Below are positions 1 through 64,000 of a DNA stretch of 64,000 nt, piece by piece (within the stretch, counting starts at the first letter, position 1; each line of letters opens with the position of its first letter). A model generated the notes under the pieces. That model made no database searches. It was given only the letters and a program-made list of their open reading frames with translations, and had not been told where the DNA came from. The stretch comes from Candidatus Uhrbacteria bacterium. GTDB lineage: Bacteria > Patescibacteriota > Patescibacteriia > GWA2-47-26. The stretch spans positions 64,856 through 128,855 of the forward strand of contig JACPJN010000006.1 in assembly GCA_016187515.1 (NCBI GenBank). The letters run 5' to 3'. A program made the position numbers and the translations under genes.

Positions 1-998
1 GGTTCGCCTAAAAAGGCCCCGTATTCATCATAGCGCCAGACCTGTCCATGATCCAAGACCCCATAGTCAAAACTGTAATACCCGTCTGCCAGAAGCGCGC
101 TAGCCAGCCCAAAACGTAATCCCCGATAATCGTCCGGTTGGCCATTTTCACTGATGCGATTAATGGCCGCTAGCGGCGGCGCTAAATTATCTTTGATGGA
201 CTGGACATAACGGCTCATGGTCAGGGGCCATCCTTCGCGGGGAAAATATTCAAACAACACCCCGTGGACGTCTGGCGCGTAATCCGCGCCATTGCCATTA
301 ACCATCACCAAGGAGCGCCCTTGGAGCGCCTGCTGCGTATTTTCAAAAAGCGTGGTCATGCCTTGTTTCCAAAGCCGATTCACTTCTTCCGGCGATTCAG
401 CATTACCGTCGCGATCAAGATCAACTCCCACTCCGGTGTGATGCGACGGATCGCCCCAGCCATTATCATAAAATACGCCGTCCCAAAGACCGCTCCTAAT
501 AATTTCATCCCTCACAAAAATCGGCAGCACGTCCGCCCAGCGTCGGCCTTCAAATGCCGGAGCGCTCGCGGTGATATTTATAATATCGGTCCCGGGCCAA
601 AAAGAACGGCGATTCCGGGCCGTATCCAAAAGATACCAATCTTCCCGAAGATAGCGCGTCAGCAGCCGATTGCGCAATGGCGCGGCCTCTTTAAGTTTAT
701 CCGCATCATCACGAATCTCTACCGGGGTCAGATAAGCGAGAATAATAATCGCAGGATTAAGCTGACGAATGATCTTCAGCGCTTCCGGGCTGCGGTACTG
801 CACTTCCATGTCCAAAATCAGCAGATCCCACTTGGCTAATTCGCGCGCCTCTTCCTCTGAAATCGTCCAATGCAAAAAATAATTGGCCAGACGGGGAAAA
901 GTCGGCTTGATGTCGGGAAGCGCGTAGGCCGGGCCAATAACCAATAACCAATAACTAATAACCAATAACCCGACCGTAGATTTCCATGATCTTCTCAT
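1..998 (-). CDS. Putative secreted glycosyl-hydrolase-like TIM-barrel protein. The C-terminus runs past the window start, so this is the N-terminal 332 aa.
   Basis: Manual minus-strand translation gives a signal peptide, MRRSWKSTVGLLVISYWLLVIGPAYA, followed by protein-like sequence (...ANYFLHWTISEEEARELAKWDLLILDMEVQ...NGNGADYAPDVHGVLFEYF...DYGVLDHGQVWRYDEYGAFLGE). The ATG at 998 overlaps the 3' end of the upstream GT gene. The tracked plus ORF 264..839 is antisense to this gene and low-complexity. Confidence 0.5.
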   Translation of the reverse strand, partial: MRRSWKSTVGLLVISYWLLVIGPAYALPDIKPTFPRLANYFLHWTISEEEARELAKWDLLILDMEVQYRSPEALKIIRQLNPAIIILAYLTPVEIRDDADKLKEAAPLRNRLLTRYLREDWYLLDTARNRRSFWPGTDIINITASAPAFEGRRWADVLPIFVRDEIIRSGLWDGVFYDNGWGDPSHHTGVGVDLDRDGNAESPEEVNRLWKQGMTTLFENTQQALQGRSLVMVNGNGADYAPDVHGVLFEYFPREGWPLTMSRYVQSIKDNLAPPLAAINRISENGQPDDYRGLRFGLASALLADGYYSFDYGVLDHGQVWRYDEYGAFLGE

Positions 999-2307
999 AA
1001 TGCTTTTCCGGGTCATGCGCGCGCTTAACATACTCTTGCGCGGCCTTTCCGACTCGCTTTAACAACGCCTCATCATAATAGATTTTTCGAATGGTGTCAA
1101 GGATAGGACCTATAGGTCTTATATGTCCTATCGGACTTATAAAGAATCCGGTCTTCCCCTCCTCAATCAACTCCGGTATCCCTCCGATTTGCGAGGCGAC
1201 CACGACTTTACCGGCCGCCATGGCCTCGAGCACGGCGTACGGCGACGGCTCGTACCAAAGCGAAGGTACGATTATCAATTTTGCGCCCTGTATAAGCTGC
1301 TGCAGTGTACTCTTATCTTGAAATCCAAGGAGTTCAACATTCCGTAATTGGTAATTAGTAATTCGTGATTGAAGTTTGTCTGCTTCGGGGCCAGTGCCGA
1401 CGATTTTGAATTTAATTTCCGGCAAATGCTTGGCCAACTCGAGAATAAGATAGACACCCTTCTCCACTGTGAGACGACCGGCGAAAAGAATATAACCCCT
1501 GCCCCCTCCCCTAACCCCTCCCACCGAGGGAGGGGGATTTTGCTGCACTCCCTCTCCCTTTATGGGAGAGGGTAGCCGAAGGCCGGGTGAGGGTGCAACC
1601 GGAAGCGGTATCACGATAATTTTCTGCGCATCCATCCCGCCCCGCACTAACTTCTCTTTCACAAATTCCGTCGGCACGATAAACTTCGCCACATTTTTCT
1701 CGTACACGCGTAACATACGGTGTACGCGCCGCTCCACCACATCCGCAAGCGTGGCGAGGTAAGAATTTTTAATACAGCGGTACGCGATCGCGGCAATCCC
1801 CTGCCGCTCACAAATCTCGCCATGGTCAAAAAGCGCGTAATTCGGATTTATCAGATGATAATCATGTACGCTTCCGACCACCGGAGTATTATAACGCGCG
1901 GCCACGGATAAAATTGAGGGTGAAATGTGGTGATAAATATTGTGAATATGCACAATATCCGGCCGGAATTCATGCATCACGCGCTCAAACTTCCGCGCCG
2001 CTTCGCGCGACCAAACCATGTGTCCGAATTTTTGTATATCGCGCCACAGTCCTTCCCGGCGATCAAAATTCAGCGGTTCCACAAGAAGATCTTCAAACGT
2101 CGTAACCCCCCTATCCCCCCTTACCCTAAGGGGGGAATTGCGATCGTCTCCTCCCCTTAAGGTAAGGGGAGGTGGGGAGGGGTTATGAGCCGTGCCCCAC
2201 AACCCTACCTCCTGTCCATGCTTTACCAGCAACTGCGCCAAATCCAGCACATACGCTTCCGCTCCGGCTTTGCGATAAAGATATTTGTGGACTTGGAGAA
2301 TTTTCAT
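955..2307 (-). CDS. Glycosyltransferase family 4 (GT-B fold, Glycos_transf_1). It carries two in-frame GC-rich palindromic insertions.
   Basis: N-terminus MKILQVHKYLYRKAG...PDIVHIHNIYHH; C-terminus GGIPELIEEGKTGFFISP. The internal ATG at 2307 is preferred over the track start at 2400. Insertions encode ...PSPIKGEGVQQNPPPSVGGVRGGGRGY... and ...PLTLRGGDDRNSPLRVRGDRGV... Confidence 0.75.
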   Translation of the reverse strand: MKILQVHKYLYRKAGAEAYVLDLAQLLVKHGQEVGLWGTAHNPSPPPLTLRGGDDRNSPLRVRGDRGVTTFEDLLVEPLNFDRREGLWRDIQKFGHMVWSREAARKFERVMHEFRPDIVHIHNIYHHISPSILSVAARYNTPVVGSVHDYHLINPNYALFDHGEICERQGIAAIAYRCIKNSYLATLADVVERRVHRMLRVYEKNVAKFIVPTEFVKEKLVRGGMDAQKIIVIPLPVAPSPGLRLPSPIKGEGVQQNPPPSVGGVRGGGRGYILFAGRLTVEKGVYLILELAKHLPEIKFKIVGTGPEADKLQSRITNYQLRNVELLGFQDKSTLQQLIQGAKLIIVPSLWYEPSPYAVLEAMAAGKVVVASQIGGIPELIEEGKTGFFISPIGHIRPIGPILDTIRKIYYDEALLKRVGKAAQEYVKRAHDPEKHYEKIMEIYGRVIGY

Positions 2308-2342
2308 ATTTGTGTACGAATCAACAAATAACATTGCGAATA

Positions 2343-3641
2343 TCACGAATGTGCATCGAATAAATTCGTAGTATTCGTGCGAGATTCGTAATTCGTACAC
2401 AGATTATTTAACACCTCCTCCAGCCCCGCAATGGCTTTCTCCCAAGAATAATCACGCTCGACAATCTCGCGCGCTAGGCGCCGCAGCCGCGCTTTATCTT
2501 CCGGAGTCCTTTCTAAAAATGACATAATGCCTTCGGCAAGCTCCGGAGCGCTGGTTCCCCGAGTAATCAAACTCATGTCCAATTTGCGCAGAATCTCCGG
2601 AGTCGCGCCCGCCGGAGTTCCCACTACCGGGACTCCGCAAGAGAGCGCCTCGAGGGTGGCCATGCCTAAACCCTCCAGGGCTTCGGTGGGCAGTACAAAA
2701 GCGTCGGCGGCCTGATAATAAAGCGGCAGATCTTGAAGCGGCACCGCGCCAATCAAGGTTACCGTATTGCCGAGATTTCGGCGCGCGATTTCTTTTTGAT
2801 AACTGGCGCGCAGCGGCCCTTCGCCCACAATCAACAGTCGTACCGCGGGCAGCTTACGGCGTACGATTTCCATCGCGCGAATCAGCTCGATGATCCCCAT
2901 GCGCGGACTAAAACGCCGCACGGTTAAAAGCAGATTTCCCTCGCGAGACAGTCCTAAGCGCGCGCGCGCCTCGCCAATATCCGCCGGACAAAATACCTGC
3001 TGATCAATGCCCACCGGGATAATCGTCGCGCGATTTTTCGTGAAAGGCGCGATGCTATAGAGCAGCTGCTTGGAAAACTCGGAAAACACTCCCACGGCGG
3101 TTGAACGCGTAAGCACCTGGCGCTCAATTCGACTGGCCATCCGGACAAAAAAACGCGCCAGGAGGGGACGCAGCGGCTCTATAAAAAACGGCAGTGCTCG
3201 CTGCAGTCCCTCCAGTTCAACTTCCTTGGCCGCTGAACCGTGAAATAGATAAAGCGCAGGTAACTTTCCGGCGGAGCCGGATCCGCCTTGGGCGGAAAAA
3301 AATCCCTGCGCGGCAAACGGGTGGTGCAGAATGGCCGCGTCAAACATACTCGTAATTCCGTAATTCCGTAATTTCGTAATTTCTCCCAGCACCCGCGGCA
3401 CCTCGCGCAGCGCCGTTCGCGTTTGCCCGCCGAATTTTTCCAGTTCGGCCGGAGCGCCATATCGAAAAATACGCACGCTCCCCTGGTCCTCAAAAGCCGG
3501 CAGGGTTTCCTTCATCCGCGCGGTAACTACCGTTACCGCGTGCCCGCGGCGCGCCAAATACCGCGCTTGTTCAGCCGCCACATGCTCGGAACCGCCAAAA
3601 CTATCCGGATAAAAGCGTTGAGTGATGATGATAATGCGCAT
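2343..3641 (-). CDS. Glycosyltransferase family 4. It contains a heptanucleotide repeat tract (attacgg/attacga x4) in the coding frame.
   Basis: MRIIIITQRFYPDSFGGSEHVAAEQARYLARRGHAVTVV...; C-terminus GVPVVGTPAGATPEILRK. The repeat at 3351..3388 encodes EITKLRNYGITS. Confidence 0.75.
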   Translation of the reverse strand: MRIIIITQRFYPDSFGGSEHVAAEQARYLARRGHAVTVVTARMKETLPAFEDQGSVRIFRYGAPAELEKFGGQTRTALREVPRVLGEITKLRNYGITSMFDAAILHHPFAAQGFFSAQGGSGSAGKLPALYLFHGSAAKEVELEGLQRALPFFIEPLRPLLARFFVRMASRIERQVLTRSTAVGVFSEFSKQLLYSIAPFTKNRATIIPVGIDQQVFCPADIGEARARLGLSREGNLLLTVRRFSPRMGIIELIRAMEIVRRKLPAVRLLIVGEGPLRASYQKEIARRNLGNTVTLIGAVPLQDLPLYYQAADAFVLPTEALEGLGMATLEALSCGVPVVGTPAGATPEILRKLDMSLITRGTSAPELAEGIMSFLERTPEDKARLRRLAREIVERDYSWEKAIAGLEEVLNNLCTNYESRTNTTNLFDAHS

Positions 3642-3709
3642 AGTGTATTGAGTAAATCAAGCGAGGCAAGCCCTGTAGTGAAGCTTCGCTCTACTACGGG
3701 GCAAGTAAA

Positions 3710-5155
3710 TCAAGTACCTGCTTTACTTGATTCACCTGATTTACTTGATTTACCCAATTGCCCAATCGCTACCGCGATCGCGAGCGGCACCCAAAGTTTG
3801 GAAGTGTAGTAGGTAGTATTAAACAACTGATAACTAATCGCCCCTAACGCGATTAAAAGCGCCACCCCAGTCGCCATTCGCGTTTCCGCATTCAGCATCG
3901 CGCTTTTTGACCAGAGTGGTTTTGCGATATAGTAAAGAATACTGCCGATCAGAATTATAAATCCGGCGAGCCCCAGCAGTCCTTGCTCAAACATCAATTT
4001 GAAAATAATTCCGTGCGCGTCTAAGGGTTCGCCATATTCCAAAAGAAAGGCCTTGGTTTGCCAAAGCGTCGGGATAAAGGTGCCGATCCCCTGCCCCAAA
4101 ATCGGCGAGCGCGAGAAATAAAAAGTCGCGATACGCGCTTGATCCAGGCGCGAAAGAGTTGAACCGCGAACCGCTTCGGTAAAAGTGGTCGCCGCTAAAG
4201 TCAAGGTCATGGCCGCAAATAGAATCAGCGCCGGAGTGGCTTCTTTAAGAAACGCGCGCACCCGTCCCCGATGCATTACCGCCAGATAACACATCGCCTG
4301 GATCAGTACGGCAATCCAGGCCGAACGGGAAAAGGTCAAAAGCGCTACCGCCCATTGCAAGAATGTAAAATGTAAAATGTAAAATGTAAAATTTTTGCTT
4401 TGCAATTCGCCAGTTTTAATTTTCAATTTTGCATTTTGCATTAACAATAGTCCTACGGGCGCGGTAGCGACCAACGTTTCCGCCAGCAAATTGTGATTCG
4501 CGCCCAAGGGGTTCAAACCAAACGCGCCGAACGGACGGGCGCGCGGAAAATCTCCGTGCGCTCCTAAAACAAGCCCGAGCAGACCGTCCAAGGCGGCGAT
4601 CAGTCCGGTTGCAAAAAACACCAGGAGCACGCGATCAATTTTATCCTTATGCCGGGCAATAATGCTTACCGGCACGATAAAAAACACCAGGTAAAAAAAG
4701 GTAAAAGGGCGGGCGAAATATTTAAACGAGGCGTTAAATTGAATCGCCGGAACTTTCAAAAGTGAAAGCAACCCGGATAACCAAAACAACAAATAGGATC
4801 TCCAATGCGGCAACGGCCGCGCTAATCTCCAATTTCTAATTTCTAATTTCCAATTACCAGCGATATTGATTCCCCACGCTGCAAAAAGCAGCAATCCGTA
4901 CAGATCAACAAACGGGGCGTTGATGCTTTTAAGATAGGGAACATCTTTAAAAATTTCAAAGGCGCTAAAATCAATCACTAGCCCGAGATAGGGAAAGAAA
5001 AATACCAGGACCAGCAGTCCAAACAGCAGATTACGCGCCAAAAACCAAACGGCCGCCGCCAAAAATACAATACTTAAAGAAAGCAACGGATGCACCAAGG
5101 CCGCCACCGCCGCGGCAAAGATAATCCCTAACGCCAGCCGGATAAAACGCTTCAT
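3710..5155 (-). CDS. O-antigen ligase/Wzy_C-like polytopic membrane protein. It has two in-frame heptamer tracts.
   Basis: About 12 TM segments and the motif TFSRSAWIAVLIQ. Heptamers aatgtaa x4 (4363..4392, encoding FTFYILHFTF) and aatttct x3 (4829..4853). Confidence 0.6.
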   Translation of the reverse strand: MKRFIRLALGIIFAAAVAALVHPLLSLSIVFLAAAVWFLARNLLFGLLVLVFFFPYLGLVIDFSAFEIFKDVPYLKSINAPFVDLYGLLLFAAWGINIAGNWKLEIRNWRLARPLPHWRSYLLFWLSGLLSLLKVPAIQFNASFKYFARPFTFFYLVFFIVPVSIIARHKDKIDRVLLVFFATGLIAALDGLLGLVLGAHGDFPRARPFGAFGLNPLGANHNLLAETLVATAPVGLLLMQNAKLKIKTGELQSKNFTFYILHFTFLQWAVALLTFSRSAWIAVLIQAMCYLAVMHRGRVRAFLKEATPALILFAAMTLTLAATTFTEAVRGSTLSRLDQARIATFYFSRSPILGQGIGTFIPTLWQTKAFLLEYGEPLDAHGIIFKLMFEQGLLGLAGFIILIGSILYYIAKPLWSKSAMLNAETRMATGVALLIALGAISYQLFNTTYYTSKLWVPLAIAVAIGQLGKSSKSGESSKAGT

Positions 5156-5382
5156 AGTTTCTAACTATACCACATTTTCATAAAATTAAAAGAGTCCCCA
5201 ACAGGCACATTGCGCGAAGCGTAAAACAAAACACCCTCGAGTGGTTTGGCTATCAAGGTAAAAGAGTAAGGAGGAGATACTCTAAACCGATTGCCAAACC
5301 GCCCGAAGGCGCTGTTAAGGCGCGGGGTAAACCACCCAAAGGTGCCGCATCGTGTTACGTGCTGCGCGTATCGTGACGGTAT

Positions 5383-5411
5383 ACTCTACCACGTTTCTCA
5401 TCCCCTGTCAA
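5383..5411 (-). promoter_or_regulatory. Putative sigma70-type promoter upstream of the ligase gene: TTGACA-N17-TAGAGT.
   Basis: Minus-strand read ccTTGACAggggatgagaaacgtggTAGAGT, about 230 nt upstream of the ATG at 5155. Confidence 0.3.
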
Positions 5412-5429
5412 GGGCCCCCGTTATCAGAG

Positions 5430-5476
5430 AAGGAAAAATATGGCGCCTGGGAAAGAAGGTTCTCTTCTCTCCCAGG
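5430..5476 (-). terminator. Putative intrinsic terminator downstream of the MopE-like gene.
   Basis: Hairpin cctgggaaagaa-ggttctc-ttctctcccagg, followed on the minus strand by a U-rich tract. Confidence 0.35.
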
Positions 5477-5578
5477 GCGGTGTTCGCGCCTACACGCGAA
5501 ACGTTGAAAGAGCCAATCACGGGCCACGATTGTAGGTTCGTGGAATTTCCCGCGCTTTGTGTTTGTTGTGCTGGCCTG

Positions 5579-7696
5579 CTACGGCGTGGCCGGACCAACC
5601 ACGTCGTTTCGGGGCACGCAGTTGCCGCCCCCGGCGATTTCCTCCGCGGTCACGCGCTCGATCGGGTCGGTCAAACCCGTCCCGTCCGAGCACTCGGTGA
5701 CGAACCGCAGATCGGTGAACAGACCGTCGATCCGTCCCGCTCCCGCGAAGTAGTTGCAGGCCCATCCTTCGCCGGACTCGGCCGAGAACTCTACGTCCTC
5801 GTCCGCATCCGCGTCCACCTCCACCTGGAAGCACGAATCGGCCGTGGGCACCGGCAAACAGAAGTCCACCGCGCTCACCTGCGCCGCCGCGCTTCCCGCG
5901 ACCACCGGCGCCTCGGGCCCGCAGGTTCGAGCCGTGAGGATGCCGTCCACGTCGCCGAAGGTGCCGTCGCCGTTGCGATCCGCGGTCTCGTACGTACCGC
6001 AGAGGGTGACCGCACAGGTCCCCACCGGCTCTCCCTCCGACTCCGACTCGCTCTCGGACTCGGACTCACTTTCCGATTCGCTCTCGCTCTCGGACTCGGA
6101 TTCGGACTCGCCTTCGCCCGGATCCACGGGACACGTGGAACCGAGACACGTGAGCATGCCATCCTCGCAGATGGTCAGCCCGACCGTGCACTCCGGCGCA
6201 CTCTGACACAAGGCCAACTCGTCCGACGTGGGGGCCTCGTCGGCCTCCTCGTCGCAGTCGTTGTCCAACCCGTCGCACAGCTCGGGGCTGGAGCCCACGG
6301 CGTCGCCGCACGGTCCCCATGCTCCGCCGGAGCAGAGCTGGGTACCGGAAACGCACTCGCCGATGTCGCTGCCGCACGGCAGGGTTTCCCCATCCGTGCA
6401 GTCGCAGCCGTTGTCCACGGCTCCGTCGCAGTCCTCGTCGGTCTCGCCGTCGCACGTTTCCGTGCTCGGGACGATCCCGTTGAGGCAGGCGGACCAGAGT
6501 CCGCCGTCGGTACAGAACTGCGTACCGAACTCGCAGGATCCGACGTCCGAGCCGCACGGGCGGGAAACGCCCGGCAGACATGCGAACCCCTCGTCCACGG
6601 AACCGTCGCAGTCGTTGTCGCGACCGTCCGGCACTTCCGGGCTCGGATCGCCCGGGGCGCAGGAGTTGATCACGAGACCGTCCACGCACGAGGTTTCCCC
6701 CGTGGAGGCGCAGTCGCCGCCTCCGCACCCGGTGGACTGGGACTCGAAATCCTCATCCACCAAGCCGTCGCAGTCGGTGTCGCCACCGCCGCAGACGTCC
6801 GAACCGAGGAGGGGTTCGACGTTGCCGACGCACTGCAGGTTGCCGCCCACGCAGATCGTGCTCCCGAAAGAGCAATTCCCCGCGTTGGTGGTCCCGCACG
6901 CTCCACCCGTCTCCACCGTCACGCCGTCCACCACGCCGTCGCAGTTGTTGTCCAGCCCGTCGCAGAACTCAGGGCTGGGCAGGGTCGCGCCAAGGCACGG
7001 TCCCCAGGTCCCGCTCGCGCAGGTCTGGGTGCCGAACTCGCACGTGCCCATCTCCGAGGCCGGGCCACACGTCCGGGTCGCCCCGTTCGTGCAGTCGCAG
7101 TCCTCGTCGGTTGCGCCGTCGCAATCCTCGTCGGTCAGCCCGTCGCAGGTCTCGGGCGCCGGACCCACACTGCCGAAGCAGGTGGCGCTCCAGAACCCGT
7201 CCGCGTCGCAGAGCTCAACGCCCGCGACGCAGGACCCGACGTCGGATCCGCACGAACGCATGACGCCCGAAAGGCAATCCACGCACTCGCCGGCGACACA
7301 CACCTGGTCCTCGAGGCAGAGATCGCAGGGGTCTTCCCCCTCGGACTCGCTCTCGGACTCGGACTCGCTCTCGCTTTCGGCTTCCGCTTCCGCTTCCGCC
7401 TCGGCTTCGGCTTCCGCCTCGGCTTCGGCTTCGGCTTCGCTCTCCGCCTCCGCTTCGGATTCGGCTTCGGACTCGCCTTCGTCCGGCATGCCGGCATCGG
7501 GCTGGGCGTCCGGACCCATGTCCGGCTCACCCTCGGCTTCCGCCTCTGCTTCGGCTTCGGCTTCGGCCTCGGCCTCGGACTCGCCTTCCATGGGTACGAT
7601 GCCCGCGTCCGGCTCTTCCGCATCCGGCGCCTGCGCCGGAGAATCCAGCAGGTTGCAAGCGGCGGCGACCGCCGCCATCCAAATGCTGTACCTCAT
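5579..7696 (-). CDS. Secreted/lipoprotein with acidic EA/ES low-complexity tracts and about 8 MopE-like Cys-rich repeats (CDGxDxDCDGxxDE).
   Basis: Start is the ATG at 7696 with RBS AAGGAGGAA (MRYSIWMAAVAAACN...), preferred over the TTG at 7771. It is homologous to the small proteins at 27897 and 30392. The overlapping plus ORFs 5291..7750 and 6228..7763 are GC-rich antisense artefacts. Confidence 0.6.
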   Translation of the reverse strand: MRYSIWMAAVAAACNLLDSPAQAPDAEEPDAGIVPMEGESEAEAEAEAEAEAEAEGEPDMGPDAQPDAGMPDEGESEAESEAEAESEAEAEAEAEAEAEAEAEAEAESESESESESESEGEDPCDLCLEDQVCVAGECVDCLSGVMRSCGSDVGSCVAGVELCDADGFWSATCFGSVGPAPETCDGLTDEDCDGATDEDCDCTNGATRTCGPASEMGTCEFGTQTCASGTWGPCLGATLPSPEFCDGLDNNCDGVVDGVTVETGGACGTTNAGNCSFGSTICVGGNLQCVGNVEPLLGSDVCGGGDTDCDGLVDEDFESQSTGCGGGDCASTGETSCVDGLVINSCAPGDPSPEVPDGRDNDCDGSVDEGFACLPGVSRPCGSDVGSCEFGTQFCTDGGLWSACLNGIVPSTETCDGETDEDCDGAVDNGCDCTDGETLPCGSDIGECVSGTQLCSGGAWGPCGDAVGSSPELCDGLDNDCDEEADEAPTSDELALCQSAPECTVGLTICEDGMLTCLGSTCPVDPGEGESESESESESESESESESESESESEGEPVGTCAVTLCGTYETADRNGDGTFGDVDGILTARTCGPEAPVVAGSAAAQVSAVDFCLPVPTADSCFQVEVDADADEDVEFSAESGEGWACNYFAGAGRIDGLFTDLRFVTECSDGTGLTDPIERVTAEEIAGGGNCVPRNDVVGPATP

Positions 7697-7743
7697 GAGT
7701 TCCTCCTTGCGCCTACGGCGCATTGTTGTTGCGCCGCAGACGC

Positions 7744-7772
7744 TTTTTAAACGTCTGGGCTGATCTGTCAAT
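7744..7772 (-). promoter_or_regulatory. Putative promoter TTGACA-N17-TAAAAA for the MopE-like gene.
   Basis: Minus-strand ttcaTTGACAgatcagcccagacgtttAAAAAG, followed by leader ...gcaaGGAGGaactcATG. Confidence 0.35.
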
Positions 7773-7864
7773 GAACATCTTCGCCATCGGCGAAGTTTGC
7801 CTTAAATTGCCACCTGCTCGATTTCGCTGGTCTACAATCTAAGGTAAATCTCGCCATACTGGGG

Positions 7865-7993
7865 CCGTTGAACAATTGATTATTCGTGCACATTCGTCAG
7901 GCCGCCTCGTAATCGCCTCGCAGGAACACTGCGGTTTTGGCGGCCGTCTATTCGTGGATATTCGTGTAAACTGCGCAGGAGTTAATTCTTCAA
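7865..7993 (+). promoter_or_regulatory. Copy 1 of a conserved ~130-bp element containing four ATTCGTG direct repeats, a GGCCGCC...GGCGGCC stem and imperfect terminal inverted repeats.
   Basis: About 85% identical to 27683..27812. Both copies lie upstream of MopE-like lipoprotein genes, but in opposite orientation relative to the gene. Confidence 0.5.
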
Positions 7994-8011
7994 CACTCTC
8001 ATAATAGATCC

Positions 8012-8048
8012 GGGGGACGGAACGCACACGTATGTGCGTTCCGTCCCC
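8012..8048 (-). terminator. Perfect 19-bp inverted repeat (gggggacggaacgcacacg-ta-cgtgtgcgttccgtccccc). Putative terminator of the 9886->8067 operon.
   Basis: Lies 19 nt past the stop at 8067. The downstream U-run is weak. Confidence 0.4.
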
Positions 8049-8066
8049 GCGGTTGATTGCCTACTC

Positions 8067-9233
8067 CTATCGCGCCGGAGCCAGCGGCATGGGCACCGCC
8101 CACTCGCCGCGCACCTCCCCCCGCCTGCGAACCGGAGCCGGCTCCCCGAACGGGAACCGTCCCTTCAGAAACGCCCCGACCCCGAAGTCCATGGACTGCG
8201 GGTGGCTGACCTGGCCAGCCAGGTCCACTTCCTCGCGCCGCAGCCCGCCGACCAAGGCCTGGAGTTCCAGCCGGACTACGTCCGACCCGATCTCCAGTAC
8301 CGGCCCGGCCTGGACCAGATTGCTCTGTCCACGCTCGGACTCGTCATGGCCCCGACCGCACCAGCCCGCCAGACCGCCGATCGACACCGCGCTTTCGCGG
8401 GCGATCGGGGTCAGGGCTCCGGCCTGAATGCAGACAAACTTGTCCGCGTCCGCGTCCAGATCCAGGCCCCCGGCCGCCACTCGCAGGGTGGGGCTCCAGG
8501 TCGTGGACTTGAGATCCAAGTCCGCACCCAGCTGAACCCCGGCGCCGGACCCGAAGTCGTGAAACCCGACTCCGCCGGCACCCACGGTGAACGCGGACCG
8601 CTGGTCCTGGTCCCGCGGAGCACAGATCACGCCGGCCGGGCACTCCTCGCCAGAGCCGATCAAGAGTCGGCCGTGCGAGTCGTACGCGGCTGCTTCTGCC
8701 GCGGCCCGGTCCGCCTCCGCGAGTGCGGTGTCCACGACTTCCAGGGCCGCGCGGTCCTGGTCGGTCCGCTCCCGCGCCGCACGCAAGGCCCGGGCCCGCT
8801 CGGCGAGCTGGTCCTTGCGGGCCTGCAGCGCCTCCTGGTCCACCGGCAGACGATCCGCCGGCGCAGGACGCTCCGAAGCGGCCTTGAACACGATGCAGGG
8901 CGTATCCCCGCACCGGGCCGCGGCACACTCCTGGTAGATCCTGTCTTCCACCGTGCCGGGAGCGAACGCGAAGTTCTCGCCCGGACGACGGTTGAGCTCC
9001 ACGAGACGGGCACAGGTGGGGCCATCCACTGACCCGCGCACCTGCCTCCCGTTTTCCAACTGCCAGGCGCAAACCTGGCAAGCCGAACGAGTGGCCTCCG
9101 CCTGCTTGACCGCCTCGTCGCCGAAGCAGCGCAGACAGAACTTGCTCACGTCCCTCACGTCCCGCCCCTGCGCCACTGCCGTGAACGGCAGAGCGAGAAG
9201 GGCGAGAACGGAAAACACGCTCTTGATTCTCAT
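8067..9233 (-). CDS. Secreted protein with a central coiled-coil and a Gly-rich C-terminal domain; function unknown.
   Basis: Clear signal peptide MRIKSVFSVLALLALPFTAVAQG. RBS GAAGGAG sits upstream of the ATG at 9233. Overlapping GC-rich ORFs 8034..9032(+) and 8344..9405(-) lack such signals. Confidence 0.55.
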   Translation of the reverse strand: MRIKSVFSVLALLALPFTAVAQGRDVRDVSKFCLRCFGDEAVKQAEATRSACQVCAWQLENGRQVRGSVDGPTCARLVELNRRPGENFAFAPGTVEDRIYQECAAARCGDTPCIVFKAASERPAPADRLPVDQEALQARKDQLAERARALRAARERTDQDRAALEVVDTALAEADRAAAEAAAYDSHGRLLIGSGEECPAGVICAPRDQDQRSAFTVGAGGVGFHDFGSGAGVQLGADLDLKSTTWSPTLRVAAGGLDLDADADKFVCIQAGALTPIARESAVSIGGLAGWCGRGHDESERGQSNLVQAGPVLEIGSDVVRLELQALVGGLRREEVDLAGQVSHPQSMDFGVGAFLKGRFPFGEPAPVRRRGEVRGEWAVPMPLAPAR

Positions 9234-9265
9234 GGTTTTTCTCCTTCTCGGCTTTCGGTTTCGGT

Positions 9266-9886
9266 CTACTCGGCCTGAATGACCGTTGCCTCACCTCCGC
9301 CAGGCGGCGGAGGCGCAAGGTCGGTCTCGGCCGGAGCCGCTGCCCGCGCTGGGGCCGGCTTGGCTGCGCTGGCCGCCGGGGCCGCCGCCGCATTTGCCGT
9401 ATCACACGGCGGACACGGCTTGGCTACCTTCTTGGCCGCCGGCTTGGCCACCACGGGCCGGGGCTCGCGCAACTGTGCCAGGCGCGTCTCGAGCGCGTCG
9501 GGGGTGGTGAGCGGGAGGTACTCGTTCCTCCAGTGCCCCTGCTCGGACTTGTCGGTCTTCCACAGGCCCTTCAGGCAGTACTGGGGCACGGTGTGGCGCC
9601 CCTTCATGCCCTCGTGGGTGGACTCGACCTCGGCCAGGCGGAAGGCGCCGCCCGTGCAATCGAACGCTGCCAGGTTCTCCGGCGGCGCGGGCTCGGCCTT
9701 CTTGGCCGGGGCCGGCGTGGGCTCGGACGGCTTGGCCGCCGCCACCGGCTTGTTCTCCGGCGCCGCGGCCGGGGCCGGCTTGGCCTCGCTGTTGCTGCAG
9801 GCGCAGAATGCAAATCCAGCGCCCACGATCGCGGCCGTACCCGCAATGAGCACGGTCCACAGAATCGCTGCGATTCGTCGGTTCAT
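9266..9886 (-). CDS. Pro/Ala-rich lipoprotein; function unknown.
   Basis: Signal peptide with Cys (MNRRIAAILWTVLIAGTAAIVGAGFAFCAC). RBS AAGGAGAAG upstream of the ATG at 9886. Confidence 0.55.
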   Translation of the reverse strand: MNRRIAAILWTVLIAGTAAIVGAGFAFCACSNSEAKPAPAAAPENKPVAAAKPSEPTPAPAKKAEPAPPENLAAFDCTGGAFRLAEVESTHEGMKGRHTVPQYCLKGLWKTDKSEQGHWRNEYLPLTTPDALETRLAQLREPRPVVAKPAAKKVAKPCPPCDTANAAAAPAASAAKPAPARAAAPAETDLAPPPPGGGEATVIQAE

Positions 9887-10092
9887 CTGACTTCTCCTTG
9901 TTGTGCGCCTTGCGGCGCGGTTGTGCGCGCCAGGCGCCGTGTAAATGACTCAAAGATTCAATGAACAAAGGACTGGTCTAAGCCAGCTCTTGTCTGTCCT
10001 CCAAAAGTATTGGAATCCAGGCAAGATTCCGGCTGATTGGTTAGATTTTGCCCCAAAATGGCCTATTTGGGGCATTCTGGTCTTAACGCGTT

Positions 10093-10121
10093 AATATAAC
10101 ATAAATAGCGGGATTTGTCAA
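10093..10121 (-). promoter_or_regulatory. Promoter TTGACA-N17-TATATT for the 9886->8067 operon.
   Basis: Minus-strand cTTGACAaatcccgctatttatgtTATATT; the -35 box lies inside the terminator hairpin of the upstream kinase gene. Confidence 0.45.
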
Positions 10122-10150
10122 GTCCTTGATGGCTTGAACAAATCCCGCTT
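10108..10150 (-). terminator. Intrinsic terminator after the kinase gene.
   Basis: Stem agcgggatttgt...acaaatcccgct, followed by atttatgttat on the minus strand. Confidence 0.5.
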
Positions 10151-10158
10151 TCGTATCA

Positions 10159-11493
10159 CTACTCGGCTTCAAACACCGCGGCCTTGCCGCCTCCGGCCGG
10201 CGGCGGTGCGGGCACACGCTGTCCCGCACTCTGCCTGGACGCGGCCTGGCGCGCCCGCTGCCGCTTCACCGGCTTGAAAGCGGGCTTTTCCGTCTTGACC
10301 GGCTCCGGAGTTGCTGCCGGCGGCGGAGAAGACGGCGCAGCGGCCGCCACAGGAACAGTGGTCACCGGCGGGCTCGGCGGCAGGATCGGCTGAACCAGAG
10401 GGACCGACGGGCTGGACTGCAGCAGTACGATGAAAAGCAGTACTGCGAAAACGAAGACCAGCGCAAAACCCGCAAGTAGGGCCAATCCCTTCCGCCCCTT
10501 CCACCCGTAAGGATCGGTCGCGGTTACGGCACGCGCAACTGCGCCTCCCTGCGTAAACGCGCTAAGCGCGGCCCGGAACTCCTCGACCGAGGCGTACCGC
10601 TCCTCTGGTTGCCGCGCGATCGCCTTGAGAGCAACCGAGCTGACATCCTCGGAAACCGCCGCGCGCACTTCGTGAGGCGGCCGGGGCTGCTGCGTGGCCT
10701 GGCGGTGGAAGATCGTGAGCAGATCCTCGCGCCCAAACGGCGGCTCGCCCGTGAGCATCTCGTAGAGCACGGCGCCAAGCGAGTACACGTCCGCGCGGCA
10801 GTCCACGATCTTGCCCGCGGCCTGCTCCGGCGCCATGTAGGCCGGAGTGCCGATGATCAGCCCGGCCTGCGTGCGCGCGGCGCCCTGGCGGTTGACTTTC
10901 GCGATCCCGAAGTCAATCACCTTGACCAGGTCGCCTTCCGGCGAGTCGGTCAAGAAGATGTTGTCCGGCTTCAGGTCCCGATGGATGATGCCCCTGGCGT
11001 GCACGGCCTCAAGCGCGTGCGCCGCTTGCATGATGATTGCCAGCGCGCGATCCGAATCGATCGCGCCGGAAGCCAGCAGCCGCTGGAGCGACTGGCCTTC
11101 GAGCAGTTCCATCACGTAGAACGGATGGCGAACCCCGCCAATCTCGATTGCGCCCGCATCGGTGACCGAGACGACGTTGCCGTGGCGAATCGCGACGAGC
11201 AGTCGCGCCTCTTCCACAAAGCGCTCGGCAAACTGCGCTGCCGGAGTTGAACCGCTGGCCGGGTAGTAGATCTTGAGCGCGTGATGGCTCCCCAAGGTCA
11301 GATGTTCAACCTTGTAGACCTGGCCCATTCCGCCGTGATCCAGGGCGGTAAGCACCCGATAGCGGCCCTCCACGATCTGACCTACGAAAAGCAAGGGGGT
11401 GATGCCGGAGCCGGTAAAGGCGCCGGCGTCGGAGGCCGGCAGCGTCGGATCGCTGCCCAGGCCGTTTCCAACCGGTCCTTTTCCATTGCTCAT
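10159..11493 (-). CDS. Hanks-type Ser/Thr protein kinase with a C-terminal TM segment and a Pro-rich tail.
   Basis: Motifs GQIVEGRYRV...GGMGQVYK...ALKI...HRDLKPDNIFL...DFGIAK...GTPAYMAPE. The ATG at 11493 has RBS GGAAGGAG; the track start at 11601 is less likely. Confidence 0.8.
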   Translation of the reverse strand: MSNGKGPVGNGLGSDPTLPASDAGAFTGSGITPLLFVGQIVEGRYRVLTALDHGGMGQVYKVEHLTLGSHHALKIYYPASGSTPAAQFAERFVEEARLLVAIRHGNVVSVTDAGAIEIGGVRHPFYVMELLEGQSLQRLLASGAIDSDRALAIIMQAAHALEAVHARGIIHRDLKPDNIFLTDSPEGDLVKVIDFGIAKVNRQGAARTQAGLIIGTPAYMAPEQAAGKIVDCRADVYSLGAVLYEMLTGEPPFGREDLLTIFHRQATQQPRPPHEVRAAVSEDVSSVALKAIARQPEERYASVEEFRAALSAFTQGGAVARAVTATDPYGWKGRKGLALLAGFALVFVFAVLLFIVLLQSSPSVPLVQPILPPSPPVTTVPVAAAAPSSPPPAATPEPVKTEKPAFKPVKRQRARQAASRQSAGQRVPAPPPAGGGKAAVFEAE

Positions 11494-11627
11494 GGCAATG
11501 CTCCTTCCTGAAGATGTGGCTCGAGACATCGCTCGAGCAAGTTTTCGAGGAACAATCGCTGGGATTTTCAAGCCCGTCCAAACACCCTGTTTCACAACCA
11601 ACGCGGGCCTAAAATCACCAACAATTC

Positions 11628-11656
11628 AGTATACACAAAAAAGACCTGGTTGTCAA
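11628..11656 (-). promoter_or_regulatory. Promoter TTGACA-N17-TATACT for the kinase gene, embedded in a bidirectional hairpin.
   Basis: Minus-strand cCTTGACAaccaggtcttttttgtgTATACTg; hairpin gacctggttgtc-aagg-acaaccaggtc at 11643..11669. Confidence 0.45.
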
Positions 11657-12015
11657 GGACAACCAGGTCCCGTCGTTCTTTTTTCCCCATCCACACCAGA
11701 CGCGGCATGGCGGTGTGCCCGAGCAGCATTGGGGGAACGCCCCGACACGACAGCGCAGGCAGGCAGGACGGTTGGGGATCCTGCCAAGGAGACCCGCAGA
11801 CCCCACCATTCACCCAAGCGAGAGACGCCTGACGGCGATGTGGCAAGGCAATTTTGGGAGCGTCTGCAGTCCTCTGCGCAATTTATTTCCTCATAATCCT
11901 AAATTGCGCAGGGACGGAAGAGGACCCTTGTATTGCCGCCCACCCTGACGGGACACGCCGCGCCCTCTCCTTACCGCGAGTTCCGCAGCAAGGAAAGCGG
12001 GGCGGCGCACGGACG

Positions 12016-13161
12016 CTACCTCCCCCCGCGCATCCGCATCGCCTCGCAGTGCTTGAGCCGGCGCAGGACCTCGGCAAGCGCCGGACGGCGAACCGGGTCA
12101 AAGCTCGTCATCTCCCGCCACAGATCCTGCATCCAGACGCGCACCGCCGGGTGAAGATCCGGATGCGTACAGTCCGGAAGCGGCCGACGCGCCACCTCGA
12201 GAAGTTCTCCGGCATTCACGGAGTCCGGAAGCGCCTGCGACCCCTGCGACATCTCGCAGAGCATCCGACCCAAGGCAAAGGTGTCCGTGGCCTCACTCAC
12301 CGCGCTGCCGATCAGCTGCTCCGGCGCGCAATAGCGCGGCGTGGCTCCGGCCGCGCCGAATACCGCGGTCAAATCCGGAAGGTCCTCGGCATCGCGGACG
12401 AGCTCCTTGGCCACTCCCAGATCCAGGATCACGACCTCGAAAAACGCCTCGCCGGAGGCGGTCAGCGGGACCACCACCATGTTCTCCGGCTTCAGATCCC
12501 GATGCACCACCTGGGCGCGCAAGTGAAGACGCGTGACCGCGCGCGCGATCTTGGAAGCCGCAAAGTAGATGAAGCGCCAGGGCAGCCGCCAACCAGCCGG
12601 GGTAAATCCCAGCTCGGAAACCAGGCCCGGATTTCCCACGATGTCATAGAGCGAAAGGCCGGCGATAAAGCTCAACACCAGATGCGGAAGCGGTTCATCA
12701 GCGCGACCCAGATACACCGGGAAGCTCGGATCCCCGACCATTCCGGCCAGCAGCCGCCCTTCTTGCCGCAGCCGTTCGCGGCAATGCGCGGCAAGCTCCG
12801 CGCTGGCGCCCGGCGGCGGATTCAAGAGCTTGACCACTTGGAGCAATGGACGGATTCCGGGCTGGCGGCGCAGCTCGGCGACCTCGGAAGCGGTGAGAAT
12901 CTGGTAAACACCCGGATCCCTGGGAAGCGCCATCAGGTAGCTTTCGTCCAGGGTTCCGTCGGAAGCCGCCGTCGCGAGCGGCACGCAGACGTTAACTGCC
13001 GCGGTACCGCCCTGTCCCAGAGGCGCCCAGATGAGCAAGGGCTCACCCCAGGGGCGGACAATGGCCGTGCCCGGCTTCAGTGCGTCCGGATGAAGTCCGG
13101 AAACGCGCTGCAGATGCGGCGCCGGCCACATCCGGAACGCAACAGCATTGCTAGCAGACAT
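12016..13161 (-). CDS. Protein-kinase-like protein, probably a pseudokinase.
   Basis: Has HRDLKPENMVV and a Gly loop LGQGGTAAV, but no beta3 Lys (VNVCVPL) and DLG in place of DFG. Strong RBS CCAAGGAGG before the ATG at 13161. The plus ORF 11854..13260 is an artefact. Confidence 0.6.
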   Translation of the reverse strand: MSASNAVAFRMWPAPHLQRVSGLHPDALKPGTAIVRPWGEPLLIWAPLGQGGTAAVNVCVPLATAASDGTLDESYLMALPRDPGVYQILTASEVAELRRQPGIRPLLQVVKLLNPPPGASAELAAHCRERLRQEGRLLAGMVGDPSFPVYLGRADEPLPHLVLSFIAGLSLYDIVGNPGLVSELGFTPAGWRLPWRFIYFAASKIARAVTRLHLRAQVVHRDLKPENMVVVPLTASGEAFFEVVILDLGVAKELVRDAEDLPDLTAVFGAAGATPRYCAPEQLIGSAVSEATDTFALGRMLCEMSQGSQALPDSVNAGELLEVARRPLPDCTHPDLHPAVRVWMQDLWREMTSFDPVRRPALAEVLRRLKHCEAMRMRGGR

Positions 13162-13211
13162 GGTAACGCCTCCTTGGCGGTTTGGTCTTGGAAAGAACGC
13201 ACTCTAAGCCC

Positions 13212-13241
13212 ATTACAACACAAAAACGGCCGCTTGTCAAG
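13212..13241 (-). promoter_or_regulatory. Promoter TTGACA-N17-TGTAAT for the pseudokinase, overlapping the terminator hairpin 13223..13249 of the Wzz-like gene.
   Basis: Minus-strand aaaacggccTTGACAagcggccgtttttgtgtTGTAATggg. Confidence 0.45.
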
Positions 13242-13270
13242 GCCGTTTTGTGATTTGTGATTTGGAATTT

Positions 13271-13894
13271 CTACAATAGGTGTCCGTGATGCTTTTTTCT
13301 CCGATGATCCAGCCAAACCCAGCCGCTTGCTAAAAATGCTCCGAGAATTCCGCCCACTACCGCGTTTAGGGGAAGGTTGGGGCGGACCGGGAATTTGGAA
13401 GCCAGCGGCGGATCAACCAGGCGAACCGTCAGCTCGCGGCCGACATAATCCGATCCCTGCGCTGAAAGCAGAAAGGCGCTGGCGGCGACAATCCGTTTCG
13501 CTTGATCGCGGTCCGGATGAAACGCGGTAATCCTAACGAGTCCGGTCCCGCGCGCCACGTCCACTTCAACAGTATCATCCCAAAGCCGGCGCTTAAGATG
13601 TTCGGCTTTATCAAAATAGCGCGGATCGATCTTATAGCCGCTCTCGAGAATCCGCGAGAGAAAAGTGCTGGTCGCGACCACCTGGGCCAAACTGTCGCCG
13701 ATCAGCTCATTGGAGCGCAGCGCGGTATAGGGATCAAGAGTAAACGCTTCCTTTTGGGTAATCAAGAGCCGCACGGAGGCGCTATACTTAAACGGCAGCA
13801 CCAAAGAAATCGCGGCCGCGACCGATGCGGTTACGAGCGCGAAAAATACAATAAACTTGCGGCTGGTTTTCAGTATCGGTAAAAGCTTTTCCAT
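13271..13894 (-). CDS. Wzz/CapA/CpsC-like polysaccharide chain-length determinant, short form.
   Basis: N-terminal TM, then KYSASVRLLI (compare the Wzz Y-x-S-x-LL motif), and a C-terminal TM VGGILGAFLASGWVWL. Size is 207 aa. Confidence 0.55.
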   Translation of the reverse strand: MEKLLPILKTSRKFIVFFALVTASVAAAISLVLPFKYSASVRLLITQKEAFTLDPYTALRSNELIGDSLAQVVATSTFLSRILESGYKIDPRYFDKAEHLKRRLWDDTVEVDVARGTGLVRITAFHPDRDQAKRIVAASAFLLSAQGSDYVGRELTVRLVDPPLASKFPVRPNLPLNAVVGGILGAFLASGWVWLDHRRKKHHGHLL

Positions 13895-13915
13895 GCCTAA
13901 ACATTATATCACCTT

Positions 13916-14968
13916 TTAAGGCAGCGCGCCAAGCGAGACGCGCACGGTCTCTTCCTGGCCCTGCCGGATAATCCCAAGCTCCACTTCCGCGCCCGGGGGA
14001 TACCGCTGCAGCAGCAGTTGAAAAGGTATCGCGCTGTCGAGCCGCCGTCGGTCAAACGCAGTCAGCACATCGCCTTCTTTAAGCCCGGCCGTAAAGGCCG
14101 GCGACTTGGGTAAAACTGCCGGACGCCCTTTGGCCCCTTTGAGCAGGAGTCCGAAAGTCGGCGCGCCGGGAAGCGGCGCGGTACGATTTAAATCCATAAA
14201 ATTAATTCCCAGCCAAGTGGGGCGATATTCCCGATTATCCAAATATTGCCGCAGCGCCTTTTGCATAAACTCCGCGGAAATGGCCTCGCCATGCTCGCGG
14301 CTGATCCCCGTCAGCTGTCCTCGGTAATCAAAAAGGAAATGTCCCGGACCCGGATCGCCGTCAATCCAGAAAGACGGCGGCCGATCTTCGGAGGATTCCA
14401 CCGCGGCCCCGGTTGCCGTAGTATAGGTCGCGATCACCCGATGGATACGAACTGCTCCGCCCTCGCCGAATGCAAAAAGCGACTCGCCAACTTTAACCTG
14501 TTCATAGGCCGATAGGATAAACGGACTTACCGACGAGGATTGCTCGCCGGCAATATTGTAAAAAGCAATTCGCAGCTCGGGCAGGTAAAACCGCTTGCCT
14601 TTCGCGTTTAAGGCCTCCTTGAGCGTAAGGATACGGCGATCGTTGGAAACCGCTTTCAGCTTTATCCGCTCGCGGATCGTGTCGGGAATTCCGACCAGCC
14701 CGTCAGAGGTCAGGGCCAAGGCATATCCGCTCACCTCCGGAACCACTGCCGCCGGCAGGCGCGATTGATGCAGGGTCAGCAGGGTCTTTCTGGCCTGCTC
14801 GATATCAAAGGTCACCTCCTCCAGTACACGGACCGGAGGGGAACTTGGCTGGCGCGCGGGAGACGCTCCGGGGAAAAGCGCTTTGGGAATCACGATATTT
14901 AACAAAAATATCCCAAAAATTCCTCCCAAAAATCCAAAAATAAATGGCTTGACTATACTACGAAACAT
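13916..14968 (-). CDS. Membrane-anchored trypsin-like (HtrA/S1C-like) domain protein with a C-terminal PDZ domain. It is possibly catalytically inactive.
   Basis: An N-terminal TM after the ATG at 14968. The position of the GNSGGP serine motif reads GDPGPG (Ser->Pro). A PDZ-like domain follows (LGINF...GLKEGDVLTAFD). Confidence 0.45.
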   Translation of the reverse strand: MFRSIVKPFIFGFLGGIFGIFLLNIVIPKALFPGASPARQPSSPPVRVLEEVTFDIEQARKTLLTLHQSRLPAAVVPEVSGYALALTSDGLVGIPDTIRERIKLKAVSNDRRILTLKEALNAKGKRFYLPELRIAFYNIAGEQSSSVSPFILSAYEQVKVGESLFAFGEGGAVRIHRVIATYTTATGAAVESSEDRPPSFWIDGDPGPGHFLFDYRGQLTGISREHGEAISAEFMQKALRQYLDNREYRPTWLGINFMDLNRTAPLPGAPTFGLLLKGAKGRPAVLPKSPAFTAGLKEGDVLTAFDRRRLDSAIPFQLLLQRYPPGAEVELGIIRQGQEETVRVSLGALP

Positions 14969-14973
14969 AACCC

Positions 14974-15762
14974 CTACAACCACTCCGCGGTTAAAAGCAG
15001 CACGGCAAGCAGCGCCCCGCCAAATCCCAGATGCCGATACAGTATCTTCTTGGTCATCAGATTGAGCAGCTGCGTGCGGCTCAACATTACCCCCACATAC
15101 CAGCATACCGTCAGTATCGCTCCGCTGGCCATGAAATAAAGCGGTAGAATATTGAACACTAAGAAAAGTTCAAATCCCAAGAGCGCGACTACCCAGACCG
15201 TGACCGACGCGGAGGATCCGCGCAGTCCGCTAAACCAAAAAATCGAATGGGTAAGCAAGGAGATGAGCAGGATAAAGAGCGCCGCGACGAAGGCGATATT
15301 CAGGCCTAACAGCAGACGCATTCCCAGAAGCGCGCTGACTCCCAAAAATATGGCCAGCGTCGCGGTATATCCTCCCAGATTTTCAAGCGAATACCCCTTG
15401 AATACCGAAGGATTTTTTTCATACATCACCATGCTTTCAAAAAATAGCGCCGTGAGCGCCGCGACAAGCAGGCCCAGCGCCTGTCTCGCCAAGGCCCGCT
15501 CGACCAACAATTCAAAAGCCAAGGCGGACCAGATCAAAAAAAGCGGAACGGCCGCTAAAGCCAGCCGATAGGCGAGCCGCTCCTTTTTGGAAAGATCGGG
15601 GGCGGCCTTAAAAAAAACTTTGACTATCCCGGCGACGAGAAGGAGAGCGCCGACGGCTGCCATAACTACTGCCGTTGGCCGCAGCTGGATGGTCTCAAAA
15701 AGCGCCAAGACGGCAAATGCGGTCCCCAGCGAAAAAAAACGGCGAATATTGACCATGACCAT
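14974..15762 (-). CDS. Polytopic membrane protein, about 8 TM segments; function unknown.
   Basis: Highly hydrophobic 262-aa ORF; its stop lies 5 nt upstream of the next gene's start. Confidence 0.5.
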   Translation of the reverse strand: MVMVNIRRFFSLGTAFAVLALFETIQLRPTAVVMAAVGALLLVAGIVKVFFKAAPDLSKKERLAYRLALAAVPLFLIWSALAFELLVERALARQALGLLVAALTALFFESMVMYEKNPSVFKGYSLENLGGYTATLAIFLGVSALLGMRLLLGLNIAFVAALFILLISLLTHSIFWFSGLRGSSASVTVWVVALLGFELFLVFNILPLYFMASGAILTVCWYVGVMLSRTQLLNLMTKKILYRHLGFGGALLAVLLLTAEWL

Positions 15763-15777
15763 AGTGGTGGCACCGGG

Positions 15778-16827
15778 CTAACTCTTTTCACTCCCATGCA
15801 ATATCTCACGGATTATCACGTCCAGCGCGGTGGCCACCGGAATCGCGAACAGGGCGCCCATAATCCCGGCCAGCTTGGCCCCGATCACCAGCGCCAGGAT
15901 CGAAATAATCGGATTTAATCCCACGGCCTTCTGCATGACCTTGGGAACCAGGATATTATTTTCCAGCTGCTGAATAACCACGAACATCAGCACCACAAAA
16001 AACGCTTTGGTGGTGGATTGGGCCAGCGCGAAAAATACCGCGACTACCGCAGCCAAAAACGGTCCGGCGTAGGGCACGAGTTCGACGAGAGCGGCAAAGA
16101 GTCCGAGAACCAGCGCGTAATTCACGCCAATTATCGAGAGTCCAATGTAAACCAGCGTTCCGACCGCCGCCGACAAAACCAGCTGACCTTTAACCCAGGA
16201 CGTGATCTTCCGCTGCACCTTCGAGAGCGTCCCCAACATGAACGATTGGTAGCGATCCGGGATAAGCGCGCGAAATACTTTTTTAAGCCCATCCTCCTGA
16301 ATGACCATGTAAAAAGTAATCACCAGTATTAAAACAAAGGAAACCACTCCCCCAAACACATTGACCACCGTAGTAAAGGCCCCGCCCACCGCGCGGGTCA
16401 GCGCCGTCTGTACTGAACTCAAACCCGCCTCGATATTTTTCGAAAATCCGCTTTGCACGGAATATTCCTTGAACAGAATCGCTCCGGAGACCAGCCGATC
16501 CCAAACCGCGGAAAAATTGGAAGCCAAATCGCGAATTTCCTGCACCAAGGGCGGAATCAGCACTCCGATCACTAAACCAAAGATGGAAAGGAGGGCGACA
16601 TAGACGATCAGCACCGCCACCGCGCGAGGAACCCGCCGCACCTCAAACCAATCGGCCAAGGGATCAATAATCGCGGAGAGAATCAACGCGACAAAAAGGA
16701 TCGCGATAATATCGCGAATAAAATACACAAACCACAGGATAAAGAGGATCCCGACTATTTTAAGGACAGTCCCGGTCGAGACGGTCCATTCGACTTTAGC
16801 GCGGTTTGATTCGGAGGGTAGATTCAT
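15778..16827 (-). CDS. AI-2E family transporter (PerM/YhhT-like).
   Basis: 8 TM segments; LVLGLFAALVELVPYAGPFLAAV and NNILVPKVM motifs. Start ATG at 16827. Confidence 0.7.
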   Translation of the reverse strand: MNLPSESNRAKVEWTVSTGTVLKIVGILFILWFVYFIRDIIAILFVALILSAIIDPLADWFEVRRVPRAVAVLIVYVALLSIFGLVIGVLIPPLVQEIRDLASNFSAVWDRLVSGAILFKEYSVQSGFSKNIEAGLSSVQTALTRAVGGAFTTVVNVFGGVVSFVLILVITFYMVIQEDGLKKVFRALIPDRYQSFMLGTLSKVQRKITSWVKGQLVLSAAVGTLVYIGLSIIGVNYALVLGLFAALVELVPYAGPFLAAVVAVFFALAQSTTKAFFVVLMFVVIQQLENNILVPKVMQKAVGLNPIISILALVIGAKLAGIMGALFAIPVATALDVIIREILHGSEKS

Positions 16828-16922
16828 ACTGCCTACAGTATACCACACGGTGGGGGTGAGATTCTCCGCCGGAGGCGGATGCGCCTCCCGCCCAAGGCGG
16901 ACAGGCGGGCGCAGAACCTATA

Positions 16923-17005
16923 CGGAGGGTGCAGGACTCGAACCTGCAAGGGCTTTCGCCCGCTAGTTTTCAAGACTAGTGCCTTGCCATTCGGCGCAAC
17001 CCTCC
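16923..17005 (-). tRNA. tRNA-Ser (anticodon UGA); no encoded CCA.
   Basis: Manual fold: acceptor GGAGGGT/ACCCTCC; anticodon stem CTAGT/ACTAG with loop CTTGAAA; long variable arm; T-arm CAGGTTCGAGTCCTG. Confidence 0.7.
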
Positions 17006-17006
17006 T

Positions 17007-17096
17007 TGGCGGAAGGGGTGGGATTTGAACCCACGAGCCCCCTTTCGGGGGCAAAGTTTAGCAAACTTTTGCCTTGGACCACTCGGCCACCCTTCC
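17007..17096 (-). tRNA. tRNA-Ser (anticodon GCU), with encoded CCA.
   Basis: Acceptor GGAAGGG/CCCTTCC; anticodon stem AAAGT/ACTTT with loop TTGCTAA; long variable arm GCCCCCGAAAGGGGGC; T-arm GTGGGTTCAAATCCCAC. Confidence 0.7.
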
Positions 17097-17130
17097 GTGC
17101 CACCTATACTATCACAGTATCCACCCTTTT

Positions 17131-17835
17131 TCAACCCTTGGCAAGGACCATCCCCCAAACCTCGCTGGCCCTCGCTTGCCGAAGCGCGCGGCCGCACTCG
17201 CCCAGAGTTGAGCCGGTCGTCGCCACATCATCAACCACGCAGACGAATTTCCCACGGATCGCTTCGGGTTCAACACACCAGATATTGTGCCGAATATTGC
17301 GGGCGCGATCAATTTCATCCAAAGATGCTTGCGGCGGACGATGTCGGCGCCGTACCAGGGCAGGAACGGACTGTCCTCCAGAAATTGCGGCAAACCGCCG
17401 CGCGATTATTTCGGCTTGATTAAACCCGCGATCGCGCAGACGGCGCGGGTGGAGCGGCACCGGAACAAAGATGAGCGCGCGCGGGTCAGCATCCAGAAAC
17501 TCGAGTTTGGAAAGAAAATAATCCTCGACAATCCGGATCAGCGGATCCAGGGCGCCTCGCACATAGCCATACTTGGCAGCTTTGAGAATACTTTTGACCA
17601 ACCCATAATCATAATCCAGAAAACTAAACACGCCCTCGAGCGTAAAAATTTTCCGGCAAGCAAAACAGGTCTTGCCCCGCTTTACGGGCAGCTTGCAAAC
17701 CAAACAGCAATCTTCGGTCTGGATTGGAATCCGCTTTAAGCAGCGTAAACAAGCCCAAGTCCCCTCTTTTTTACAACCCAGACATTCAATCGGGAAAAGC
17801 GTATCCAGAATAAAACGGGCGGATTTTCCAATCAT
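17131..17835 (-). CDS. comF: ComF family protein (phosphoribosyltransferase domain plus N-terminal Cys4 zinc finger).
   Basis: CLGC...CLRC...CLVC...CFAC zinc finger; a PRTase motif FVCVVDDVATTGSTL; start ATG at 17835. Confidence 0.65.
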   Translation of the reverse strand: MIGKSARFILDTLFPIECLGCKKEGTWACLRCLKRIPIQTEDCCLVCKLPVKRGKTCFACRKIFTLEGVFSFLDYDYGLVKSILKAAKYGYVRGALDPLIRIVEDYFLSKLEFLDADPRALIFVPVPLHPRRLRDRGFNQAEIIARRFAAISGGQSVPALVRRRHRPPQASLDEIDRARNIRHNIWCVEPEAIRGKFVCVVDDVATTGSTLGECGRALRQARASEVWGMVLAKG

Positions 17836-17837
17836 AC

Positions 17838-18416
17838 TCACCTCCACTCCACCCCATCGACTTTCCATTGTTCTCCATCCTTAATAAAAACGAGCATAAT
17901 TTCCTGATAATAAATCCTGGGGGATTCCGCGTCCCGAACTTCTTTGCGCTGGGTCTGTACTGCTGTCCGAGCGCTCTCCGCAGTCCGCTCCTCCACCTTT
18001 ACACTCATGGCTTTGGTGGTCACCCCTAAATATCCAGCAGCCGAACTGGACGTACTTAACTCTTGCGCTTGCGCAATTTCCCGCGCCGCTTTGCTGCGCA
18101 ATCCGTCCGTCATAAACGGATAAAGGTCTTTGACATTTTCAAATTGGTTCTGATTGGAATATGACCCATAGCGTTCCGCGAAAGAACGCGCCAGGGTCTC
18201 GAGCGAAAGCTCCAAAGCCAGTTCAGCGCGCTCACTTTCATTAAGTACCGGCGGGGGAATAACGACTGCGGGCGGAATACTGGCCGGCTGTACGACATCG
18301 GTCCGCTGTCCCCTGTCTTCTGTCTTCCGGACCCTCCCCCGCAATCCTAACGCGAAAAGTAGGCCGAGGATAATAACAATGCCAATGGCAATAAAAAATT
18401 TGACGCGACGCGACAT
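17838..18416 (-). CDS. Membrane-anchored hypothetical protein in the T4SS-like module.
   Basis: N-terminal TM (FFIAIGIVIILGLLFALGL); 4-nt overlap with comF; preceded by a GTAAATCAG x3 spacer. Confidence 0.45.
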   Translation of the reverse strand: MSRRVKFFIAIGIVIILGLLFALGLRGRVRKTEDRGQRTDVVQPASIPPAVVIPPPVLNESERAELALELSLETLARSFAERYGSYSNQNQFENVKDLYPFMTDGLRSKAAREIAQAQELSTSSSAAGYLGVTTKAMSVKVEERTAESARTAVQTQRKEVRDAESPRIYYQEIMLVFIKDGEQWKVDGVEWR

Positions 18417-18439
18417 ATGATTTACCTGATTTACCTGAT

Positions 18440-20284
18440 TTACTTTGTCAACTGTTGTTCAAACTCCTTTTTTGCCGCTTCAATCTCAAGGAGCTGCCTT
18501 GGGTCAGTCGTCACAATCTGATCTTCCGTATAGGAGGCGACCACTTTAATCGCCGCGTGCTTAGGCCCGGCAAAAAATATCCCTTCCCCCACGGCGGACT
18601 CCAGCAATAGATATTTTTCTCCCTCGGTAAGCATGAATGTCTTTTGAATGAGTTCAATGGCCGCCGGGGATTGTTTTAGGAGCAGCTGCAGGGCGGAGTT
18701 GGTCACAATCGCTTTGCCATAGTCATTCAGCAGGAAATCATTGACATCTTGAGTAATTGTCGTCACCCCCAAATAATACTTCCGCGCGCGTTTAACCAGG
18801 GCAAAAATGAATTTTGCCGAGTCCTCATGCTGCATCAGCCACCAGGCCTCGTCAATTACGAGAATCCGCTTTTTGCGCTCGGAACGCACAATGTTCCAGA
18901 GGTAGTTAACCAAGGTATAGATGGCAATCGGCCGCAGTTCATCTTCCAGATCGCGCACGGAAAACACCACCAGCTGATTGCGCATATCCACATTGGTGGG
19001 ATTATTAATCAGCCCGGAAAAAGTTCCGCTGGTGTATTTCTTCAAACGCTCGGCTAAAGAAGCGCCGCCTTCCATGCCTTCCAGAACCTCGAGCAGATCA
19101 GTCACGACCGGCGCCTCTACTTTGGCAAGATCGGCGGCGGCAGTAATATCTTTTTTCGCGTAGGTTTCCAAAAGCGCCCGATCCATCAGCGCGTCCTCTT
19201 CCGGCGTAAACTGGCTTAACATCAGGCGCAGCAGTCCTTTCAAGGTAATCACCGCCGAACGGATCACGTCTTCGGTCCGGGTTTCCTCCCCCACCGGACG
19301 CGGGAGGTCAAAAGGATTGACTTTGGCCGGCGAGGCCAGCGAGATATTCACATACGTGCCGCCGACCGCCTCGGCCAGGTGCTTATACTCGGCCTCCGGA
19401 TCAATGACAATGACGTCGGTCCCGAGCATTAAGGAACGCAGAATTTCCAGCTTGACCGAATAACTTTTACCGGCTCCGGAGGTCGCGAAAACCACCATAT
19501 TGGCGTTCTGCAGTGAAAAACGATCAAACAGGATCAGCGAGTTATTATGCCGGTTGATTCCATAGAGAATGCCGTTGTCCGAGGTAAGATCCGCGGAAAT
19601 AAACGGAAATGACGAAGCAATCGGGCTGGAATTCATGTTAAACGGCACCATCAGCTTATCCACGCCCAGGGGGATTGTGGCGTTAAAGCCCTGCTCGGCC
19701 TGAAAAAATACTTTTTTGGAGTAAATCAGCTTTGATCCAAACAGTTCTTCCACCATGATGGAATGTTTATCCAGCTCTTCGAGCGAGCGCGCGTAGACGG
19801 TAACATAGAGCGCGAACTGGAAAAATTTTTCAATCCCTTGCGTAAGATCGTCGCGCAGTTTTTCAACGTCGCGAAGCGCGGTCTCGCGGATCGGATCGCG
19901 CGGCGCGCCTTTTTCGGTGTCCCCGAGAATCTGGGCCTCCAGCGCTCCGGCTTTCTTCTTTAATTGTTTCAAAATAATGCTGGACGCGACCGGATAGAAA
20001 AACATGCCGATATCCAGCGAGCTGGCAAGATTAACAATCGGCGCAAACCACCCGACTGCGATATAGCGGGGATAAGCCACCACAAAAATCGTGCGCGTAA
20101 AAGTACCGCCCAATTTCACGTGCGCAGGAGTGATCTGCAAGGAGGCCGGAGCGACAATATCGCGAACCGATACTGCCCCGCGGCGGTAAATCCGCTCTTC
20201 TTCCAGAGTAATCAACTCTTCCCGCTCTTTTGCGGCAGAAACGCCTTTCGGCTCGGTCTCCTTGGTTTTTCTAAATAAAGACAT
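18440..20284 (-). CDS. VirB4/TrbE/CagE-family conjugation ATPase, C-terminal ATPase portion.
   Basis: Walker A FATSGAGKS; ...ILVIDEAWWLM...; C-terminus typical of VirB4. Confidence 0.65.
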   Translation of the reverse strand: MSLFRKTKETEPKGVSAAKEREELITLEEERIYRRGAVSVRDIVAPASLQITPAHVKLGGTFTRTIFVVAYPRYIAVGWFAPIVNLASSLDIGMFFYPVASSIILKQLKKKAGALEAQILGDTEKGAPRDPIRETALRDVEKLRDDLTQGIEKFFQFALYVTVYARSLEELDKHSIMVEELFGSKLIYSKKVFFQAEQGFNATIPLGVDKLMVPFNMNSSPIASSFPFISADLTSDNGILYGINRHNNSLILFDRFSLQNANMVVFATSGAGKSYSVKLEILRSLMLGTDVIVIDPEAEYKHLAEAVGGTYVNISLASPAKVNPFDLPRPVGEETRTEDVIRSAVITLKGLLRLMLSQFTPEEDALMDRALLETYAKKDITAAADLAKVEAPVVTDLLEVLEGMEGGASLAERLKKYTSGTFSGLINNPTNVDMRNQLVVFSVRDLEDELRPIAIYTLVNYLWNIVRSERKKRILVIDEAWWLMQHEDSAKFIFALVKRARKYYLGVTTITQDVNDFLLNDYGKAIVTNSALQLLLKQSPAAIELIQKTFMLTEGEKYLLLESAVGEGIFFAGPKHAAIKVVASYTEDQIVTTDPRQLLEIEAAKKEFEQQLTK

Positions 20285-20292
20285 AATTCCGG

Positions 20293-20979
20293 CTAAACCC
20301 CTTCTAGCTGTAACTTAGTGACATCCTGCAAGGTCTGGATCTCGGCCAGATCCGGGTTATAGACCCGATAATACAATTCAATCAGCGCCGGGGTGTCCAA
20401 CATCCGGGCCGCCAAGCCAATCCCCGACAGACCAGATTGCGCGTGTCCCGCGCGCCGCGTGAGCTCCACGCGCTGCCGTTCAAACCGCTCGGAACTCAAA
20501 GACAGCGCGGTAAGCGGCCGGAGCACTTCTCCCAGGCGCGTCCAAAAACCTTTCCGTTTGTCGGAGACCGGCGAATAAGGAATCACCAGAAAAAATCGCT
20601 TGGTCATAATCTCGCCCAGCTCAACAAGCTCTTTAATAAATGAAAGGTAATCGGTAATCTGGATTCGCAACAGCTCATTGGATTGATTTTTCTCCGCCTG
20701 CTTAAGGCGCGCCAGATAATCGTCAATATTTAACTTCCGGGACTGAATCACAATCTGTAAAGGATAGTCCAGCGCGTTTAAAAACTGCGCGTAAGCGCTA
20801 ATCAGCGCGTTCTGCTCGTTTTCCGATTTAAGCGCGAAATTAAGGGAGGAAACCGCCAAGACCGCGCGGAGCGTGCCATCCTTTAAAATCACGGTATCTT
20901 CCTTGATCTCCGCGATATCCAGATAGTGCTGCACCGGCACGCCTTTTTTTAAAGATTTTTTAGCAATGCTCTTTTCCAT
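20293..20979 (-). CDS. VirB4-like N-terminal domain, in a separate ORF.
   Basis: 229 aa directly upstream of the ATPase ORF with an 8-nt gap; together about 840 aa, the usual VirB4 size. Confidence 0.4.
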   Translation of the reverse strand: MEKSIAKKSLKKGVPVQHYLDIAEIKEDTVILKDGTLRAVLAVSSLNFALKSENEQNALISAYAQFLNALDYPLQIVIQSRKLNIDDYLARLKQAEKNQSNELLRIQITDYLSFIKELVELGEIMTKRFFLVIPYSPVSDKRKGFWTRLGEVLRPLTALSLSSERFERQRVELTRRAGHAQSGLSGIGLAARMLDTPALIELYYRVYNPDLAEIQTLQDVTKLQLEGV

Positions 20980-20989
20980 AATTCCTGAT

Positions 20990-21421
20990 TCATACTTCCT
21001 CGGCGCTGTATACTCCGCCGGTGTCCACTTGCAAAGCAATCTCGGCCAGCCGCGAAGCGGTTAGCGGCGTTTTGCGCGGCGCGACTTTGGCGGGCGGGGA
21101 GGGGGGTAACTTTAGCGACTGCTTCAGAATCGCGTTCGGAGTGGTCTTGTCCCATATTTGAAGATTGGGCGAACGCCAGGTCTGCAGGATGTTCAGCAGG
21201 AAAAAGTGAAACGGCTGTCCGTTGATGCGCACAAAAGCCAAGACGATCGAACCGATAAAAACCAGCCCGGCAAATATAATAAAGTAGGTAAAGGCGAAAA
21301 TTTTGTAAAAAGTAAAAATAAGCAGCGCGCCCGCCAGCATAATAATAAACTGCCGCGTGGTAACCGGGCCGATAATCTTGTCTTCAACATCGATGAATTG
21401 GGGGACGGTGAATTGATTCAT
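20990..21421 (-). CDS. PrgI/VirB3-like small two-TM conjugation protein.
   Basis: N-terminal motif VPQFIDVEDKIIGPVTTRQFI followed by two TM helices. It is positioned immediately upstream of VirB4, as in Gram-positive T4SS. Confidence 0.45.
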   Translation of the reverse strand: MNQFTVPQFIDVEDKIIGPVTTRQFIIMLAGALLIFTFYKIFAFTYFIIFAGLVFIGSIVLAFVRINGQPFHFFLLNILQTWRSPNLQIWDKTTPNAILKQSLKLPPSPPAKVAPRKTPLTASRLAEIALQVDTGGVYSAEEV

Positions 21422-21424
21422 AGA

Positions 21425-21535
21425 TACCGCGGAACTTATACAGAACTAGAACGGATCTTACACTGACGTTTCCGCATATGTTCCGCTATGGTTCCGTATA
21501 TGTTCAGTGTCAGAAACGGAGTTTCTGATTCAACT
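21425..21535 (+). promoter_or_regulatory. Copy (rearranged, inverted) of the 90-bp CGGAAC/GTTCCG upstream element family.
   Basis: Shares gaacatatacggaa, cagtgtaag.tccgt and the start-proximal ATAAGTTCCG with 47771..47870 and 52401..52500. Confidence 0.4.
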
Positions 21536-22817
21536 CCATTATAGCATAGAATTCCTCGCGGGTAAGGGTAGCTTCGCCGCTCGCCAAGGTTTCGGGAGCA
21601 ACTTTCTGGTAAAGCGCCTCTCCGGTAATCTTCGCGTATAACCCGTAAAGCGGCGATTTTTTCCAGGCCGCGATCGCCGCCAGCCGCCGCGCCAGGGATT
21701 CCTGCCCGATAAACTCGATTTTACCCGAAATTTTAGTCACCCTTTCATCAACGGTGCCGGCTAGTTTTCTAAAATCCTCCAGTGTCAAACTTTGCAATTC
21801 GTCAACCGGCCCCAGAAGTTTCGGCGCCGGGCGGATGTCGGTAACTTTCGAGGGCGTAGGGCGTAGGGCGTAGGGCGTAGGGCGGAGAGTCGGCAAAGCT
21901 TCTGTTTTCTGTCTTCTGTTTTCTGTTTTCTGGATTGGCGGCGGGGGTGGGGGTGGAATAACCGCCGGAAGAGAAGCCGGCAACCGCGCGGGTTTGGGGG
22001 GTTGGGAAATGACTGGCGCTGGCGGGGGTGGCGGTTTTGGAATGGTAATTTTGGGTTTGGAACTTACGCCAGTAAGGCGTCGATACCGTTCTTCTAATTC
22101 TTCTTCCTCTTTCTTTTTTAGCAACTGCACTTGCTTGGCTTGCGCTTCATATTGCGCTCGCCTGCGTTCCTGCCGCCGCTTCTCCTCCATGGCTTTCCAT
22201 TTCGCCTGAAATTCTTTAAATGCTTTTTCAATAATCTCCACCACCAAAGTTGTATCTAATTCGCTAATCTCTAATCCGCCAATTCGCCTATTCCGCGTGA
22301 GCATCTCCCGCGTCTCTGTCGCATCCCGCACCTCGCGCAGCCGCGCCGACACAATCATTCGAAATCTTTTACTTAACACCGGATCGCCTAACCAATCAAC
22401 ATTTTGAATTTTTTCAGCCTGAGGCTGATCCGCCTTTGGCGGAAATTTTACATTTTTCATTACCTGATCAATCAATTCCTCCAGCTCCACCCGCAACGGA
22501 TGTTCTTCGTGGGAAACCGGCGCACTTGCTATCGGTTTGGATATTGGAGATTGTCCGCCCAAGGCGGACCCGCCTCGGGCGGGGATATTGGATATTGTTT
22601 CGAGTTTCGTGCTTCGGATTTCGGATTTCTCTCCCATCTTCTCATACTCCTCCCTCGTCACCCCCTTGGGCAACTCTTTCATAACTAGCCCCTGACCCCT
22701 AGCCCCTAGCCCCTTTTCCTCGTACGGCAAAAGCTCCTCCCCTTTAAGGATATACCATTTTCCGTCCGTTCCTTTGACTAAAATCTCGTCCATATTTTTG
22801 TACAAATCCTTATCCAC
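21510..22817 (-). CDS. Hypothetical coiled-coil/Pro-rich protein carrying two heptamer tracts and a GC-palindrome insertion.
   Basis: gggcgta x4-5 (21852..21885) and tctgttt x4-5 (21901..21932) encode ...QKTENRRQKTEALPTLRPTPYALRPTPS... Confidence 0.5.
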   Translation of the reverse strand: MDKDLYKNMDEILVKGTDGKWYILKGEELLPYEEKGLGARGQGLVMKELPKGVTREEYEKMGEKSEIRSTKLETISNIPARGGSALGGQSPISKPIASAPVSHEEHPLRVELEELIDQVMKNVKFPPKADQPQAEKIQNVDWLGDPVLSKRFRMIVSARLREVRDATETREMLTRNRRIGGLEISELDTTLVVEIIEKAFKEFQAKWKAMEEKRRQERRRAQYEAQAKQVQLLKKKEEEELEERYRRLTGVSSKPKITIPKPPPPPAPVISQPPKPARLPASLPAVIPPPPPPPIQKTENRRQKTEALPTLRPTPYALRPTPSKVTDIRPAPKLLGPVDELQSLTLEDFRKLAGTVDERVTKISGKIEFIGQESLARRLAAIAAWKKSPLYGLYAKITGEALYQKVAPETLASGEATLTREEFYAIMELNQKLRF

Positions 22818-22879
22818 ACCCCGCCTCTTGATAAATTATACAAGGTGCCAGATGATTGATCAAAGTATTCCGAACTTGA

Positions 22880-22975
22880 CATAAATATCTCTTATATGAT
22901 ACCATAGTATTATCACGATGAGAGGGCACACCTAAGGTTCGTCCGAAGGTTACTCCCTCTCTTTGTTATGTTATC
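22880..22975 (+). ncRNA. Candidate small RNA unit 1: promoter TTGACA-N18-TACCAT, then a hairpin (gagaggg...ccctctc) and a U-run.
   Basis: Tandem with unit 2; no ORF. Confidence 0.25.
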
Positions 22976-22989
22976 CCCACCCTCTCTTG

Positions 22990-23100
22990 ACAAATTATTT
23001 CAGTATGGTATAGTATTATTGTGATAATGCTCTGGCGTATCCCCCTCGGGGATAGCGTCAGATGACGAACCTCTCCCCACCGCAAGGTGGGGGGATTCTT
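22990..23100 (+). ncRNA. Candidate small RNA unit 2: promoter TTGACA-N16-TATAGT, then two hairpins, the second (ccccacc-gcaa-ggtgggg + ttcttttt) an intrinsic terminator.
   Basis: Its 5' part resembles unit 1. Confidence 0.3.
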
Positions 23101-23114
23101 TTTATCATGAACTG

Positions 23115-23633
23115 TCAAACAAGTTCAATTTGATCACGCAATTTCTTCAAATTTATAAACTTAGCACGCTGTAAGAGTTCTCGAGAAATGTGATCTTTCA
23201 CTGACATTACAATAATCCGCTTGCCGTGCGACTTTACACGATCAACCACTGGCGCAAAATCACTATCGCCCGATAAAAGGATAGCGGTATCATATTCAGT
23301 AATATGATCCAGTATATCCATCGTGAGCTCCACATCAAAGTCACCCTTCCACTCATAAATACCATGAGCAATACGGATTTTCTTGACTGGTTTGGTACGA
23401 ACAATATAACCGTTCGTTTGCAGCATACGGAGAAAACGCTCCTGCTGTGGTCGCATTGCATCATGAGCGGTGTAGACAAACATTTTGCTCGCATTGCACT
23501 CTTTAGTAAAGTATTCCCGTAATCTGACGTACGATATTCGCCACTTCAATGATCGCTGAGAATAAAATATATTCGCGGCGTCAATAAACACATATACTCG
23601 CCCCTTGACAAAATTTCTGATCATAGTTTCCAT
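23115..23633 (-). CDS. NYN/LabA-like domain protein (predicted RNase).
   Basis: Motifs VYVFIDAANIFY and LLSGDSDFAPVV. Confidence 0.6.
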   Translation of the reverse strand: METMIRNFVKGRVYVFIDAANIFYSQRSLKWRISYVRLREYFTKECNASKMFVYTAHDAMRPQQERFLRMLQTNGYIVRTKPVKKIRIAHGIYEWKGDFDVELTMDILDHITEYDTAILLSGDSDFAPVVDRVKSHGKRIIVMSVKDHISRELLQRAKFINLKKLRDQIELV

Positions 23634-24874
23634 CTGAACATGCCTGACTGCTGATCGTAGTACGCCATATCAAAGTACTCCGGCTTGCCGTTTTGCTTCA
23701 AGATATTGCCCAGGCGCACGGCCACCGCCGCGGCCTCGGATTCATTCATCCGCATCCGGCGAACCAGTACAAAGCGCAAAAATTTACCGAGCGACACCGG
23801 TGAAGTCGGCGCCAGCGCAAACGCCGGCGCCTCCTCCGGTCTCCCCTCCTGCCGCAGATATTTTTCAAACTGCTCGCGCACCGGATTTTGCTCTTCAAGA
23901 AGCTTCAATAGCCACCCTTGACGCGCAAGCACAACCAGTGCTCCCAGCACCAGCGCGCGATCATGCGAGGCGCCCGGAAGCGGAAAAAGGTTATCATATA
24001 AGACCCGCGCTGTTTTTGAAAATTCACCTTGGCCTATCTCGTTCACTCGCTTCGCAGTAGATATAAGCTCATTATTAAATATTTCTACTAATTCTTTTAG
24101 TCCGGCTAATCCTTGTCCTTGGGGAGGAATGGCGCGCGGCGGTAGAGAGGCAGGCGATGCGGATGCTGAAATTATCCTCCGCTCTTTAAGCGCAACAGTT
24201 GGGAAACGTATAAAATCGTATACCTCCATTATTTTTAACAGTATTTGGCGATCCTGCGGATTAAGGCGTCTCGCGTTTGTTCCTTCATTAAAATATCGAA
24301 GCCGCTCAAGACTTCCGCGCATCGTAAAGGCCGGGAAAAACTGATCATAGTCCTTCAGCCAATCCCCCGCTGTCGGCGGCTTCGCCTGGAGTCCGCTACC
24401 AACAACAAGCGGATCACTGCCCACTGGCTCGCTGTTATTTTGAAGAGTTTGCATCAACCTCTTGCGCATCGCACCGTGAGCGACTCCATCTTCGAACGCA
24501 GAAAACCGTTCAGTAAGAAGACCAATTAAGTTGATGTCATCTTTTACCGCTGAAAGAAGGTGTTTTTCTAACAATTCCTCGACTTCTTCGGTTTTAATCA
24601 CAGCAAACGCCGCGAATTTCAAACGCACAATCAACCCTTGCGCCTGCGCATATTCGTCTGGCGCCTCTATTTCAAACTGGCTAAACTTCTTCAATAATTC
24701 TTCTAGCGCGCGAAATAGATCCTGCGCTTCTCCCGGTTCCGCTTCCTCCACTACTCTATCCACAAGCGCAGTTAGCGCTTTGATAGTTGCAGGATCACGA
24801 AAATTCGTTGCGTCAATCCTGCTGACCTCGTCCAGCACCGGAGTAACTCCAAAGATCGGGTGAAGTTCAAGCAT
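23621..24874 (-). CDS. Hypothetical protein, 417 aa.
   Basis: Long ORF embedded in the T4SS-like operon; no recognisable motifs. Confidence 0.45.
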   Translation of the reverse strand: MLELHPIFGVTPVLDEVSRIDATNFRDPATIKALTALVDRVVEEAEPGEAQDLFRALEELLKKFSQFEIEAPDEYAQAQGLIVRLKFAAFAVIKTEEVEELLEKHLLSAVKDDINLIGLLTERFSAFEDGVAHGAMRKRLMQTLQNNSEPVGSDPLVVGSGLQAKPPTAGDWLKDYDQFFPAFTMRGSLERLRYFNEGTNARRLNPQDRQILLKIMEVYDFIRFPTVALKERRIISASASPASLPPRAIPPQGQGLAGLKELVEIFNNELISTAKRVNEIGQGEFSKTARVLYDNLFPLPGASHDRALVLGALVVLARQGWLLKLLEEQNPVREQFEKYLRQEGRPEEAPAFALAPTSPVSLGKFLRFVLVRRMRMNESEAAAVAVRLGNILKQNGKPEYFDMAYYDQQSGMFRWKL

Positions 24875-24877
24875 AAG

Positions 24878-27661
24878 TTATTTTGAAATATCACTGAAAA
24901 TATCTCCTAAATCACGCCGCACCTCATCTTCTGATAACCCGGCCCTAGAAAGAGAATCGCGTATTTCCGTAACAGATGCACCCTCGCTTGGCAATGCCGT
25001 ATCAAGTTTTACGAGCTTCTTGGAAAGTTCGCCAAATTCCACGCCCATTCCTCTTTCTAACCCGGAGATCTCGCTATTCAGATCTTTAATGAGTTTTCTA
25101 ATGGCACGAAATATCGGTTGATTTTCAACAAACCCGGGCCGTGCAATATCGCGCATGACCGCACCCATTTGCGGCTTAATCGAGGTCTGAATAATCGTGG
25201 ATTGCTGTATGATCTGCTGGGGAGCAGCGCCAGCTCCACCGCCAGTCGGCGCTGGACCAACGGGGGCAGGTTCTGATGGAGCAGCTGGAGCAGCTGGGGC
25301 AGGAGTTGGGGCAGCACCGCCAGCAGGCGCTCCGCCTCCTGCCGGAGTTCCTCCAGCAGGAGTTCCACCCGATTCCTCTTCCCTCGGCGGCTGTAATTTA
25401 CCTTTGTATTCGATTGTCTTGATAAGATTTCCTTCCTGGTCCACGATATTAAATTTTTTCTGACTAAGAATCTCTTTCATCGTCTTGTTGGTAATTGCCC
25501 CATACATGGCAAATACATAATCGCTGTTTATCTCGTCATTAAATTTAGAAACGTAATCGGCCATGGCCGTATTTCCTTGAACCTGGGGGTTTCCTCTTGG
25601 ATCTGCGGTTTCATGAATTTCCGTGCCTAAACTCCAAGCTGGCACTCGCCTTTGTATGCGGGTCGGCTCTCTTGCTGCTGATGGCGCCATTGCATGAATC
25701 ATTGCTGTCTCTGCCTCACCTATTGTACCGTAAGTATCTGCAGAATCCTCCGCGTCAATCCTCCCTTCTTTATTGGGGGCTTGTCGTAGCGCATGAAATA
25801 CATGCGGCGCGGCGCCAGTACGATCGCGATCGCCAAGCTTACCAAACTCTTCGAGCGCGTAGTCCTTAAGCCATTCCTTGTTTCCTACTTCATATTTGCC
25901 CTTCTCTGGATTATACCGAGCATGTCCAAGATATTCCCAGTGTTTCGTCTGCTTCCCCGGTTCTTCAAGAGCAGTAATCATGCGCAGTTGAAATTGCCAG
26001 CGATCAGCATCCGTGGTTGCCATATCTATTCCTTTACCGCTGCCCACTCCGGCGCCCGTCATATAATCCATAAGTAATTCCTGCAGCATTTCTTTATTGT
26101 AAAATGTGCCATCCGTATAGCCATACTTCTGACGGCCAAGATCCACTAATTTCTGGCGCAATACCGGCATGCGGGCAATATCATCTAAAAATCCTCCGTG
26201 TGCGGCAACCGAGACAATCGCCGCGCGCGCGCGTTCACCTTCCGGTCCGCCAAGGGTCTCGAGTTCCACCGCTTTTCTCATGACTGCTTCTTTGGACAAG
26301 AACGAAAAATCTTTAGCATATTGACCTACCAGCCCATGCTCCGCGACCTCGCGCAACGGAAGCCGCCGCTTTCCACGAGTAAAAATAATATTCGACTCTT
26401 CTTCTGCTTCAGCCGATGCGATTTTCCGTGATTCCTCCAGCAAAACTTCCCCCCGTTTCAAAAAACCTTTCCAGCCAGTAGGGGTGGCGTACTTGACTGC
26501 GCGGCGTAATACTCCTCCGCCGGGTTTTGTTGAAAAATCCAGCAGTGCTCGCTCTGCCCGATGTAATCCCAACCCTGCCCCAAACGCAACCGGCGCGGCC
26601 AGGGCTTTCCCGCCGAACCTCAAGGCGCGGGTAGCGGCGCTCTTGGCTTTCCCCGCCACGCCCGCAATGGCCCCGCCCATTTGCTGGGACATTTGCACTC
26701 CGGCCAAAAGCATAAAGATCCCGATAATGTAGGTAATGAACGCATCCGTCGAGCCCACTCCCGAGCACGCGGTCTGGATAACCGTGTCCTCCGCCGGTTT
26801 ACCCTCCGGGAAAAGCGTGCTGGCCGACTCTCCGCCGCCTACCGTAATAAGCGCGAGCCAAATAAAGAACGCCAGCATTGGCCCGGCCATGGTTTGATTT
26901 TTAAATTCTTCCCACCACTGCGCGTAATACTTTTGTCCTTGCGGAAACGTGCCGGCTAAAAATGCCACCGGCGAAAGAATCGTCAGCAGCCAAAGCATAA
27001 TAATGCGCAGAGCGAGCACCGCGAAAATCACAAAGATCGTGACAATCGAGACCAGCACCATGCCAAAGGCCAAAGCATAAGCGCCAAACACTTCCCAAAT
27101 CCCAATCTCCTGACATCCGGAAGAAGTAAAACCGCCCTCGGCCTTTTTTAAAATATCCGCGATTTTAAAAAGATTGGCAAAATTTCCGCCAGCCGCGGCT
27201 TTAAAACCATTGACAAAGGTGAGCATGATCACCTGGGAAAAATCAATAAACACGCCCATGATGGTGCGTGAAAAATTCACGAGCACTGCCAAAATGAGCA
27301 GTTTAGGAAGGAGCTTTTTGTAGTGATATTCTTCTTGGCCCAAAATCGTGCCAAAGGCAATCAGGAGGAGCACCACGATAAAAAACATGTTGGCTACGTC
27401 GCGGACAATCACCCAACCCGCGACGACCGGCCGCGCGTTTACAAAATCCGTGTACTGGGCAATCCAAATCACGGCCTGCACCAGCATGGTTAACACCCCG
27501 CCTAAAAATCTGGTAAAGACCTCGAGGATCCGGGTCAAGATTCGCAACACATCATCACCAAGTCCAAAACTCTCCGCCGCGCGAATTGGCCAAGCCAAAA
27601 CCAAAACCCCCAGACCAAACAGGACTAGGCCGGACAAAATAATCTTCTTGCGCTTGGCCAT
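24878..27661 (-). CDS. Large polytopic membrane protein, putatively VirB6/TrbL-like, with an Ala/Pro/Gly-rich linker.
   Basis: Signal plus about 8 TM in the N-terminal 330 aa, then a long soluble region; located next to VirB4. Confidence 0.4.
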   Translation of the reverse strand: MAKRKKIILSGLVLFGLGVLVLAWPIRAAESFGLGDDVLRILTRILEVFTRFLGGVLTMLVQAVIWIAQYTDFVNARPVVAGWVIVRDVANMFFIVVLLLIAFGTILGQEEYHYKKLLPKLLILAVLVNFSRTIMGVFIDFSQVIMLTFVNGFKAAAGGNFANLFKIADILKKAEGGFTSSGCQEIGIWEVFGAYALAFGMVLVSIVTIFVIFAVLALRIIMLWLLTILSPVAFLAGTFPQGQKYYAQWWEEFKNQTMAGPMLAFFIWLALITVGGGESASTLFPEGKPAEDTVIQTACSGVGSTDAFITYIIGIFMLLAGVQMSQQMGGAIAGVAGKAKSAATRALRFGGKALAAPVAFGAGLGLHRAERALLDFSTKPGGGVLRRAVKYATPTGWKGFLKRGEVLLEESRKIASAEAEEESNIIFTRGKRRLPLREVAEHGLVGQYAKDFSFLSKEAVMRKAVELETLGGPEGERARAAIVSVAAHGGFLDDIARMPVLRQKLVDLGRQKYGYTDGTFYNKEMLQELLMDYMTGAGVGSGKGIDMATTDADRWQFQLRMITALEEPGKQTKHWEYLGHARYNPEKGKYEVGNKEWLKDYALEEFGKLGDRDRTGAAPHVFHALRQAPNKEGRIDAEDSADTYGTIGEAETAMIHAMAPSAAREPTRIQRRVPAWSLGTEIHETADPRGNPQVQGNTAMADYVSKFNDEINSDYVFAMYGAITNKTMKEILSQKKFNIVDQEGNLIKTIEYKGKLQPPREEESGGTPAGGTPAGGGAPAGGAAPTPAPAAPAAPSEPAPVGPAPTGGGAGAAPQQIIQQSTIIQTSIKPQMGAVMRDIARPGFVENQPIFRAIRKLIKDLNSEISGLERGMGVEFGELSKKLVKLDTALPSEGASVTEIRDSLSRAGLSEDEVRRDLGDIFSDISK

Positions 27662-27682
27662 AGTATTGCTAATAGTATGAGA

Positions 27683-27812
27683 CCGTTGAACAATTGATTA
27701 TTCGTGTTCATTCGTCAGGCCGCCTGGCCAGGGCAACGCAGGAAACCAGCGATTCCGGCGGCCGTCTATTCGTGAATATTCGTGTGAATCTGCGCCGGTG
27801 TTAATTCTTCGA
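27683..27812 (+). promoter_or_regulatory. Copy 2 of the ATTCGTG-repeat element, about 30 bp upstream of the -35 of the MopE-like gene.
   Basis: See the entry for 7865..7993. Confidence 0.5.
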
Positions 27813-27842
27813 TGGTTTCAGTATACCACGCTCTTCAAATCC

Positions 27843-27871
27843 TTGACAATCCAGGAAAAACTTGTTAGGAT
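27843..27871 (+). promoter_or_regulatory. Promoter TTGACA-N17-TAGGAT.
   Basis: ccTTGACAatccaggaaaaacttgtTAGGATg, then RBS AGGAGGAAACC, then ATG at 27897. Confidence 0.5.
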
Positions 27872-27896
27872 GGGTCTGGGCAACCAGGAGGAAACC

Positions 27897-28580
27897 ATGG
27901 AAAAACTGACGCGCCATGCGGCGCTGACCGCTCTTTTCACGTTCTGTACCGCTTCTTGCACGAGCAAAATCCCGAGCGAGGGGGGCGAGTCGGAACCCGA
28001 GGGCGACCAGCCCTGTCCCAGGGAGGGCTGCGAGACCGATATACCCTGCCGCGATGACGACCATTGCCCGGACGACGATCCCTGCCGCGACTACTTCTGC
28101 GAGGGCCGCGGCGGGTACTGCCGGTACACGGCGACCGACGAAGACGGCGACGGCTATGTGCGCGCCAGTTGCGGCGGAGGCGATTGCGATGACCGGCCGT
28201 CACATGGTCGGTACACCAATCCCGGCATGGAGGAAAGGTGCAATGGCGAAGACGACAACTGCGATGGCGAAGTGGATGAGGATCTGCAGGATCAGCCCTG
28301 CGGCCCCGCAACAGCAGTCGAATTCTGTCGCCTGGGAAGTCGGTCCTGCGCGGACGGGGCCTGGACCGAATGTACATGGAAGTTCTTCCCTCCGCAAGAA
28401 GAGGTATGCAGCGGCGGGGACGACGATTGCGAGTGGTGTTCGATGCTGTGCGATCCTGCCCATGATGGCTGTTGCTGTTCTTATCCTGATATCTGTTTTA
28501 GCGTGCGAGACGCAGACCGAGCCACAGACTACGGGGTCTGTATGTCCTACGATGAATTCACGTCTTACGATGAACTCTGA
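27897..28580 (+). CDS. Secreted Cys-rich lipoprotein with MopE-like repeats, a paralog of the 5579..7696 gene.
   Basis: MEKLTRHAALTALFTFCTASC...; DEDGDGY...CGGGDCDD...NPGMEERCNGEDDNCDGEVDED. The track start at 27798 is unlikely, because the promoter and RBS place the start at 27897. Confidence 0.6.
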   Translation: MEKLTRHAALTALFTFCTASCTSKIPSEGGESEPEGDQPCPREGCETDIPCRDDDHCPDDDPCRDYFCEGRGGYCRYTATDEDGDGYVRASCGGGDCDDRPSHGRYTNPGMEERCNGEDDNCDGEVDEDLQDQPCGPATAVEFCRLGSRSCADGAWTECTWKFFPPQEEVCSGGDDDCEWCSMLCDPAHDGCCCSYPDICFSVRDADRATDYGVCMSYDEFTSYDEL

Positions 28581-28610
28581 CCCCCTGCCAGCCGTCCTTT
28601 TGACTTCAAA

Positions 28611-28667
28611 GCCGGCCGGGAAGGCGGCGCGCCACGCGCCCCTTCTCCGGCCGGCGATTTTTTTACA
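28611..28667 (+). terminator. Intrinsic terminator (gccggccgggaagg...ccttctccggccggc + T7).
   Basis: Lies 30 nt after the stop at 28580. Confidence 0.55.
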
Positions 28668-28669
28668 TC

Positions 28670-28740
28670 GCCCCTCACCCCATCCCCCCCTTCGCGAAGG
28701 GGGGACCAACCCTCTCCCCACGGGGAGAGGGGGTGTCGAG
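28670..28740. repeat. GC-rich two-hairpin palindromic element, intergenic copy.
   Basis: cccctcaccccatcccccccttcgcgaaggggggacc...ctctccccacggggagaggg. Confidence 0.6.
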
Positions 28741-28781
28741 GTAATACGCGAAATCAATGGCGCGCAAGCGCCGTTCCCTTT

Positions 28782-28991
28782 TTATTGTTCCGGCGCGACA
28801 ATGATTCTACCTTGATAGAACGTCCAGGGACTAACGGGGCCTGGCGGGGGAACAGGCGGATGACTGCACTCCTCATCAAGGGCAAGGCCTCCGCCCGGAC
28901 TCGAATTATTTCCATACCCTCCATTGCAATATCCCCAATTATCTTTTATTTGCACTGCCGGACGGAACACACAGCAACCCCCGCGCACGCC
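28782..28991 (-). pseudogene. Orphan copy of the C-terminal module of the giant protein (GVRGGCCVFRPAVQIKDNWGYCNG + variable tip + GRIIVAPEQ). There is no upstream gene body.
   Basis: The conserved block differs from the true tail only by synonymous changes in the minus frame. Similarity begins exactly at GVRGG, adjacent to a terminator. Confidence 0.55.
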
Positions 28992-29155
28992 TAAACCATC
29001 TGTGCAAAATAAGGTCCGGCCGGACCTTATTTTGACTACTTGTTTTTGCCGCATTTACCGCAATTGAATTGACGGTATTTCAATTTGTGATATTTTCCAT
29101 TAACTTGACAAACCCCAGCCGCCTTGATACTCTGCGTTTGAGGAGAAAAACATGC
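28905..29155 (+). repeat. Duplicated cassette A: tail block + bidirectional terminator + TTGACA-N17-TACTCT promoter + RBS, up to the start codon.
   Basis: About 90% identical to 30150..30395, but fused to a non-homologous CDS. Confidence 0.7.
29105..29133 (+). promoter_or_regulatory. Promoter TTGACA-N17-TACTCT (cassette A).
   Basis: taacTTGACAaaccccagccgccttgaTACTCTgcgtttgaggagaaaaacATG. Confidence 0.45.
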
Positions 29156-29949
29156 AAAACCAGTACGCAGTTGCCAGAATTGGCAGAGTTTCCGTTCTTT
29201 TCATCATGCTCTTTGGAGCAGAAAACATCAGCTGTGGTGGAGAAGAAGGCCCTGCTGGACTGAGTTCCAATCCTCAGGACTGGCCGGTCCCGCCGCGGTG
29301 CGACTCAAGGGTCTGCGAGGTGGAAGCGCTGATAGACAATATGTGCGTTGAAGTGGAGGGAGTGGAGGACACAGAACTGGTCGGTATGTCCTGTAACATT
29401 AATAGCGACTCCTGCGAAGATGGGGTGTATGTGTGCCAGATGCTAGACTGTACACCGTTTATCGAGGAATGCTGCGACAACTGTCCCGAGTGGGAACGGT
29501 GGAAAGTTGGTTGTGAGCCGCGGTGCGCAGAAGAGGAAGATAAGCAAACGCAAAAACTCTTAAATGACCAGGCTGCAGAGCAATTCTGCGGCTGTCTGGA
29601 GGAAGAGGGGCTCTTGGGTGAATACCAGCTCTCGTGCACCGGACTTTGCCCCAGGTTTAATGGAGGTATTCCCTATGGAGAGCCCTTGTATGAACTTGAA
29701 AACGAGGCCCACTGCATTTGGGAGATGGCAATACACGGTATGCTCCATTACCTCACCGTAGACAGCAGTTGTCTTGACTCGGGCATTGGTCCCAATAGTA
29801 ACGGTGGAGAATGTGTAATCAATGCCAAAACATGCGACGAGGTGATTGCCTGTTTGTCTCCGGAGCAGAATCCGCATGATTACTGCGCAAATATCTGTGG
29901 CAACGCGCAAGATAGATGTATGAATGAATGCTGTTCTGCCCAAGAGTAA
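29152..29949 (+). CDS. Cys-rich secreted protein (about 30 Cys), unrelated to the MopE paralogs.
   Basis: Signal peptide MQNQYAVARIGRVSVLFIMLFGAENISC; RBS GAGGAG; terminator at 29986..30015. Confidence 0.55.
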   Translation: MQNQYAVARIGRVSVLFIMLFGAENISCGGEEGPAGLSSNPQDWPVPPRCDSRVCEVEALIDNMCVEVEGVEDTELVGMSCNINSDSCEDGVYVCQMLDCTPFIEECCDNCPEWERWKVGCEPRCAEEEDKQTQKLLNDQAAEQFCGCLEEEGLLGEYQLSCTGLCPRFNGGIPYGEPLYELENEAHCIWEMAIHGMLHYLTVDSSCLDSGIGPNSNGGECVINAKTCDEVIACLSPEQNPHDYCANICGNAQDRCMNECCSAQE

Positions 29950-30112
29950 GGGGTGAAAAATAAAGAGGACACCCATCCCGCACGTCCCAGCCTACTTTCT
30001 AGGCTGGTCTTTTTTATCTCACCCGCTGCGGAGCGGTGAGGTAAATTGTTTGCGTAGCCGGAATCCAAGGGCCGGCGGCATTCGGAGTATCCGGATTCCA
30101 TTGCGCATTGCA

Positions 30113-30235
30113 CTAATTATCAAAACAGGCCGTACCTCCGGGCGAAGTATTGCCGCCACATGTCCCGTTACAATATCCCCAATTATCTTTTATCTGCACT
30201 GCCGGACGGAACACACAGCACCCCCCGCGCACGCC
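30113..30235 (-). pseudogene. Second orphan C-terminal module (GVRGGCCVFRPAVQIKDNWGYCNGTCGGNTSPGGTACFDN*).
   Basis: Same conserved block and same upstream junction as 28782..28991. Confidence 0.5.
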
Positions 30236-30395
30236 TAAACCATCTGTGCAAAAAAGAGTCCGGCCGGACCCTTTTTTGATTACTTATTTTTGCCGCAATT
30301 GAATTGAATTGGCGGTATTTCAATTTGTGATATTTTCCATTAACTTGACAAACTCCAGCCGCCTTGATACTCTGCGTATAAGGAGGAACACATGC
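30150..30395 (+). repeat. Duplicated cassette B (tail block + terminator + promoter + RBS).
   Basis: See cassette A. Confidence 0.7.
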
Positions 30396-31279
30396 ACATC
30401 AAAACGTTCTTTTTCCTTTTTGCGCTGACATCTGGCGGGTGTACCAAATCTCTCATTTCTGACATGCACCGCGATGGTGGCATTGAAGGCGACCAGCCGT
30501 GCCCGGAAGAAGGGTGCGCAACCGATATCCCCTGCGCCTCGACGGACGACTGCGTTCAATTGGATGATTCACCATGCCACGCTACGTTTTGCCACTCCGG
30601 TTTAGGAACTTGCTGGTGGCATCCATGGGACGGCGACGGCGACGGATTTCTGTCTACACTATGCGGGGGACGTGATTGTTTGGAGGCAGCGCCTTGTTCG
30701 GATCCTGTCACGCCGAAGTGCCTCCTCAGATATAAAAGTGCGCAGAGAACCTATGAAGGTGCGCCAGAGGTGTGCGATGGGCTGGACAATGATTGTGACA
30801 AGCGTGTAGATGAAGGCATCCACTGCGAAGTAGAGGATACTTGTCCTAAGGATACATTCGCGCTTGAATCCACCGAGGGAAATCCGGACGACTGTGACGC
30901 GCCAGAGTCGGAACGCTTTGTGGAGCCGTCCAACAACTCGTTTGCAGGCGCTCCGCTGCTGAATGCGAACGCTGCAGGTTCTGTCTTCGGCGAGTTCCAT
31001 GTGTGTTGGCCCGGCGATGTGGACATCTACGGCTGGCGTATGACCAGACCCGGCCCCTACCGATTCTGCGTGAATTTCACCCATCGCCATGGTGATTTGG
31101 ATGTTGCCTTCTTTGGTCCCGCGCACCAAATAGTCGCGCGTTCACAGTCATGCACCGACAATGAAGAGATTGAGGTACAAGTGCCGCCACAGCAAAAGGA
31201 CGCTCTGTGGTTTATCGCGGTCAACGGCTGGGATGGCGCAACCAACAGCTACACGATCGCTTTGGGCGATTGCCGCTAA
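30392..31279 (+). CDS. Lipoprotein with a MopE-like Cys-rich repeat and a C-terminal pre-peptidase C-terminal (PPC)-like domain.
   Basis: MHIKTFFFLFALTSGGC; the N-terminal region is paralogous to the 27897 gene (EGDQPCPEEGCATDIPC); the C-terminus GDVDIYGWRMTRPGPYRF...DLDVAFFGP...YTIALG is PPC-like. Confidence 0.6.
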   Translation: MHIKTFFFLFALTSGGCTKSLISDMHRDGGIEGDQPCPEEGCATDIPCASTDDCVQLDDSPCHATFCHSGLGTCWWHPWDGDGDGFLSTLCGGRDCLEAAPCSDPVTPKCLLRYKSAQRTYEGAPEVCDGLDNDCDKRVDEGIHCEVEDTCPKDTFALESTEGNPDDCDAPESERFVEPSNNSFAGAPLLNANAAGSVFGEFHVCWPGDVDIYGWRMTRPGPYRFCVNFTHRHGDLDVAFFGPAHQIVARSQSCTDNEEIEVQVPPQQKDALWFIAVNGWDGATNSYTIALGDCR

Positions 31280-31334
31280 ACCACGCGCAATAGAACTCCG
31301 TGCCGCCGTGCGCGGGACATACGATATATGCACA

Positions 31335-31367
31335 AAGCCGAGGTTAGGAGAACCACGGCTTTTTTTA
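31335..31367 (+). terminator. Intrinsic terminator (aagccg-loop-cggctt + T7) in the convergent junction with the giant gene.
   Basis: aaagccgaggttaggagaaccacggcttttttt. Confidence 0.45.
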
Positions 31368-31417
31368 GGTCCAAACTACCTGTCACCGTTTAGTTTCCAC
31401 TCGGCCATCATCCGCGA

Positions 31418-34400
31418 TCATGGCGCTACAATTATCCGTCCATCAAACACTGTCCATCCGCCTGGGGATTGCGACGCGGGCCGATCAGGGTTCCAAGGAT
31501 GGTTACAGGCCGAATCAATACAACTCCCATTAACCGCCCCGTCAATACCACCGCATATTCCATTGCAATATCCCCAATTATCTTTTATTTGCACTGCCGG
31601 ACGAAACACACAGCATCCGCCGCGCACGCCAGAAGCCGGACAGGTATCAACCCAATTCGGACCCACCCCTCGTTCACAAGTATAGAGAGTTTCAAATTGA
31701 AATGGCTGTCCAATACAGCTGACATTTTCTTGCAAGCCAAAGTTGGTTCCGTCGCATAATGGCGCATGATTTTGGAATAACCCGTCTAATCGCGTGATCT
31801 GTTGGTCATCATCCCAATCAATACTAACCCGCCCAATCGGCATGTGGTCTTTATCAGCAACTCCATAAAATTGTAGTGTGGTTAGTAATGAACCGCGTCT
31901 GGAGATAATATCTCCTTCTATATATTGACCGCCCTCTGCAATTATACGTACATCGGATACTTCCGGTGTCCTTAACCTGCCTTGCATACGGGCATCCCAT
32001 GCTCCTACTACACCTATTCCGGTCTCCACCGCGTCAAATTGACTATATCGCCCCCTGTGAGGTTTTGTATCAGAATTAACCGGTCCCCAGCTAAATCCTT
32101 TAAATGACCGGGCAAATAATTGTTGTATATCTGCTTCCGCGCGTGCTGCATTAGATGGATCCGCGTCAGTTAAGGGCTCTTCCGGTCCCGCTGTAATCCT
32201 ACTACCTGTACCGGGATTAGGTATGGAAGAATTAACTGCGCATTTGTGAATTGAGTGCCCTCCGCCACAAGTGCCCCCTCTTAACTCGCACAGTCGCCTG
32301 GCATTTCCATACGTCCGGCATGTACCTGTAACACCACCAGGCCTATTGGGTGTAAATTCCGCAGTTATACCATCGCTTGCAGAGCTACTGCATGCTGAAC
32401 TCTCTACATTATAAGATGTACCTAGAGGAATTCGCTCCGAAACACAAGTGTGACCGTCATCCGCTCCCCCAACACAGGTGGATGCTTGCAAACTGTAGGA
32501 AGAGGTATGGTTATTATTTAGTGTACTAAATGGCGCGATGGATTCAGCGCAGGAAAATGGCCATCCAGCAAATTCTGAAAGATCGCGGATGCTATCACTG
32601 GCTTCCATTCTGTTCCAATTAAGAAACCATGGATTGTTATTGCCGCTCGTTGGCGGATCATCTTGCGCGGATGAAGATCCAAATGGAGGTAGGCCTGTAT
32701 TGTAATTATAATCCAGGCCATAATTCTCAACTACATGGGTTGTTGATGGCCATAATCTATCTGTCCAAGGCGCGCTGCGCAAAGGATCCACTTTGGTTAT
32801 GTCAGTACATTGCGGATTCAGACGCACTTTAACATCGAAATATACTTCTGCGCTATGTTCATTAGTACACACTGCCAGACGGATGTACTCTAATCGCTGA
32901 TTATCATCAAACCGAAGCAATACTGCTGCGGCATCATAAGCTGAAGCTGGCAGGTCTCTACCGACGATGTCAGTACAATGTATAATATGCTCGGGAATAT
33001 TAACTGAATAATCTCGCAATGCTTCTGCCAATCCTCTTAATGCAGTACTACTCATCCCACACCCGCGGCCAACTCCAGTATCATTGCAATTATCATCAGA
33101 AGCCCACCACCACCAATCTTCGTCCACTTCGGCAAGGGTATTCCAGCTCAGATAATGAATGCCGTCGTCTACGTCGCCTAGAAGGCGACTATCATTGACA
33201 GCATCGTTATTATTGGCCTCAAGATAATAATTTCCATTTAGCGCAGACGCCTTCCAGGGCTCTCCCGCAACCCCCGCAATCTCCACAATGACTCCTTTAA
33301 TATCATACTTACGTATATCATAATCTAATGGCACCTCAAAGGTACGGATGACTGCTTCGTCGCCGCCACTGCGGCGCCTTCCTTGGTCATCTGCACCGGC
33401 TCTAATACGGAACCCATTTGCACCCAAAATTTCCGGGAACCTTATTTCTCGCACCGGTTCATCTGATGCAAGGCACCAATACTGTCCGCCAACGGGGGGT
33501 ATTTGGTAACCGGCTTGGGCAAATTGATTGTTGATATCAACCGCTGCCGCTAGTTGATCAACCGGCCACCAAGTTAGACAAGCGCTGCGGTCTGGATCAT
33601 TGTAAATGCGGGAGTATGGCGCGGTATCTTGCTCAAGACAGTATCCTTGCCAACCGCGTACAATCAAATCCGCTGTCCTTATAGGACCATCATCACGATT
33701 ATCAAGATTACCCGGCGTAGTTTCGCGGGTAATCGGGTAATATCGCACATTGCCAATACCATATTCTGCTTTCTTATAATCACAACCGCATACCCGTATT
33801 CCATCGTCAATCTCGGCAAAAGGTGTTACGCATTTCGGCGCATTGGAAAATGCGGGAGAGTTAATCGTGCCCGTCCGCTCTCCCACTACTCCACTTTTGG
33901 GGAATGGCGAATTAACCTCTGGAAATCCGCGGCACAGCGGCTGCTGAAGAAGTATGGGGGCTGCTTCGGCAGGTGTAGGGGGTGTAAATGCAAGATAATA
34001 ATTCCGCCCCTGAAATTCAGGACTACTCACATCTATTTCTCTTAATTTTTCAAGAGGATATAAATTTGGAATTGCGTATCCAGCGTATTCCGCACCAAAG
34101 AAAGACCGATCGCGTTTTCGGTATATTTCACTGTTCAAAGTCTGCGATTCGCAAATACCTCCCCTTGCAATACATTCTGATGGTGTTATTTGATCTTCAG
34201 CATAAGGATGCGGCGCACATGCTTTAGTTCTATCTATGCCTACAACACAAACTGCTGGTTCCGGATTGATAATCCATCCTCCGCAATTCTGCAAAGTTGG
34301 ACCCCCGCTGGCGGCAGGAAGCGGAATTTTTGCGCAACGTCCAATTCCCAGACAAGCGGTTTTTATTTTCTGATCTTCCGGGGACCAGACCAACTGCGCG

Positions 34401-37400
34401 CGGGTGCACTGCAGCCACTCGGCGCACTCCCTGTCGCGGGCTACTTTAAGCAAAGTGTTGACATTGTTTATAGGTTCGCATATACCTCCCCCCTCCACGC
34501 AAACCGCTTCACCAATGTCTAAATTTCGATCAGCCAGCACAATGCCGCCGGTTGTTGGCAGGCACCACTTGCTGTTATGTGTGCCCCCACGGCATCGCCT
34601 ATCTCTCCTACCTGATTCGGTAACCGGAGGTACCACCGCCCCGCCCTGTCGTTCGCTTTCGTCGTAGGTTGCTTGCGCCGACCAAAGCTCGGCCGGATTT
34701 TCAGTGTTGTCAAACAGCACGCACCCTTCTTTGCGCGAAACCAAACCTCGGCACTCACTCCGGGCAACGGCCAGCCGTTCATTATCTTTACGGTAATAGG
34801 GCTTGCCGTCCGGGTGCTCCGGCGCTGTATCGGTGGGATCCACAAACTCGGCGCAAGTTGACTCGGCTTTTGGACAAAGCCCTACGCGCCGGCCTGCCGC
34901 ATACCCCGCATCCGCATTGCGCCAAATCCCAAAGGTTGATCCGCCGGTAAGATAGTCGTCTATTGGTTCCAAAAAGTTAAACCTTGTGAAAGGGGAAACC
35001 CCTCCATAGCAAGGTGTGTCTGCGACACATATTCCTTCTGTAGATGAAGTCGCCTGCCACTGGCCCCCAATTCCAGCGGTACACTTTTGTTGACACACAC
35101 TACAGGGTGGATTCGCACCTCCCTGGTCACAACTATCACAATTATCAATCCCATAACCACCAGAAAAAATATCCACACGGCGTCCTTCTGCGTCAATGCA
35201 CTTCTTAATAGATTGATTCCAAGTACCATATCCTTCGCATTGCGATTTAGTGGGAGGCGTCAGAAAAGAAGTAGACACCCTTTGCTTCTCCTTTTTAAAC
35301 CACCCTGAAAAGCTGCCAAGTCCAATCCGCACATTTTCCCGCCACTCGCAAAATCCGCCACCGGCTACTTCCGGGTCTTTGAAGTATGACTCGCTGCCAT
35401 TACTGCGCGACCACGCCGCGCAGCCGGTGGCCTCAACCGCGCAAAGATCAGAACCATAACGAGTGGGATCGTTGCGGCGATACACCGCGGCGGTCTCGCC
35501 GGCATTAACCCCCAGCGCTTGGCATCCTTTTTGTTCGGCTTTACAGACAATGTCCGGCCGCACCTCGGGATTGATGACTACATAACGCAAACGATCCGCG
35601 TCAACCGTAACATCGTCTTCCGAATCCGGAGCGGATGCTCCAGTATTAAAGGTCTCTTCAAACGGGGAGACGGTCAGCCGCGTGTCAATCAAACGGCTGC
35701 AGCCAACCGACTCATCCCGACACAGGCGCGAAAACGAACGCAAGTAGGAAGCGCCGCCCGCGCGATCCGTATAACTATTGCATCCGAGCATTGCTCCGCG
35801 CAGCGGTCCTCCGCCGACGGCCGCGGGCAGCTCATCACAAGCCGCGGGAATATCCCAAGTATGTTTGACCAGATATAGCGTATCGGAAACCGCACGCAAA
35901 CGCACCTCATCAATAAAGTAAGTAATGGCGTTTCCGGAAACATTCTTAAAGGTTAGCGCTGCCGGCACATCCGCCAATACCACCGGACCTAAGTCAAAGA
36001 ATTGCCAATCCGGAGTCAGCCGGAGGTTGCCAAAATTTCCGCCGTTAAGCGCCACGTCCACTGAAGAGTTAATCGAACCTTTAACCACCATACTGACAAA
36101 ATAGGTAGCTCCGCCTTCCAGTCCGGCCCCCTCCAGCGCGCGAGAAAGCGTGGAATCATGCGCCGCCCCGCGCACGCGCAGGGACTTATCGCCCACGCGC
36201 AAGGCCTCCGCGGAAAGCTCTGCCCGGCCCCCGTCGGTCCGGGTCCACCGCACTGTTGCATCATCGCCAGCCGGGAAAGTATCATTAAACAGCATGCGCA
36301 CATTGCCGGCCGTATCGCCCTTAAAGCCGCGGCAGCCGGAAACCTGCGGCCGACACGATTTTGATGCCGACGGCGCGCCTAGATAGACGCACTGCAGCGT
36401 AGCCGTATTCCAGAAACCATGGCTGTCTTCACAGGCCAAGCGTTCGAGCGTCGAGCGCAGCGCGCCTGCGGACTCTCCAGCCAGCGCCGGAACTTCCGGA
36501 AGGCGATCCGTCGTAAACCCGGTCCAGCGGTAGACCTGGCACTCGGGGGTGGAAAGAATGGTCTGCGAAATTCTACGGTGAAAAATGTTGCCGTTTTCAT
36601 CGTAGAAAGCCCGACAATCCGCGCGCTCTTCCAAAGACAAGTCCGGATCAGCTGAATTGCAAACCGCTTGATTTTCCTCGCGATCCTCGCAAGTTACGGT
36701 AATGGCCTGCGTGGCCCTCTCCACGCTGACCGCGTAATTGGTACAAGGCGGAACCGCGCGGTCGCGATTATGCTCCACGGCCAAATCCTCGGAATCAGTC
36801 GTATAGAAAATATTGGAAGATTTCAAATTAAAACTGCGCAACTGATACCCGCGCTCGTCCGAACCCTCCCAGGTAAAGTAGGTTTTTGAATCATCGCCGG
36901 GAACGGGCGTCTGGCACGCGCGCAGATCAGTATAATACTCCCGGGCTTCAGTACGCAGATTAGTAAACTCATCACAGCCGGCCTCTGGCGCGGTGCATTT
37001 CGCGGTGCGGCTGGGAATAATCCTGTACATCTGCTCTTCGGCTCTTCCCGCAGGCCAAAGGCCTCCGCGCCCCTCTTCTCCGAGTTCCTGTCTCGTGAAC
37101 GCCGGCTCAAATCGCGAGGACTGCTTGATATAAGTATCATAGCCCACGCAGGATTGCGGACACTCGTCCAGGGCCGTCTTAATTCCCGGAATCGGATCTC
37201 CGCCTAAGGTGGGGGTATACCGCTCACAGCTCGCTTCTTCCGGTCGGCACATACCCGCGTACTGGCCGCATTCGGGTACGTCCGTGCTCTCCCCGGTACA
37301 ACCCAGGTAATCCGGGGGCAAACGGTAATACACATTTTGCTGCGCGCCAACATACGCATGGCCGTCATGGTAGTCAGTCGGCGCAAATCCTTCTTCAAGC

Positions 37401-40372
37401 TGAATGGCATCAACCATCAAACCCGGGGCCAAAGAATCCTGCGCGTGCGCGGGCATGATCAGGCGATCTAAAATGCTTCCACTGCCGGCGGCAATGGTCA
37501 GGTTATTAGGCACTTCAATCCATAATGTTGAAATTCTCAACTGCGCATCGTCTGCGGCAGTAAAGGGCAGCGCAAAACGGCAGGAAAACCGCTCATAGGA
37601 GCCGCTGGCGCGGATGTATTTGGTTATCGTGCTGTCGCCAACCACATCGCAATCACTCGGCTGGCCGCGCATACTTACGCCCGCTGCGTTCAGCCCGGCA
37701 AAAGTTATTTGCAATCGCGGGGGATTGGCCGGTAAATATGCGGTCTGGGGAGTCAATTTCGCGTACAAAGAAACTGTATAAGTTTTTCCGGGCGTTACAT
37801 TTATGGTTTGGTTCATCCGTAATGAGTGGTACGCCGTAACGGCAGGTTGTTGCGGTGAAACTCTGGTTCCCTTTTGGGTTGCCGCGCCTTTTCCCTGCGT
37901 ATCCCGCACAGTACGACCGCCAGTTCCTGCCGGAGATGTGCCGTCAGCACTACCGGAACGCGCATCCCCGGCCCTTATTCCGCTTGGCGCTCTTGGCGGC
38001 GCGGCTTCATCTTCGTCCGTTTCTTGATCTGAAGTGGAAGCGCCTATTCCGGTACCTCTAATACCGCCGGTCGCGCCCTCTTGCACGGCTGCCCCTGTCC
38101 CTGTGTCATCTTTATCGTCAGTTGGTGCAGTGCCTGTACTACCCAACGTAGTGCCGTGCGAACTTGCTATTGTATAATCCGGGATGGCCGCGCTTAGGTC
38201 TGATGAGCTGATAATCAACATTGCTCCTGCGCCATGATAAGCGTCCCCGACCCCGCGCAGGTAAGAGTTGTATGATGGTATTCTAACCCAACCATCCGGA
38301 AATCCGTTGCTATCCGCGTCGTTTTCAAACGATCCATTGTTTATCAAATTAATGGAGGATCCGACGTTGGCAATAAGCTCGGTACATCCTGCTGCGGACG
38401 AATCGCATGCTGGCGCGTCCTGATCCAGGTAAAGGCGCCCGGACACGCCAAGATCCCAGCGCCACTGCCCATCCGTACTACGGCTCTGCCTGGTTAAATA
38501 GCGCGTACATCCGGCGTTGGCGGCATTGCACACTCCAAAATCCACGGTATTTTCCAAAAGCGACACCTCTTGCGGCCGCGCCCCGCCCTCGCCAGTCCCG
38601 CCTTTGCGGAAAGTATCGCACGAGGCATACTGCTCACCGCAATGCTCGCCGCCCAAGCCCCAGATATTTTTCTCCCGCGTGCAGTATCCGGTGGCGCGGC
38701 AGCTGCCGTCTTGGTCAAGCGCTACACAGTGCCGCAAATCCGCGCAGCTCTCTTGCCGCCCGGCGCCCGACAAATCCACCCGCTCGCCCCAAACCAACGC
38801 GTTACACTTGGCTGCCGGAGCTTTAAGTATCCAGTTGGGATCCACTAAACCGCAAAATGGGGATTCATCATCAATGGTGCCATCCGGGCGTTTCCCGCAC
38901 ACTCCATCTGGCCCGGTTTTATTCCACCCGTCAACCACTTCGCGCAAAGTAAAAGTTTGCCCACTTCCGCGGATTTTAAGCGCGGCAAATTCCCAACCCA
39001 CCGGAATAACGCGCAAAAGACGCAATTTTTTCATTGATGAATAAGGGTAACCCTCGGCAACAGTGGGCTCAATGCCTTCTTCCGGATTGATAAATCCAAA
39101 CGGCTTGGCGCCATCCAGTAGTCCATTGCGCGGATCCATCGCCTGCGCCACCGTGAACGGCTGTCCATCCGGACCGCCTTGCAAGGCCAGCATAAACTTA
39201 TCGTCAATGGTGCAATTAAATTGACTGGCGACGCGGGGATTAGCCGGACAGGCATTCAGCTCGGTCAAATATTCAAACGTGCCTTGGGGAGTGCGTATTG
39301 CTCCCGCGGCGGAAATCAGCCCGATCGCGCTTGATGAAAGACCAGCCGTGCCTTCCTGGGTGGGATCGCGAAACGTTCCGCCGCCAACCAGCGACCGCAG
39401 GTCCGGCGGCTGAAACGGCGCGCCTGGCCCAAAAATACCCTGCAGAGCAAGTCGGAGCATTCGAGAAATCAAGGTGTTGGTAAAAGTAGCCAGAACAGTG
39501 GTCCCCACCGCGGCCCAAACCTGGCCGCTCCCTAACGTCGCTCCCACAATCGCACCTACCTCCGGGGTTTGGTTTTCTCCCTGTTCGGTAATGTTTTCAA
39601 AATTTTTCCTGATCACGACCGAGGGAGTAGTAATATTGCCGGAAATCGGACTGATCTGCGGGCGAATTCCTTGTCCTTCTTCGCGTTCTTTCTCGGCGGC
39701 CTTCTCATCTCTGGCGATTTTGATGCGAAATTGTTCATGCGCGAGAAATGCCTGGCCAAAGTCGGTTTGCTTAGTATCAAAACCTAACGACACGTGGCGC
39801 AGAAGAGCGTTGGGATCTTGTACTTCGCGCACTAAATTCTGCCAATTATTGATTGTGCCGACAAAATCGCAGCGCGGAGTAGGCGGCTGGATTTCGGAAA
39901 TTAGTCCCAGTTGGATAGCCAGCCCAATATCGGGAAGGCGCGGATTGCAAAGATCAAAGCCCAGCTCGGCCCAGGGCTCGGCCAGGGTCCCGATAAATTC
40001 GCCGGCCGCGGCATAGAGCTTGGAAGTCAGATAAGTGCCGAAGGAGTCGCGAAACGCGCAAGCATTCTGACCGCGGCAGCCCGAAGCCAGCCCCACGGCT
40101 AAATCATAGGCAATCTGCTGGCCAAACAGCGTAATCGCGTTAATCAGTCCGACCGTGGCAGAAGCAATAATCGCTTGGCCAAAACCTAGGCGCACCTCGC
40201 GCTGAACTTCGATTGTCTCCAGCGCCGGGGCGCTGACCACCAGTTGCGCGCGCGCGCCTTGTGGAGTTCCCAACGCGCTTACCGCAAACACAAACGTAAA
40301 ACAGAAAAGCACGACACTGCCAATAATTTTCTGCCGCTTGATTGAATTTCTTTCAGATCCGCTAGGCGCCAT
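31418..40372 (-). CDS. Giant (2984 aa) secreted Cys-rich surface protein with CBM-like domains and a Gly/Thr-rich linker; likely an adhesin.
   Basis: Signal peptide MAPSGSERNSIKRQKIIGSVVLFCFTFVFAVSALGTPQGARAQ. NGSFEND...GFPDGW and TVRWTRTDGG...SLRV segments typical of carbohydrate-binding modules. The C-terminus carries the module that is duplicated downstream. Confidence 0.7.
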   Translation of the reverse strand: MAPSGSERNSIKRQKIIGSVVLFCFTFVFAVSALGTPQGARAQLVVSAPALETIEVQREVRLGFGQAIIASATVGLINAITLFGQQIAYDLAVGLASGCRGQNACAFRDSFGTYLTSKLYAAAGEFIGTLAEPWAELGFDLCNPRLPDIGLAIQLGLISEIQPPTPRCDFVGTINNWQNLVREVQDPNALLRHVSLGFDTKQTDFGQAFLAHEQFRIKIARDEKAAEKEREEGQGIRPQISPISGNITTPSVVIRKNFENITEQGENQTPEVGAIVGATLGSGQVWAAVGTTVLATFTNTLISRMLRLALQGIFGPGAPFQPPDLRSLVGGGTFRDPTQEGTAGLSSSAIGLISAAGAIRTPQGTFEYLTELNACPANPRVASQFNCTIDDKFMLALQGGPDGQPFTVAQAMDPRNGLLDGAKPFGFINPEEGIEPTVAEGYPYSSMKKLRLLRVIPVGWEFAALKIRGSGQTFTLREVVDGWNKTGPDGVCGKRPDGTIDDESPFCGLVDPNWILKAPAAKCNALVWGERVDLSGAGRQESCADLRHCVALDQDGSCRATGYCTREKNIWGLGGEHCGEQYASCDTFRKGGTGEGGARPQEVSLLENTVDFGVCNAANAGCTRYLTRQSRSTDGQWRWDLGVSGRLYLDQDAPACDSSAAGCTELIANVGSSINLINNGSFENDADSNGFPDGWVRIPSYNSYLRGVGDAYHGAGAMLIISSSDLSAAIPDYTIASSHGTTLGSTGTAPTDDKDDTGTGAAVQEGATGGIRGTGIGASTSDQETDEDEAAPPRAPSGIRAGDARSGSADGTSPAGTGGRTVRDTQGKGAATQKGTRVSPQQPAVTAYHSLRMNQTINVTPGKTYTVSLYAKLTPQTAYLPANPPRLQITFAGLNAAGVSMRGQPSDCDVVGDSTITKYIRASGSYERFSCRFALPFTAADDAQLRISTLWIEVPNNLTIAAGSGSILDRLIMPAHAQDSLAPGLMVDAIQLEEGFAPTDYHDGHAYVGAQQNVYYRLPPDYLGCTGESTDVPECGQYAGMCRPEEASCERYTPTLGGDPIPGIKTALDECPQSCVGYDTYIKQSSRFEPAFTRQELGEEGRGGLWPAGRAEEQMYRIIPSRTAKCTAPEAGCDEFTNLRTEAREYYTDLRACQTPVPGDDSKTYFTWEGSDERGYQLRSFNLKSSNIFYTTDSEDLAVEHNRDRAVPPCTNYAVSVERATQAITVTCEDREENQAVCNSADPDLSLEERADCRAFYDENGNIFHRRISQTILSTPECQVYRWTGFTTDRLPEVPALAGESAGALRSTLERLACEDSHGFWNTATLQCVYLGAPSASKSCRPQVSGCRGFKGDTAGNVRMLFNDTFPAGDDATVRWTRTDGGRAELSAEALRVGDKSLRVRGAAHDSTLSRALEGAGLEGGATYFVSMVVKGSINSSVDVALNGGNFGNLRLTPDWQFFDLGPVVLADVPAALTFKNVSGNAITYFIDEVRLRAVSDTLYLVKHTWDIPAACDELPAAVGGGPLRGAMLGCNSYTDRAGGASYLRSFSRLCRDESVGCSRLIDTRLTVSPFEETFNTGASAPDSEDDVTVDADRLRYVVINPEVRPDIVCKAEQKGCQALGVNAGETAAVYRRNDPTRYGSDLCAVEATGCAAWSRSNGSESYFKDPEVAGGGFCEWRENVRIGLGSFSGWFKKEKQRVSTSFLTPPTKSQCEGYGTWNQSIKKCIDAEGRRVDIFSGGYGIDNCDSCDQGGANPPCSVCQQKCTAGIGGQWQATSSTEGICVADTPCYGGVSPFTRFNFLEPIDDYLTGGSTFGIWRNADAGYAAGRRVGLCPKAESTCAEFVDPTDTAPEHPDGKPYYRKDNERLAVARSECRGLVSRKEGCVLFDNTENPAELWSAQATYDESERQGGAVVPPVTESGRRDRRCRGGTHNSKWCLPTTGGIVLADRNLDIGEAVCVEGGGICEPINNVNTLLKVARDRECAEWLQCTRAQLVWSPEDQKIKTACLGIGRCAKIPLPAASGGPTLQNCGGWIINPEPAVCVVGIDRTKACAPHPYAEDQITPSECIARGGICESQTLNSEIYRKRDRSFFGAEYAGYAIPNLYPLEKLREIDVSSPEFQGRNYYLAFTPPTPAEAAPILLQQPLCRGFPEVNSPFPKSGVVGERTGTINSPAFSNAPKCVTPFAEIDDGIRVCGCDYKKAEYGIGNVRYYPITRETTPGNLDNRDDGPIRTADLIVRGWQGYCLEQDTAPYSRIYNDPDRSACLTWWPVDQLAAAVDINNQFAQAGYQIPPVGGQYWCLASDEPVREIRFPEILGANGFRIRAGADDQGRRRSGGDEAVIRTFEVPLDYDIRKYDIKGVIVEIAGVAGEPWKASALNGNYYLEANNNDAVNDSRLLGDVDDGIHYLSWNTLAEVDEDWWWWASDDNCNDTGVGRGCGMSSTALRGLAEALRDYSVNIPEHIIHCTDIVGRDLPASAYDAAAVLLRFDDNQRLEYIRLAVCTNEHSAEVYFDVKVRLNPQCTDITKVDPLRSAPWTDRLWPSTTHVVENYGLDYNYNTGLPPFGSSSAQDDPPTSGNNNPWFLNWNRMEASDSIRDLSEFAGWPFSCAESIAPFSTLNNNHTSSYSLQASTCVGGADDGHTCVSERIPLGTSYNVESSACSSSASDGITAEFTPNRPGGVTGTCRTYGNARRLCELRGGTCGGGHSIHKCAVNSSIPNPGTGSRITAGPEEPLTDADPSNAARAEADIQQLFARSFKGFSWGPVNSDTKPHRGRYSQFDAVETGIGVVGAWDARMQGRLRTPEVSDVRIIAEGGQYIEGDIISRRGSLLTTLQFYGVADKDHMPIGRVSIDWDDDQQITRLDGLFQNHAPLCDGTNFGLQENVSCIGQPFQFETLYTCERGVGPNWVDTCPASGVRGGCCVFRPAVQIKDNWGYCNGICGGIDGAVNGSCIDSACNHPWNPDRPASQSPGGWTVFDGRIIVAP

Positions 40373-40386
40373 AGGTCCTATTGGTC

Positions 40387-41208
40387 TTATCTTTGCAAAT
40401 CTTTTAGCGCGTCTTTATATAAGCCAATCAACTGCTCATCATTAAATTTTTCCAGTACGGATTTTTCAATCCCGGAACCGGAAAGCAGCTCGCGGATCTG
40501 GGCAGCCGTCGGATTCTCCGGCAACTGCCCGGCTTTCCCCTCACCCGACCCCGCTCCCCGCACTATCCCCCTCTCCGCCCCCGGCTTTCCTCCCCCTTCC
40601 GGGGGGAGGATTAAGGTGGGGGGCGGGGGTGAGGGGTTCCGCGCGGACTCTTGAAAAATTTTCACCAGCGCCTTATCGTCAAACTGTCCTAAAATCTCCT
40701 CTGCAATTCCCGCCTGACGCAAAAAATTCCGAATCGCGGGCGCGTCCGTCACGCCCGGAATTCCGCTTTCGGCCAGTTTCGCGGCGAGCGTTGATTCGTA
40801 AAGACTCTTGGCAATCCGCTCTTGCTCCACTTCGCGAGCGGAAGGAAAACGGAACGCTTGGCAGTCCGTGCCGCGGGGACAATTCGGATCTTCCCCGGCG
40901 TCCAGCTCTTCTTTATCCGAGAACCCGTCCGAGTCGGTATCCGGCAGGTACGGACTGGTTCCGTACACTTCCCGTTCCCGAATATCCGGAATTCCGTCTT
41001 GATCGGTGTCTTTGGTCGCACCTTCCAGCTCATTCTCAAAATCTCCGGAAAATGCCAAGGGATTGGCCGCGCCAGGAGGGGGTAAGTTAAAAGGGGCTCG
41101 CAGACGATCCGGAAAAGTATGAAACGCCAAGGCAAAGCTGCCAATGCCCAGCAAAAAAAGGGCTAAAAATCCAAAAACTATAGCGCGTGGCGCCCGGTCC
41201 TCGTTCAT
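40387..41208 (-). CDS. Membrane-anchored protein with thrombospondin-type-3-like Ca-binding repeats (DTDQDGIPD / DTDSDGFSD) and an in-frame GC-palindrome insertion.
   Basis: N-terminal TM; lies 15 nt upstream of the giant gene, so probably in the same operon. Confidence 0.5.
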   Translation of the reverse strand: MNEDRAPRAIVFGFLALFLLGIGSFALAFHTFPDRLRAPFNLPPPGAANPLAFSGDFENELEGATKDTDQDGIPDIREREVYGTSPYLPDTDSDGFSDKEELDAGEDPNCPRGTDCQAFRFPSAREVEQERIAKSLYESTLAAKLAESGIPGVTDAPAIRNFLRQAGIAEEILGQFDDKALVKIFQESARNPSPPPPTLILPPEGGGKPGAERGIVRGAGSGEGKAGQLPENPTAAQIRELLSGSGIEKSVLEKFNDEQLIGLYKDALKDLQR

Positions 41209-41244
41209 ATATACCCAATAATTTACCGCTCTCCAATCATTATA

Positions 41245-42201
41245 TCAAATAATCCGCGCCAGAGCAATCCAATCTTCTACCGCCAGGTCTTGCGCGCGTA
41301 TTTTCGGATCAATTCCGACTTTACTCAAGGACGTAAGCGCCCTTTGCCGTGAAATATGTAAACCCCTTAAAAGGTTATTCTGGAGTTGCTTGCGTTTACC
41401 GGAAAACCCGGCCCGCACCACCTCAAACAACCGCTTCGTCTCAACAGCTGTGAACTGTGAACTGACGTCTGTGAACTCGATACGAAGTATCGCGCTCTCC
41501 ACCTTGGGCTGGGGCCAAAAGCAGCCGCGCGGCACTTTGGCAACTATTTCCGGTTTTCCGTAAAACTGCACCGCTACGGAAAGGATGGACATATTCCCGC
41601 CTCCCCCTCTCCCCTTGGGAGAGGGCCGGGGTGAGGGTTTGGCGCACACCCGCTGCGCCACTTCTTTCTGCACCAGCACGACAATCAGTGACGGCCGCGG
41701 CTCTTCCTCGGTAAATTTCCGCAGCGCGGCGGAGGTAATGGAGTAGGGTAAAGAGGCAACGAGTTTGTAGGGTTTCATAACTCCCCTCGCCCCTCTTATC
41801 TTAAGAGGGGGTTCCGATCGATCTCCCTCCCTTAAGTTAAGGGAGGGTTGGGGAGAGTTATGCAATAATTCCACAAGACGCTCATTGTCAATCTTCAAAA
41901 TATCGCCGTTAATAATTTCTACATTTTGATATGACTCCAGCTGTTCCTTGGCCGCCTCGTAAAGCTTCTGATCAATTTCAACCGCCAGCACTTGACCCGC
42001 GCGCTCCGTAAGCTCCCTCGTCAGCGCTCCCAACCCGGGCCCAATTTCTACCACTCGGTCCTCTTTAGTAAGTTCGGCGGCCTGGCACATCTTCTCCGCC
42101 ACCCAGTCCGCGATTAAAAAATTCTGCCCATATTTCTTTGACGGATAAATACCATATCGGCTGCAAAGTTGTTTTACAGTTTGTAAAGCACTCACATCCA
42201 T
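41245..42201 (-). CDS. rsmA: 16S rRNA (adenine1518/1519-N6)-dimethyltransferase RsmA/KsgA, with two in-frame GC-palindrome insertions.
   Basis: YGQNFLIAD...VVEIGPGLGALT...; insertions encode PSLNLREGDRSEPPLKIRGARGV and PSPRPSPKGRGGGGN. Confidence 0.85.
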   Translation of the reverse strand: MDVSALQTVKQLCSRYGIYPSKKYGQNFLIADWVAEKMCQAAELTKEDRVVEIGPGLGALTRELTERAGQVLAVEIDQKLYEAAKEQLESYQNVEIINGDILKIDNERLVELLHNSPQPSLNLREGDRSEPPLKIRGARGVMKPYKLVASLPYSITSAALRKFTEEEPRPSLIVVLVQKEVAQRVCAKPSPRPSPKGRGGGGNMSILSVAVQFYGKPEIVAKVPRGCFWPQPKVESAILRIEFTDVSSQFTAVETKRLFEVVRAGFSGKRKQLQNNLLRGLHISRQRALTSLSKVGIDPKIRAQDLAVEDWIALARII

Positions 42202-42305
42202 GGCCGAAACTCTAAATTCTAAACTCTAAATCCTAAACAAATCACAAATCCCAAACGTTTTGAATTTTGAAAATTAGAATTTGTTTAGAGTTTAGAAATT
42301 ATGAT

Positions 42306-43389
42306 TTAGGATTTCTTCGCCTTTAGGCGCAGATAACTTTCCACAAACTCCTCCAATTTTCCATCCAACACGGAGTCCGTATCCGCGGTTTCAAACTTAG
42401 TGCGCAAATCTTTCACCATCTGGTAGGGATGGAGCACATAGGAACGGATCTGATTGCCCCAAGCCGCTTCTTTATATTCTCCGCGGACTTTTTTAAGCTC
42501 TTTTTCCTGAACCTCTTCGGCCATTAGATGTAATTTCCCGCGCAGAACTTTCATCGCGGTTTCTTTATTCTGCTGCTGACTGCGCTCATTCTGACAAGTT
42601 ACCACGATCCCGGTTGGCAGATGCGTAATGCGCACCGCGCTATAGGTCGTCTGCACGCTCTGGCCGCCATGACCCGAAGAAAGATAGGTGTCAATGCGCA
42701 AGTCCTTGGGATCAATCGTAACCGCGACTTCTTCAAGTACCGGTAAAACTTCCACCAGAGCAAAAGAAGTGTGCCGCATTTTTTCCGCGTCAAATGGGCT
42801 GATGCGCACCAGCCGATGCACCCCGCGTTCGGATTTAAGCCAGCCATAGCCGTACGGGCCGCTGATCTCCAAAACCGCGGACTTAATCCCGGCCTCGCCG
42901 CCGCGCGATTCATCCACCATCCGCGCGGAAAGTCCTTTTCGTTCACAAAATCTTAAATACATCCGCAAAAGCATTTCCGCCCAGTCCTGCGCTTCAGTCC
43001 CGCCCACTCCGGCATGGATTGCCAAAATGCAATCGCTCTGGTCATAGGCGCCGGAAAACAAAACAAAAAACTCCAACTCTTCGAATTTTTTCTGGAGTGC
43101 TTCGTACTCGGTGGCCAGGCCGCTATCATCTACGCCCTGGCCAGAAACAATTCCGGCCAGCGCGGCTAGATCATCCTTTAGTCCCTGCCACTGCTTAATT
43201 TCACCAACCAGCTCTTCGCGCCGTTTGGATTTCTTTTTGGCCGCCTCTGGATTAGACCAAAAATCGGGCCGCGACATCTCGGCCTCGATTGTAATTATCT
43301 CTTGCTTCGCGGTATCTAGGTCAAAGCAGCCTCCAGGTCTGCTCGACCCTGGAGGCAAGGGAGGTTAAATTTTTGAGGAGTTCTTTCAT
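42306..43389 (-). CDS. prfB: Peptide chain release factor 2, requiring a programmed +1 frameshift at CUU UGA C (~43320..43326).
   Basis: Frame 0 reads MKELLKNLTSLASRVEQTWRLL* with an SD-like GGAGG 3 nt before CTT TGA C. The +1 frame continues DLDTAKQEI... and carries the SPF and GGQ motifs. Confidence 0.85.
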
Positions 43390-43475
43390 ATTTTGATTGA
43401 GTAAATCAAGCGAGACAAGTAAATTAGGTAAATCAGGGATTTGATTTACTTGCTTTACCTGCTTTACTTGATTTA

Positions 43476-43832
43476 CTACAATTTGATTTGCTTCGCGTAC
43501 TTCCCCAATACCGGCATTTCCCAATACTTTCCCTGGAGCGCCTCCCGAATCCCGGTAACCGCGAGCGTCAGCAAGCCAATCGTCCCAAAAAATCCAATCA
43601 CCCAGCCAACGAGCGGTACCCAGGCGACCAACCACACGATAAATGAAGCAATCGTCAGCACCAGGCCTTGTTTTCCATGATGTTGCGCAAACTCGCTGTC
43701 CCGCTTTCCCAATAGCGGCAGCAAACACAAAATCCAGATATATCCAATGGCGGCCAGCACCCGCGTGTCCTTACTCCGCTCCGCGCCCGCGCTGGATGCG
43801 GACGCTGATTCTTGAGTTTTTGATTTAGGCAT
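43476..43832 (-). CDS. DUF4870-like small membrane protein.
   Basis: AIGYIWILCLLPLLGKRDSEFAQHHGKQGLVL followed by two TM helices. Confidence 0.45.
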   Translation of the reverse strand: MPKSKTQESASASSAGAERSKDTRVLAAIGYIWILCLLPLLGKRDSEFAQHHGKQGLVLTIASFIVWLVAWVPLVGWVIGFFGTIGLLTLAVTGIREALQGKYWEMPVLGKYAKQIKL

Positions 43833-43915
43833 AGAAGTTGAGTTATTAGTTATTAGGTTATTAGATTATTGACTATTTTCATGAGCTCAGTTAAAGGACT
43901 ATTGAAATTGTACCA

Positions 43916-43950
43916 TAAAAAGAAAAAGGGGGCAACCTGATAGTCGCCCC
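43916..43950 (-). terminator. Intrinsic terminator (ggggcgactatcaggttgcccc + uuuuuucuuuuu).
   Basis: Lies directly after the stop at 43969. Confidence 0.55.
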
Positions 43951-43968
43951 AGCGGCTTAGGAAACCGC

Positions 43969-44451
43969 TTACCTCCCGAGCCGATAACTCTTCACGGCCG
44001 GATCACCTTCCCCTGGCTCTGCGGAAGGCACCCACTCATCAGTGGAAGTACATCTGTATCGTACATGCCACTCATCTTTTCGCGGATATGCATCCGTGAT
44101 ATCCGCAGATCCACCGGGGAAAACCCAGAGCCGAAGACCGGTGCTGATGAGTCCTCCGCGCTCCCGCGCCTTTTGTTTCCAGTGAGCCAACGAGCGTCCC
44201 AGCTCTGCGAGCTGGGCTCGTGCCTCTGCTGCCTCACGCTCGGTCTTCTCCGCCCGCGCCTGGGCCTCTTGGAGCTTGGCACTGAGTGTATGGGATGCGG
44301 CGGCAGTATTGAGGAACAGCATAAGGGTCATAAGAAGAACGAGCATCGCTCCCAGAAACAACACGATCACGGTGATGGTCGAGCCCCCGAGGATGTCGGA
44401 CTGCGCCTCGCCATGGCCGACCCTCGTGTGGAGGTTAAGCTGGTCGGTCAT
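43969..44451 (-). CDS. Membrane-anchored coiled-coil protein; possible partner of the MotA/ExbB-like protein.
   Basis: One TM, then a coiled-coil region. It overlaps the upstream gene by 4 nt. GC is about 58%. Confidence 0.4.
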   Translation of the reverse strand: MTDQLNLHTRVGHGEAQSDILGGSTITVIVLFLGAMLVLLMTLMLFLNTAAASHTLSAKLQEAQARAEKTEREAAEARAQLAELGRSLAHWKQKARERGGLISTGLRLWVFPGGSADITDAYPRKDEWHVRYRCTSTDEWVPSAEPGEGDPAVKSYRLGR

Positions 44452-45401
44452 GGCGTACCTCCATCTTCTTTCGCATCGCCTTTTGTCGGAGATGCATCAA
44501 GGAGGCGAACTTCGACGCCCCCTGCTACGTAGTTGACGGCAAACGCGACCCCTCCTCTGACTTGCAATCCCTTCGCCGTGGCTCGCACAACCTCAACCGC
44601 AGTGCGGAGCGATCCTGCCGCCTCCTCTAGGGGCCCGCGTAGCTCTCCGAAGTCAGCGATCCTCAAGATCGCCTGCACACGTGAGGGAAGCGTCATCCTA
44701 GCAAGAATCTCATCCCGGAGCCATACCTCCACCTCGCTGATGCTGGTCAACTCCTGGACCATGCGGCGATCGAGCCACCCTCCGATGTACGCCTTTGCGC
44801 CCCAGCCCAGGATGCTCGTGAAGAATGCTGTAGAGACCGTGATCAAATCGATGCGCCGCAGGTTCTCTGCGATCTGTGAGACGAACCCTATTGCATCGAA
44901 GTGATCCCCATCGATCGAAGGGAAATTGAAGAGTACAGTCGCCTGGGCCATGAAGGCAACGAGCCCGATAAGGGTTCCGATGATACCTTCGAACCCGATC
45001 ACATTGACTTCGCTTGCAGTGCGCGAGTACCGCTCATTTATACTGCGTCGCATAGCAGCTAGCTTCCCGGCGACGAACTCATAAATGGCGGTCTCGTCAG
45101 CGGCATGGGCGATCTTCGTGCACACCGTCTGGACGAGCTGCACTACCGGATCATTCTTGTCTACCTTGGTCTCATCTTCGAGAGTGGGAAGGTGCTCTCG
45201 ATCCACGGTATCGGGAATCGCCATTTTCGGGCGACCGTAGAGCTTCTGATCCGGCATCTTGAATAACAGGATGAGCCAGATCTTAATGCCCATGTAGGCC
45301 ATGAAGGCCCAGGCCAGGAAGTTCAGCGTGACGATTGGATCACGGCTTGCGATGTACTGCCCCACCGTGCCGCAGAGAACGAGTGCGAGCAACCAACCCA
45401 T
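44448..45401 (-). CDS. MotA/TolQ/ExbB-family proton-channel-like membrane protein.
   Basis: GIIGTLIGLVAFMAQATV...ITVSTAFFTSILGWGAKAY resembles the MotA_ExbB TM3-4 region. A promoter TTGACA-N17-TATGGT lies at 45521..45549. Confidence 0.4.
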   Translation of the reverse strand: MGWLLALVLCGTVGQYIASRDPIVTLNFLAWAFMAYMGIKIWLILLFKMPDQKLYGRPKMAIPDTVDREHLPTLEDETKVDKNDPVVQLVQTVCTKIAHAADETAIYEFVAGKLAAMRRSINERYSRTASEVNVIGFEGIIGTLIGLVAFMAQATVLFNFPSIDGDHFDAIGFVSQIAENLRRIDLITVSTAFFTSILGWGAKAYIGGWLDRRMVQELTSISEVEVWLRDEILARMTLPSRVQAILRIADFGELRGPLEEAAGSLRTAVEVVRATAKGLQVRGGVAFAVNYVAGGVEVRLLDASPTKGDAKEDGGTP

Positions 45402-45648
45402 GGTGGCCCTCCTATTTTTTGGCTTGATTCCTCTTTATTTTTTATAAGAACTAAACGTAGTAGTAGAACGATCGAGACCCAGCACTCCATAGATCCACAA
45501 CCACAGGTCACGATCGCCCCACCATACCACTGCATCCTCGTCTTGTCAAGTTGACTGCATATACCAAGAGAACAAGGATTGTCTTAAAACAAAAAACCAC
45601 TTTTGTGGGGTTTCCTACCCGGGATCCGAGATCCGATATGCTACCTTG

Positions 45649-45689
45649 TGAAAACCTAAAAGGACAGTCCTTGGCAAGGACTGTCCTTT
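45649..45689 (-). terminator. Intrinsic terminator after groEL.
   Basis: aaaggacagtcctt-ggca-aggactgtccttt + uuuuagguuuuc. Confidence 0.55.
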
Positions 45690-45721
45690 CTTAATCCGCG
45701 ATCCGCGGCCATCTGTCTTAA

Positions 45722-47487
<1,766 letters not shown>

Positions 47488-47497
<10 letters not shown>

Positions 47498-47769
47498 ATT
47501 CCCATTATGTCACTTTCCTCCAACACCAAATATTCTTTTCCTTCGACCTTGATTTCGTCCGGACTGTACTTTTTAAACATGACCGTATCGCCGACTTTGA
47601 CCTCGAGCGGCGCGCGCTGGCCATTGTCCATAAGTTTGCCCGGCCCGCAGGCAATAATTTTCCCTTTCTCGGCCTTTTCTTTGTCCGCCGTCTCCGGCAG
47701 AATAATCCCTCCCTTGACCTCTTCTTTAAGAGGTTCGACTACCACGCGGTTGCCCAGTGGTTTAAGCAT
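47488..47769 (-). CDS. groS: Co-chaperonin GroES.
   Basis: MLKPLGNRVVV...GKIIACGPG... Confidence 0.9.
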
Positions 47770-47770
47770 A

Positions 47771-47870
47771 TAAACGCTGAATTTATGCGGAACTTGAGCA
47801 GAACATATACGGAAATTCCGCGTAGGTTCCGTTTATAGTTCAGTGTAAGTTCCGTCGTTATTTATAAGAG
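47771..47870 (-). promoter_or_regulatory. Copy of the 90-bp CGGAAC/GTTCCG element directly upstream of the groES ATG.
   Basis: Aligns with 52401..52500, including the start-proximal ccgcATAA(A/G)TTC. Confidence 0.45.
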
Positions 47871-47871
47871 A

Positions 47872-47898
47872 TTAGCACTTAGTAAAAGAGAGTGCTAA
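47872..47898. promoter_or_regulatory. CIRCE operator (HrcA binding site).
   Basis: TTAGCACTT-agtaaaaga-GAGTGCTAA. Confidence 0.8.
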
Positions 47899-47916
47899 CC
47901 GACTGGCCCTATCTTG

Positions 47917-49470
47917 CTACAAAGCGGTTTTTTTGTCAAGCCCTGGTTGTGCCAGGGCTGTGGATAGACCTAAAAATCCCCAAAACAACAGAATTCCAAA
48001 GGGTAAAGTCCAAAGATAGTGATCAAACATTAGTAGAATTAAAAATGTAAGCAGAGCTTGCTCCAGCGGCACTCGTCGAAAATGTCCAAGCGGAGCTTGT
48101 CCATTTTGCGCCTCGTTTGCTGGAGTAAAATGTAAAATGTAAAATTTCGATTGACGGACGATTGTGTAAAGCGCGGCCACAAATAATAGCAATCCTACTA
48201 CTCCCAACTCTGCCAGCACCAGCAAAAACACATTATGTGCCGGTTGATACGACCACAACGGCTGTCCCGGCCGCACATCACGCGCAAGGGCTTGGGTGTA
48301 ATTGCCGATTCCAACGCCGGCCACGGGATGCGCGCGCGCCAGCTGCCAGGCCTCGCGCACGCCTTCCACGCGTTCCGCGCGCGATTTTACTTCCAGGCGC
48401 GAATCGCCGTGAAAACGCGTGGCCACAAGCGGACGAAAAGTGAGTGTAAGAAGTAGTACGTAGAAGATAATCAAAAAAATATAAAAACGATCGTGTGCGA
48501 CTTCTTGCCCCTCACCCCCGCCCTCTCCCACACAGGGAGAGGGAGATCGTTTTGCTTCCTCTCCCTTTATGGGAGAGGATTGAGGTGAGGGTTTCCCTAA
48601 TACCTTAATAACCCAATAACTTAATAACACGATCGTCGCCGCCCACGCCGCGCGAGAGAATGAGAAAAAAATTCCCGTGATTAAAATCGGCACTGTTATT
48701 TTTAGCAATAACACTTTTATGCTTCTTTCCTTCCCCTCTTCTAATAACCTAATGACTAAATAACTTAATAGCCCCAACGCCACCACTAAATATCCTCCCA
48801 GCACATTGGGGTGCGGCAATCCCCCGTAGGCGCGCAGCCACCGCTCATCCGCAAACTCCACTACCGACGTGCCGAGTACGGCTGGATCATGGAGCGCCAG
48901 GCCCAGCAGTGTGGACGCGAATGTGGATTGGGTGAGGAATTGATGGATACCGAGGATTGCCTCCAGGGCGGCGCCGATAAGGAAAGCGTACACCCACCAC
49001 TCTGTCATTCCGAGCGAAGCGAGGAATCTCTTCCCTTTCGCAGGCGTAGCGGTAGAGATTTCTCCACTCCGCCCCGACTGAAACGTCGGGGCTACGGTCG
49101 AAATGACGATGTAGAGAAGTACTCCTTCCAAAAGCCGCATCGCCGCCTGCAGCGCCACGAGTTTATCCGGCGCCCAGGCGATCGAAAAAAACGCCAATAA
49201 AGGCAAACCCAAAAACCAAATATTTTTCATTTTTAATTTTTCATTTTTAATTTTGATTGCCCCCATGGCAATCACCACCCACCCCAAAATCTCGGCCAAA
49301 AAAACGGATAATGTGCCGTACTCGTACAACTGCGCTGCTCTAAAAACATACCGGGTCTGCAGCGGCAATAAAAAAAAGAAAGCCGCCAGCAGCGCGTAAA
49401 ATGCCTGATCAAAGGCCAACCGCGGCCAAACGCGCGGCATACTCTTTTTTAAAGTATTCTCGTTTGTCAT
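47917..49470 (-). CDS. Second O-antigen ligase/Wzy_C-like membrane protein, carrying at least four insertions.
   Basis: FSFSRAAWAATIV motif. Contains a heptamer tract (48125..48146, giving KFYILHFT as in ligase 1), a GC-palindrome element (48508..48596), a GTCATT MITE (48985..49085, giving RFLASLGMT) and taataac repeats. Confidence 0.55.
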   Translation of the reverse strand: MTNENTLKKSMPRVWPRLAFDQAFYALLAAFFFLLPLQTRYVFRAAQLYEYGTLSVFLAEILGWVVIAMGAIKIKNEKLKMKNIWFLGLPLLAFFSIAWAPDKLVALQAAMRLLEGVLLYIVISTVAPTFQSGRSGEISTATPAKGKRFLASLGMTEWWVYAFLIGAALEAILGIHQFLTQSTFASTLLGLALHDPAVLGTSVVEFADERWLRAYGGLPHPNVLGGYLVVALGLLSYLVIRLLEEGKERSIKVLLLKITVPILITGIFFSFSRAAWAATIVLLSYWVIKVLGKPSPQSSPIKGEEAKRSPSPCVGEGGGEGQEVAHDRFYIFLIIFYVLLLTLTFRPLVATRFHGDSRLEVKSRAERVEGVREAWQLARAHPVAGVGIGNYTQALARDVRPGQPLWSYQPAHNVFLLVLAELGVVGLLLFVAALYTIVRQSKFYILHFTPANEAQNGQAPLGHFRRVPLEQALLTFLILLMFDHYLWTLPFGILLFWGFLGLSTALAQPGLDKKTAL

Positions 49471-50296
49471 GATCGTGGAATTTTAAAAACTCCTCGTTCA
49501 TCACTACGCCCTTTCCTTTATTCGCCATCTCCCGCAAATGCGCGGGCATGATATTCATCTGCACCCATCGCAATAATTTCTCCAGAATATCGCCTCCACC
49601 GCTCCTTTTTCCCCTCACCCTCCCCTCCCCGGGGCCTGCGCTCGCTCGGCCCGTCTTCGACCCCCGCGGGAGAGGGTGGCCGAAGGCCGGGTGAGGGTGC
49701 GTCAGCGGCAGCAAATTCTTCAACCAATACTCAAAGTACACATCCCCGCCTCCGGGCAATGCCGCGCGCCGCATCTGCGCCCCCTCCGCCGCGAAAAACG
49801 AAAGACAAAGGCCGTCTTTGGCGTGCGCGCTGGTTGGCCGGCCAAAACATTTCGCGAGCAGGATTAGAAAAAACCGCGCGGACCAGATCCGGCCGCGCCT
49901 GATCGTAATAAAAAGATCAATATCGCTCTCTGATCGCGCGTTCAAAAATCCCAGCGAGTTACAGGCATAGATCGCCCGCACAAATGGAATCCGAAGCGCC
50001 AACCGCGCAAAGCGCCGCGCTTTATCAAGTTTGTATTTTGAAGCGCGGTAGCGTCGCGCTCGTTCGCCACTTTGCGGTGGCGCGCCGCCGCAAAGTGGCG
50101 AACGCAAACTCCATACTCCGTCCTGAAATACTAAACGCGCTTTTAGCCGCTCGCTTTCCAAGAGCAGCCGCGCCACCTCGCTATACTGCGCTGCTCCGCC
50201 AATACTCCGCCAAATCTCTAAAGTAGTCAACGGATACGAAAAAAGATCAAAATAGACCAGCACCTCAAGGATTTCCTGCTCGAGATGACCTGACAT
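49409..50296 (-). CDS. Putative nucleotidyltransferase-fold protein, interrupted by a GC element and a perfect 16-bp palindrome.
   Basis: GFLNARSESDIDLFI (Pol-beta-like GS...DxD); palindrome gttcgccactttgcgg/ccgcaaagtggcgaac at about 50030..50110. Confidence 0.35.
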   Translation of the reverse strand: MSGHLEQEILEVLVYFDLFSYPLTTLEIWRSIGGAAQYSEVARLLLESERLKARLVFQDGVWSLRSPLCGGAPPQSGERARRYRASKYKLDKARRFARLALRIPFVRAIYACNSLGFLNARSESDIDLFITIRRGRIWSARFFLILLAKCFGRPTSAHAKDGLCLSFFAAEGAQMRRAALPGGGDVYFEYWLKNLLPLTHPHPAFGHPLPRGSKTGRASAGPGEGRVRGKRSGGGDILEKLLRWVQMNIMPAHLREMANKGKGVVMNEEFLKFHDHDKREYFKKEYAARLAAVGL

Positions 50297-50345
50297 AAAT
50301 TCGAAATCACAAGCACCAAATTACAAGGAAATTACAAGCTCCAAA

Positions 50346-51095
50346 TTACAAATTTTTTGGATTTTGAATTTGTTTGGGATTTGGGATTTGGGATTTGGGA
50401 TTTTTCAAAAAAACATATTGCTGGGCAATGCTCAAAAGATTCGTAACCAGCCAGTACAAAATAACGCCGCCGGGAAGCGAGGCACCGATCACCACCGTCA
50501 TGGCCGGCATCACATAAAGCATCTGCTTGTTCATCATCGTGAGCATCGCCTCGTCTTTGCTGCCCTCCACTTTTGGTTTAATTTGTTTGGTCGACATCAT
50601 TTTGGCTTGCACATATTGTGAAAGACCGGCCAGAAACGCGATGGGCAGGTTCGCGGCGGCCAGATCAAGAAATCCAAAGGCCAGGGCCTTGACCGTGCCG
50701 GGGCTCGCTACAAAAGCATAAAGCAATTCTGCCCCGCCGCTTTTAAGGCCAATGGTCATGGCCTGATAAAGGGCGATAAAAATCGGGAGCTGCACCAAAA
50801 GCGGCAAACAAGACGAGGCCGGGTTCACTTTCTCCTTTTTGTAAAATTCCATGGTGGCCTTCGCCAGCGCTTGCTTGTCGCCTTTATGTTTCTCTTTCAG
50901 CTCATTCAGCTTCGGCTGTAGATCTTGGAGCGCCTTTTGCGACTTGAGCGCTCGAAGAGTTACCGGAAAAATCAGCAAGCGCACTGCCACGGTAAGCAGA
51001 ATAATCGCCACCCCAATATCACCCACGACATTGTAGAGCGCGATCAGCGCGTTAAAGGTGGGTTTTAGAAATACGCTTTGATAGAGAGCAATCAT
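50346..51095 (-). CDS. yidC: YidC/Oxa1 membrane insertase, short form. Its C-terminal tail is encoded by a gggattt heptamer tract.
   Basis: CLPLLVQLPIFIALY...; the tract at 50385..50409 encodes QIPNPKQIQNPK. Confidence 0.85.
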   Translation of the reverse strand: MIALYQSVFLKPTFNALIALYNVVGDIGVAIILLTVAVRLLIFPVTLRALKSQKALQDLQPKLNELKEKHKGDKQALAKATMEFYKKEKVNPASSCLPLLVQLPIFIALYQAMTIGLKSGGAELLYAFVASPGTVKALAFGFLDLAAANLPIAFLAGLSQYVQAKMMSTKQIKPKVEGSKDEAMLTMMNKQMLYVMPAMTVVIGASLPGGVILYWLVTNLLSIAQQYVFLKNPKSQIPNPKQIQNPKNL

Positions 51096-51128
51096 TGGTT
51101 TTGAAGTAAATCAGGTAACTCAAGTAAA

Positions 51129-52400
51129 TCAGGCGCTTGATTTACTTGTCTCGCTTGATTCACTAGATACTTCCCCCGGCGTGGCCGCCGGTTCACCGGG
51201 CGGCAGGGTTCCTTCCTCCGGAGTTAAAGTTGTAATTGGCGCGCCGCCTTCTCCTAAGATATTAATCTTCCAGCCGGTAAGTTTGGAGGCCAGCCGGACA
51301 TTCTGGCCGGCGCGCCCGATCGCCAAAGACAGCTCCTCGGCAAGGACGGTAACGTTGGCCGTTTTTGTCTCCTCGTCAAAAGCAACTTTTTTTACCTTGG
51401 CCGGCGCCAGTGAAGCAGCGATGAATTTATCCGCGTCCTCGCTCCATTGTACCACATCAATCTTCTCCCCGCCTATCTCGGCGATAATCGTCTGGATCCG
51501 GCCGCCGCGCTGGCCAATGCAAGAACCGATCGGGTCAATGTTTTCATCATGGGAGACCACCGCGATTTTCGAGCGAGCCCCGGCCTCGCGAGCCACCCCT
51601 TTCACCTCCACCACCCCGCTTTGCACTTCCGGAATTTCCAGACGAAAAAGTTCGGCGACCATCGCCGGATCAGTCCGCGAAAGCACGATCTCCGGCCCTT
51701 TTGAACCCATCGCGACGGATTTTACATAAAACTTCATCCGCTCCCCGGCGCGATACGACTCTCGTTCAATCTGTTCGCCCAAAGGCAAAATCGCGGAGGT
51801 TCTTCCAAAATCAACCAGCTGCAGCCGCCCTTCCTGTCTTCCCAAAATACCGGTAACAATCGTGCCGCCCTTGCCGGACCATTCCTCAAAAATGGTCTGC
51901 CGCTCGGCCTCGCGCAGCCGCTGGGTAATCACCTGCTTGGCGGTCTGCGCCGCCATGCGTCCGAAAGCGTGGGGGATTTCCAGCTCGATTCGAAGCTCCT
52001 CTCCCAATTCAGCATTGGGCTTAATCGCGCGCGCCTCGGAAACCATCAGCATGGTTTTGGGGTTAAACTTTTCCTCGACTAACCCGCCTGAATTTTCCTG
52101 CTCCGCGCCAGGCACGCCAGCCGAAGGCACTGCAGGAAAATTCTGTGCGGGCTCCTCTTCTTTTTTCTTTTGTGCCTCCAATTCCTCTTCGCTAAAATCC
52201 CGCACCACGATCTTTACGTCAAAAGCGCGCATGGCTCCGGTCTCCGGATCAAACTCCACTTTAATATTCTGATTTTTGTGGCCAAAATCTTTGCGATAGG
52301 CCGCGGCCAGCGCGGCTTCCACCGTTTGCAGGACTTGCTCATGCGCCAGTCCTTTTTCCTCGCAGATTTGTTTAATTGCTTGAACTATTGGAGATGCCAT
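51129..52400 (-). CDS. nusA: Transcription termination/antitermination factor NusA.
   Basis: S1 and KH domains (GSCIGQRGGRIQ...), acidic C-terminus; start ATG at 52400. Confidence 0.85.
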   Translation of the reverse strand: MASPIVQAIKQICEEKGLAHEQVLQTVEAALAAAYRKDFGHKNQNIKVEFDPETGAMRAFDVKIVVRDFSEEELEAQKKKEEEPAQNFPAVPSAGVPGAEQENSGGLVEEKFNPKTMLMVSEARAIKPNAELGEELRIELEIPHAFGRMAAQTAKQVITQRLREAERQTIFEEWSGKGGTIVTGILGRQEGRLQLVDFGRTSAILPLGEQIERESYRAGERMKFYVKSVAMGSKGPEIVLSRTDPAMVAELFRLEIPEVQSGVVEVKGVAREAGARSKIAVVSHDENIDPIGSCIGQRGGRIQTIIAEIGGEKIDVVQWSEDADKFIAASLAPAKVKKVAFDEETKTANVTVLAEELSLAIGRAGQNVRLASKLTGWKINILGEGGAPITTLTPEEGTLPPGEPAATPGEVSSESSETSKSSA

Positions 52401-52500
52401 ACAAAGCACGGAACTTATGCGGAACTTTAGCAGAATATATACGGAATCCGTATAGGTTCCGTTGTAGTTCAGTGTGCGTTCCGCGGTTATTAAAAAACCA
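52401..52500 (-). promoter_or_regulatory. Copy of the 90-bp CGGAAC/GTTCCG element directly upstream of the nusA ATG.
   Basis: cggaacttatgcggaac...gttccgttgtagttcagtgtgcgttccg. Confidence 0.45.
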
Positions 52501-52655
52501 GTTCCCTATCAGGAACTAGTCCAGTGTGGATATACTATCACACCTTATAAATCCTGTCAAATCAGCCAAGCAACTCCTTCACCATTTTGCCGACCACCGG
52601 CCCCTCCGCGGCGCCTTTAAGTTCTTTCATTGCCGCGCCCATGAGTTTACCAAAG

Positions 52656-53081
52656 TTATTGTTTCAGTGTGACTTCAATCTCTTCCTGTTGATGATTTAA
52701 AGTAACTTTAAACTGATCAAAGAAACCAACTTGCCCAAGAATACCATAACCATCAGCCGGGATATCCCGAGAAAATCCGCAATACAATTGGTACGAATAT
52801 TCTCCCACCGTTGCAGTGATCGTATGGAAATACGCGTGCATACCGCCACCGCCTACGCCTCTAAATTCTGCTTCCTTGCCCTGCTCCACTTCAAGCCCAA
52901 GCAGTTCACCCACCAAACTATGGAATATACAGAAATCCGCTCCGGAATCTATAAGCGCTTTGTATCGTCTCTCTGTGCCTTGGTGCTCAAGTGTGATGAG
53001 AATAATCGGACGCAACGAAACGAAACTATTGGGAAATGCAGGACACGGCGCGACTTGCACACGCTCATAGAAAAATCTCAT
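52656..53081 (-). CDS. Retropepsin-like (clan AA) aspartic peptidase.
   Basis: ALIDSGADFCIF (DSGA catalytic motif). Confidence 0.55.
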   Translation of the reverse strand: MRFFYERVQVAPCPAFPNSFVSLRPIILITLEHQGTERRYKALIDSGADFCIFHSLVGELLGLEVEQGKEAEFRGVGGGGMHAYFHTITATVGEYSYQLYCGFSRDIPADGYGILGQVGFFDQFKVTLNHQQEEIEVTLKQ

Positions 53082-53098
53082 ACACGGGTCTCGCGCAC

Positions 53099-53284
53099 TT
53101 AACCAATAAAAAATCCCGCATGTGCCGGAACGTGGTAGAGAATGGGGCGCTCTACTTTCTTTTGGGCCTCCTCAAATACCTTTTTCCCATCTTCACCGGC
53201 AGCAACCACCTTATTCTCCTCGGTAAGCGCAACCCAAAGTCCGGGATATTTGCGATAAATTTCAGTCATGTCAATGGCTGGCAT
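53099..53284 (-). CDS. Small hypothetical protein (61 aa), possibly DUF5678-like.
   Basis: Within the islet; weak family resemblance only. Confidence 0.3.
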   Translation of the reverse strand: MPAIDMTEIYRKYPGLWVALTEENKVVAAGEDGKKVFEEAQKKVERPILYHVPAHAGFFIG

Positions 53285-53307
53285 ATATGCTTTATTGCAG
53301 TGGCTAT

Positions 53308-53547
53308 TTATCTTCCGTATTTTTCTATTAAAACGTCCAGATCACCACCACATTCATCTTTGAATTTAAGCCAAATTTCATCGCCCTTGCCTAAATTGGG
53401 CACGACTCTGTCATATACTTCAGGGCCTCTTTGGAGAATACGCCTTAACAATATTAAGTTACCTGGAAGACCGTCATATCTGTCCAGTATATCTTGCTGA
53501 TAATCTTTTGGTTTTTCGGGCCTGCTGCCCCGACTTTCGGGTTTCAT
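53308..53547 (-). CDS. Small hypothetical protein (79 aa).
   Basis: Within the islet. Confidence 0.3.
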   Translation of the reverse strand: MKPESRGSRPEKPKDYQQDILDRYDGLPGNLILLRRILQRGPEVYDRVVPNLGKGDEIWLKFKDECGGDLDVLIEKYGR

Positions 53548-53578
53548 AATAGTATTTAAGTTAGTATACCATGTATTA

Positions 53579-54046
53579 TTAAAATATCAACATCTCCTTC
53601 ACTATCCGACTTACCACCGTCCCATCCGCGCCACCTTTAAGTTCTTTCATTGCCGCGCCCATGACGCGGCCAAAATCGGCCGGTCCCACACTGCCCATGC
53701 CGGAGATCACGCGCTTGACCGCCGCGCGCACTTTTTCTTCATCCATCATTGCCGGCAGATATTTTTTCAGCACGTTGAGTTCCGCGTCGTTCTGCTCTTT
53801 TAAATCCGCCCGGCCGCCTTGGACAAAAAGTTCACCGGCCTCTTCCAATTGTTTAACTTGCCGCTTCACGATGGCTAGCGCTTCCTCCTCGGTAAGCTTG
53901 GCTTCGCGGTCGCCGGATTTTCCGCGTTTTTCAATCTCGGCATTTTGAAACGCGGTCTTCAGCAACCGCAACACTTCCGTGGCGGTCCTTTGACCGCCGC
54001 GGAATGCGGCTTTATATTCATCTTCGATACGCTGCGCAAGCGGCAT
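53579..54046 (-). CDS. yqeY: GatB/YqeY domain protein.
   Basis: MPLAQRIEDEYKAAFRGG...; typical size. Confidence 0.75.
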   Translation of the reverse strand: MPLAQRIEDEYKAAFRGGQRTATEVLRLLKTAFQNAEIEKRGKSGDREAKLTEEEALAIVKRQVKQLEEAGELFVQGGRADLKEQNDAELNVLKKYLPAMMDEEKVRAAVKRVISGMGSVGPADFGRVMGAAMKELKGGADGTVVSRIVKEMLIF

Positions 54047-54069
54047 AACTCTGCACAAAATAGAAACTT

Positions 54070-54312
54070 CTATGAACGGCGTCTTGATCGCGTCGGTTCC
54101 GGAAGCTGGCCCATTTTTTTCAGCTTATCATAATGCCGGTGCAGTTCCAGTCGGCGCAACGCGGACCGCTTCGCCGCGGTCTTATTCTTTTGATCAACTC
54201 TGAATCTGTTGCGCTTGGCCTGACGAAGCTGGCCGGAAAGCTGCATCCGGCGGGAAAATCTTCGCAGCATCGCTTCAAACGATTCACTTCTTCGGCGTTT
54301 TACCTCTAACAT
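54070..54312 (-). CDS. rpsU: Ribosomal protein bS21.
   Basis: MLEVKRRRSESFEAMLRRFSRRMQLSG... Confidence 0.8.
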   Translation of the reverse strand: MLEVKRRRSESFEAMLRRFSRRMQLSGQLRQAKRNRFRVDQKNKTAAKRSALRRLELHRHYDKLKKMGQLPEPTRSRRRS

Positions 54313-54386
54313 AAATCCCGTAGTGAGCTGCGCTCACTACGCCGCGACACCTCCTTTCCCTTGCGGTGTTGTTCTTGGCCGCATAA

Positions 54387-55787
54387 TCATAACCGTTCAC
54401 CCAATTTCTTTTTGATTTCATTAAAGACCTTATTGCAGTCAACCACTTCTTGAATCCCGGCTTCCATGTCTCGGATTATTGCCGTTTTGTCGATAATCTC
54501 TTTCTGGCCAATGATAATGGCGTAACGCACCCCGAGGCGGTTGGCAATCTCCAGTTGGGCTTTAAGCCCGTCTTTCGAGATTGCGGCGGCCACCGGAATT
54601 TCTTTGCGGAACTCTTGGAGCAAAGCCAGCGCGCGGCGCCGCGCCCCTTCGCCAAGCTGGGCAATAAAAATTTTGGGTACGACCGGCGGGGCCGGGGTTT
54701 TCCCCAGTGCGCGCATAAAACCAACCACCCGCTCCAGACCCATGGAAAATCCCACTGCCGGAGTGGATCTTCCGCCTAACTCCTCGACTAGTCCGTCGTA
54801 GCGCCCCCCTCCGCCAAGCGCGCTCTGCCGGCCGGACCGCTCCAGCTCTAACTCTGGCGGCGCGGGGTTTTCGTCTGCCGCTCCGGATTGCCCGCCTGAC
54901 GCTTGAGCCGCGCTTACGGGACTTTCCGGCGCTTTTTCCGGTATTTTCGCCGGAAAAATTTCAAAAGTCGTTCTGGTGTAGTAATCCAGGCCGCGCACAA
55001 TATGCGGATTAAGGTTATAGGCCACTCCGACATCGTCAAGATATTCCAGAACTCTCATGAAATGCTCTCGGCAGCTGTCGCAAAGCATATCCGGGAGCTG
55101 CGGCGCGCCTTCCCGCAAAAGTTCACACTGCGCTTCTTGGCAGTCGAGCAGCCGCAGGGGATTCGTCTTCAATCGGCCTTTACACGATTCACAAAGCAGC
55201 TCCGCCTTGGGCTGATAAAAATTCACCAGGGCTTCCCGATAAGGAACCCGGCAGGAAACGCACCCTAGACTATTGACCTGAAGCGCAACCGGAAGATCCA
55301 GGTCCTTAAAGAAAGACATCGCGATCGCGATAATCTCCGCGTCAAGCACGGGATGAGGGTCGCCAAGCGCCTCCAATCCCCATTGATGAAACTGACGATA
55401 ACGTCCGGCTTGCGGGCGTTCTCTTCGGAAAAAAGGCCCCCGGTACCAAAGCTTAACCGGTTGAGGAAGATTGACCATCCCGTGGTTAATATAGGCGCGA
55501 GCGACCGCGGCGGTTCCTTCCGGCCGCAGCGCCAAAGTATCGCCGCCTTGATCCTTGAAAAAATACATTTCTTTCTGCACGATATCGGTCGCCTCGCCCA
55601 CTCCGCGCAAAAATAAGGATCGATATTCGAGGATGGGAGTGGCGATGTAGCCATAGCCAAAAGCGCGCGAAAGCTCTTTGGCCTTTGCTGAAACGGCATC
55701 CCAAAACGCTTCGTCTTGGGGCAGGATATCGCGCATCCCGCGCGGGGGCTGCAGGGCCGCAAGCGGCGGGGGTAAAGCCGCCGGCAT
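54387..55787 (-). CDS. hisS: Histidyl-tRNA synthetase, with a low-complexity insertion.
   Basis: LQPPRGMRDILP...LRPEGTAAVARAY...; ATG at 55787 with a GGGGGAG RBS. The track start at 55943 runs into lepB and is unlikely. Confidence 0.85.
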   Translation of the reverse strand: MPAALPPPLAALQPPRGMRDILPQDEAFWDAVSAKAKELSRAFGYGYIATPILEYRSLFLRGVGEATDIVQKEMYFFKDQGGDTLALRPEGTAAVARAYINHGMVNLPQPVKLWYRGPFFRRERPQAGRYRQFHQWGLEALGDPHPVLDAEIIAIAMSFFKDLDLPVALQVNSLGCVSCRVPYREALVNFYQPKAELLCESCKGRLKTNPLRLLDCQEAQCELLREGAPQLPDMLCDSCREHFMRVLEYLDDVGVAYNLNPHIVRGLDYYTRTTFEIFPAKIPEKAPESPVSAAQASGGQSGAADENPAPPELELERSGRQSALGGGGRYDGLVEELGGRSTPAVGFSMGLERVVGFMRALGKTPAPPVVPKIFIAQLGEGARRRALALLQEFRKEIPVAAAISKDGLKAQLEIANRLGVRYAIIIGQKEIIDKTAIIRDMEAGIQEVVDCNKVFNEIKKKLGERL

Positions 55788-55860
55788 TTCCGCTCCCCCG
55801 CGCGCGGCTTCGGGAACCGACGCTGGGGGGACAATCTTTTTCGGTCGTCCGACTTTTTTA

Positions 55861-56484
55861 CTAATTTTCTTTTTCAACATATAGAGGAGCGATAAATCTG
55901 GTAACTTTATCAAGCGGCCAGCCGCGAATCCAAGCCCGCCCAATCAGTAATTGTTTCGCCACTGGTCCGAATTGGCGAGAATCAAGCGAAGAAGAACGAT
56001 TATCGCCAAGCAAATAATACTCGCCATTGCCAAGTGCAACTGAAAAATTTCCGTAGATTACCGCTCCGGAATCAAGATAATCCTCCGTAAACACCACCCC
56101 CTCCGGATATTGCGCGTTCTTAATTTTTAATGCTGAATTCTGAATTTCAACGGTTTCCCCGGGCAAGCCGACAATCCGTTTGATAAAGAATTGGGCCGGG
56201 TCAGCCGGATACCTAAACACCACGATCTCTCCGCGCCTCGGCTCCCGCAGCCGGTAGCTTAATTCGTCAATGATCAAATACTCATGATCATAAAAATTCG
56301 GCTCCATGGACGCCCCTTTTACATAAAAGGGCTGCACCAGAAAATAACGGATCGGCAAAATAATCGCGAGCGATATAACCACCACGCGAATCAGCTCTCC
56401 GATATATTCCAGCGCCGCTCTAATAATCGAACGGCCGGCCGCCGCCGGGATTTTTTCACCTCCTGGTCTTTGCTCTTCTTCCAT
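55861..56484 (-). CDS. lepB: Signal peptidase I.
   Basis: VKGASMEPNF...; GDNRSSSLDSR. Confidence 0.8.
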   Translation of the reverse strand: MEEEQRPGGEKIPAAAGRSIIRAALEYIGELIRVVVISLAIILPIRYFLVQPFYVKGASMEPNFYDHEYLIIDELSYRLREPRRGEIVVFRYPADPAQFFIKRIVGLPGETVEIQNSALKIKNAQYPEGVVFTEDYLDSGAVIYGNFSVALGNGEYYLLGDNRSSSLDSRQFGPVAKQLLIGRAWIRGWPLDKVTRFIAPLYVEKEN

Positions 56485-56597
56485 ATAAACGCCAATATTA
56501 ACGCCAATACAAAAAAATCCTAAGGATATTCTACCATATCGTCAAGAAATCGGCAACATCGGCCTGCTTAATGTCAGCGACCAATCCGCACCAGACC

Positions 56598-56672
56598 TGG
56601 TGGGCGATGCTGGGATCGAACCAGCGACCTTTCCGATGTGAACGGAACGCTCTACCACTGAGCTAATCGCCC
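56598..56672 (-). tRNA. tRNA-Val (anticodon CAC), with encoded CCA.
   Basis: GGGCGATTAGCTCAGTGGTAGAGCG...; anticodon loop TTCACAT; T-arm GGTTCGATCC. Confidence 0.7.
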
Positions 56673-56778
56673 GGACAATACCACCCCTACTCTACCAAGC
56701 GAATATCGCGCAGTCAACCCCGCTCCCCCTTGTAATTTTCTACAATAACGACTATAATGAATAATCTGCAATCCATAT

Positions 56779-58254
56779 ATGGCCAATTCTCCATCGGAAA
56801 CTAATCCGCCGGAACTCGGCGAGAGCCGGCGCACGGTTGCCCTGCTTATTGCCGCGCTCTTCTTTCTGATTGTCAGCGCGACAATCGGCGGGATGCTGTT
56901 TGTAAGCGCCGCCGGATTTACTCCGTCAAAAGTATTCGCCAAAATCCGCTCGCTTACTTTAGCGCGGGAAAAAGCTCTGCAAGGAGAAGACGCGGACCGC
57001 GTTAATATCCTGCTTTTGGGCATGGGCGGGGTGGGACACGAAGGCGCCACGCTTACGGACACCATTGTGGTCGCTAGTATCCGTCCTTCGGATACCCAGG
57101 TCGGACTGCTCTCGATCCCGCGCGATCTCCAAATTAAGATCCCGGGTTATGGCTATGGACGGATCAATACGGTCAATGCCTACACCGAACGCGACAGCCC
57201 CGGGACCGGCGCGGCGCAGACCGCGCGGATAATTTCGGAAATCCTGGATCAGCCAATCCACTACTACATCCGAGTGGACTTTGCCGCCTTTAAAAAAATC
57301 ATTGACACCGGCGGAGGTATTGAAGTTAATGTCGAACAATCTTTCTACGACCCTTTTTATCCAGATGATAATTTCGGATATGCGCCGGTTTCCTTTGAAA
57401 AAGGCGTACAAACCATGAATGGCGAGCGCGCCCTGCAATTTGTGCGCTCGCGCCACGGCACGGGTGGCGAAGGCAATGACTTTGCTCGGGCTCGGCGGCA
57501 GCAAAAAATTCTTCTGGCCCTTAAAGATCGGCTGCTTTCCTTTGATGTGCTCCTGCGCCCCAAAAGGATCAAAGCCATCATCGAATCCCTAAAGGACCAT
57601 ATCCAGACCAACATCGCGCTGTGGGAAGGCCTGCGGTTTGCCAACCTCCTCAAAAACATCGATCCGGCCAAAATAAAAAGTCAGGTGCTGGACAGCAGCC
57701 CGGAAGGACTGCTGCGCGAGCGTAATTATAATGGGGCTTTTGTGCTGGAACCAAAAGATCAGACCTGGGGCGAGGTTCGCTCCCTGGCTGCTCAAATATT
57801 TGAAGAAAATCCACCGGCAAAAAGTTCAATCTATTCCCCTCCCACCCCCCCACTCCCACCCCTCCCTCCCACCCCCTCTTTATCTCCCCCTCGGGCAGGG
57901 GGAGAACACGAGACAATTTCTCCCCCTCTCGGAGGGGGAGCTAGAGGGGGTCTGGTTATCACCGACACTCCTACCGTCGAAATCCAAAACGGCACCTACA
58001 TCACCGGCCTGGCCGCCCGCACCGCGGAAAAACTCGAAGGGCTTGGCTTTAATCCGGTAGGTCTGGGCAACTCCGCCACCCGGGACGTGGCCACCACGGT
58101 AATTTATGACCTCGCCGCCGGAAAAAAACCAGCGGACTTTGAAAAACTAAAAACCCTGCTTAAGGCCGTCGCGGGCGAAGGTGAACCACTGCACATTATC
58201 AGCAAAGAACGACTGGATTTTCTGATCATCCTGGGGGCCAATGCCGCGCAATAA
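56779..58254 (+). CDS. LytR-CpsA-Psr (LCP) family protein, with a GC-element insertion.
   Basis: NILLLGMGGVGHEGATLTDTIVVASI...SIPRDL...; insertion PPTPPLPPLPPTPSLSPPRAGGEHETISPPLGGGARGG. Confidence 0.75.
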   Translation: MANSPSETNPPELGESRRTVALLIAALFFLIVSATIGGMLFVSAAGFTPSKVFAKIRSLTLAREKALQGEDADRVNILLLGMGGVGHEGATLTDTIVVASIRPSDTQVGLLSIPRDLQIKIPGYGYGRINTVNAYTERDSPGTGAAQTARIISEILDQPIHYYIRVDFAAFKKIIDTGGGIEVNVEQSFYDPFYPDDNFGYAPVSFEKGVQTMNGERALQFVRSRHGTGGEGNDFARARRQQKILLALKDRLLSFDVLLRPKRIKAIIESLKDHIQTNIALWEGLRFANLLKNIDPAKIKSQVLDSSPEGLLRERNYNGAFVLEPKDQTWGEVRSLAAQIFEENPPAKSSIYSPPTPPLPPLPPTPSLSPPRAGGEHETISPPLGGGARGGLVITDTPTVEIQNGTYITGLAARTAEKLEGLGFNPVGLGNSATRDVATTVIYDLAAGKKPADFEKLKTLLKAVAGEGEPLHIISKERLDFLIILGANAAQ

Positions 58255-58255
58255 G

Positions 58256-58328
58256 TTATTAAGTTACTAAGTTATTGAGTTATTAAAGTTGACTCCCCAA
58301 TAACTTAGTAACCAATAACTCAATAACT
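58256..58328. repeat. AT-rich inverted repeat (taagttattaagttactaagttattgagttatt / aataactcaataact) between lytR-like and der.
   Basis: Arms of about 33 bp, imperfect. Confidence 0.45.
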
Positions 58329-59795
58329 ATGCACCCGCTTCCAACAATTGTCATCATCGGCCGACGCAATGTCGGAAAGTCCGCGCTTTTCAATCGTCTG
58401 ATTGAGGAACAAAAAGCGATCGTTTCGGATATTGCCGGCACGACCCGCGACCGCACCGAAGGAATTTGCGTGTGGCGCGGACAAAATATACGCGTGGTGG
58501 ATACTGGCGGTATGGATGTCGGCGATGCTGACACGATTGATCGGGAAATTAAAAAACAAGCGCGGTTTGCCATTAAAGAGGCGGATCTTATTTTATTTTT
58601 GGTTGACGCGCGAGTGGGACCAGTACCCGCCGAGGCCGCTTTGGCCAAAGAACTCCGCCGATCAATTTCCCCCCCTGCCCGAGGGGGGGCAAGGGGGGGT
58701 GGGAGCATCCTTCTCGTTGCCAACAAGGCGGAAACGGAAAAGTGGCGCACCGCAGGGCAAGATCCCGGATGGAAGCGCCTCGGTTTTGGCGTGCCGCAAA
58801 CAATTTCCGCCCTCACCGGCCAAGGGGTGGGCGACCTGCTTGATACAATTTTCAAACAACTCAAGCCGTCAGCCGTCAGCCGTCAGCCGTCAGCCGATAT
58901 AAAAATCGCGATTATCGGCAAACCCAACGTCGGCAAATCCTCGCTCCTTAACAAAATTCTTGGCGAAGAGCGCGTCATCGTCTCCCCTATTCCGCACACC
59001 ACTCGCGAGCCGCAAGACACTTTATTCACGTATCACGCAGCACATAACACGTATCACGTATTGTTGATTGACACCGCGGGCCTGCGCAAAAGGGCCAAAA
59101 GAAAAGAGGGACTGGAACAAATGGGGGTGTATAAAACACTGTCCGTGATCGGGCGCTCGGAGGTGGTAATTTTCGTGCTTGACGGAACGCAGCCGCTGGA
59201 CGCCCAGGACAAACACTTAGCGCAGATGATTGTGGAAAAAGGGGTGGGAGTAGTTATTGCGGTCAATAAGTGGGATTTACTTTCGGGAAAACCCTCACCT
59301 CCATCCTCTCCCATAAAGGGAGAGGAAGCGGGAAAAAATCCCCCTCCCTTGGTGGGAGGGGTTAGGGGAGGGGGACGCACCACACAAGAGGGCGACCTTC
59401 TAATGAAACAAATCCACTTTGGCCTGCCGGGCCTTACTTTTGCGCCAGTCGTCTTCATCTCAGCGCTCACGGGCCACAGTGTCCACAAACTCCTGCTGCT
59501 TGCCATGCACGCGCACGAAAATCGCAAGCGTGTCATTGCTGACGAAGACCTTAAAGCACTTTTGCCAAAACTTATTTTGCGCCACCGTCCCGCGCGCTCC
59601 AAGGCCGGCAGCCGCCACCCCATTATCCGGGCGATTGTTCAAACCGGCACTGAACCACCCGCTTTTGTAATTATTATCGGCCCCAAACAGTCGCTCCACC
59701 AAACTTATCTGCGTTTTATCGAAAATCAACTCCGCCGCTACTACGATTTTGAAGGAACCCCCATCAAGGTTTGGGTAAAACAGGAACGCGGCTAA
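58329..59795 (+). CDS. der: GTPase Der/EngA, with two GC-element insertions and a cagccgt x4 heptamer tract in the inter-domain linker.
   Basis: Two G-domains (GRRNVGKSALFN; GKPNVGKSSLLN); insertions PPARGGARGGGS and SPPSSPIKGEEAGKNPPPLVGGVRGGGRT. Confidence 0.85.
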   Translation: MHPLPTIVIIGRRNVGKSALFNRLIEEQKAIVSDIAGTTRDRTEGICVWRGQNIRVVDTGGMDVGDADTIDREIKKQARFAIKEADLILFLVDARVGPVPAEAALAKELRRSISPPARGGARGGGSILLVANKAETEKWRTAGQDPGWKRLGFGVPQTISALTGQGVGDLLDTIFKQLKPSAVSRQPSADIKIAIIGKPNVGKSSLLNKILGEERVIVSPIPHTTREPQDTLFTYHAAHNTYHVLLIDTAGLRKRAKRKEGLEQMGVYKTLSVIGRSEVVIFVLDGTQPLDAQDKHLAQMIVEKGVGVVIAVNKWDLLSGKPSPPSSPIKGEEAGKNPPPLVGGVRGGGRTTQEGDLLMKQIHFGLPGLTFAPVVFISALTGHSVHKLLLLAMHAHENRKRVIADEDLKALLPKLILRHRPARSKAGSRHPIIRAIVQTGTEPPAFVIIIGPKQSLHQTYLRFIENQLRRYYDFEGTPIKVWVKQERG

Positions 59796-59992
59796 CTCCT
59801 CCCCTTGAGGTAAGGGGAGGTTGGGAGGGGTTATGAAAAAGCCGGACCCACCCATGTGGCTATCCGGCTGGCCTGGAACTGCGCTGGCCTTGTAATGCCC
59901 TTGGACTCTCGGTTTTCCGGCCAGAAAACCTACCTTCCCAAAAATCCGTAGTCGCCTGTCTGGATGAGAAAGCGCAGCTATATGCCCGGACG

Positions 59993-60508
59993 CTACGGTG
60001 ATGTAGGTGATGTAGAAACTACTTCGCCGCCCAGCTTCCTGACCAGATACTCAAAGATAAACAGTACAACAATCCCGCCAAGGGCAATCCCGATACTCCA
60101 ACCTTTGTCTGCCCTTGTAAGTGCGATCCCGATTGCAACCGCCTCAAGTATGTATGCGCCAATAGTAGCTGGCGTAGCAACCTGATCTTCAGCAGCACCA
60201 GCGGTATAGATAACGGCCACGAAGGCGGTGAAAAAGGCAATTACTGCAAAACCGGTATTGTCCAAAGCATCATTGACAAAGGCGATGTTCACAGCAGTCG
60301 CAACGATGAAGGCGACCATGCTGGCGACCGTGGCGAAGGCCGCAGTCGTGGCCACCATGACCGTGGCAAGAATCGTGGCAAAGGCAAATGTAGTCGCCAC
60401 AGCCACCATACTGGCAAGGTGTTCGCTTACCCCCATCACACGCGCGATGTGATACGTGCCCACGGTTACAACAATCGCCACCACTGCGGAAAGAACGATC
60501 TTTCTCAT
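59993..60508 (-). CDS. Small Ala/Thr/Val-rich polytopic membrane protein with internal repeats.
   Basis: RBS GGAGGAGG before the ATG at 60508; terminator hairpin at about 60680..60715 upstream. Confidence 0.45.
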   Translation of the reverse strand: MRKIVLSAVVAIVVTVGTYHIARVMGVSEHLASMVAVATTFAFATILATVMVATTAAFATVASMVAFIVATAVNIAFVNDALDNTGFAVIAFFTAFVAVIYTAGAAEDQVATPATIGAYILEAVAIGIALTRADKGWSIGIALGGIVVLFIFEYLVRKLGGEVVSTSPTSP

Positions 60509-60741
60509 AACTTCCTCCTCCCATGCGGGTAATTGCGATAGAACGACGGCGTGCTGCTTTGCCGTTCCAGTATCGGTACACCCGACACGAGTATGCCAGC
60601 GCTGCTGAAACCGGCGACATGCCGATTCCAAGCGCCCGCACTTTCAACCTACTCTCCTTACTGAATCTGGTCAAGACACAAAAAAAGAGCCGGAGGCCAC
60701 CAAGGTGGCTATCCGGCTGACTTGGGAACTTGACCGAGCGG

Positions 60742-61206
60742 CTACGTGTACATGTGCTCGGCGAGGCGGCGCTCGTGGAGGATACTCCTGCACTTCTGGC
60801 AGTCGCAGGCCCGCAGGAGCGTCTCGCGATCCGCAGTCCTGGACAGCGCGGGCTCGCCCATGAAGAAGATCTCCTGCGCCGCGACGAAGGCGCTGTTGAA
60901 CAGGCACTTGGCCTCCGGCGGGCAGAGCTCCATGATCGCCTCGGCGATGATCTTGCGCGCCGCGGCTTCGTCGTAGCGCTCCATGTTGAGCACCCGACTG
61001 GCCACCGCGGCGGCCGCGAGCAGCACGTTCTCGATGTAGGTCGACCAGTTCCGGGCGCCCTCGGGGCCGTAGTAGCCCTGCGCGTCCTTCTCGTCCGAGA
61101 GCTGCAGGACGTAGAGCACGTCCTGCGTGTACGGGATCTGCGGGAACACGCCGTCCCGACAGTAGTCGAAGCGGATGCCGGCCTTCTTGAGCGTCTCGAG
61201 GTTCAT
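60742..61206 (-). CDS. Hypothetical protein in a GC-rich (~65%) segment.
   Basis: RBS GAGGAGG before the ATG at 61206; promoter TTGACA-N17-TAGGAT at 61270..61298. The plus ORF 60730..61314 is antisense. Confidence 0.45.
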   Translation of the reverse strand: MNLETLKKAGIRFDYCRDGVFPQIPYTQDVLYVLQLSDEKDAQGYYGPEGARNWSTYIENVLLAAAAVASRVLNMERYDEAAARKIIAEAIMELCPPEAKCLFNSAFVAAQEIFFMGEPALSRTADRETLLRACDCQKCRSILHERRLAEHMYT

Positions 61207-61332
61207 GGTTCCTCCTCTAGGTGCCTTGTTCACGTGCACGGGGACAATTCCCCATACCGCGATAAACGCATCCTATTACAAAATCGACAATTTGTCAAGG
61301 GGGTGGTAAAATAGGCGAGACAGATAAAACCT

Positions 61333-61905
61333 ATGCAAAAACAAAAGCTGTACTGCTATGTGGATGAAAGCGGACAAGATGCTAGATCAACATTTTTCGT
61401 GGTGGTGGCGGTAATTACCGAAGAGAATGAACGACTAAAAGAAAAACTCCAACGCATTGAAAAAAGCGCGGGGGTGGGCAACAAAAAATGGCGCAAGACG
61501 CGCTCATCAAACCGTTGTAGATATTTACAAACACTTCTTGAGCAACAAATAGGATTTGGTTCGGTTTTCTTTGGTGCCTACAAAAAACCACTTCCTTACT
61601 TTTTCCCAATCCTTGAAATCATTGAAAAAAGTATTCAAGCAAAAGCTGCCCAAACCTACCGGGCAATCGTTGTGGTCGACGGCATTGACAACAAAAAGGC
61701 CGCCGAGCTCACTGGAGCCCTGCGCTTGAAAGGCATCGTTTTAGATTTCGTACGTTCTGGACGCGATGAAAGTGAGGCACTCCTTCGGCTTGCAGATCGC
61801 TGGGTTGGCTGTGTCCGTAAAGCGCGCGAGGAGAAAAACAGTGAAGAGGATTTGATTATGCAAAATGCCATTGCACAAGGATATCTTCAGTCCTTGTCAA
61901 AATAA
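61333..61905 (+). CDS. DUF3800-like protein.
   Basis: N-terminal YCYVDESGQD motif typical of DUF3800. Confidence 0.4.
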   Translation: MQKQKLYCYVDESGQDARSTFFVVVAVITEENERLKEKLQRIEKSAGVGNKKWRKTRSSNRCRYLQTLLEQQIGFGSVFFGAYKKPLPYFFPILEIIEKSIQAKAAQTYRAIVVVDGIDNKKAAELTGALRLKGIVLDFVRSGRDESEALLRLADRWVGCVRKAREEKNSEEDLIMQNAIAQGYLQSLSK

Positions 61906-62043
61906 AAAATCCGCTAAAAGCGGAGTCCTCGGCTATTCCCTTACGGGACCAATCTCTGCCAAAAAGGGCAGGCCTTCGCCGAGGATCACGATATCAGCAT
62001 ACCATATCTGTAAAATCTGTCAATACCATCTTATACACATCCT

Positions 62044-62658
62044 ATGAAACTCATCGTCGGCCTGGGCAACCCGGGAAAAGAATACGAAAAAACCCGACAT
62101 AATGTTGGGTTTCTTGCGGTTGATGGAATCGCGCGGGATTTGCAATTTTCCAAATGGAAAATGGAGAAAAAATTAGAGGCCGAGGTCTGCCGCGGCTTTA
62201 TTGCAAGTTGCTGTGAAGATGTTATTTTAGCCAAGCCGCAAACCTTTATGAACAACTCCGGCGCAGCCGTCAAAAAACTTACTGTGAACTATCGACTGAC
62301 GACTGACGACTTACTGATAGTCCACGATGATCTGGATTTAGAGCTTGGCACGCTGCGCTTATCTTATGGTTCTGGCAGCGCCGGCCACAACGGCGTGCAG
62401 TCCATAATTGACGCGCTCGGCACCAAAGATTTTTGGCGTTTGCGTGTTGGTATTGGCCGCCCCCCACAAGCTCCCTCCCTTAAGATAAGGGAGGGTAGGG
62501 AGGGTTATGACGATACAACAAAATTCGTGCTCCAACGCTTTCCACGTTTAAGCCAAGGCAAAGTAAGAAAAGCTATTGCGGCTGCGGTCGCTGCCGTGCA
62601 ACTCATGTTTCAAAAAGGTCCGCACGCGGCACAGACGGAGATTAATAAAAATAAATAG
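62044..62658 (+). CDS. pth: Peptidyl-tRNA hydrolase, with an in-frame GC-element insertion.
   Basis: MKLIVGLGNPGKEYEKTRHNVGF...; insertion PPQAPSLKIREGREGYDD. Confidence 0.85.
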   Translation: MKLIVGLGNPGKEYEKTRHNVGFLAVDGIARDLQFSKWKMEKKLEAEVCRGFIASCCEDVILAKPQTFMNNSGAAVKKLTVNYRLTTDDLLIVHDDLDLELGTLRLSYGSGSAGHNGVQSIIDALGTKDFWRLRVGIGRPPQAPSLKIREGREGYDDTTKFVLQRFPRLSQGKVRKAIAAAVAAVQLMFQKGPHAAQTEINKNK

Positions 62659-62692
62659 CCCAGGACATTGCGCGCCAAAGTCCTTTCAATTC

Positions 62693-62855
62693 GTCATTTC
62701 GAGGAATCCTCGAGGCGACCGAGAAATCTCTTTCTCATGCTATGAGAGAAGACAAGAAACAAAATCCCGCCCTGCGGGACTTATCCATTCAATGGAGGTG
62801 AAGAGATCTCTCACTGCGGCGTTCGAGATGACGAATCGTTTGTCCGCCTCACAAG
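62693..62855. mobile_element. MITE with TIRs TTCGTCATTTCGAG / CTCGAGATGACGAA; same family as 48985..49085.
   Basis: The terminal inverted repeats were read directly from the sequence. Confidence 0.45.
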
Positions 62856-62873
62856 GGCGGATTTTTGTTTTGG
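62844..62873 (+). terminator. Intrinsic terminator (ccgcc-tcacaag-ggcgg + atttttgtttt).
   Basis: Downstream of pth. Confidence 0.5.
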
Positions 62874-62950
62874 ATAAGATAAAAAAAGCGCCCGGATGAC
62901 CGTGAAGTCAGAGCCGGGACGCGGAAACCAGCGCGACGCTGGGTACAAAA

Positions 62951-63562
62951 CTACTTGCGGACGGCGAGAAACCGCCAGCTCGAATTCCAGCCGTCGTCAG
63001 TCCAGTATAGGCTCAGTCCACGTCTGCCATGCCAGCCGTCGAGGCCGGGCACGTTGCGAAGACCGTTGGGATGGACCAAGGAGGAACCGAGCGCGACGAC
63101 CATGAGCTCCCACTGATAGTCAGCCTTGGCAAACGCGCGAAGCTCTCGGCCGGTTGCGGGACGAAACCCCAGGGCATCGAGCCGCCGTTCAGCTTCTTCG
63201 GTCGAGATCGAAACCTCGCCCTCGTGGTGGAGCTTGAGCGGGGTTAAGCTGACCGTCGCCGTTCCTCCTGCCTCCGACGGAAAATACTCGTCCGTGATGC
63301 GCGAGTTTACTAAGTCAAACTCGTCCTTCACGCCCTCCCACGGTTGGGAGTAGTTGACCGTCGCGACCGTCGGCTTGTCCTGCTCGAGCGCGACGACTTG
63401 GACGGACGCCGTGCTGGCTAACGTGGTCGCAGGTGCCGCCGCGGACTTGTCCGCCTTCGCCGACTGCGCCTGGCACTTCTTGAGCGCGAACTCGAGCTCG
63501 GACACGCGGCTCGCGGAGCTGTTGCAACCGAACACCAAAACTGCCAACAAGAGTTTCTTCAT
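62951..63562 (-). CDS. Lipoprotein; function unknown.
   Basis: MKKLLLAVLVFGCNSS lipobox; RBS AAGAGGTG. Confidence 0.5.
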   Translation of the reverse strand: MKKLLLAVLVFGCNSSASRVSELEFALKKCQAQSAKADKSAAAPATTLASTASVQVVALEQDKPTVATVNYSQPWEGVKDEFDLVNSRITDEYFPSEAGGTATVSLTPLKLHHEGEVSISTEEAERRLDALGFRPATGRELRAFAKADYQWELMVVALGSSLVHPNGLRNVPGLDGWHGRRGLSLYWTDDGWNSSWRFLAVRK

Positions 63563-63671
63563 CACACACCTCTTTGTGGGCTTTTGTATGCCCGTTTGGG
63601 TTGGGAACAACTGTGTGCATGATAGGACATTTTTGCCCTTTTGTCAAGAGGTGGGGTATAATACACAAATT

Positions 63672-63775
63672 TCCTCCCCTTAGGGTAAGGGGAGGTGCAG
63701 GAGGGGTTACGCAATTTCCCTCCCAAGGCGGACAGGCATAACCCCCTCTAACTCCCCCTTACCTTAAGGGGGAGA
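63672..63775. repeat. GC-rich two-hairpin palindromic element, intergenic.
   Basis: cctccccttagggtaaggggagg...ccccttaccttaagggggag. Confidence 0.6.
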
Positions 63776-63848
63776 AATATTGAAGATTAAAAAAGGCGGC
63801 GCCAGTTGGACCAGCGCCGGCCTGCGGTTTTACGCAGGGCTTTGGCGT

Positions 63849-64000
63849 CTAGAACTCGGCTCCGAGCGTGGTATCGCCATCCTCAGCCCATCGCAGCTCC
63901 TCGTCGACCTCCTGCTGCCTGCGGACGTCCTCCTGCCACGCCAGCACCTCCGAAGTGCCGATGCCTTCGTGGTGGGACCCATGCACGGTCACGCCACGCT
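63849..64000 (-). CDS. C-terminal fragment of an unknown GC-rich gene; the upstream part lies beyond the window.
   Basis: Open frame ending ...DGDTTLGAEF*. Confidence 0.3.
   Translation of the reverse strand, partial: RGVTVHGSHHEGIGTSEVLAWQEDVRRQQEVDEELRWAEDGDTTLGAEF

Follow-up and report, generated by a model that had tools for sequence, protein, structure and literature searches.

Downstream of a gene for a giant surface protein in Candidatus Uhrbacteria, the last ~70 codons recur in two complete copies that lack a start codon, are under purifying selection and evolve like coding DNA. In the window, which is the whole stretch of 64,000 nucleotides analysed, only the tail copy on the 9-kb gene body appears to be expressed, and the two downstream copies (orphans 1 and 2) appear to be silent. 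Similar constrained orphans occur in three other CPR lineages. The locus follows the design of orphan-CT arrays and silent cassettes and is not a CdiA/Rhs member. The presence of constrained start-less copies here and in other CPR lineages suggests a recombination reservoir for the C-terminal end of the giant protein. On this basis we tentatively read the orphans as silent 3′-end cassettes that may recombine with the expressed gene, a reading that we hold to be quite possible without calling it probable.

Table 1. Features of the array and its surroundings (positions in the window).
Feature	Position	Strand	Remarks
TrbL/VirB6-like membrane protein, 927 aa	24878..27661	-	adjoins array
Lipoprotein A1, 227 aa, MopE motif	27897..28580	+	third array unit
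Orphan 1, complete tail copy, 69 aa + TAA	28782..28991	-	homologous to giant tail; block 28920..28991
Repeat-cassette copy 1	28992..29151	+	hairpin 29005..29034, TTGACA-N17-TACTCT 29105..29133, RBS; ends at lipoprotein B ATG
Lipoprotein B, 265 aa, Cys-rich, no Pfam match	29152..29949	+	NCBI identical protein HYW17_01600, Candidatus Uhrbacteria
Orphan 2, full-length tail copy	30014..30235	-	homologous to giant tail; block 30164..30235; in-frame TAG 30113..30115, original TAA 30014..30016
Repeat-cassette copy 2	30236..30391	+	hairpin 30247..30278, TTGACA-N17-TACTCT 30345..30373, RBS; ends at lipoprotein A2 ATG
Lipoprotein A2, 295 aa, MopE-type Cys-rich motif PF11617	30392..31279	+	convergent with giant tail
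Expressed tail: block (31559..31630), 46-aa tip, TGA	31418..31630	-	part of giant gene
Giant gene, 2984 aa, N-terminal signal-anchor helix, Cys-rich	31418..40372	-	ORF and translation

As shown in Table 1, the locus is a three-unit tandem array, and each unit consists of a promoter, a Cys-rich lipoprotein gene on the plus strand and a convergent giant-gene tail on the minus strand. The original prediction held that the conserved block opening the tail recurs twice downstream of the giant gene, and three direct minus-strand copies were indeed located, successive copies being 1244 nt (orphan 1 to orphan 2) and 1395 nt (orphan 2 to giant) apart. The arrangement is not a misassembly, since short-read contigs from at least 13 samples matched 29084..30251 and 30324..31588 at 100%; the layout is reproduced exactly by independent assemblies. 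An exact copy of lipoprotein A2 was also present on Logan contig L020. The TrbL/VirB6-like gene and a VirB4/TraG-like ATPase gene (18440..20284) make up a type IV secretion-like cluster, and the same synteny was found in L021 and L025. The number of units differs across relatives: one in L016 (a single giant-plus-lipoprotein pair), two in the sister genome S and three in the window.

The two orphans have an extra ~236 nt in common (28921..29156 and 30165..30396, 91-94% identity), containing a 13-bp hairpin, TTGACA-N17-TACTCT and GGAGG, and terminating at the ATGCA of two different lipoprotein genes. The duplicated cassette that had been predicted to end at a lipoprotein ATG is therefore real, but the hairpin is part of the lipoprotein promoter cassette, because S has the hairpin without an orphan beside it. 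The hairpins of copies 1 and 2 each fold on both strands and differ by two compensatory base-pair changes (by eye). The junction between orphan and hairpin is the same in both window orphans and differs in S. The predicted promoter is kept in four copies in two genomes, but its -10 hexamer is weak (3/6) and a consensus scan did not call it. As predicted, different lipoprotein genes follow the two cassettes; A1 of the third unit, however, is a paralog of A2 (41% identity), and also of the sole lipoprotein of L016. Between the window and S, orphan 2 is 83% conserved, while in lipoprotein B conservation is confined to the N-terminal ~130 aa; S carries a LipoB-type ATGCAAAACCA remnant, then a second RBS and the ATG of an unrelated lipoprotein. 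The adjoining lipoproteins are thus not co-conserved with the tip.

The giant protein, whose sole Pfam match is CBM_4_9, came out on top in the family search, as P0004. A C-terminal beta-sandwich makes up its last ~180 aa: in the AF2 model made of the last 215 aa, a single sandwich spans residues ~35-215, and the 24-codon block (GVRGGCCVFRPAVQIKDNWGYCNG) encodes its penultimate strands. More than 200 giant proteins of Patescibacteria (2500-3300 aa) end in this domain, and the tail belongs to this C-terminal domain family. A sorting signal was rejected as the nature of the block, which encodes strands of a family-wide sandwich; a toxin boundary was likewise rejected, the tail being the last strands of a structural domain. 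The tips are not unrelated peptides of 16-46 aa, as all three copies are homologous across the whole ~70-aa tail. The 16-aa tip of orphan 2 is a product of its in-frame TAG, which was present in every sample checked; beyond it the frame is open and homology is recognisable up to the original TAA. Before their stop codons, orphan 1 ends in WTFYQGRIIVAPEQ and the giant in WTVFDGRIIVAP. Orphan 1 lacks two family-conserved Cys, and the same pair is absent from the expressed tail of S, so its loss in orphan 1 is compatible with function.

Several features pointed to silence of the orphans. They carry no signal peptide, a hairpin with a T-run lies directly upstream of them on the tail strand, and no conserved start codon or RBS was found when orphan 1, orphan 2 and the S orphan were compared. 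The sole possible start of orphan 1 is an ATG at 29054, which is non-conserved, has no RBS and opens an ORF with the terminator hairpin inside it. Mapped on the AF2 model, they comprise no more of the sandwich than strands 151-162 and 211-213 and a loop.

The constraint on these fragments was evident at several levels. Among the block copies, 7 of 24 codons differ, and all eight nucleotide differences are synonymous (chance probability ~7e-6), in line with the original prediction. Its claim of purifying selection on the 5′-truncated orphans is now supported much more strongly: orphan 2 and its ortholog in S show 21.5 synonymous and 9.5 nonsynonymous differences (dN/dS 0.10, P=3e-7; dS 0.62), distributed 4/6/22 over the codon positions, and the tip alone has a dN/dS of 0.14 (P=3e-4). 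The S ortholog is intact, the stop codon is in common, the sole indel is 3 nt, and a six-frame comparison of orphan 2 gave a coding look in the tail frame only. DNA identity between the window and S was higher in orphan 2 (84.5%) than in the flanking VirB6-like core gene (72.8%). This constraint is not passive copying, because the giant tips are 27-37% identical to orphan 2 and the S giant block has an identical run of at most 14 nt with the S orphan. An exhaustive search yielded no second gene with an orphan-2-type tail. In orphan 1, all six changes in GRIIVAP are synonymous, and the tip is synonymously saturated (pS 0.87), yet its frame is open and the family motifs are kept.

The point at which the orphans are truncated differs from lineage to lineage (69, 94, 118, 231 and 91 codons). 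The start-less orphan of L026, with 231 codons, has a dN/dS of 0.21 and an identity mosaic of 97-100% in the first 120 nt, 100% in the block and 53-63% in the tip. L027 has a 276-nt repeat that ends exactly at the stop codon, with a terminator directly upstream; 10 of its 11 differences are synonymous, including all of those in the last six codons, each of which is changed. In L027 the orphan and the expressed gene have identical tips, and the orphan thus adds no diversity there. L025 has an orphan together with a paralogous lipoprotein.

Traces of recombination were found in the block. Between giant and orphan 1, pS rises from 0.19 for the block to 0.87 for the tip; this contrast implies gene conversion, and the block evolves in concert among the copies. 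Its identity among copies is 93-96% over 72-83 nt, the longest exact match being 45 nt for giant and orphan 1 and 23 nt for giant and orphan 2. By eye, AAA and AAT are present in all three window copies, versus AGA/AAC in the S orphan and AGG/AAC in L016. The tandem array would have arisen through unequal homologous recombination and gene conversion and been remodelled by them, and its two silent copies would be a small store of alternative C-terminal ends. Gene conversion would keep the block near-identical and so provide homology through which the expressed gene could undergo RecA-type exchange, and this exchange would bring in a new long Cys-rich loop and the last strand of the terminal sandwich. 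We infer both the reason for selection, which would be this exchange, and the biological role of the tip: the target would be a type IV secretion-linked surface protein whose sandwich end is presumably a contact or adhesion tip. A precedent exists in Rhs orphan fragments, which lack initiation and export signals and are activated via recombination with the main gene (PMC3967940).

On the other hand, a single crossover between direct repeats removes the resident tip together with a lipoprotein gene. Only two copies make up the repertoire, one with a nonsense codon, and in S the blocks are too diverged to recombine (14 nt) while the S orphan is still intact. A 3′ homology arm was not found, identical runs beyond the tips being at most 5 nt (alignment read by eye), and two-sided conversion of the whole tip is therefore hard to picture. 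No giant::orphan recombinant was seen in short-read assemblies, whose graphs cannot resolve such junctions; the proposed check for relatives expressing an orphan-type tip found none. The 64-kb window has no gene for a recombinase or a reverse transcriptase and encodes no dedicated machinery of another kind.

Alternatively, and in our view rather unlikely, the orphans may be by-products of segmental duplication: selection would favour amplification and diversification of the lipoprotein genes, or act on their promoters and terminators, with non-functional giant 3′ ends carried along. Their coding look would then reflect recent origin, conversion from the expressed gene, or recombinational import from strains still expressing that tail. 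The layout is exactly a tandem repeat of 1244/1395-nt period, unit number varies among relatives with the L016 pair as the simple state, and hairpin and promoter are owned by the lipoprotein cassette. The nonsense codon of orphan 2, the two conserved Cys missing from orphan 1, the demonstrable refreshment of the block by gene conversion and the near-identity of the L027 orphan to its parent tail also favour it. The original prediction had named a common, unrelated C-terminal sorting signal in a tandem segmental duplication as an opposing case, and a common C-terminal module in such a duplication was found, but this does not explain coding-type constraint on start-less fragments. Orphan 2 was apparently an orphan already at the window/S split (flanks are shared and, by eye, the remnant of the junction looks homologous), and no resident gene could have refreshed its tip over the divergence since. 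The by-product view also sits poorly with the saturated but open tip of orphan 1, with the synonymously changed last codons of L027, with the same constraint pattern in four lineages and with the absence of the Cys pair from an expressed tail as well.

Displacement of old tails, as in the origin model of CdiA/Rhs orphans, seems improbable: horizontally transferred modules of tail plus lipoprotein would recombine at the block and shift the older module downstream, to persist there for a time with no reuse. The window tips are as far apart (37-42% identity) as tails of different genera (40%, window giant and L016), and whole-tail pS/pN is similar for giant and orphan 1 (0.64/0.27) and for the window and L016 giants (0.70/0.30). 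The module beside the S giant (tail plus Lipo264) is entirely unlike that of the window, and the distal orphan 2 unit is conserved; the S orphan retains 20 aa of body sequence with 86.5% DNA identity to the window giant, and the ATGCAAAACCA remnant precedes the RBS and ATG of an unrelated lipoprotein. However, displacement accounts for origin and not for purifying selection afterwards, the tip and the lipoprotein beside it are not inherited together, and a donor lineage was not found.

Translation of the orphans in situ as small proteins from unconventional starts is still less probable. It would account for selection on the tail frame, for gene-caller ORFs over several orphans (P0001, P0090, P0045 and P0068) and for the in-frame ATG upstream of orphan 1. 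But the start is not conserved among the two orphans and S, there is neither a Shine-Dalgarno sequence nor the signal peptide expected of an extracellular Cys-rich module, the putative ORFs have a terminator hairpin within or just ahead of them, and fragments with a lineage-specific truncation point hold 2-3 of the ~10 strands of one sandwich. An action as nucleic acid, either as antisense RNA to the giant mRNA block via lipoprotein read-through or as a protein- or recombinase-binding DNA site, is very improbable: near-identity of the block and the plus-strand terminators bracketing it would fit, but variation is strictly at third codon positions in the tail frame, through the tips too, with no Rfam match and no recombinase in the window.

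Among known systems, the orphan CT modules of the Rhs, CdiA and MafB polymorphic toxin loci (Poole 2011, PMC3150448; Koskiniemi 2014, PMC3967940) are likewise 5′-truncated 3′ ends of a gene of very large size for a surface or secreted protein. They follow this main gene closely, in direct orientation, begin with a conserved stretch that they have in common with it, carry no signals for initiation or export and are interspersed with small accessory genes; those of Salmonella are activated through recombination with the main gene. The predicted resemblance thus holds for the design, a conserved 5′ block with divergent tips, and not for polymorphic-toxin membership, which was rejected. The repeat here is the end of a structural beta-sandwich with a variable tip of ~45 aa and no toxin-domain match in the tips, the genes in between are convergent, code for secreted lipoproteins and have promoters of their own, instead of being co-directional immunity genes, and they are not co-conserved with the tip, and the host is a monoderm CPR bacterium with the locus tied to a type IV secretion-like cluster.

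The silent-cassette systems (Neisseria pilE/pilS, Borrelia vlsE/vls, Mycoplasma synoviae vlhA and the Anaplasma msp2 functional pseudogenes) also combine one expression site with promoterless truncated copies whose frame is open under selection, and a conserved segment in concerted evolution beside a variable one; vlhA too varies in the 3′ part of a surface protein. Unlike these, the arrangement described here has only 1-2 cassettes, one-sided homology, no switching seen, one cassette with a stop codon, and no dedicated cis element (such as a G4 or 17-bp repeats) identified. Shufflons and invertible tail-fibre or adhesin C-termini (R64 PilV/Rci, Mu Gin, P1 Cin) similarly offer alternative C-termini of a cell-contact protein that is associated with a conjugation-type machine, but use inverted segments and a site-specific recombinase, whereas the copies here are direct repeats and the 64 kb contain no recombinase gene. 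Diversity-generating retroelements, common in CPR, vary the C-terminal end of a surface protein via a nearby repeat of the target 3′ end; at this locus no reverse transcriptase was found, the differences are synonymous third-position changes instead of adenine-specific ones, and the repeats encode full alternative peptides.

The tail of the giant surface-protein gene (its last ~70 codons) recurs twice downstream as start-less copies, orphan 1 and orphan 2. The locus is a tandem array of three units (periods 1244 and 1395 nt), and each unit combines a promoter cassette and a plus-strand gene for a Cys-rich lipoprotein with a tail convergent to that gene. All tail copies are direct repeats. Lipoproteins A1 and A2 are paralogs with 41% identity, and both carry the MopE-type motif PF11617. 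Among the three copies of the block (the first 24 codons of the tail), 7 codons (8 nt) vary, and 8/8 nucleotide changes are synonymous (chance probability ~7e-6). The original prediction had described the downstream copies as stand-alone fragments with tips of 16-46 aa; both turned out to be complete tails, with tips (the part after the block) of 45-49 aa. Orphan 1 ends in PWTFYQGRIIVAPEQ before its stop codon, the giant counterpart being GGWTVFDGRIIVAP. In orphan 2, a TAG stands in frame at 30113..30115, and beyond it the frame is kept and the homology is clear (CNAQWNPDTPNAAGPW...) up to the TAA at 30014..30016. The two orphans have 236 nt more in common at 91-94% identity, which run from the block through a hairpin and a promoter to GGAGG and ATGCA. 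The array is not an assembly artefact, since independent short-read contigs from at least 13 samples were 100% identical to it over 29084..30251 and 30324..31588, TAG included, and misassembly was thereby ruled out. One contig from a single sample (L019) ends at 30118/30119, 3 nt beyond the TAG of orphan 2, and the contigs of other samples continue; the cause may be a polymorphism close to the nonsense codon or no more than low coverage. Exact-protein look-ups of the orphan 1 ORF and lipoprotein A1 gave no match, and lipoprotein B (LipoB) is identical to the NCBI protein HYW17_01600 of a Candidatus Uhrbacteria MAG.

Features of the tail array and adjoining secretion genes (window positions)
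Feature	Position	Strand	Remark
VirB4/TraG-like ATPase gene	18440..20284		
TrbL/VirB6-like gene	24878..27661		array lies between this gene and the giant gene
Lipoprotein A1 gene	27897..28580	+	unit 1, with orphan 1
Orphan 1	28782..28991	-	block at 28920..28991
Lipoprotein B gene	29152..29949	+	unit 2, with orphan 2
Orphan 2	30014..30235	-	block at 30164..30235
Lipoprotein A2 gene	30392..31279	+	unit 3, with the expressed tail
Giant gene	31418..40372	-	2984 aa, ends in the ~70-aa tail
Block in giant tail		-	first 24 codons of the tail, encodes GVRGGCCVFRPAVQIKDNWGYCNG
Elements of the 236-nt common stretch			13-bp bidirectional hairpin; TTGACA-N17-TACTCT; GGAGG; terminal ATGCA

No conserved start codon, RBS or signal peptide was found in orphan 1 or 2. 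The ATG at 29054 of orphan 1 is missing in orphan 2, and a hairpin with a T-run lies immediately upstream of the orphans on the tail strand. Orphan 2 was compared with its ortholog in a sister genome (S; contigs L001 and L021-L023), in which the gene order is VirB6-like gene, LipoB, orphan 2, an unrelated lipoprotein and the giant. There were 21.5 synonymous versus 9.5 nonsynonymous differences, which gave a dS of 0.62, a dN of 0.061 and a dN/dS of 0.10 (binomial P=3e-7), and the tip alone gave a dN/dS of 0.14 (P=3e-4). The differences fell 4/6/22 on the three codon positions, with one 3-nt indel, and the stop codon was common to both. In a six-frame comparison only the tail frame behaved as coding, and coding on the opposite strand was rejected, the plus-strand ORFs over the orphans (28785..28994 and 30050..30238) giving a pN/pS of ~2.5. 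Moreover, the DNA identity between the window and S was higher in orphan 2 (84.5%) than in the adjoining VirB6-like gene (72.8%). The giant genes cannot be the source of this constraint, because the giant tips are only 27-37% identical to orphan 2, the S giant block has at most 14 identical nt with the S orphan, and an exhaustive profile search revealed no further expressed gene with a tail of the orphan 2 type from which orphan 2 could be refreshed. Independent recent orphanisation in the window and S was judged unlikely, as the junction beside the promoter cassette appears homologous by eye.

The frame of orphan 1 is also open, and in its last seven codons (GRIIVAP) 6/6 nucleotide changes relative to the giant are synonymous. 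Thus the purifying selection that had been proposed for the orphans was borne out by the wholly synonymous block, by the dN/dS of orphan 2 and by the end of orphan 1. Two Cys conserved in the family are absent from orphan 1; the same pair is absent from the expressed tail of S, and the loss is therefore compatible with function. The idea that the tip type of orphan 1 is expressed in the S giant was rejected, since the 31% identity between them is at background level.

The tail is the end of a C-terminal domain common to a family of giant proteins. A back-translated DNWGYCNG pattern matched giant ORFs of Magasanikbacteria and other Patescibacteria MAGs, in each of which the motif lay 46-92 aa ahead of the stop. 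The exhaustive profile search gave 234 cluster representatives of the family, with C-termini aligning over the whole length of the tail and the match always at the extreme C-terminus, within a few dozen residues of the end. Members of full length have 2500-3300 aa, while most short hits are probably gene fragments on short contigs. The family consensus is C.F.P.VQ..DNWG.C.G.C...GC...C...PWT.F.G.IIV.P. With this C-terminal domain, a lipoprotein gene following and VirB4/VirB6-like genes nearby, the giant belongs to a T4SS-linked family of Patescibacteria surface proteins, and the synteny of giant, lipoprotein and VirB4/VirB6-like genes was seen in the window, S (L021/L022), a relative (L016) and two contigs of other lineages (L025 and L026). 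The tail had no match in Pfam or NCBIfam, so that no known sorting signal or toxin was recognized, and a PKD domain, suggested by a resemblance to WDxGDG ... H.Y ... V.V.D, was rejected because Pfam gave no match even at E=10. An AlphaFold model of the last 215 aa of the giant (pLDDT 73.7, pTM 0.69) showed a single beta-sandwich at residues ~35-215, for which Foldseek returned only weak Ig-like/E-set matches (TM ~0.3). In the model, the block forms strands 151-154 and 157-162, IIV makes up the last strand (211-213), and the long Cys-rich loop between them is the variable tip. Since the block and the last strand belong to one predicted sandwich, the window orphans encode ~40% of one domain and are unable to fold as proteins by themselves; nor does the block mark the edge of a toxin or represent a classical sorting signal.

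The array anatomy is securely that of a tandem segmental duplication under concerted evolution, and the number of units is one in L016, two in S and three in the window. Between orphan 1 and the giant, pS was 0.19 in the block and 0.87 in the tip, and this four-fold lower synonymous divergence implies gene conversion in the block. The longest exact block identity with the giant is 45 nt for orphan 1 and 23 nt for orphan 2. Read by eye, AAA (K) and AAT are common to the three window copies, against AGA/AAC in the S orphan and AGG/AAC in L016. At the junction of orphan and hairpin, 32 nt are identical in both window orphans; in place of this junction, the S orphan retains 20 aa of the gene body (DVYFCQKDEGPNWVDICPAS), and this stretch together with the block has 86.5% DNA identity to the window giant over 104 nt. 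In S the hairpin sits upstream of LipoB without an adjoining orphan, indicating that it is part of the lipoprotein promoter cassette.

The tip of orphan 2 is 83% conserved between the window and S, while LipoB is alignable over its N-terminal ~130 aa only. Compared with its ortholog at L022 107..907, the promoter and the first ~58 aa of the window LipoB are almost unchanged (GLSSNPQDWPVPPRCDSRVCEV), and after ~130 aa the two proteins are barely alignable; the head of LipoB is thus conserved, while its body has been replaced or is hypervariable. The S cassette after orphan 2 (L022 1371..1430 = L001 170..215) keeps a LipoB-type start, ATGCAAAACCA, and downstream of this remnant come another GGAGG and the ATG with which an unrelated 264-aa lipoprotein begins. 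Lipoprotein ORFs therefore appear to have been swapped right after a conserved promoter, RBS and start.

Similar orphans were found in other lineages. L026 carries a start-less orphan of 231 codons 5 kb downstream of the giant, with a dN/dS of 0.21 and a mosaic of identities (97-100% in the first 120 nt, 100% in the block and 53-63% in the tip). L027 has a 276-nt repeat (96% identity) whose end coincides exactly with the stop codon; a terminator hairpin lies directly upstream, and of the 11 differences 10 are synonymous, each of the last six codons having one of these. Both contigs show some similarity on the 3' side. In L025, from an independent Patescibacteria MAG, the giant is followed by a lipoprotein gene and further downstream by an orphan and a paralogous lipoprotein. 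Between its units, toxin-antitoxin modules (HicAB and MNT/HepT) have been inserted (9563..12636), and at 12075 the following ORF is joined to a third junction relic, which derives from the start of the tail (FSFGSTADTGCKEEPL). L030 was left out because the contig appears frameshift-ridden.

The original prediction had likened the locus to CdiA-CT, Rhs and MafB systems. The orphans fit, since orphans of these systems are likewise 5'-truncated, lack start and export signals and keep a piece of the conserved upstream part. However, the variable C-terminus in those systems is a toxin domain after a motif (VENN, PxxxxDPxGL), while the window tail has beta-sandwich strands and no domain match; and their immunity gene is immediately downstream, co-directional and co-inherited, in contrast to the convergent window lipoproteins with their own promoters and signal sequences. 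Without a toxin or such an immunity gene, the locus is not a CdiA/Rhs/MafB system. The suggested likeness to pilS holds only in part. As in pilS, vls and vlhA, one expressed gene is accompanied by promoterless, truncated, constrained copies, although one of the two orphans has a TAG; those systems have conserved sequence on both sides of the variable segment, whereas the window has it on the 5' side only (23-45 nt of exact identity), and no switching was observed. The locus is neither a shufflon, which has inverted repeats and a site-specific recombinase, nor a DGR, which has a reverse transcriptase and template/variable repeats differing at adenines: the window repeats are direct, their third-position changes are of all kinds, and the scanned window ORFs of at least 150 aa gave no Pfam match to a reverse transcriptase, recombinase or integrase, which also speaks against integron-like machinery. 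In its working the locus is closest to orphan-module or silent-cassette systems, although both the protein family and the phylum are new for them.

A dN/dS of 0.1-0.2 in start-less partial-domain fragments calls for explanation even without exchange. The explanation that we tentatively favour is that the orphans may be silent donors recombining with the expressed giant gene. The exact identities of 45 nt (orphan 1) and 23 nt (orphan 2) would allow RecA-type exchange, and Rhs orphans provide a parallel, being activated via recombination with the main gene (PMC3967940). Against it, no giant::orphan chimera was observed, though the unitig assemblies break inside repeats, and an orphan-type tip was expressed in no relative compared, with no tip type in common. 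The window has no 3' homology arm (by eye, identical runs of at most 5 nt and none past the stop codons), exchange between direct repeats implies loss of the intervening DNA, and the repertoire is two copies only, one with a nonsense codon. In addition, the S blocks are too diverged for recombination, and the orphan tip of L027 equals the expressed tip. Alternatively, the orphans could be hitch-hiking relics of lipoprotein-gene amplification, which was considered rather unlikely. Their origin as old tails displaced after horizontal replacement is improbable, translation in situ is more improbable still, and a function as nucleic acid hardly deserves credence. Building on silent donation, it is conceivable, if somewhat doubtful, that host-attached CPR/Patescibacteria keep silent 3'-end cassettes for T4SS-linked giants and swap the terminal Cys-rich loop and last strand by homologous recombination at the gene-converted block, with variable lipoproteins co-amplified between them.

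CPR bacteria need physical contact with their hosts, and the contact molecules and their genetics are largely unknown. DGRs are already known in the CPR radiation. The present locus ties a conserved giant surface protein to the type IV secretion machinery, and in several independent lineages the extreme C-terminal end of this protein is duplicated, maintained by selection in silent fragments and kept uniform over a short recombination block. If exchange with the expressed gene occurs, it would be a simple, machinery-free means of varying a contact surface and a natural experiment on the origin and persistence of orphan modules. If swapping is true, this would be the first recombinational surface-variation system (host-range or antigenic switching) described in the CPR radiation, with a mechanism distinct from DGRs. 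Our literature search found no report of such cassettes in Patescibacteria, and a 2025 survey of CPR type IV secretion systems reported no adhesin (PMC12102498).

The other scanned window ORFs of at least 150 aa had housekeeping Pfam matches or none, and Rfam detected three tRNAs and nothing else in the window. Directly upstream of the giant and co-directional with it lies a gene for a 273-aa protein with a bacterial TSP3 repeat (40387..41208, -). A similar ORF precedes the L016 giant (tblastx), and L030 has a TSP3-repeat gene at the same position. The giant and this protein may be conserved partners. A 730-aa ORF at 5579..7771 (-) contains repeated MopE-type Cys-rich motifs (PF11617, E=2e-17). 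The window has 66-69% GC at 6000..10000, compared with ~52% elsewhere, with long ORFs overlapping on both strands; this stretch may have come in as foreign DNA, or it may hold a gene for a secreted protein with an odd base composition. Two Ser/Thr protein kinase genes, 10159..11601 (-) and 12016..13161 (-), also lie in the GC-rich part (61-62% GC). Furthermore, a REP-like C-rich/G-rich hairpin, CCCCTCCCCTAACCCCTCCCACCGAGGGAGGGGGATTTT, occurs far apart at 1503..1540 (+) and 59336..59373 (-), and again in S in the intergenic region adjoining the array (L021 1659..1696). Similar palindromes are found at 28671..28740, between lipoprotein A1 and orphan 1.

What the first reader, a model, noticed from the sequence alone, without database searches (positions are those of the whole stretch)
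52571..53664. Integrase-less islet inserted into the yqeY 3' end with target-end duplication
A ~0.9 kb AT-rich segment separates nusA from yqeY. It carries a retropepsin-like aspartic peptidase (DSGA motif) and two tiny ORFs. It is bounded by 74-bp direct repeats that are diverged copies of the last 27 codons of yqeY, and the distal copy still reads as an in-frame YqeY C-terminus followed by a stop. Duplicating or replacing the target gene's 3' end is how integrative elements preserve the target gene, but no integrase is present.
Basis: seen in the sequence. Interest (0 to 1): 0.7.

Follow-up and report, generated by a model that had tools for sequence, protein, structure and literature searches.

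The report
Recombinase-free gene cassette inserted into yqeY
A 1-kb, three-gene cassette with no integrase of its own has been spliced into the end of the housekeeping gene yqeY of a Candidatus Uhrbacteria (CPR) bacterium, bringing a foreign replacement gene end. Its core gene pair (a small DUF5678 protein plus a retroviral-type aspartic protease) is flanked in many other genomes by duplications of whatever gene end it landed in.

Summary

**Repeat and insert.** Two 74-nt direct repeats (84% identical, with a 31-nt exact core) bracket 946 nt of AT-rich DNA (43% GC against 54% for the window). All of it lies on the minus strand, between yqeY and nusA.

**Empty site.** The closest relative (L003) has yqeY followed by nusA 82 nt later. 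The window's distal copy and its downstream nusA promoter match that native arrangement.

**Foreign gene end.** The tail now fused to yqeY is foreign. It is 86% identical to the yqeY tail of a different Uhrbacterium (L173), whose gene body is only 66% identical.

**Cargo.**
- a promoter whose -35 box lies in the new last codons of yqeY
- a 79-aa protein from a small uncharacterised family
- a DUF5678 protein
- a retropepsin-fold protease

**Family pattern.**
- The DUF5678-protease pair is adjacent in 85 of 88 loci; in the other three the protease is at the contig edge.
- It sits in many different chromosomal contexts.
- It is flanked by duplicated target sequence in 25% of loci, against 0.8% of control positions.
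- No recombinase was seen inside or beside the pair in any locus examined.

**Mechanism and classification.** The most likely mechanism is a single crossover in the 31-nt core between the host tail and a captured tail carried by a circular cassette. This matches "insertion with long target duplication", previously described for restriction-modification systems, but with a new cargo.

The parts
53579..54046 (-). yqeY (GatB/YqeY-domain protein, 155 aa). It is a chimera: host sequence runs up to the core, and a foreign tail follows it.
   Evidence: Pfam YqeY E = 1e-37. It is 100% identical to an NCBI Candidatus Uhrbacteria protein (P0001).
53591..53664 (-). Proximal direct repeat, the 3' end of yqeY now in use. 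The part after the core (53579-53633) encodes GGADGTVVSRIVKEMLIF* and is of foreign origin.
   Evidence: The post-core tail matches L173 at 36/42 nt, including a 24-nt identical run (read from the aligned sequences), but matches the closest relative L003 at only 29/42.
53634..53664 (.). 31-nt exact core, proximal copy. This is the inferred crossover region.
   Evidence: two exact copies in the window, 0.00 expected in shuffles.
53563..53590 (-). Cassette promoter, TTGATA-16 nt-TGgTATACT. The -35 box is formed by the new last codons of yqeY (..ATG TTG ATA TTT TAA).
   Evidence: 10 of 12 consensus matches, with an extended -10. It resembles the TTGACA/TAnAnT promoter that lies about 8-10 nt upstream of the DUF5678 start codon in L084, L088, L089, L090 and L091.
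53308..53547 (-). 79-aa ORF, an extra passenger gene. It belongs to a small uncharacterised family (motif GNPGA..VL..G.EVY..VAPNLG.G.EIW.KY.DEC..DLD.LIEKY).
   Evidence: The word-based search found only itself. Exhaustive HMMER found 28 homologues at E < 1e-3, aligned as A3. There is no Pfam or PDB match. It is not linked to the pair in any other locus.
53099..53284 (-). DUF5678 protein, 61 aa, the upstream partner of the protease.
   Evidence: Pfam PF18929 E = 4.4e-12. It lies immediately upstream of the protease in 85 of 88 loci. The model is alpha-beta-beta-alpha-beta with a floppy C-terminal tail, pLDDT 84.9. It has no PDB fold match.
52656..53081 (-). Retropepsin-like aspartic peptidase, 141 aa, with catalytic DSGA at residues 45-48.
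   Evidence: DSGADF and GILGQxGFFD are invariant in alignment A2. The AlphaFold model has pLDDT 94.8. Foldseek matches HIV-1 protease, Rickettsia APRc and Ddi1. The PDB sequence profile hits only retropepsin-type protease domains: retroviral proteases and Ddi1-type proteins. DSGA is present in 87 of 88 homologues.
52562..52654 (-). Distal, displaced copy of the yqeY 3' end. It reads FGKLMGAAMKELKGAAEGPVVGKMVKELLG* and starts directly after the protease stop codon. The part after the core is the original host tail.
   Evidence: The post-core part matches L003 at 35/42 nt, the same level as the gene body (84%).
52614..52644 (.). 31-nt exact core, distal copy.
52532..52560 (-). Native nusA promoter, TTGACA-17 nt-TAGTAT. 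The insertion left it intact, and it is conserved in the empty-site relative.
   Evidence: and the L003 sequence.
52489..52522 (-). nusA leader hairpin followed by a U-tract (terminator-like). It is host DNA downstream of the insertion.
   Evidence: The same hairpin and U-run are present in L003.
51129..52400 (-). nusA, the downstream neighbour, undisturbed.
   Evidence: Pfam NusA_N and KH_5. Logan unitig L002 starts in the core and runs through nusA.

Best explanation
What it is. The islet is a small mobile gene cassette of about 1,020 bp that encodes no recombinase. On the minus strand it reads: promoter, 79-aa gene, DUF5678 gene, retropepsin-like protease gene. The protease stop codon is followed directly by an 88-nt piece of a yqeY 3' end.

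How it inserted.
- Shown: relative to the closest relative, the cassette is inserted at the 3' end of yqeY.
- Shown: the yqeY tail now in use is foreign, and the original tail plus the nusA promoter are displaced downstream intact.
- Shown: both switch points fall in the same 31-nt stretch of identity.
- Inferred: the cassette entered as a circle (or tandem multimer) carrying a yqeY tail captured in an earlier host resembling L173.
- Inferred: it integrated by one reciprocal crossover in that 31-nt stretch. The host's homologous recombination machinery most likely did this after DNA uptake, rather than a dedicated integrase.
- Consequence: because the captured tail ends in-frame and merges into the cassette promoter, yqeY stays functional, nusA keeps its own promoter and leader, and the cassette is expressed.
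- Inferred: recombination between the two repeats would excise the circle precisely and let the cycle repeat.

What the cargo does.
- Shown: the core cargo is a strictly paired, translationally coupled DUF5678 plus aspartic protease operon.
- Inferred: it is a selfish addiction-like or defence-like module. The protease would be the effector and DUF5678 its inhibitor or partner, and this would favour retention of the cassette once inserted.
For: - Repeat and core.
- Empty site with matching native tail and nusA promoter in L003.
- Polarity of the chimera: the distal post-core tail matches L003 at 35/42 nt, which equals the body identity of 84%. The proximal post-core tail matches L173 at 36/42, although the bodies are only 66% identical.
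- Foreign composition: (cassette GC is below flank GC in 8 of 8 loci).
- No room for a lost integrase: ORFs fill 852 of 946 nt.
- A second cassette at the same place in a more distant Uhrbacterium: L090 has rpsU-yqeY-DUF5678-protease, and a yqeY-tail copy again begins right after the protease stop.
- The intermediate relatives L003, L004, L172 and L173 are empty.
- The close protease homologues sit in at least 8 different contexts.
- The pair is adjacent in 85 of 88 loci.
- Flanking direct repeats occur in 18 of 71 loci against 4 of 532 control positions. The repeats are unrelated to each other and are copies of local target sequence: rplL 3' end, ROK kinase 5' end, M16 peptidase 5' end, and the yqeY 3' end.
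- In L151 both rplL tail copies still encode plausible L12 C-termini that differ by two synonymous changes and one conservative change. That looks like two alleles rather than one decayed duplicate.
- The cassette promoter is conserved.
- Precedent: PMC2853133 describes insertion with long target duplication without mobility genes, with repeats often spanning the start or stop of the target gene, mostly in naturally competent species.
- Protease fold and conserved catalytic motif.
Against: - No circular or tandem junction, and no excision product, has been observed.
- A 31-nt identity is at the lower limit for RecA-type recombination (from general knowledge of minimal homology lengths).
- Competence and recA were not checked in this genome.
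- The L003 empty site could be a precise secondary loss through the repeats rather than a never-occupied site.
- The match of the proximal tail to L173 rests on 42 nt of a conserved region. Other tails score 28-31 of 42.
- Some flanking repeats in other loci (L106, L118) are multi-copy intergenic motifs, not target duplications.
- About three quarters of loci show no repeat.
- There is no experimental or profile evidence that the pair is a toxin-antitoxin or defence system. The only signals are weak PADLOC hits at E about 5e-4. DUF5678 has no known antitoxin fold.
Confidence: 0.55

Rival explanations
1. Integration and excision are catalysed in trans by a site-specific recombinase encoded elsewhere in the genome or on a helper element. 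The cassette would then be a non-autonomous element, like a cis-mobilisable element (CIME), an integron cassette or a Xer-dependent element, and the 31-nt core would be its attachment site.
For: Two diverged repeats sharing an exact core, with the target gene's 3' end restored, is the classic att geometry. Two cassettes in different lineages share the same junction, with the protease stop followed by yqeY from the D/N-F-G codons. This fits a fixed attachment site carried by the element. Only 64 kb of a 355-kb contig could be inspected.
Against: Across the family the flanking repeats are unrelated sequences taken from whatever target was hit: rplL, ROK kinase, M16 peptidase, yqeY and intergenic hairpins. 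There is therefore no common recognition site. The core has no dif-like or attC-like palindrome (read from the sequence; the repeat finder found no inverted repeat there). No recombinase domain lies within 10 kb on either side, and no recombinase motif was found in the window. None was found in L106 either.
Confidence: 0.2
2. The islet is the decayed remnant of a larger integrase-bearing integrative element that targeted the yqeY 3' end. Internal deletions removed the integrase and most of the cargo.
For: The target-end replacement and att-like repeats are what such elements leave behind. CPR genomes are streamlined, so deletions are plausible (general knowledge).
Against: The repeats abut the cassette promoter on one side and the protease stop codon on the other, with no pseudogene space. 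L090 shows the same minimal unit at the same site. At least 13 independent loci have repeats tightly bracketing just the two-gene pair at different targets, and none has an integrase inside. Identical decay that many times is implausible.
Confidence: 0.1
3. The insertion is ancient and vertically inherited from the common ancestor of the window lineage and L090. The empty sites are later precise deletions through the repeats, and the identical core is maintained by gene conversion.
For: The window and L090 share the same site and the same junction. Recombination between the repeats would regenerate exactly the L003-type tail (inference).
Against: - It needs at least four independent precise losses (L003, L004, L172, L173) against one or two gains.
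- The displaced tail is still an intact in-frame YqeY C-terminus. It differs from the L003 tail mainly by synonymous or conservative changes.
- Cassette GC3 (35-45%) has not moved toward the host value of about 60%.
- The proximal tail resembles a different lineage, L173.
Confidence: 0.1
4. The structure is an assembly artefact. A repeat-induced misjoin would have placed an unrelated or free circular 1-kb element between yqeY and nusA.
For: In the Logan assemblies the region is split exactly at the 31-mer core into separate unitigs, L001 (52615-53663) and L002. The k = 31 graph alone therefore cannot tell the integrated form from an empty site plus a free circle.
Against: The NCBI contig of 355,817 bp carries YqeY, the protease and the 79-aa protein on a single contig of that length. 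Sequencing reads are longer than the 31-nt core (inference, not checked). The unitig break at an exact 31-mer is expected behaviour for a real repeat. The same architecture recurs in independent samples and loci (L090, L151-L156, L139, L164).
Confidence: 0.03

Closest known systems
Insertion with long target duplication of restriction-modification gene complexes (Nobusato et al. 2000; Furuta, Abe & Kobayashi 2010, PMC2853133)
   Same: A small selfish gene unit with no mobility gene is flanked by long direct repeats (tens to hundreds of bp) that are a duplication of unique target sequence. The repeats often span the stop or start of the target gene, so the gene stays intact. An empty site exists in a related genome, the insert has low GC, and repeats are enriched relative to ordinary genes.
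   Different: The cargo is not a restriction-modification system and has no nuclease. The proposed link to double-strand breakage therefore does not apply. Here the two copies are demonstrably chimeric, one native and one foreign, which points to a captured target fragment and a single crossover. The hosts are uncultured CPR bacteria.
Cis-mobilisable elements (CIMEs) and other integrase-less islands flanked by att sites, such as the Streptococcus thermophilus fda 3'-end elements (recalled from memory, not checked here)
   Same: No integrase is present. The element is flanked by direct repeats that include the 3' end of a housekeeping gene, and the target gene is preserved.
   Different: CIMEs derive from, and depend on, a cognate integrative conjugative element integrase with a fixed att core. 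No such integrase or family-wide core was found here.
Integrase-mediated islands and prophages that replace the 3' end of tRNA, tmRNA or protein genes
   Same: The element carries a replacement 3' end, the original end is displaced distally, and there is an identical core with diverged flanks.
   Different: The defining integrase is absent. The element is only about 1 kb, and related cassettes use many unrelated targets.
Integron gene cassettes
   Same: Both are tiny mobile units (about 0.7-1 kb) of one to three genes without their own recombinase. Some loci show arrays of small cassettes separated by a repeat (L106 with five copies, L164 with three).
   Different: There is no intI, no attI and no palindromic attC. 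The cassettes carry their own promoter. The repeats are copies of host gene ends.
Bacterial and eukaryotic retropepsin-like proteases (Rickettsia APRc, Ddi1 RVP domain, retroviral proteases)
   Same: The fold and the D-S-G-A catalytic motif are shared.
   Different: This is a stand-alone soluble 141-aa protein, always encoded just downstream of a DUF5678 gene. It scores below the Pfam and NCBIfam family thresholds. Its substrate and role are unknown.

Membership tests
Insertion with long target duplication (criteria of Furuta et al. 2010, PMC2853133) | Direct repeats longer than 30 bp flank the insert and are a duplication of a sequence that is single-copy at the empty site. | tested here: met
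   There are 74-nt repeats (about 90 nt at the protein level). L003 has a single copy.
Insertion with long target duplication (criteria of Furuta et al. 2010, PMC2853133) | The insert is shorter than 20 kb and contains no mobility-related gene. | tested here: met
   The insert is 946 nt between the repeats. It holds three ORFs: DUF5678, a retropepsin-like protease and an unknown 79-aa protein.
Insertion with long target duplication (criteria of Furuta et al. 2010, PMC2853133) | A related genome has an empty site whose flanks align on both sides. | tested here: met
   In L003 the yqeY tail, the intergenic promoter and the start of nusA all align with the window's distal copy and flank.
Insertion with long target duplication (criteria of Furuta et al. 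2010, PMC2853133) | The cargo is a restriction-modification system (as the class was originally defined). | tested here: not met
   The cargo has no methyltransferase or nuclease domain.
Integrase-mediated integrative element (island or prophage) at a gene 3' end | The element encodes a tyrosine or serine integrase. | tested here: not met
   There is no such domain in the three ORFs, and no non-coding space for a pseudogene.
Integrase-mediated integrative element (island or prophage) at a gene 3' end | attL and attR share a core, and the element supplies a replacement 3' end. | tested here: met
   There is a 31-nt exact core. The proximal tail is foreign and the distal tail is native.
Non-autonomous element mobilised by a recombinase in trans (CIME, integron cassette, Xer-dependent element) | Family members share a conserved recombination site (att core, attC palindrome or dif-like site). 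| tested here: not met
   The flanking repeats in different loci are unrelated target sequences. No palindrome is present in the core (and the sequence itself).
Non-autonomous element mobilised by a recombinase in trans (CIME, integron cassette, Xer-dependent element) | A cognate recombinase is present in the same genome. | tested here: inconclusive
   None was found within 10 kb on either side. The whole 64-kb window was screened only with a crude motif search. The rest of the genome was not available.
Type II toxin-antitoxin module | Two small, co-oriented, tightly coupled genes have their own promoter, a patchy distribution and variable genomic contexts. | tested here: met
   The pair is adjacent in 85 of 88 loci, with gaps mostly between -4 and +27 nt. 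The promoter is conserved. The closest homologues occupy at least 8 contexts.
Type II toxin-antitoxin module | The components belong to known toxin or antitoxin families or folds. | tested here: not met
   There is no NCBIfam or PHROGs match and only weak PADLOC candidate hits. The DUF5678 model matches no PDB fold.
Type II toxin-antitoxin module | The toxin arrests growth and the partner neutralises it. | not testable with these tools
   This needs expression experiments.
Clan AA retropepsin-like aspartic peptidase | A D-[ST]-G-A catalytic motif sits within a retropepsin fold. | tested here: met
   DSGADF is invariant in A2. DSGA is present in 87 of 88 homologues. The pLDDT 94.8 model matches HIV-1 protease, APRc and Ddi1.
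Clan AA retropepsin-like aspartic peptidase | The protein scores above a curated family threshold (Pfam RVP, Asp_protease_2). | tested here: not met
   It scores 18.8-18.9 bits against cut-offs of 20.7 and 24.3, and has no NCBIfam match. It is a divergent subfamily.
Clan AA retropepsin-like aspartic peptidase | The protein forms a homodimer with proteolytic activity. | not testable with these tools
   Only a monomer model was made.
Pfam DUF5678 (PF18929) | The protein scores above the gathering threshold. | tested here: met
   It scores 46.1 bits against a cut-off of 23.2, E = 4.4e-12.

The most novel reading that the evidence does not exclude
The DUF5678-retropepsin pair would define a previously unrecognised class of recombinase-free mobile cassette in CPR bacteria. 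On excision, such a cassette captures the end of the host gene it sits beside. It then uses that conserved fragment as an address label to re-enter the same gene in other lineages through the host's own recombination. A protease-based addiction or abortive-infection activity, in which DUF5678 restrains the protease, would keep the cassette in place. This would give a concrete mechanism for the unexplained phenomenon of insertion with long target duplication, and a new protease-effector toxin-antitoxin or defence type.
Probability: 0.3. Interest if true: 0.8.

Novelty: new variant of a known kind. Interest (0 to 1): 0.6.

Why it matters
- It shows how a housekeeping operon in a streamlined CPR genome can acquire accessory genes without any integrase and without damaging either neighbouring gene.
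- Insertion with long target duplication was described for restriction-modification systems, and Furuta et al. (2010, PMC2853133) left its mechanism open. This case extends it to a nuclease-free cargo.
- The native-plus-foreign chimera of the two repeat copies is direct sequence evidence for a captured-homology, single-crossover route. That route can be tested by read mapping and by simple genetics.
- The work flags a widespread gene pair, with at least 447 relatives in JGI metagenomes. The pair is unstudied: the paper library holds no prokaryotic work on DUF5678 and nothing linking retropepsin-like proteases to toxin-antitoxin systems.
- The pair behaves like a selfish module and is a candidate new protease-based addiction or defence system.

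Tried and rejected
**Profile and structure searches**
- NCBIfam and PHROGs profiles gave nothing for the three ORFs.
- PADLOC gave only weak hits of the protease to the candidate systems PDC-M52B and PDC-M08B, and nothing for the small proteins.
- The 79-aa family has no Pfam or PDB match, apart from two members with marginal NB-ARC hits.
- The DUF5678 family has no PDB sequence homologue, and its model has no fold match.

**Other searches**
- Rfam found no RNA family in 52300-53750.
- The window holds no tRNA at or near the site; the nearest is tRNA-Val at 56598-56672.
- The protease has no relatives in the plasmid or phage collections. One IMG/VR contig (L171) carries the pair, but its neighbours gave only HTH and sigma-factor hits.
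- The literature search found no prokaryotic work on DUF5678 and nothing linking retropepsin-like proteases to toxin-antitoxin systems.
- The GTDB species-representative scan with YqeY gave only one Uhrbacteria locus, and none with nusA adjacent. It therefore added little beyond one more empty site, L004.

**Ideas considered and dropped**
- A Xer/dif-type or attC-type recombination site: the core is not palindromic and is not shared with other loci.
- A tRNA fragment as the duplicated target in L140: ARAGORN did not confirm it.
- The yqeY downstream region of L173 as a second duplication case: other small ORFs are inserted there, but there is no repeat.
- The high tail identity of L090 to the window (25 of 30 aa) as evidence of shared origin: YqeY tails are generally more conserved than bodies, so it is not informative.

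**Not done**
- A full Pfam scan of all 55 window ORFs for recombinases was not run. Only the 10 kb on either side and a crude motif search were done.
Full report
**Observation**

The window comes from a Candidatus Uhrbacteria (CPR/Patescibacteria) contig. Its YqeY, protease and 79-aa proteins are 100% identical to NCBI proteins encoded on a 355,817-bp contig. All relevant genes are on the minus strand. In transcription order they are:
- hisS, rpsU, yqeY (53579-54046)
- a 79-aa ORF (53308-53547)
- a 61-aa ORF (53099-53284)
- a 141-aa ORF (52656-53081)
- nusA (51129-52400) and yidC

The repeat finder reports a 74-nt direct repeat at 52571-52644 and 53591-53664. It is 84% identical and spaced 1020 nt apart. 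Its 31-nt core is identical in both copies, unique to these two places in the window, and never seen in shuffles. The distal copy translates in frame as FGKLMGAAMKELKGAAEGPVVGKMVKELLG followed by a stop. The real YqeY ends FGRVMGAAMKELKGGADGTVVSRIVKEMLIF. The DNA between the repeats is 43.3% GC, against 54.0% for the window. That is lower than 99.7% of equal-sized windows. Third-position GC is 35-45%, against about 60% in nusA and yqeY and 57% in rpsU.

**Empty site and polarity**

The closest YqeY relative in the protein database (P0002, 82% identity) lies on a Logan contig, L003. There the yqeY stop codon is followed 82 nt later by the nusA start, with no islet.

The L003 tail (..GAADGMVVGKMVKELIG*) and the sequence after its stop (TGATTTGACAGGATTTAC.GGGTGTGATAGTATAT) align with the window's distal copy and the DNA after it. 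That DNA is a sigma-70-like promoter, TTGACA-17-TAGTAT, for nusA.

Codon-register comparison of the 42 nt after the core gives:
- The distal copy is closest to L003 (35/42). This equals the identity of the gene bodies (84%).
- The proximal copy, the one fused to yqeY, is closest to the yqeY tail of another Uhrbacterium, L173 (36/42). The aligned sequences share a 24-nt identical run, although the bodies are only 66% identical.
- The proximal copy matches L003 at only 29/42.

The distal copy is therefore the original host end. The tail in use came in with the insert, and both switch points lie inside the same 31-nt identity.

The last codons of the new tail (ATG TTG ATA TTT TAA) supply the -35 box of a promoter, TTGATA-16-TGgTATACT. 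This promoter resembles the one that sits directly upstream of DUF5678 in related cassettes.

**Cargo**

- **Protease (141 aa).** Sequence hits to retroviral protease families are only sub-threshold. It belongs to a conserved family with invariant DSGADF and GILGQxGFFD motifs. An AlphaFold model has pLDDT 94.8. It matches HIV-1 protease, the Rickettsia retropepsin-like APRc and Ddi1 RVP domains. A profile search of PDB sequences returns only retropepsin-type protease domains: retroviral proteases and Ddi1-type proteins. DSGA is present in 87 of 88 homologues.
- **DUF5678 (61 aa).** It matches the Pfam family at E = 4e-12. The single-sequence model (pLDDT 84.9) is a small alpha-beta-beta-alpha-beta unit with a flexible C-terminal tail. 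It matches no solved fold.
- **79-aa protein.** A word-based search found only itself. Exhaustive HMMER found 28 homologues with a conserved motif of about 65 residues. It matches no Pfam or PDB family. It is not found next to the pair anywhere else, so it is an extra passenger placed between the cassette promoter and DUF5678.

**The pair is a mobile unit**

A JGI metagenome scan found at least 447 relatives of the protease. Eighty of those loci, one viral-contig locus and seven contigs recovered by exact-protein look-up give 88 loci. A DUF5678 ORF lies immediately upstream of the protease in 85 of them. In the other three the protease is at the contig edge. The gap is mostly -4 to +27 nt.

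The closest homologues (66-75% identity, Uhrbacteria) each sit in a different, tightly packed housekeeping context:
- yqeY | nusA (the window)
- after yqeY (L090)
- epimerase | glycosyltransferase
- diacylglycerol kinase | ftsA
- a membrane protein | unknown
- a 637-aa gene | L32
- unknown | GT2 glycosyltransferase
- unknown | FtsW

Cassette GC is below flank GC in 8 of 8 loci.

L090 is the most telling. It reads rpsU-yqeY-138 nt-DUF5678-protease. Directly after the protease stop the contig ends with GATTTTAGAAAAGTTATGAA, the start of a second yqeY tail (D-F-x-K-V-M). That is the same junction as in the window. Its YqeY is only 59% identical to the window's. The lineages of intermediate distance (L003, L004, L172, L173) lack the cassette.

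**Flanking duplications across the family**

I searched for direct repeats between the 400 nt upstream of DUF5678 and the 200 nt downstream of the protease. Repeats scoring at least 14 were found in 18 of 71 testable loci. The figure was 4 of 532 for same-length pseudo-modules placed elsewhere in the same contigs. After collapsing near-identical loci, about 13 independent cases remain.

The repeats are 15-71 nt long and 83-100% identical. The downstream copy begins a few to about 130 nt after the protease stop. They share no sequence with each other. They are copies of the local target:
- the 3' end of rplL (L151-L156)
- the 5' end of a ROK kinase gene (L139)
- the 5' end of an M16 peptidase gene, in three copies bracketing two different cassettes (L164)
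- a site between rplE and rpsN, inside the ribosomal protein operon and next to a MazE-like gene (L163)
- intergenic hairpins (L099, L126)

In L151 the two rplL tails encode ..EAAGGKVELK* and ..EAAGAKVELK*. They differ by two synonymous changes and one conservative change. As in the window, this looks like two alleles rather than a decayed duplicate.

Some repeats are multi-copy intergenic motifs rather than target duplications. L106 has five copies separating small cassettes beside a SIR2-like gene. L118 has a motif that looks like a -10 box plus ribosome-binding site. No recombinase was found in any inspected locus.

**Mechanism**

Three facts are shown:
- There is an insertion relative to an empty site.
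- The two repeat copies are reciprocal native/foreign chimeras.
- Both exchange points lie in one 31-nt identity.

This is the product expected from a single reciprocal crossover between the host yqeY tail and a yqeY tail carried on a circular or tandem incoming molecule of 1,020 bp. A double crossover from a linear donor fragment would need both exchanges inside the same 31 nt, which is unlikely.

Family members use unrelated targets and share no end motif, and no recombinase is linked to them. I therefore infer that the host's homologous recombination does the joining. The homology segment would be a piece of the previous host's gene end, captured when the cassette left that genome. Recombination between the flanking repeats would regenerate the circle and a clean empty site.

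CPR bacteria are widely thought to take up DNA. This comes from general knowledge and was not tested here. The competence bias noted for the restriction-modification cases in PMC2853133 fits.

The insertion is neutral by design:
- yqeY receives an in-frame tail.
- nusA keeps its promoter and its leader hairpin with U-tract, which L003 also has.
- The cassette brings its own promoter.

I infer the cargo to be a selfish addiction-like or defence-like operon, with the protease as effector and DUF5678 as its partner. The grounds are:
- strict pairing and translational coupling
- small size and an own promoter
- a patchy, mobile distribution
- strong conservation of the catalytic motif
- neighbours such as MazE-like and SIR2-like genes
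- weak PADLOC candidate hits

No direct evidence for toxicity or defence exists.

**Rival explanations**

- **A recombinase acting in trans** cannot be excluded from 64 kb of sequence. It is disfavoured by the lack of any shared site.
- **A decayed integrase-bearing island** is disfavoured because the repeats abut the promoter and the stop codon, and the same minimal unit recurs at many targets.
- **Ancient vertical inheritance with repeated precise loss** needs at least four losses. It does not explain the L173-like tail, the intact displaced tail or the unameliorated composition.
- **An assembly artefact** is unlikely but not formally excluded. The Logan k = 31 unitigs break exactly at the core (L001 = 52615-53663). 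Only reads or larger k-mers resolve the path, as they evidently did for the NCBI contig.

**Comparison with what is known**

The structure meets the published criteria for insertion with long target duplication (Furuta, Abe and Kobayashi 2010, PMC2853133; first described by Nobusato et al. 2000). Those criteria are:
- repeats longer than 30 bp that are a duplication of unique target sequence
- an insert shorter than 20 kb
- no mobility gene
- an empty site in a relative

The repeats also span a gene end, as is common in that class. The class was defined for restriction-modification systems. Those authors left its mechanism open and tentatively linked it to double-strand breakage. The cargo here has no nuclease.

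It is not an integrase-type island, because the defining gene is absent. It is not an integron cassette, because there is no attC or intI. It is not a Xer-dependent element, because there is no dif-like site. The paper library held no prokaryotic work on DUF5678 and nothing linking this gene pair to mobility or to toxin-antitoxin systems.

**Verdict**

It is a new variant of a known kind of rearrangement. It carries an uncharacterised and apparently highly mobile gene pair. The chimeric repeat copies give unusually direct evidence for how such recombinase-free insertions may arise.

Noticed in passing
window 52401-52535 (minus strand), between the nusA promoter and the nusA start: The nusA leader begins with a strong hairpin followed by a U-tract (52489-52522). 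The same feature is present in the relative L003. The window alone then has a second long hairpin (about 52401-52485). The whole leader folds far better than shuffles (z = -5.9). This could be a transcription attenuator for nusA.
   Followed up: partly
window 53308-53547; proteins P0135-P0162: The 79-aa protein belongs to a small unannotated family with a conserved motif of about 65 residues. The motif also occurs 6-8 times within three very large proteins: P0141 (655 aa), P0149 (1569 aa) and P0161 (3485 aa). Two members give marginal NB-ARC hits.
   Followed up: partly
L106 3307-6480: Five copies of a 24-30-nt repeat (AGTGGACGAYGTTAGAACTG..) separate a run of small cassettes: a methyltransferase, an overlapping 132-aa plus 60-aa pair, a 71-aa ORF, and the DUF5678-protease pair. 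A SIR2-like gene lies beside them. No integrase is in the 12-kb locus. The layout resembles an integron array without integron parts.
   Followed up: partly
L163 5720-6600: The DUF5678-protease pair plus a MazE-like antitoxin ORF sit inside the ribosomal protein operon, between rplE (L5) and rpsN (S14). They are bracketed by a perfect 27-nt direct repeat.
   Followed up: partly
L164 4684-6391: Three copies of the first 61-64 nt of an M16 peptidase gene bracket two different cassettes, a 195-aa ORF and the DUF5678-protease pair. This suggests repeated use of one entry site.
   Followed up: partly
L173 580-1830 compared with L172 3300-3407: The region just downstream of yqeY varies among Uhrbacteria. 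L173 carries a 131-aa ORF, an overlapping 66-aa cysteine-rich ORF and a NUDIX gene there. L172 goes straight to a large T4SS_pilin-like gene. No flanking repeat was found.
   Followed up: partly
L090 849-975: A 15-nt inverted repeat (CCCCGCGCCTTAAGG / CCTTAAGGCGCGGGG) links the extended yqeY C-terminal codons with the region just upstream of the cassette promoter (seen in the sequence).
   Followed up: no
L001 and L002 (Logan unitigs equal to window 52615-53663 and the nusA region): The exact islet unitig is recorded in 15 sequencing runs, while the adjoining nusA unitig is recorded in 2. This may only reflect strain SNPs that break unitigs. It could also mean the cassette is more widespread than this host strain.
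   Followed up: no
L171 (IMG/VR contig IMGVR_UViG_3300029268_002474): One predicted viral contig carries the DUF5678-protease pair at its end. Its neighbours gave only HTH and sigma-70 region 4 hits.
   Followed up: partly
window 31418-40372 and 16923-17096: There is a single 2,984-aa ORF on the minus strand and two adjacent tRNA-Ser genes only one base apart. Neither was examined.
   Followed up: no
window 5291-7771: Two long ORFs overlap on opposite strands, 819 aa on the plus strand and 730 aa on the minus strand. The plus-strand translation is Arg/Ala-rich and looks spurious. The region was not examined further.
   Followed up: no
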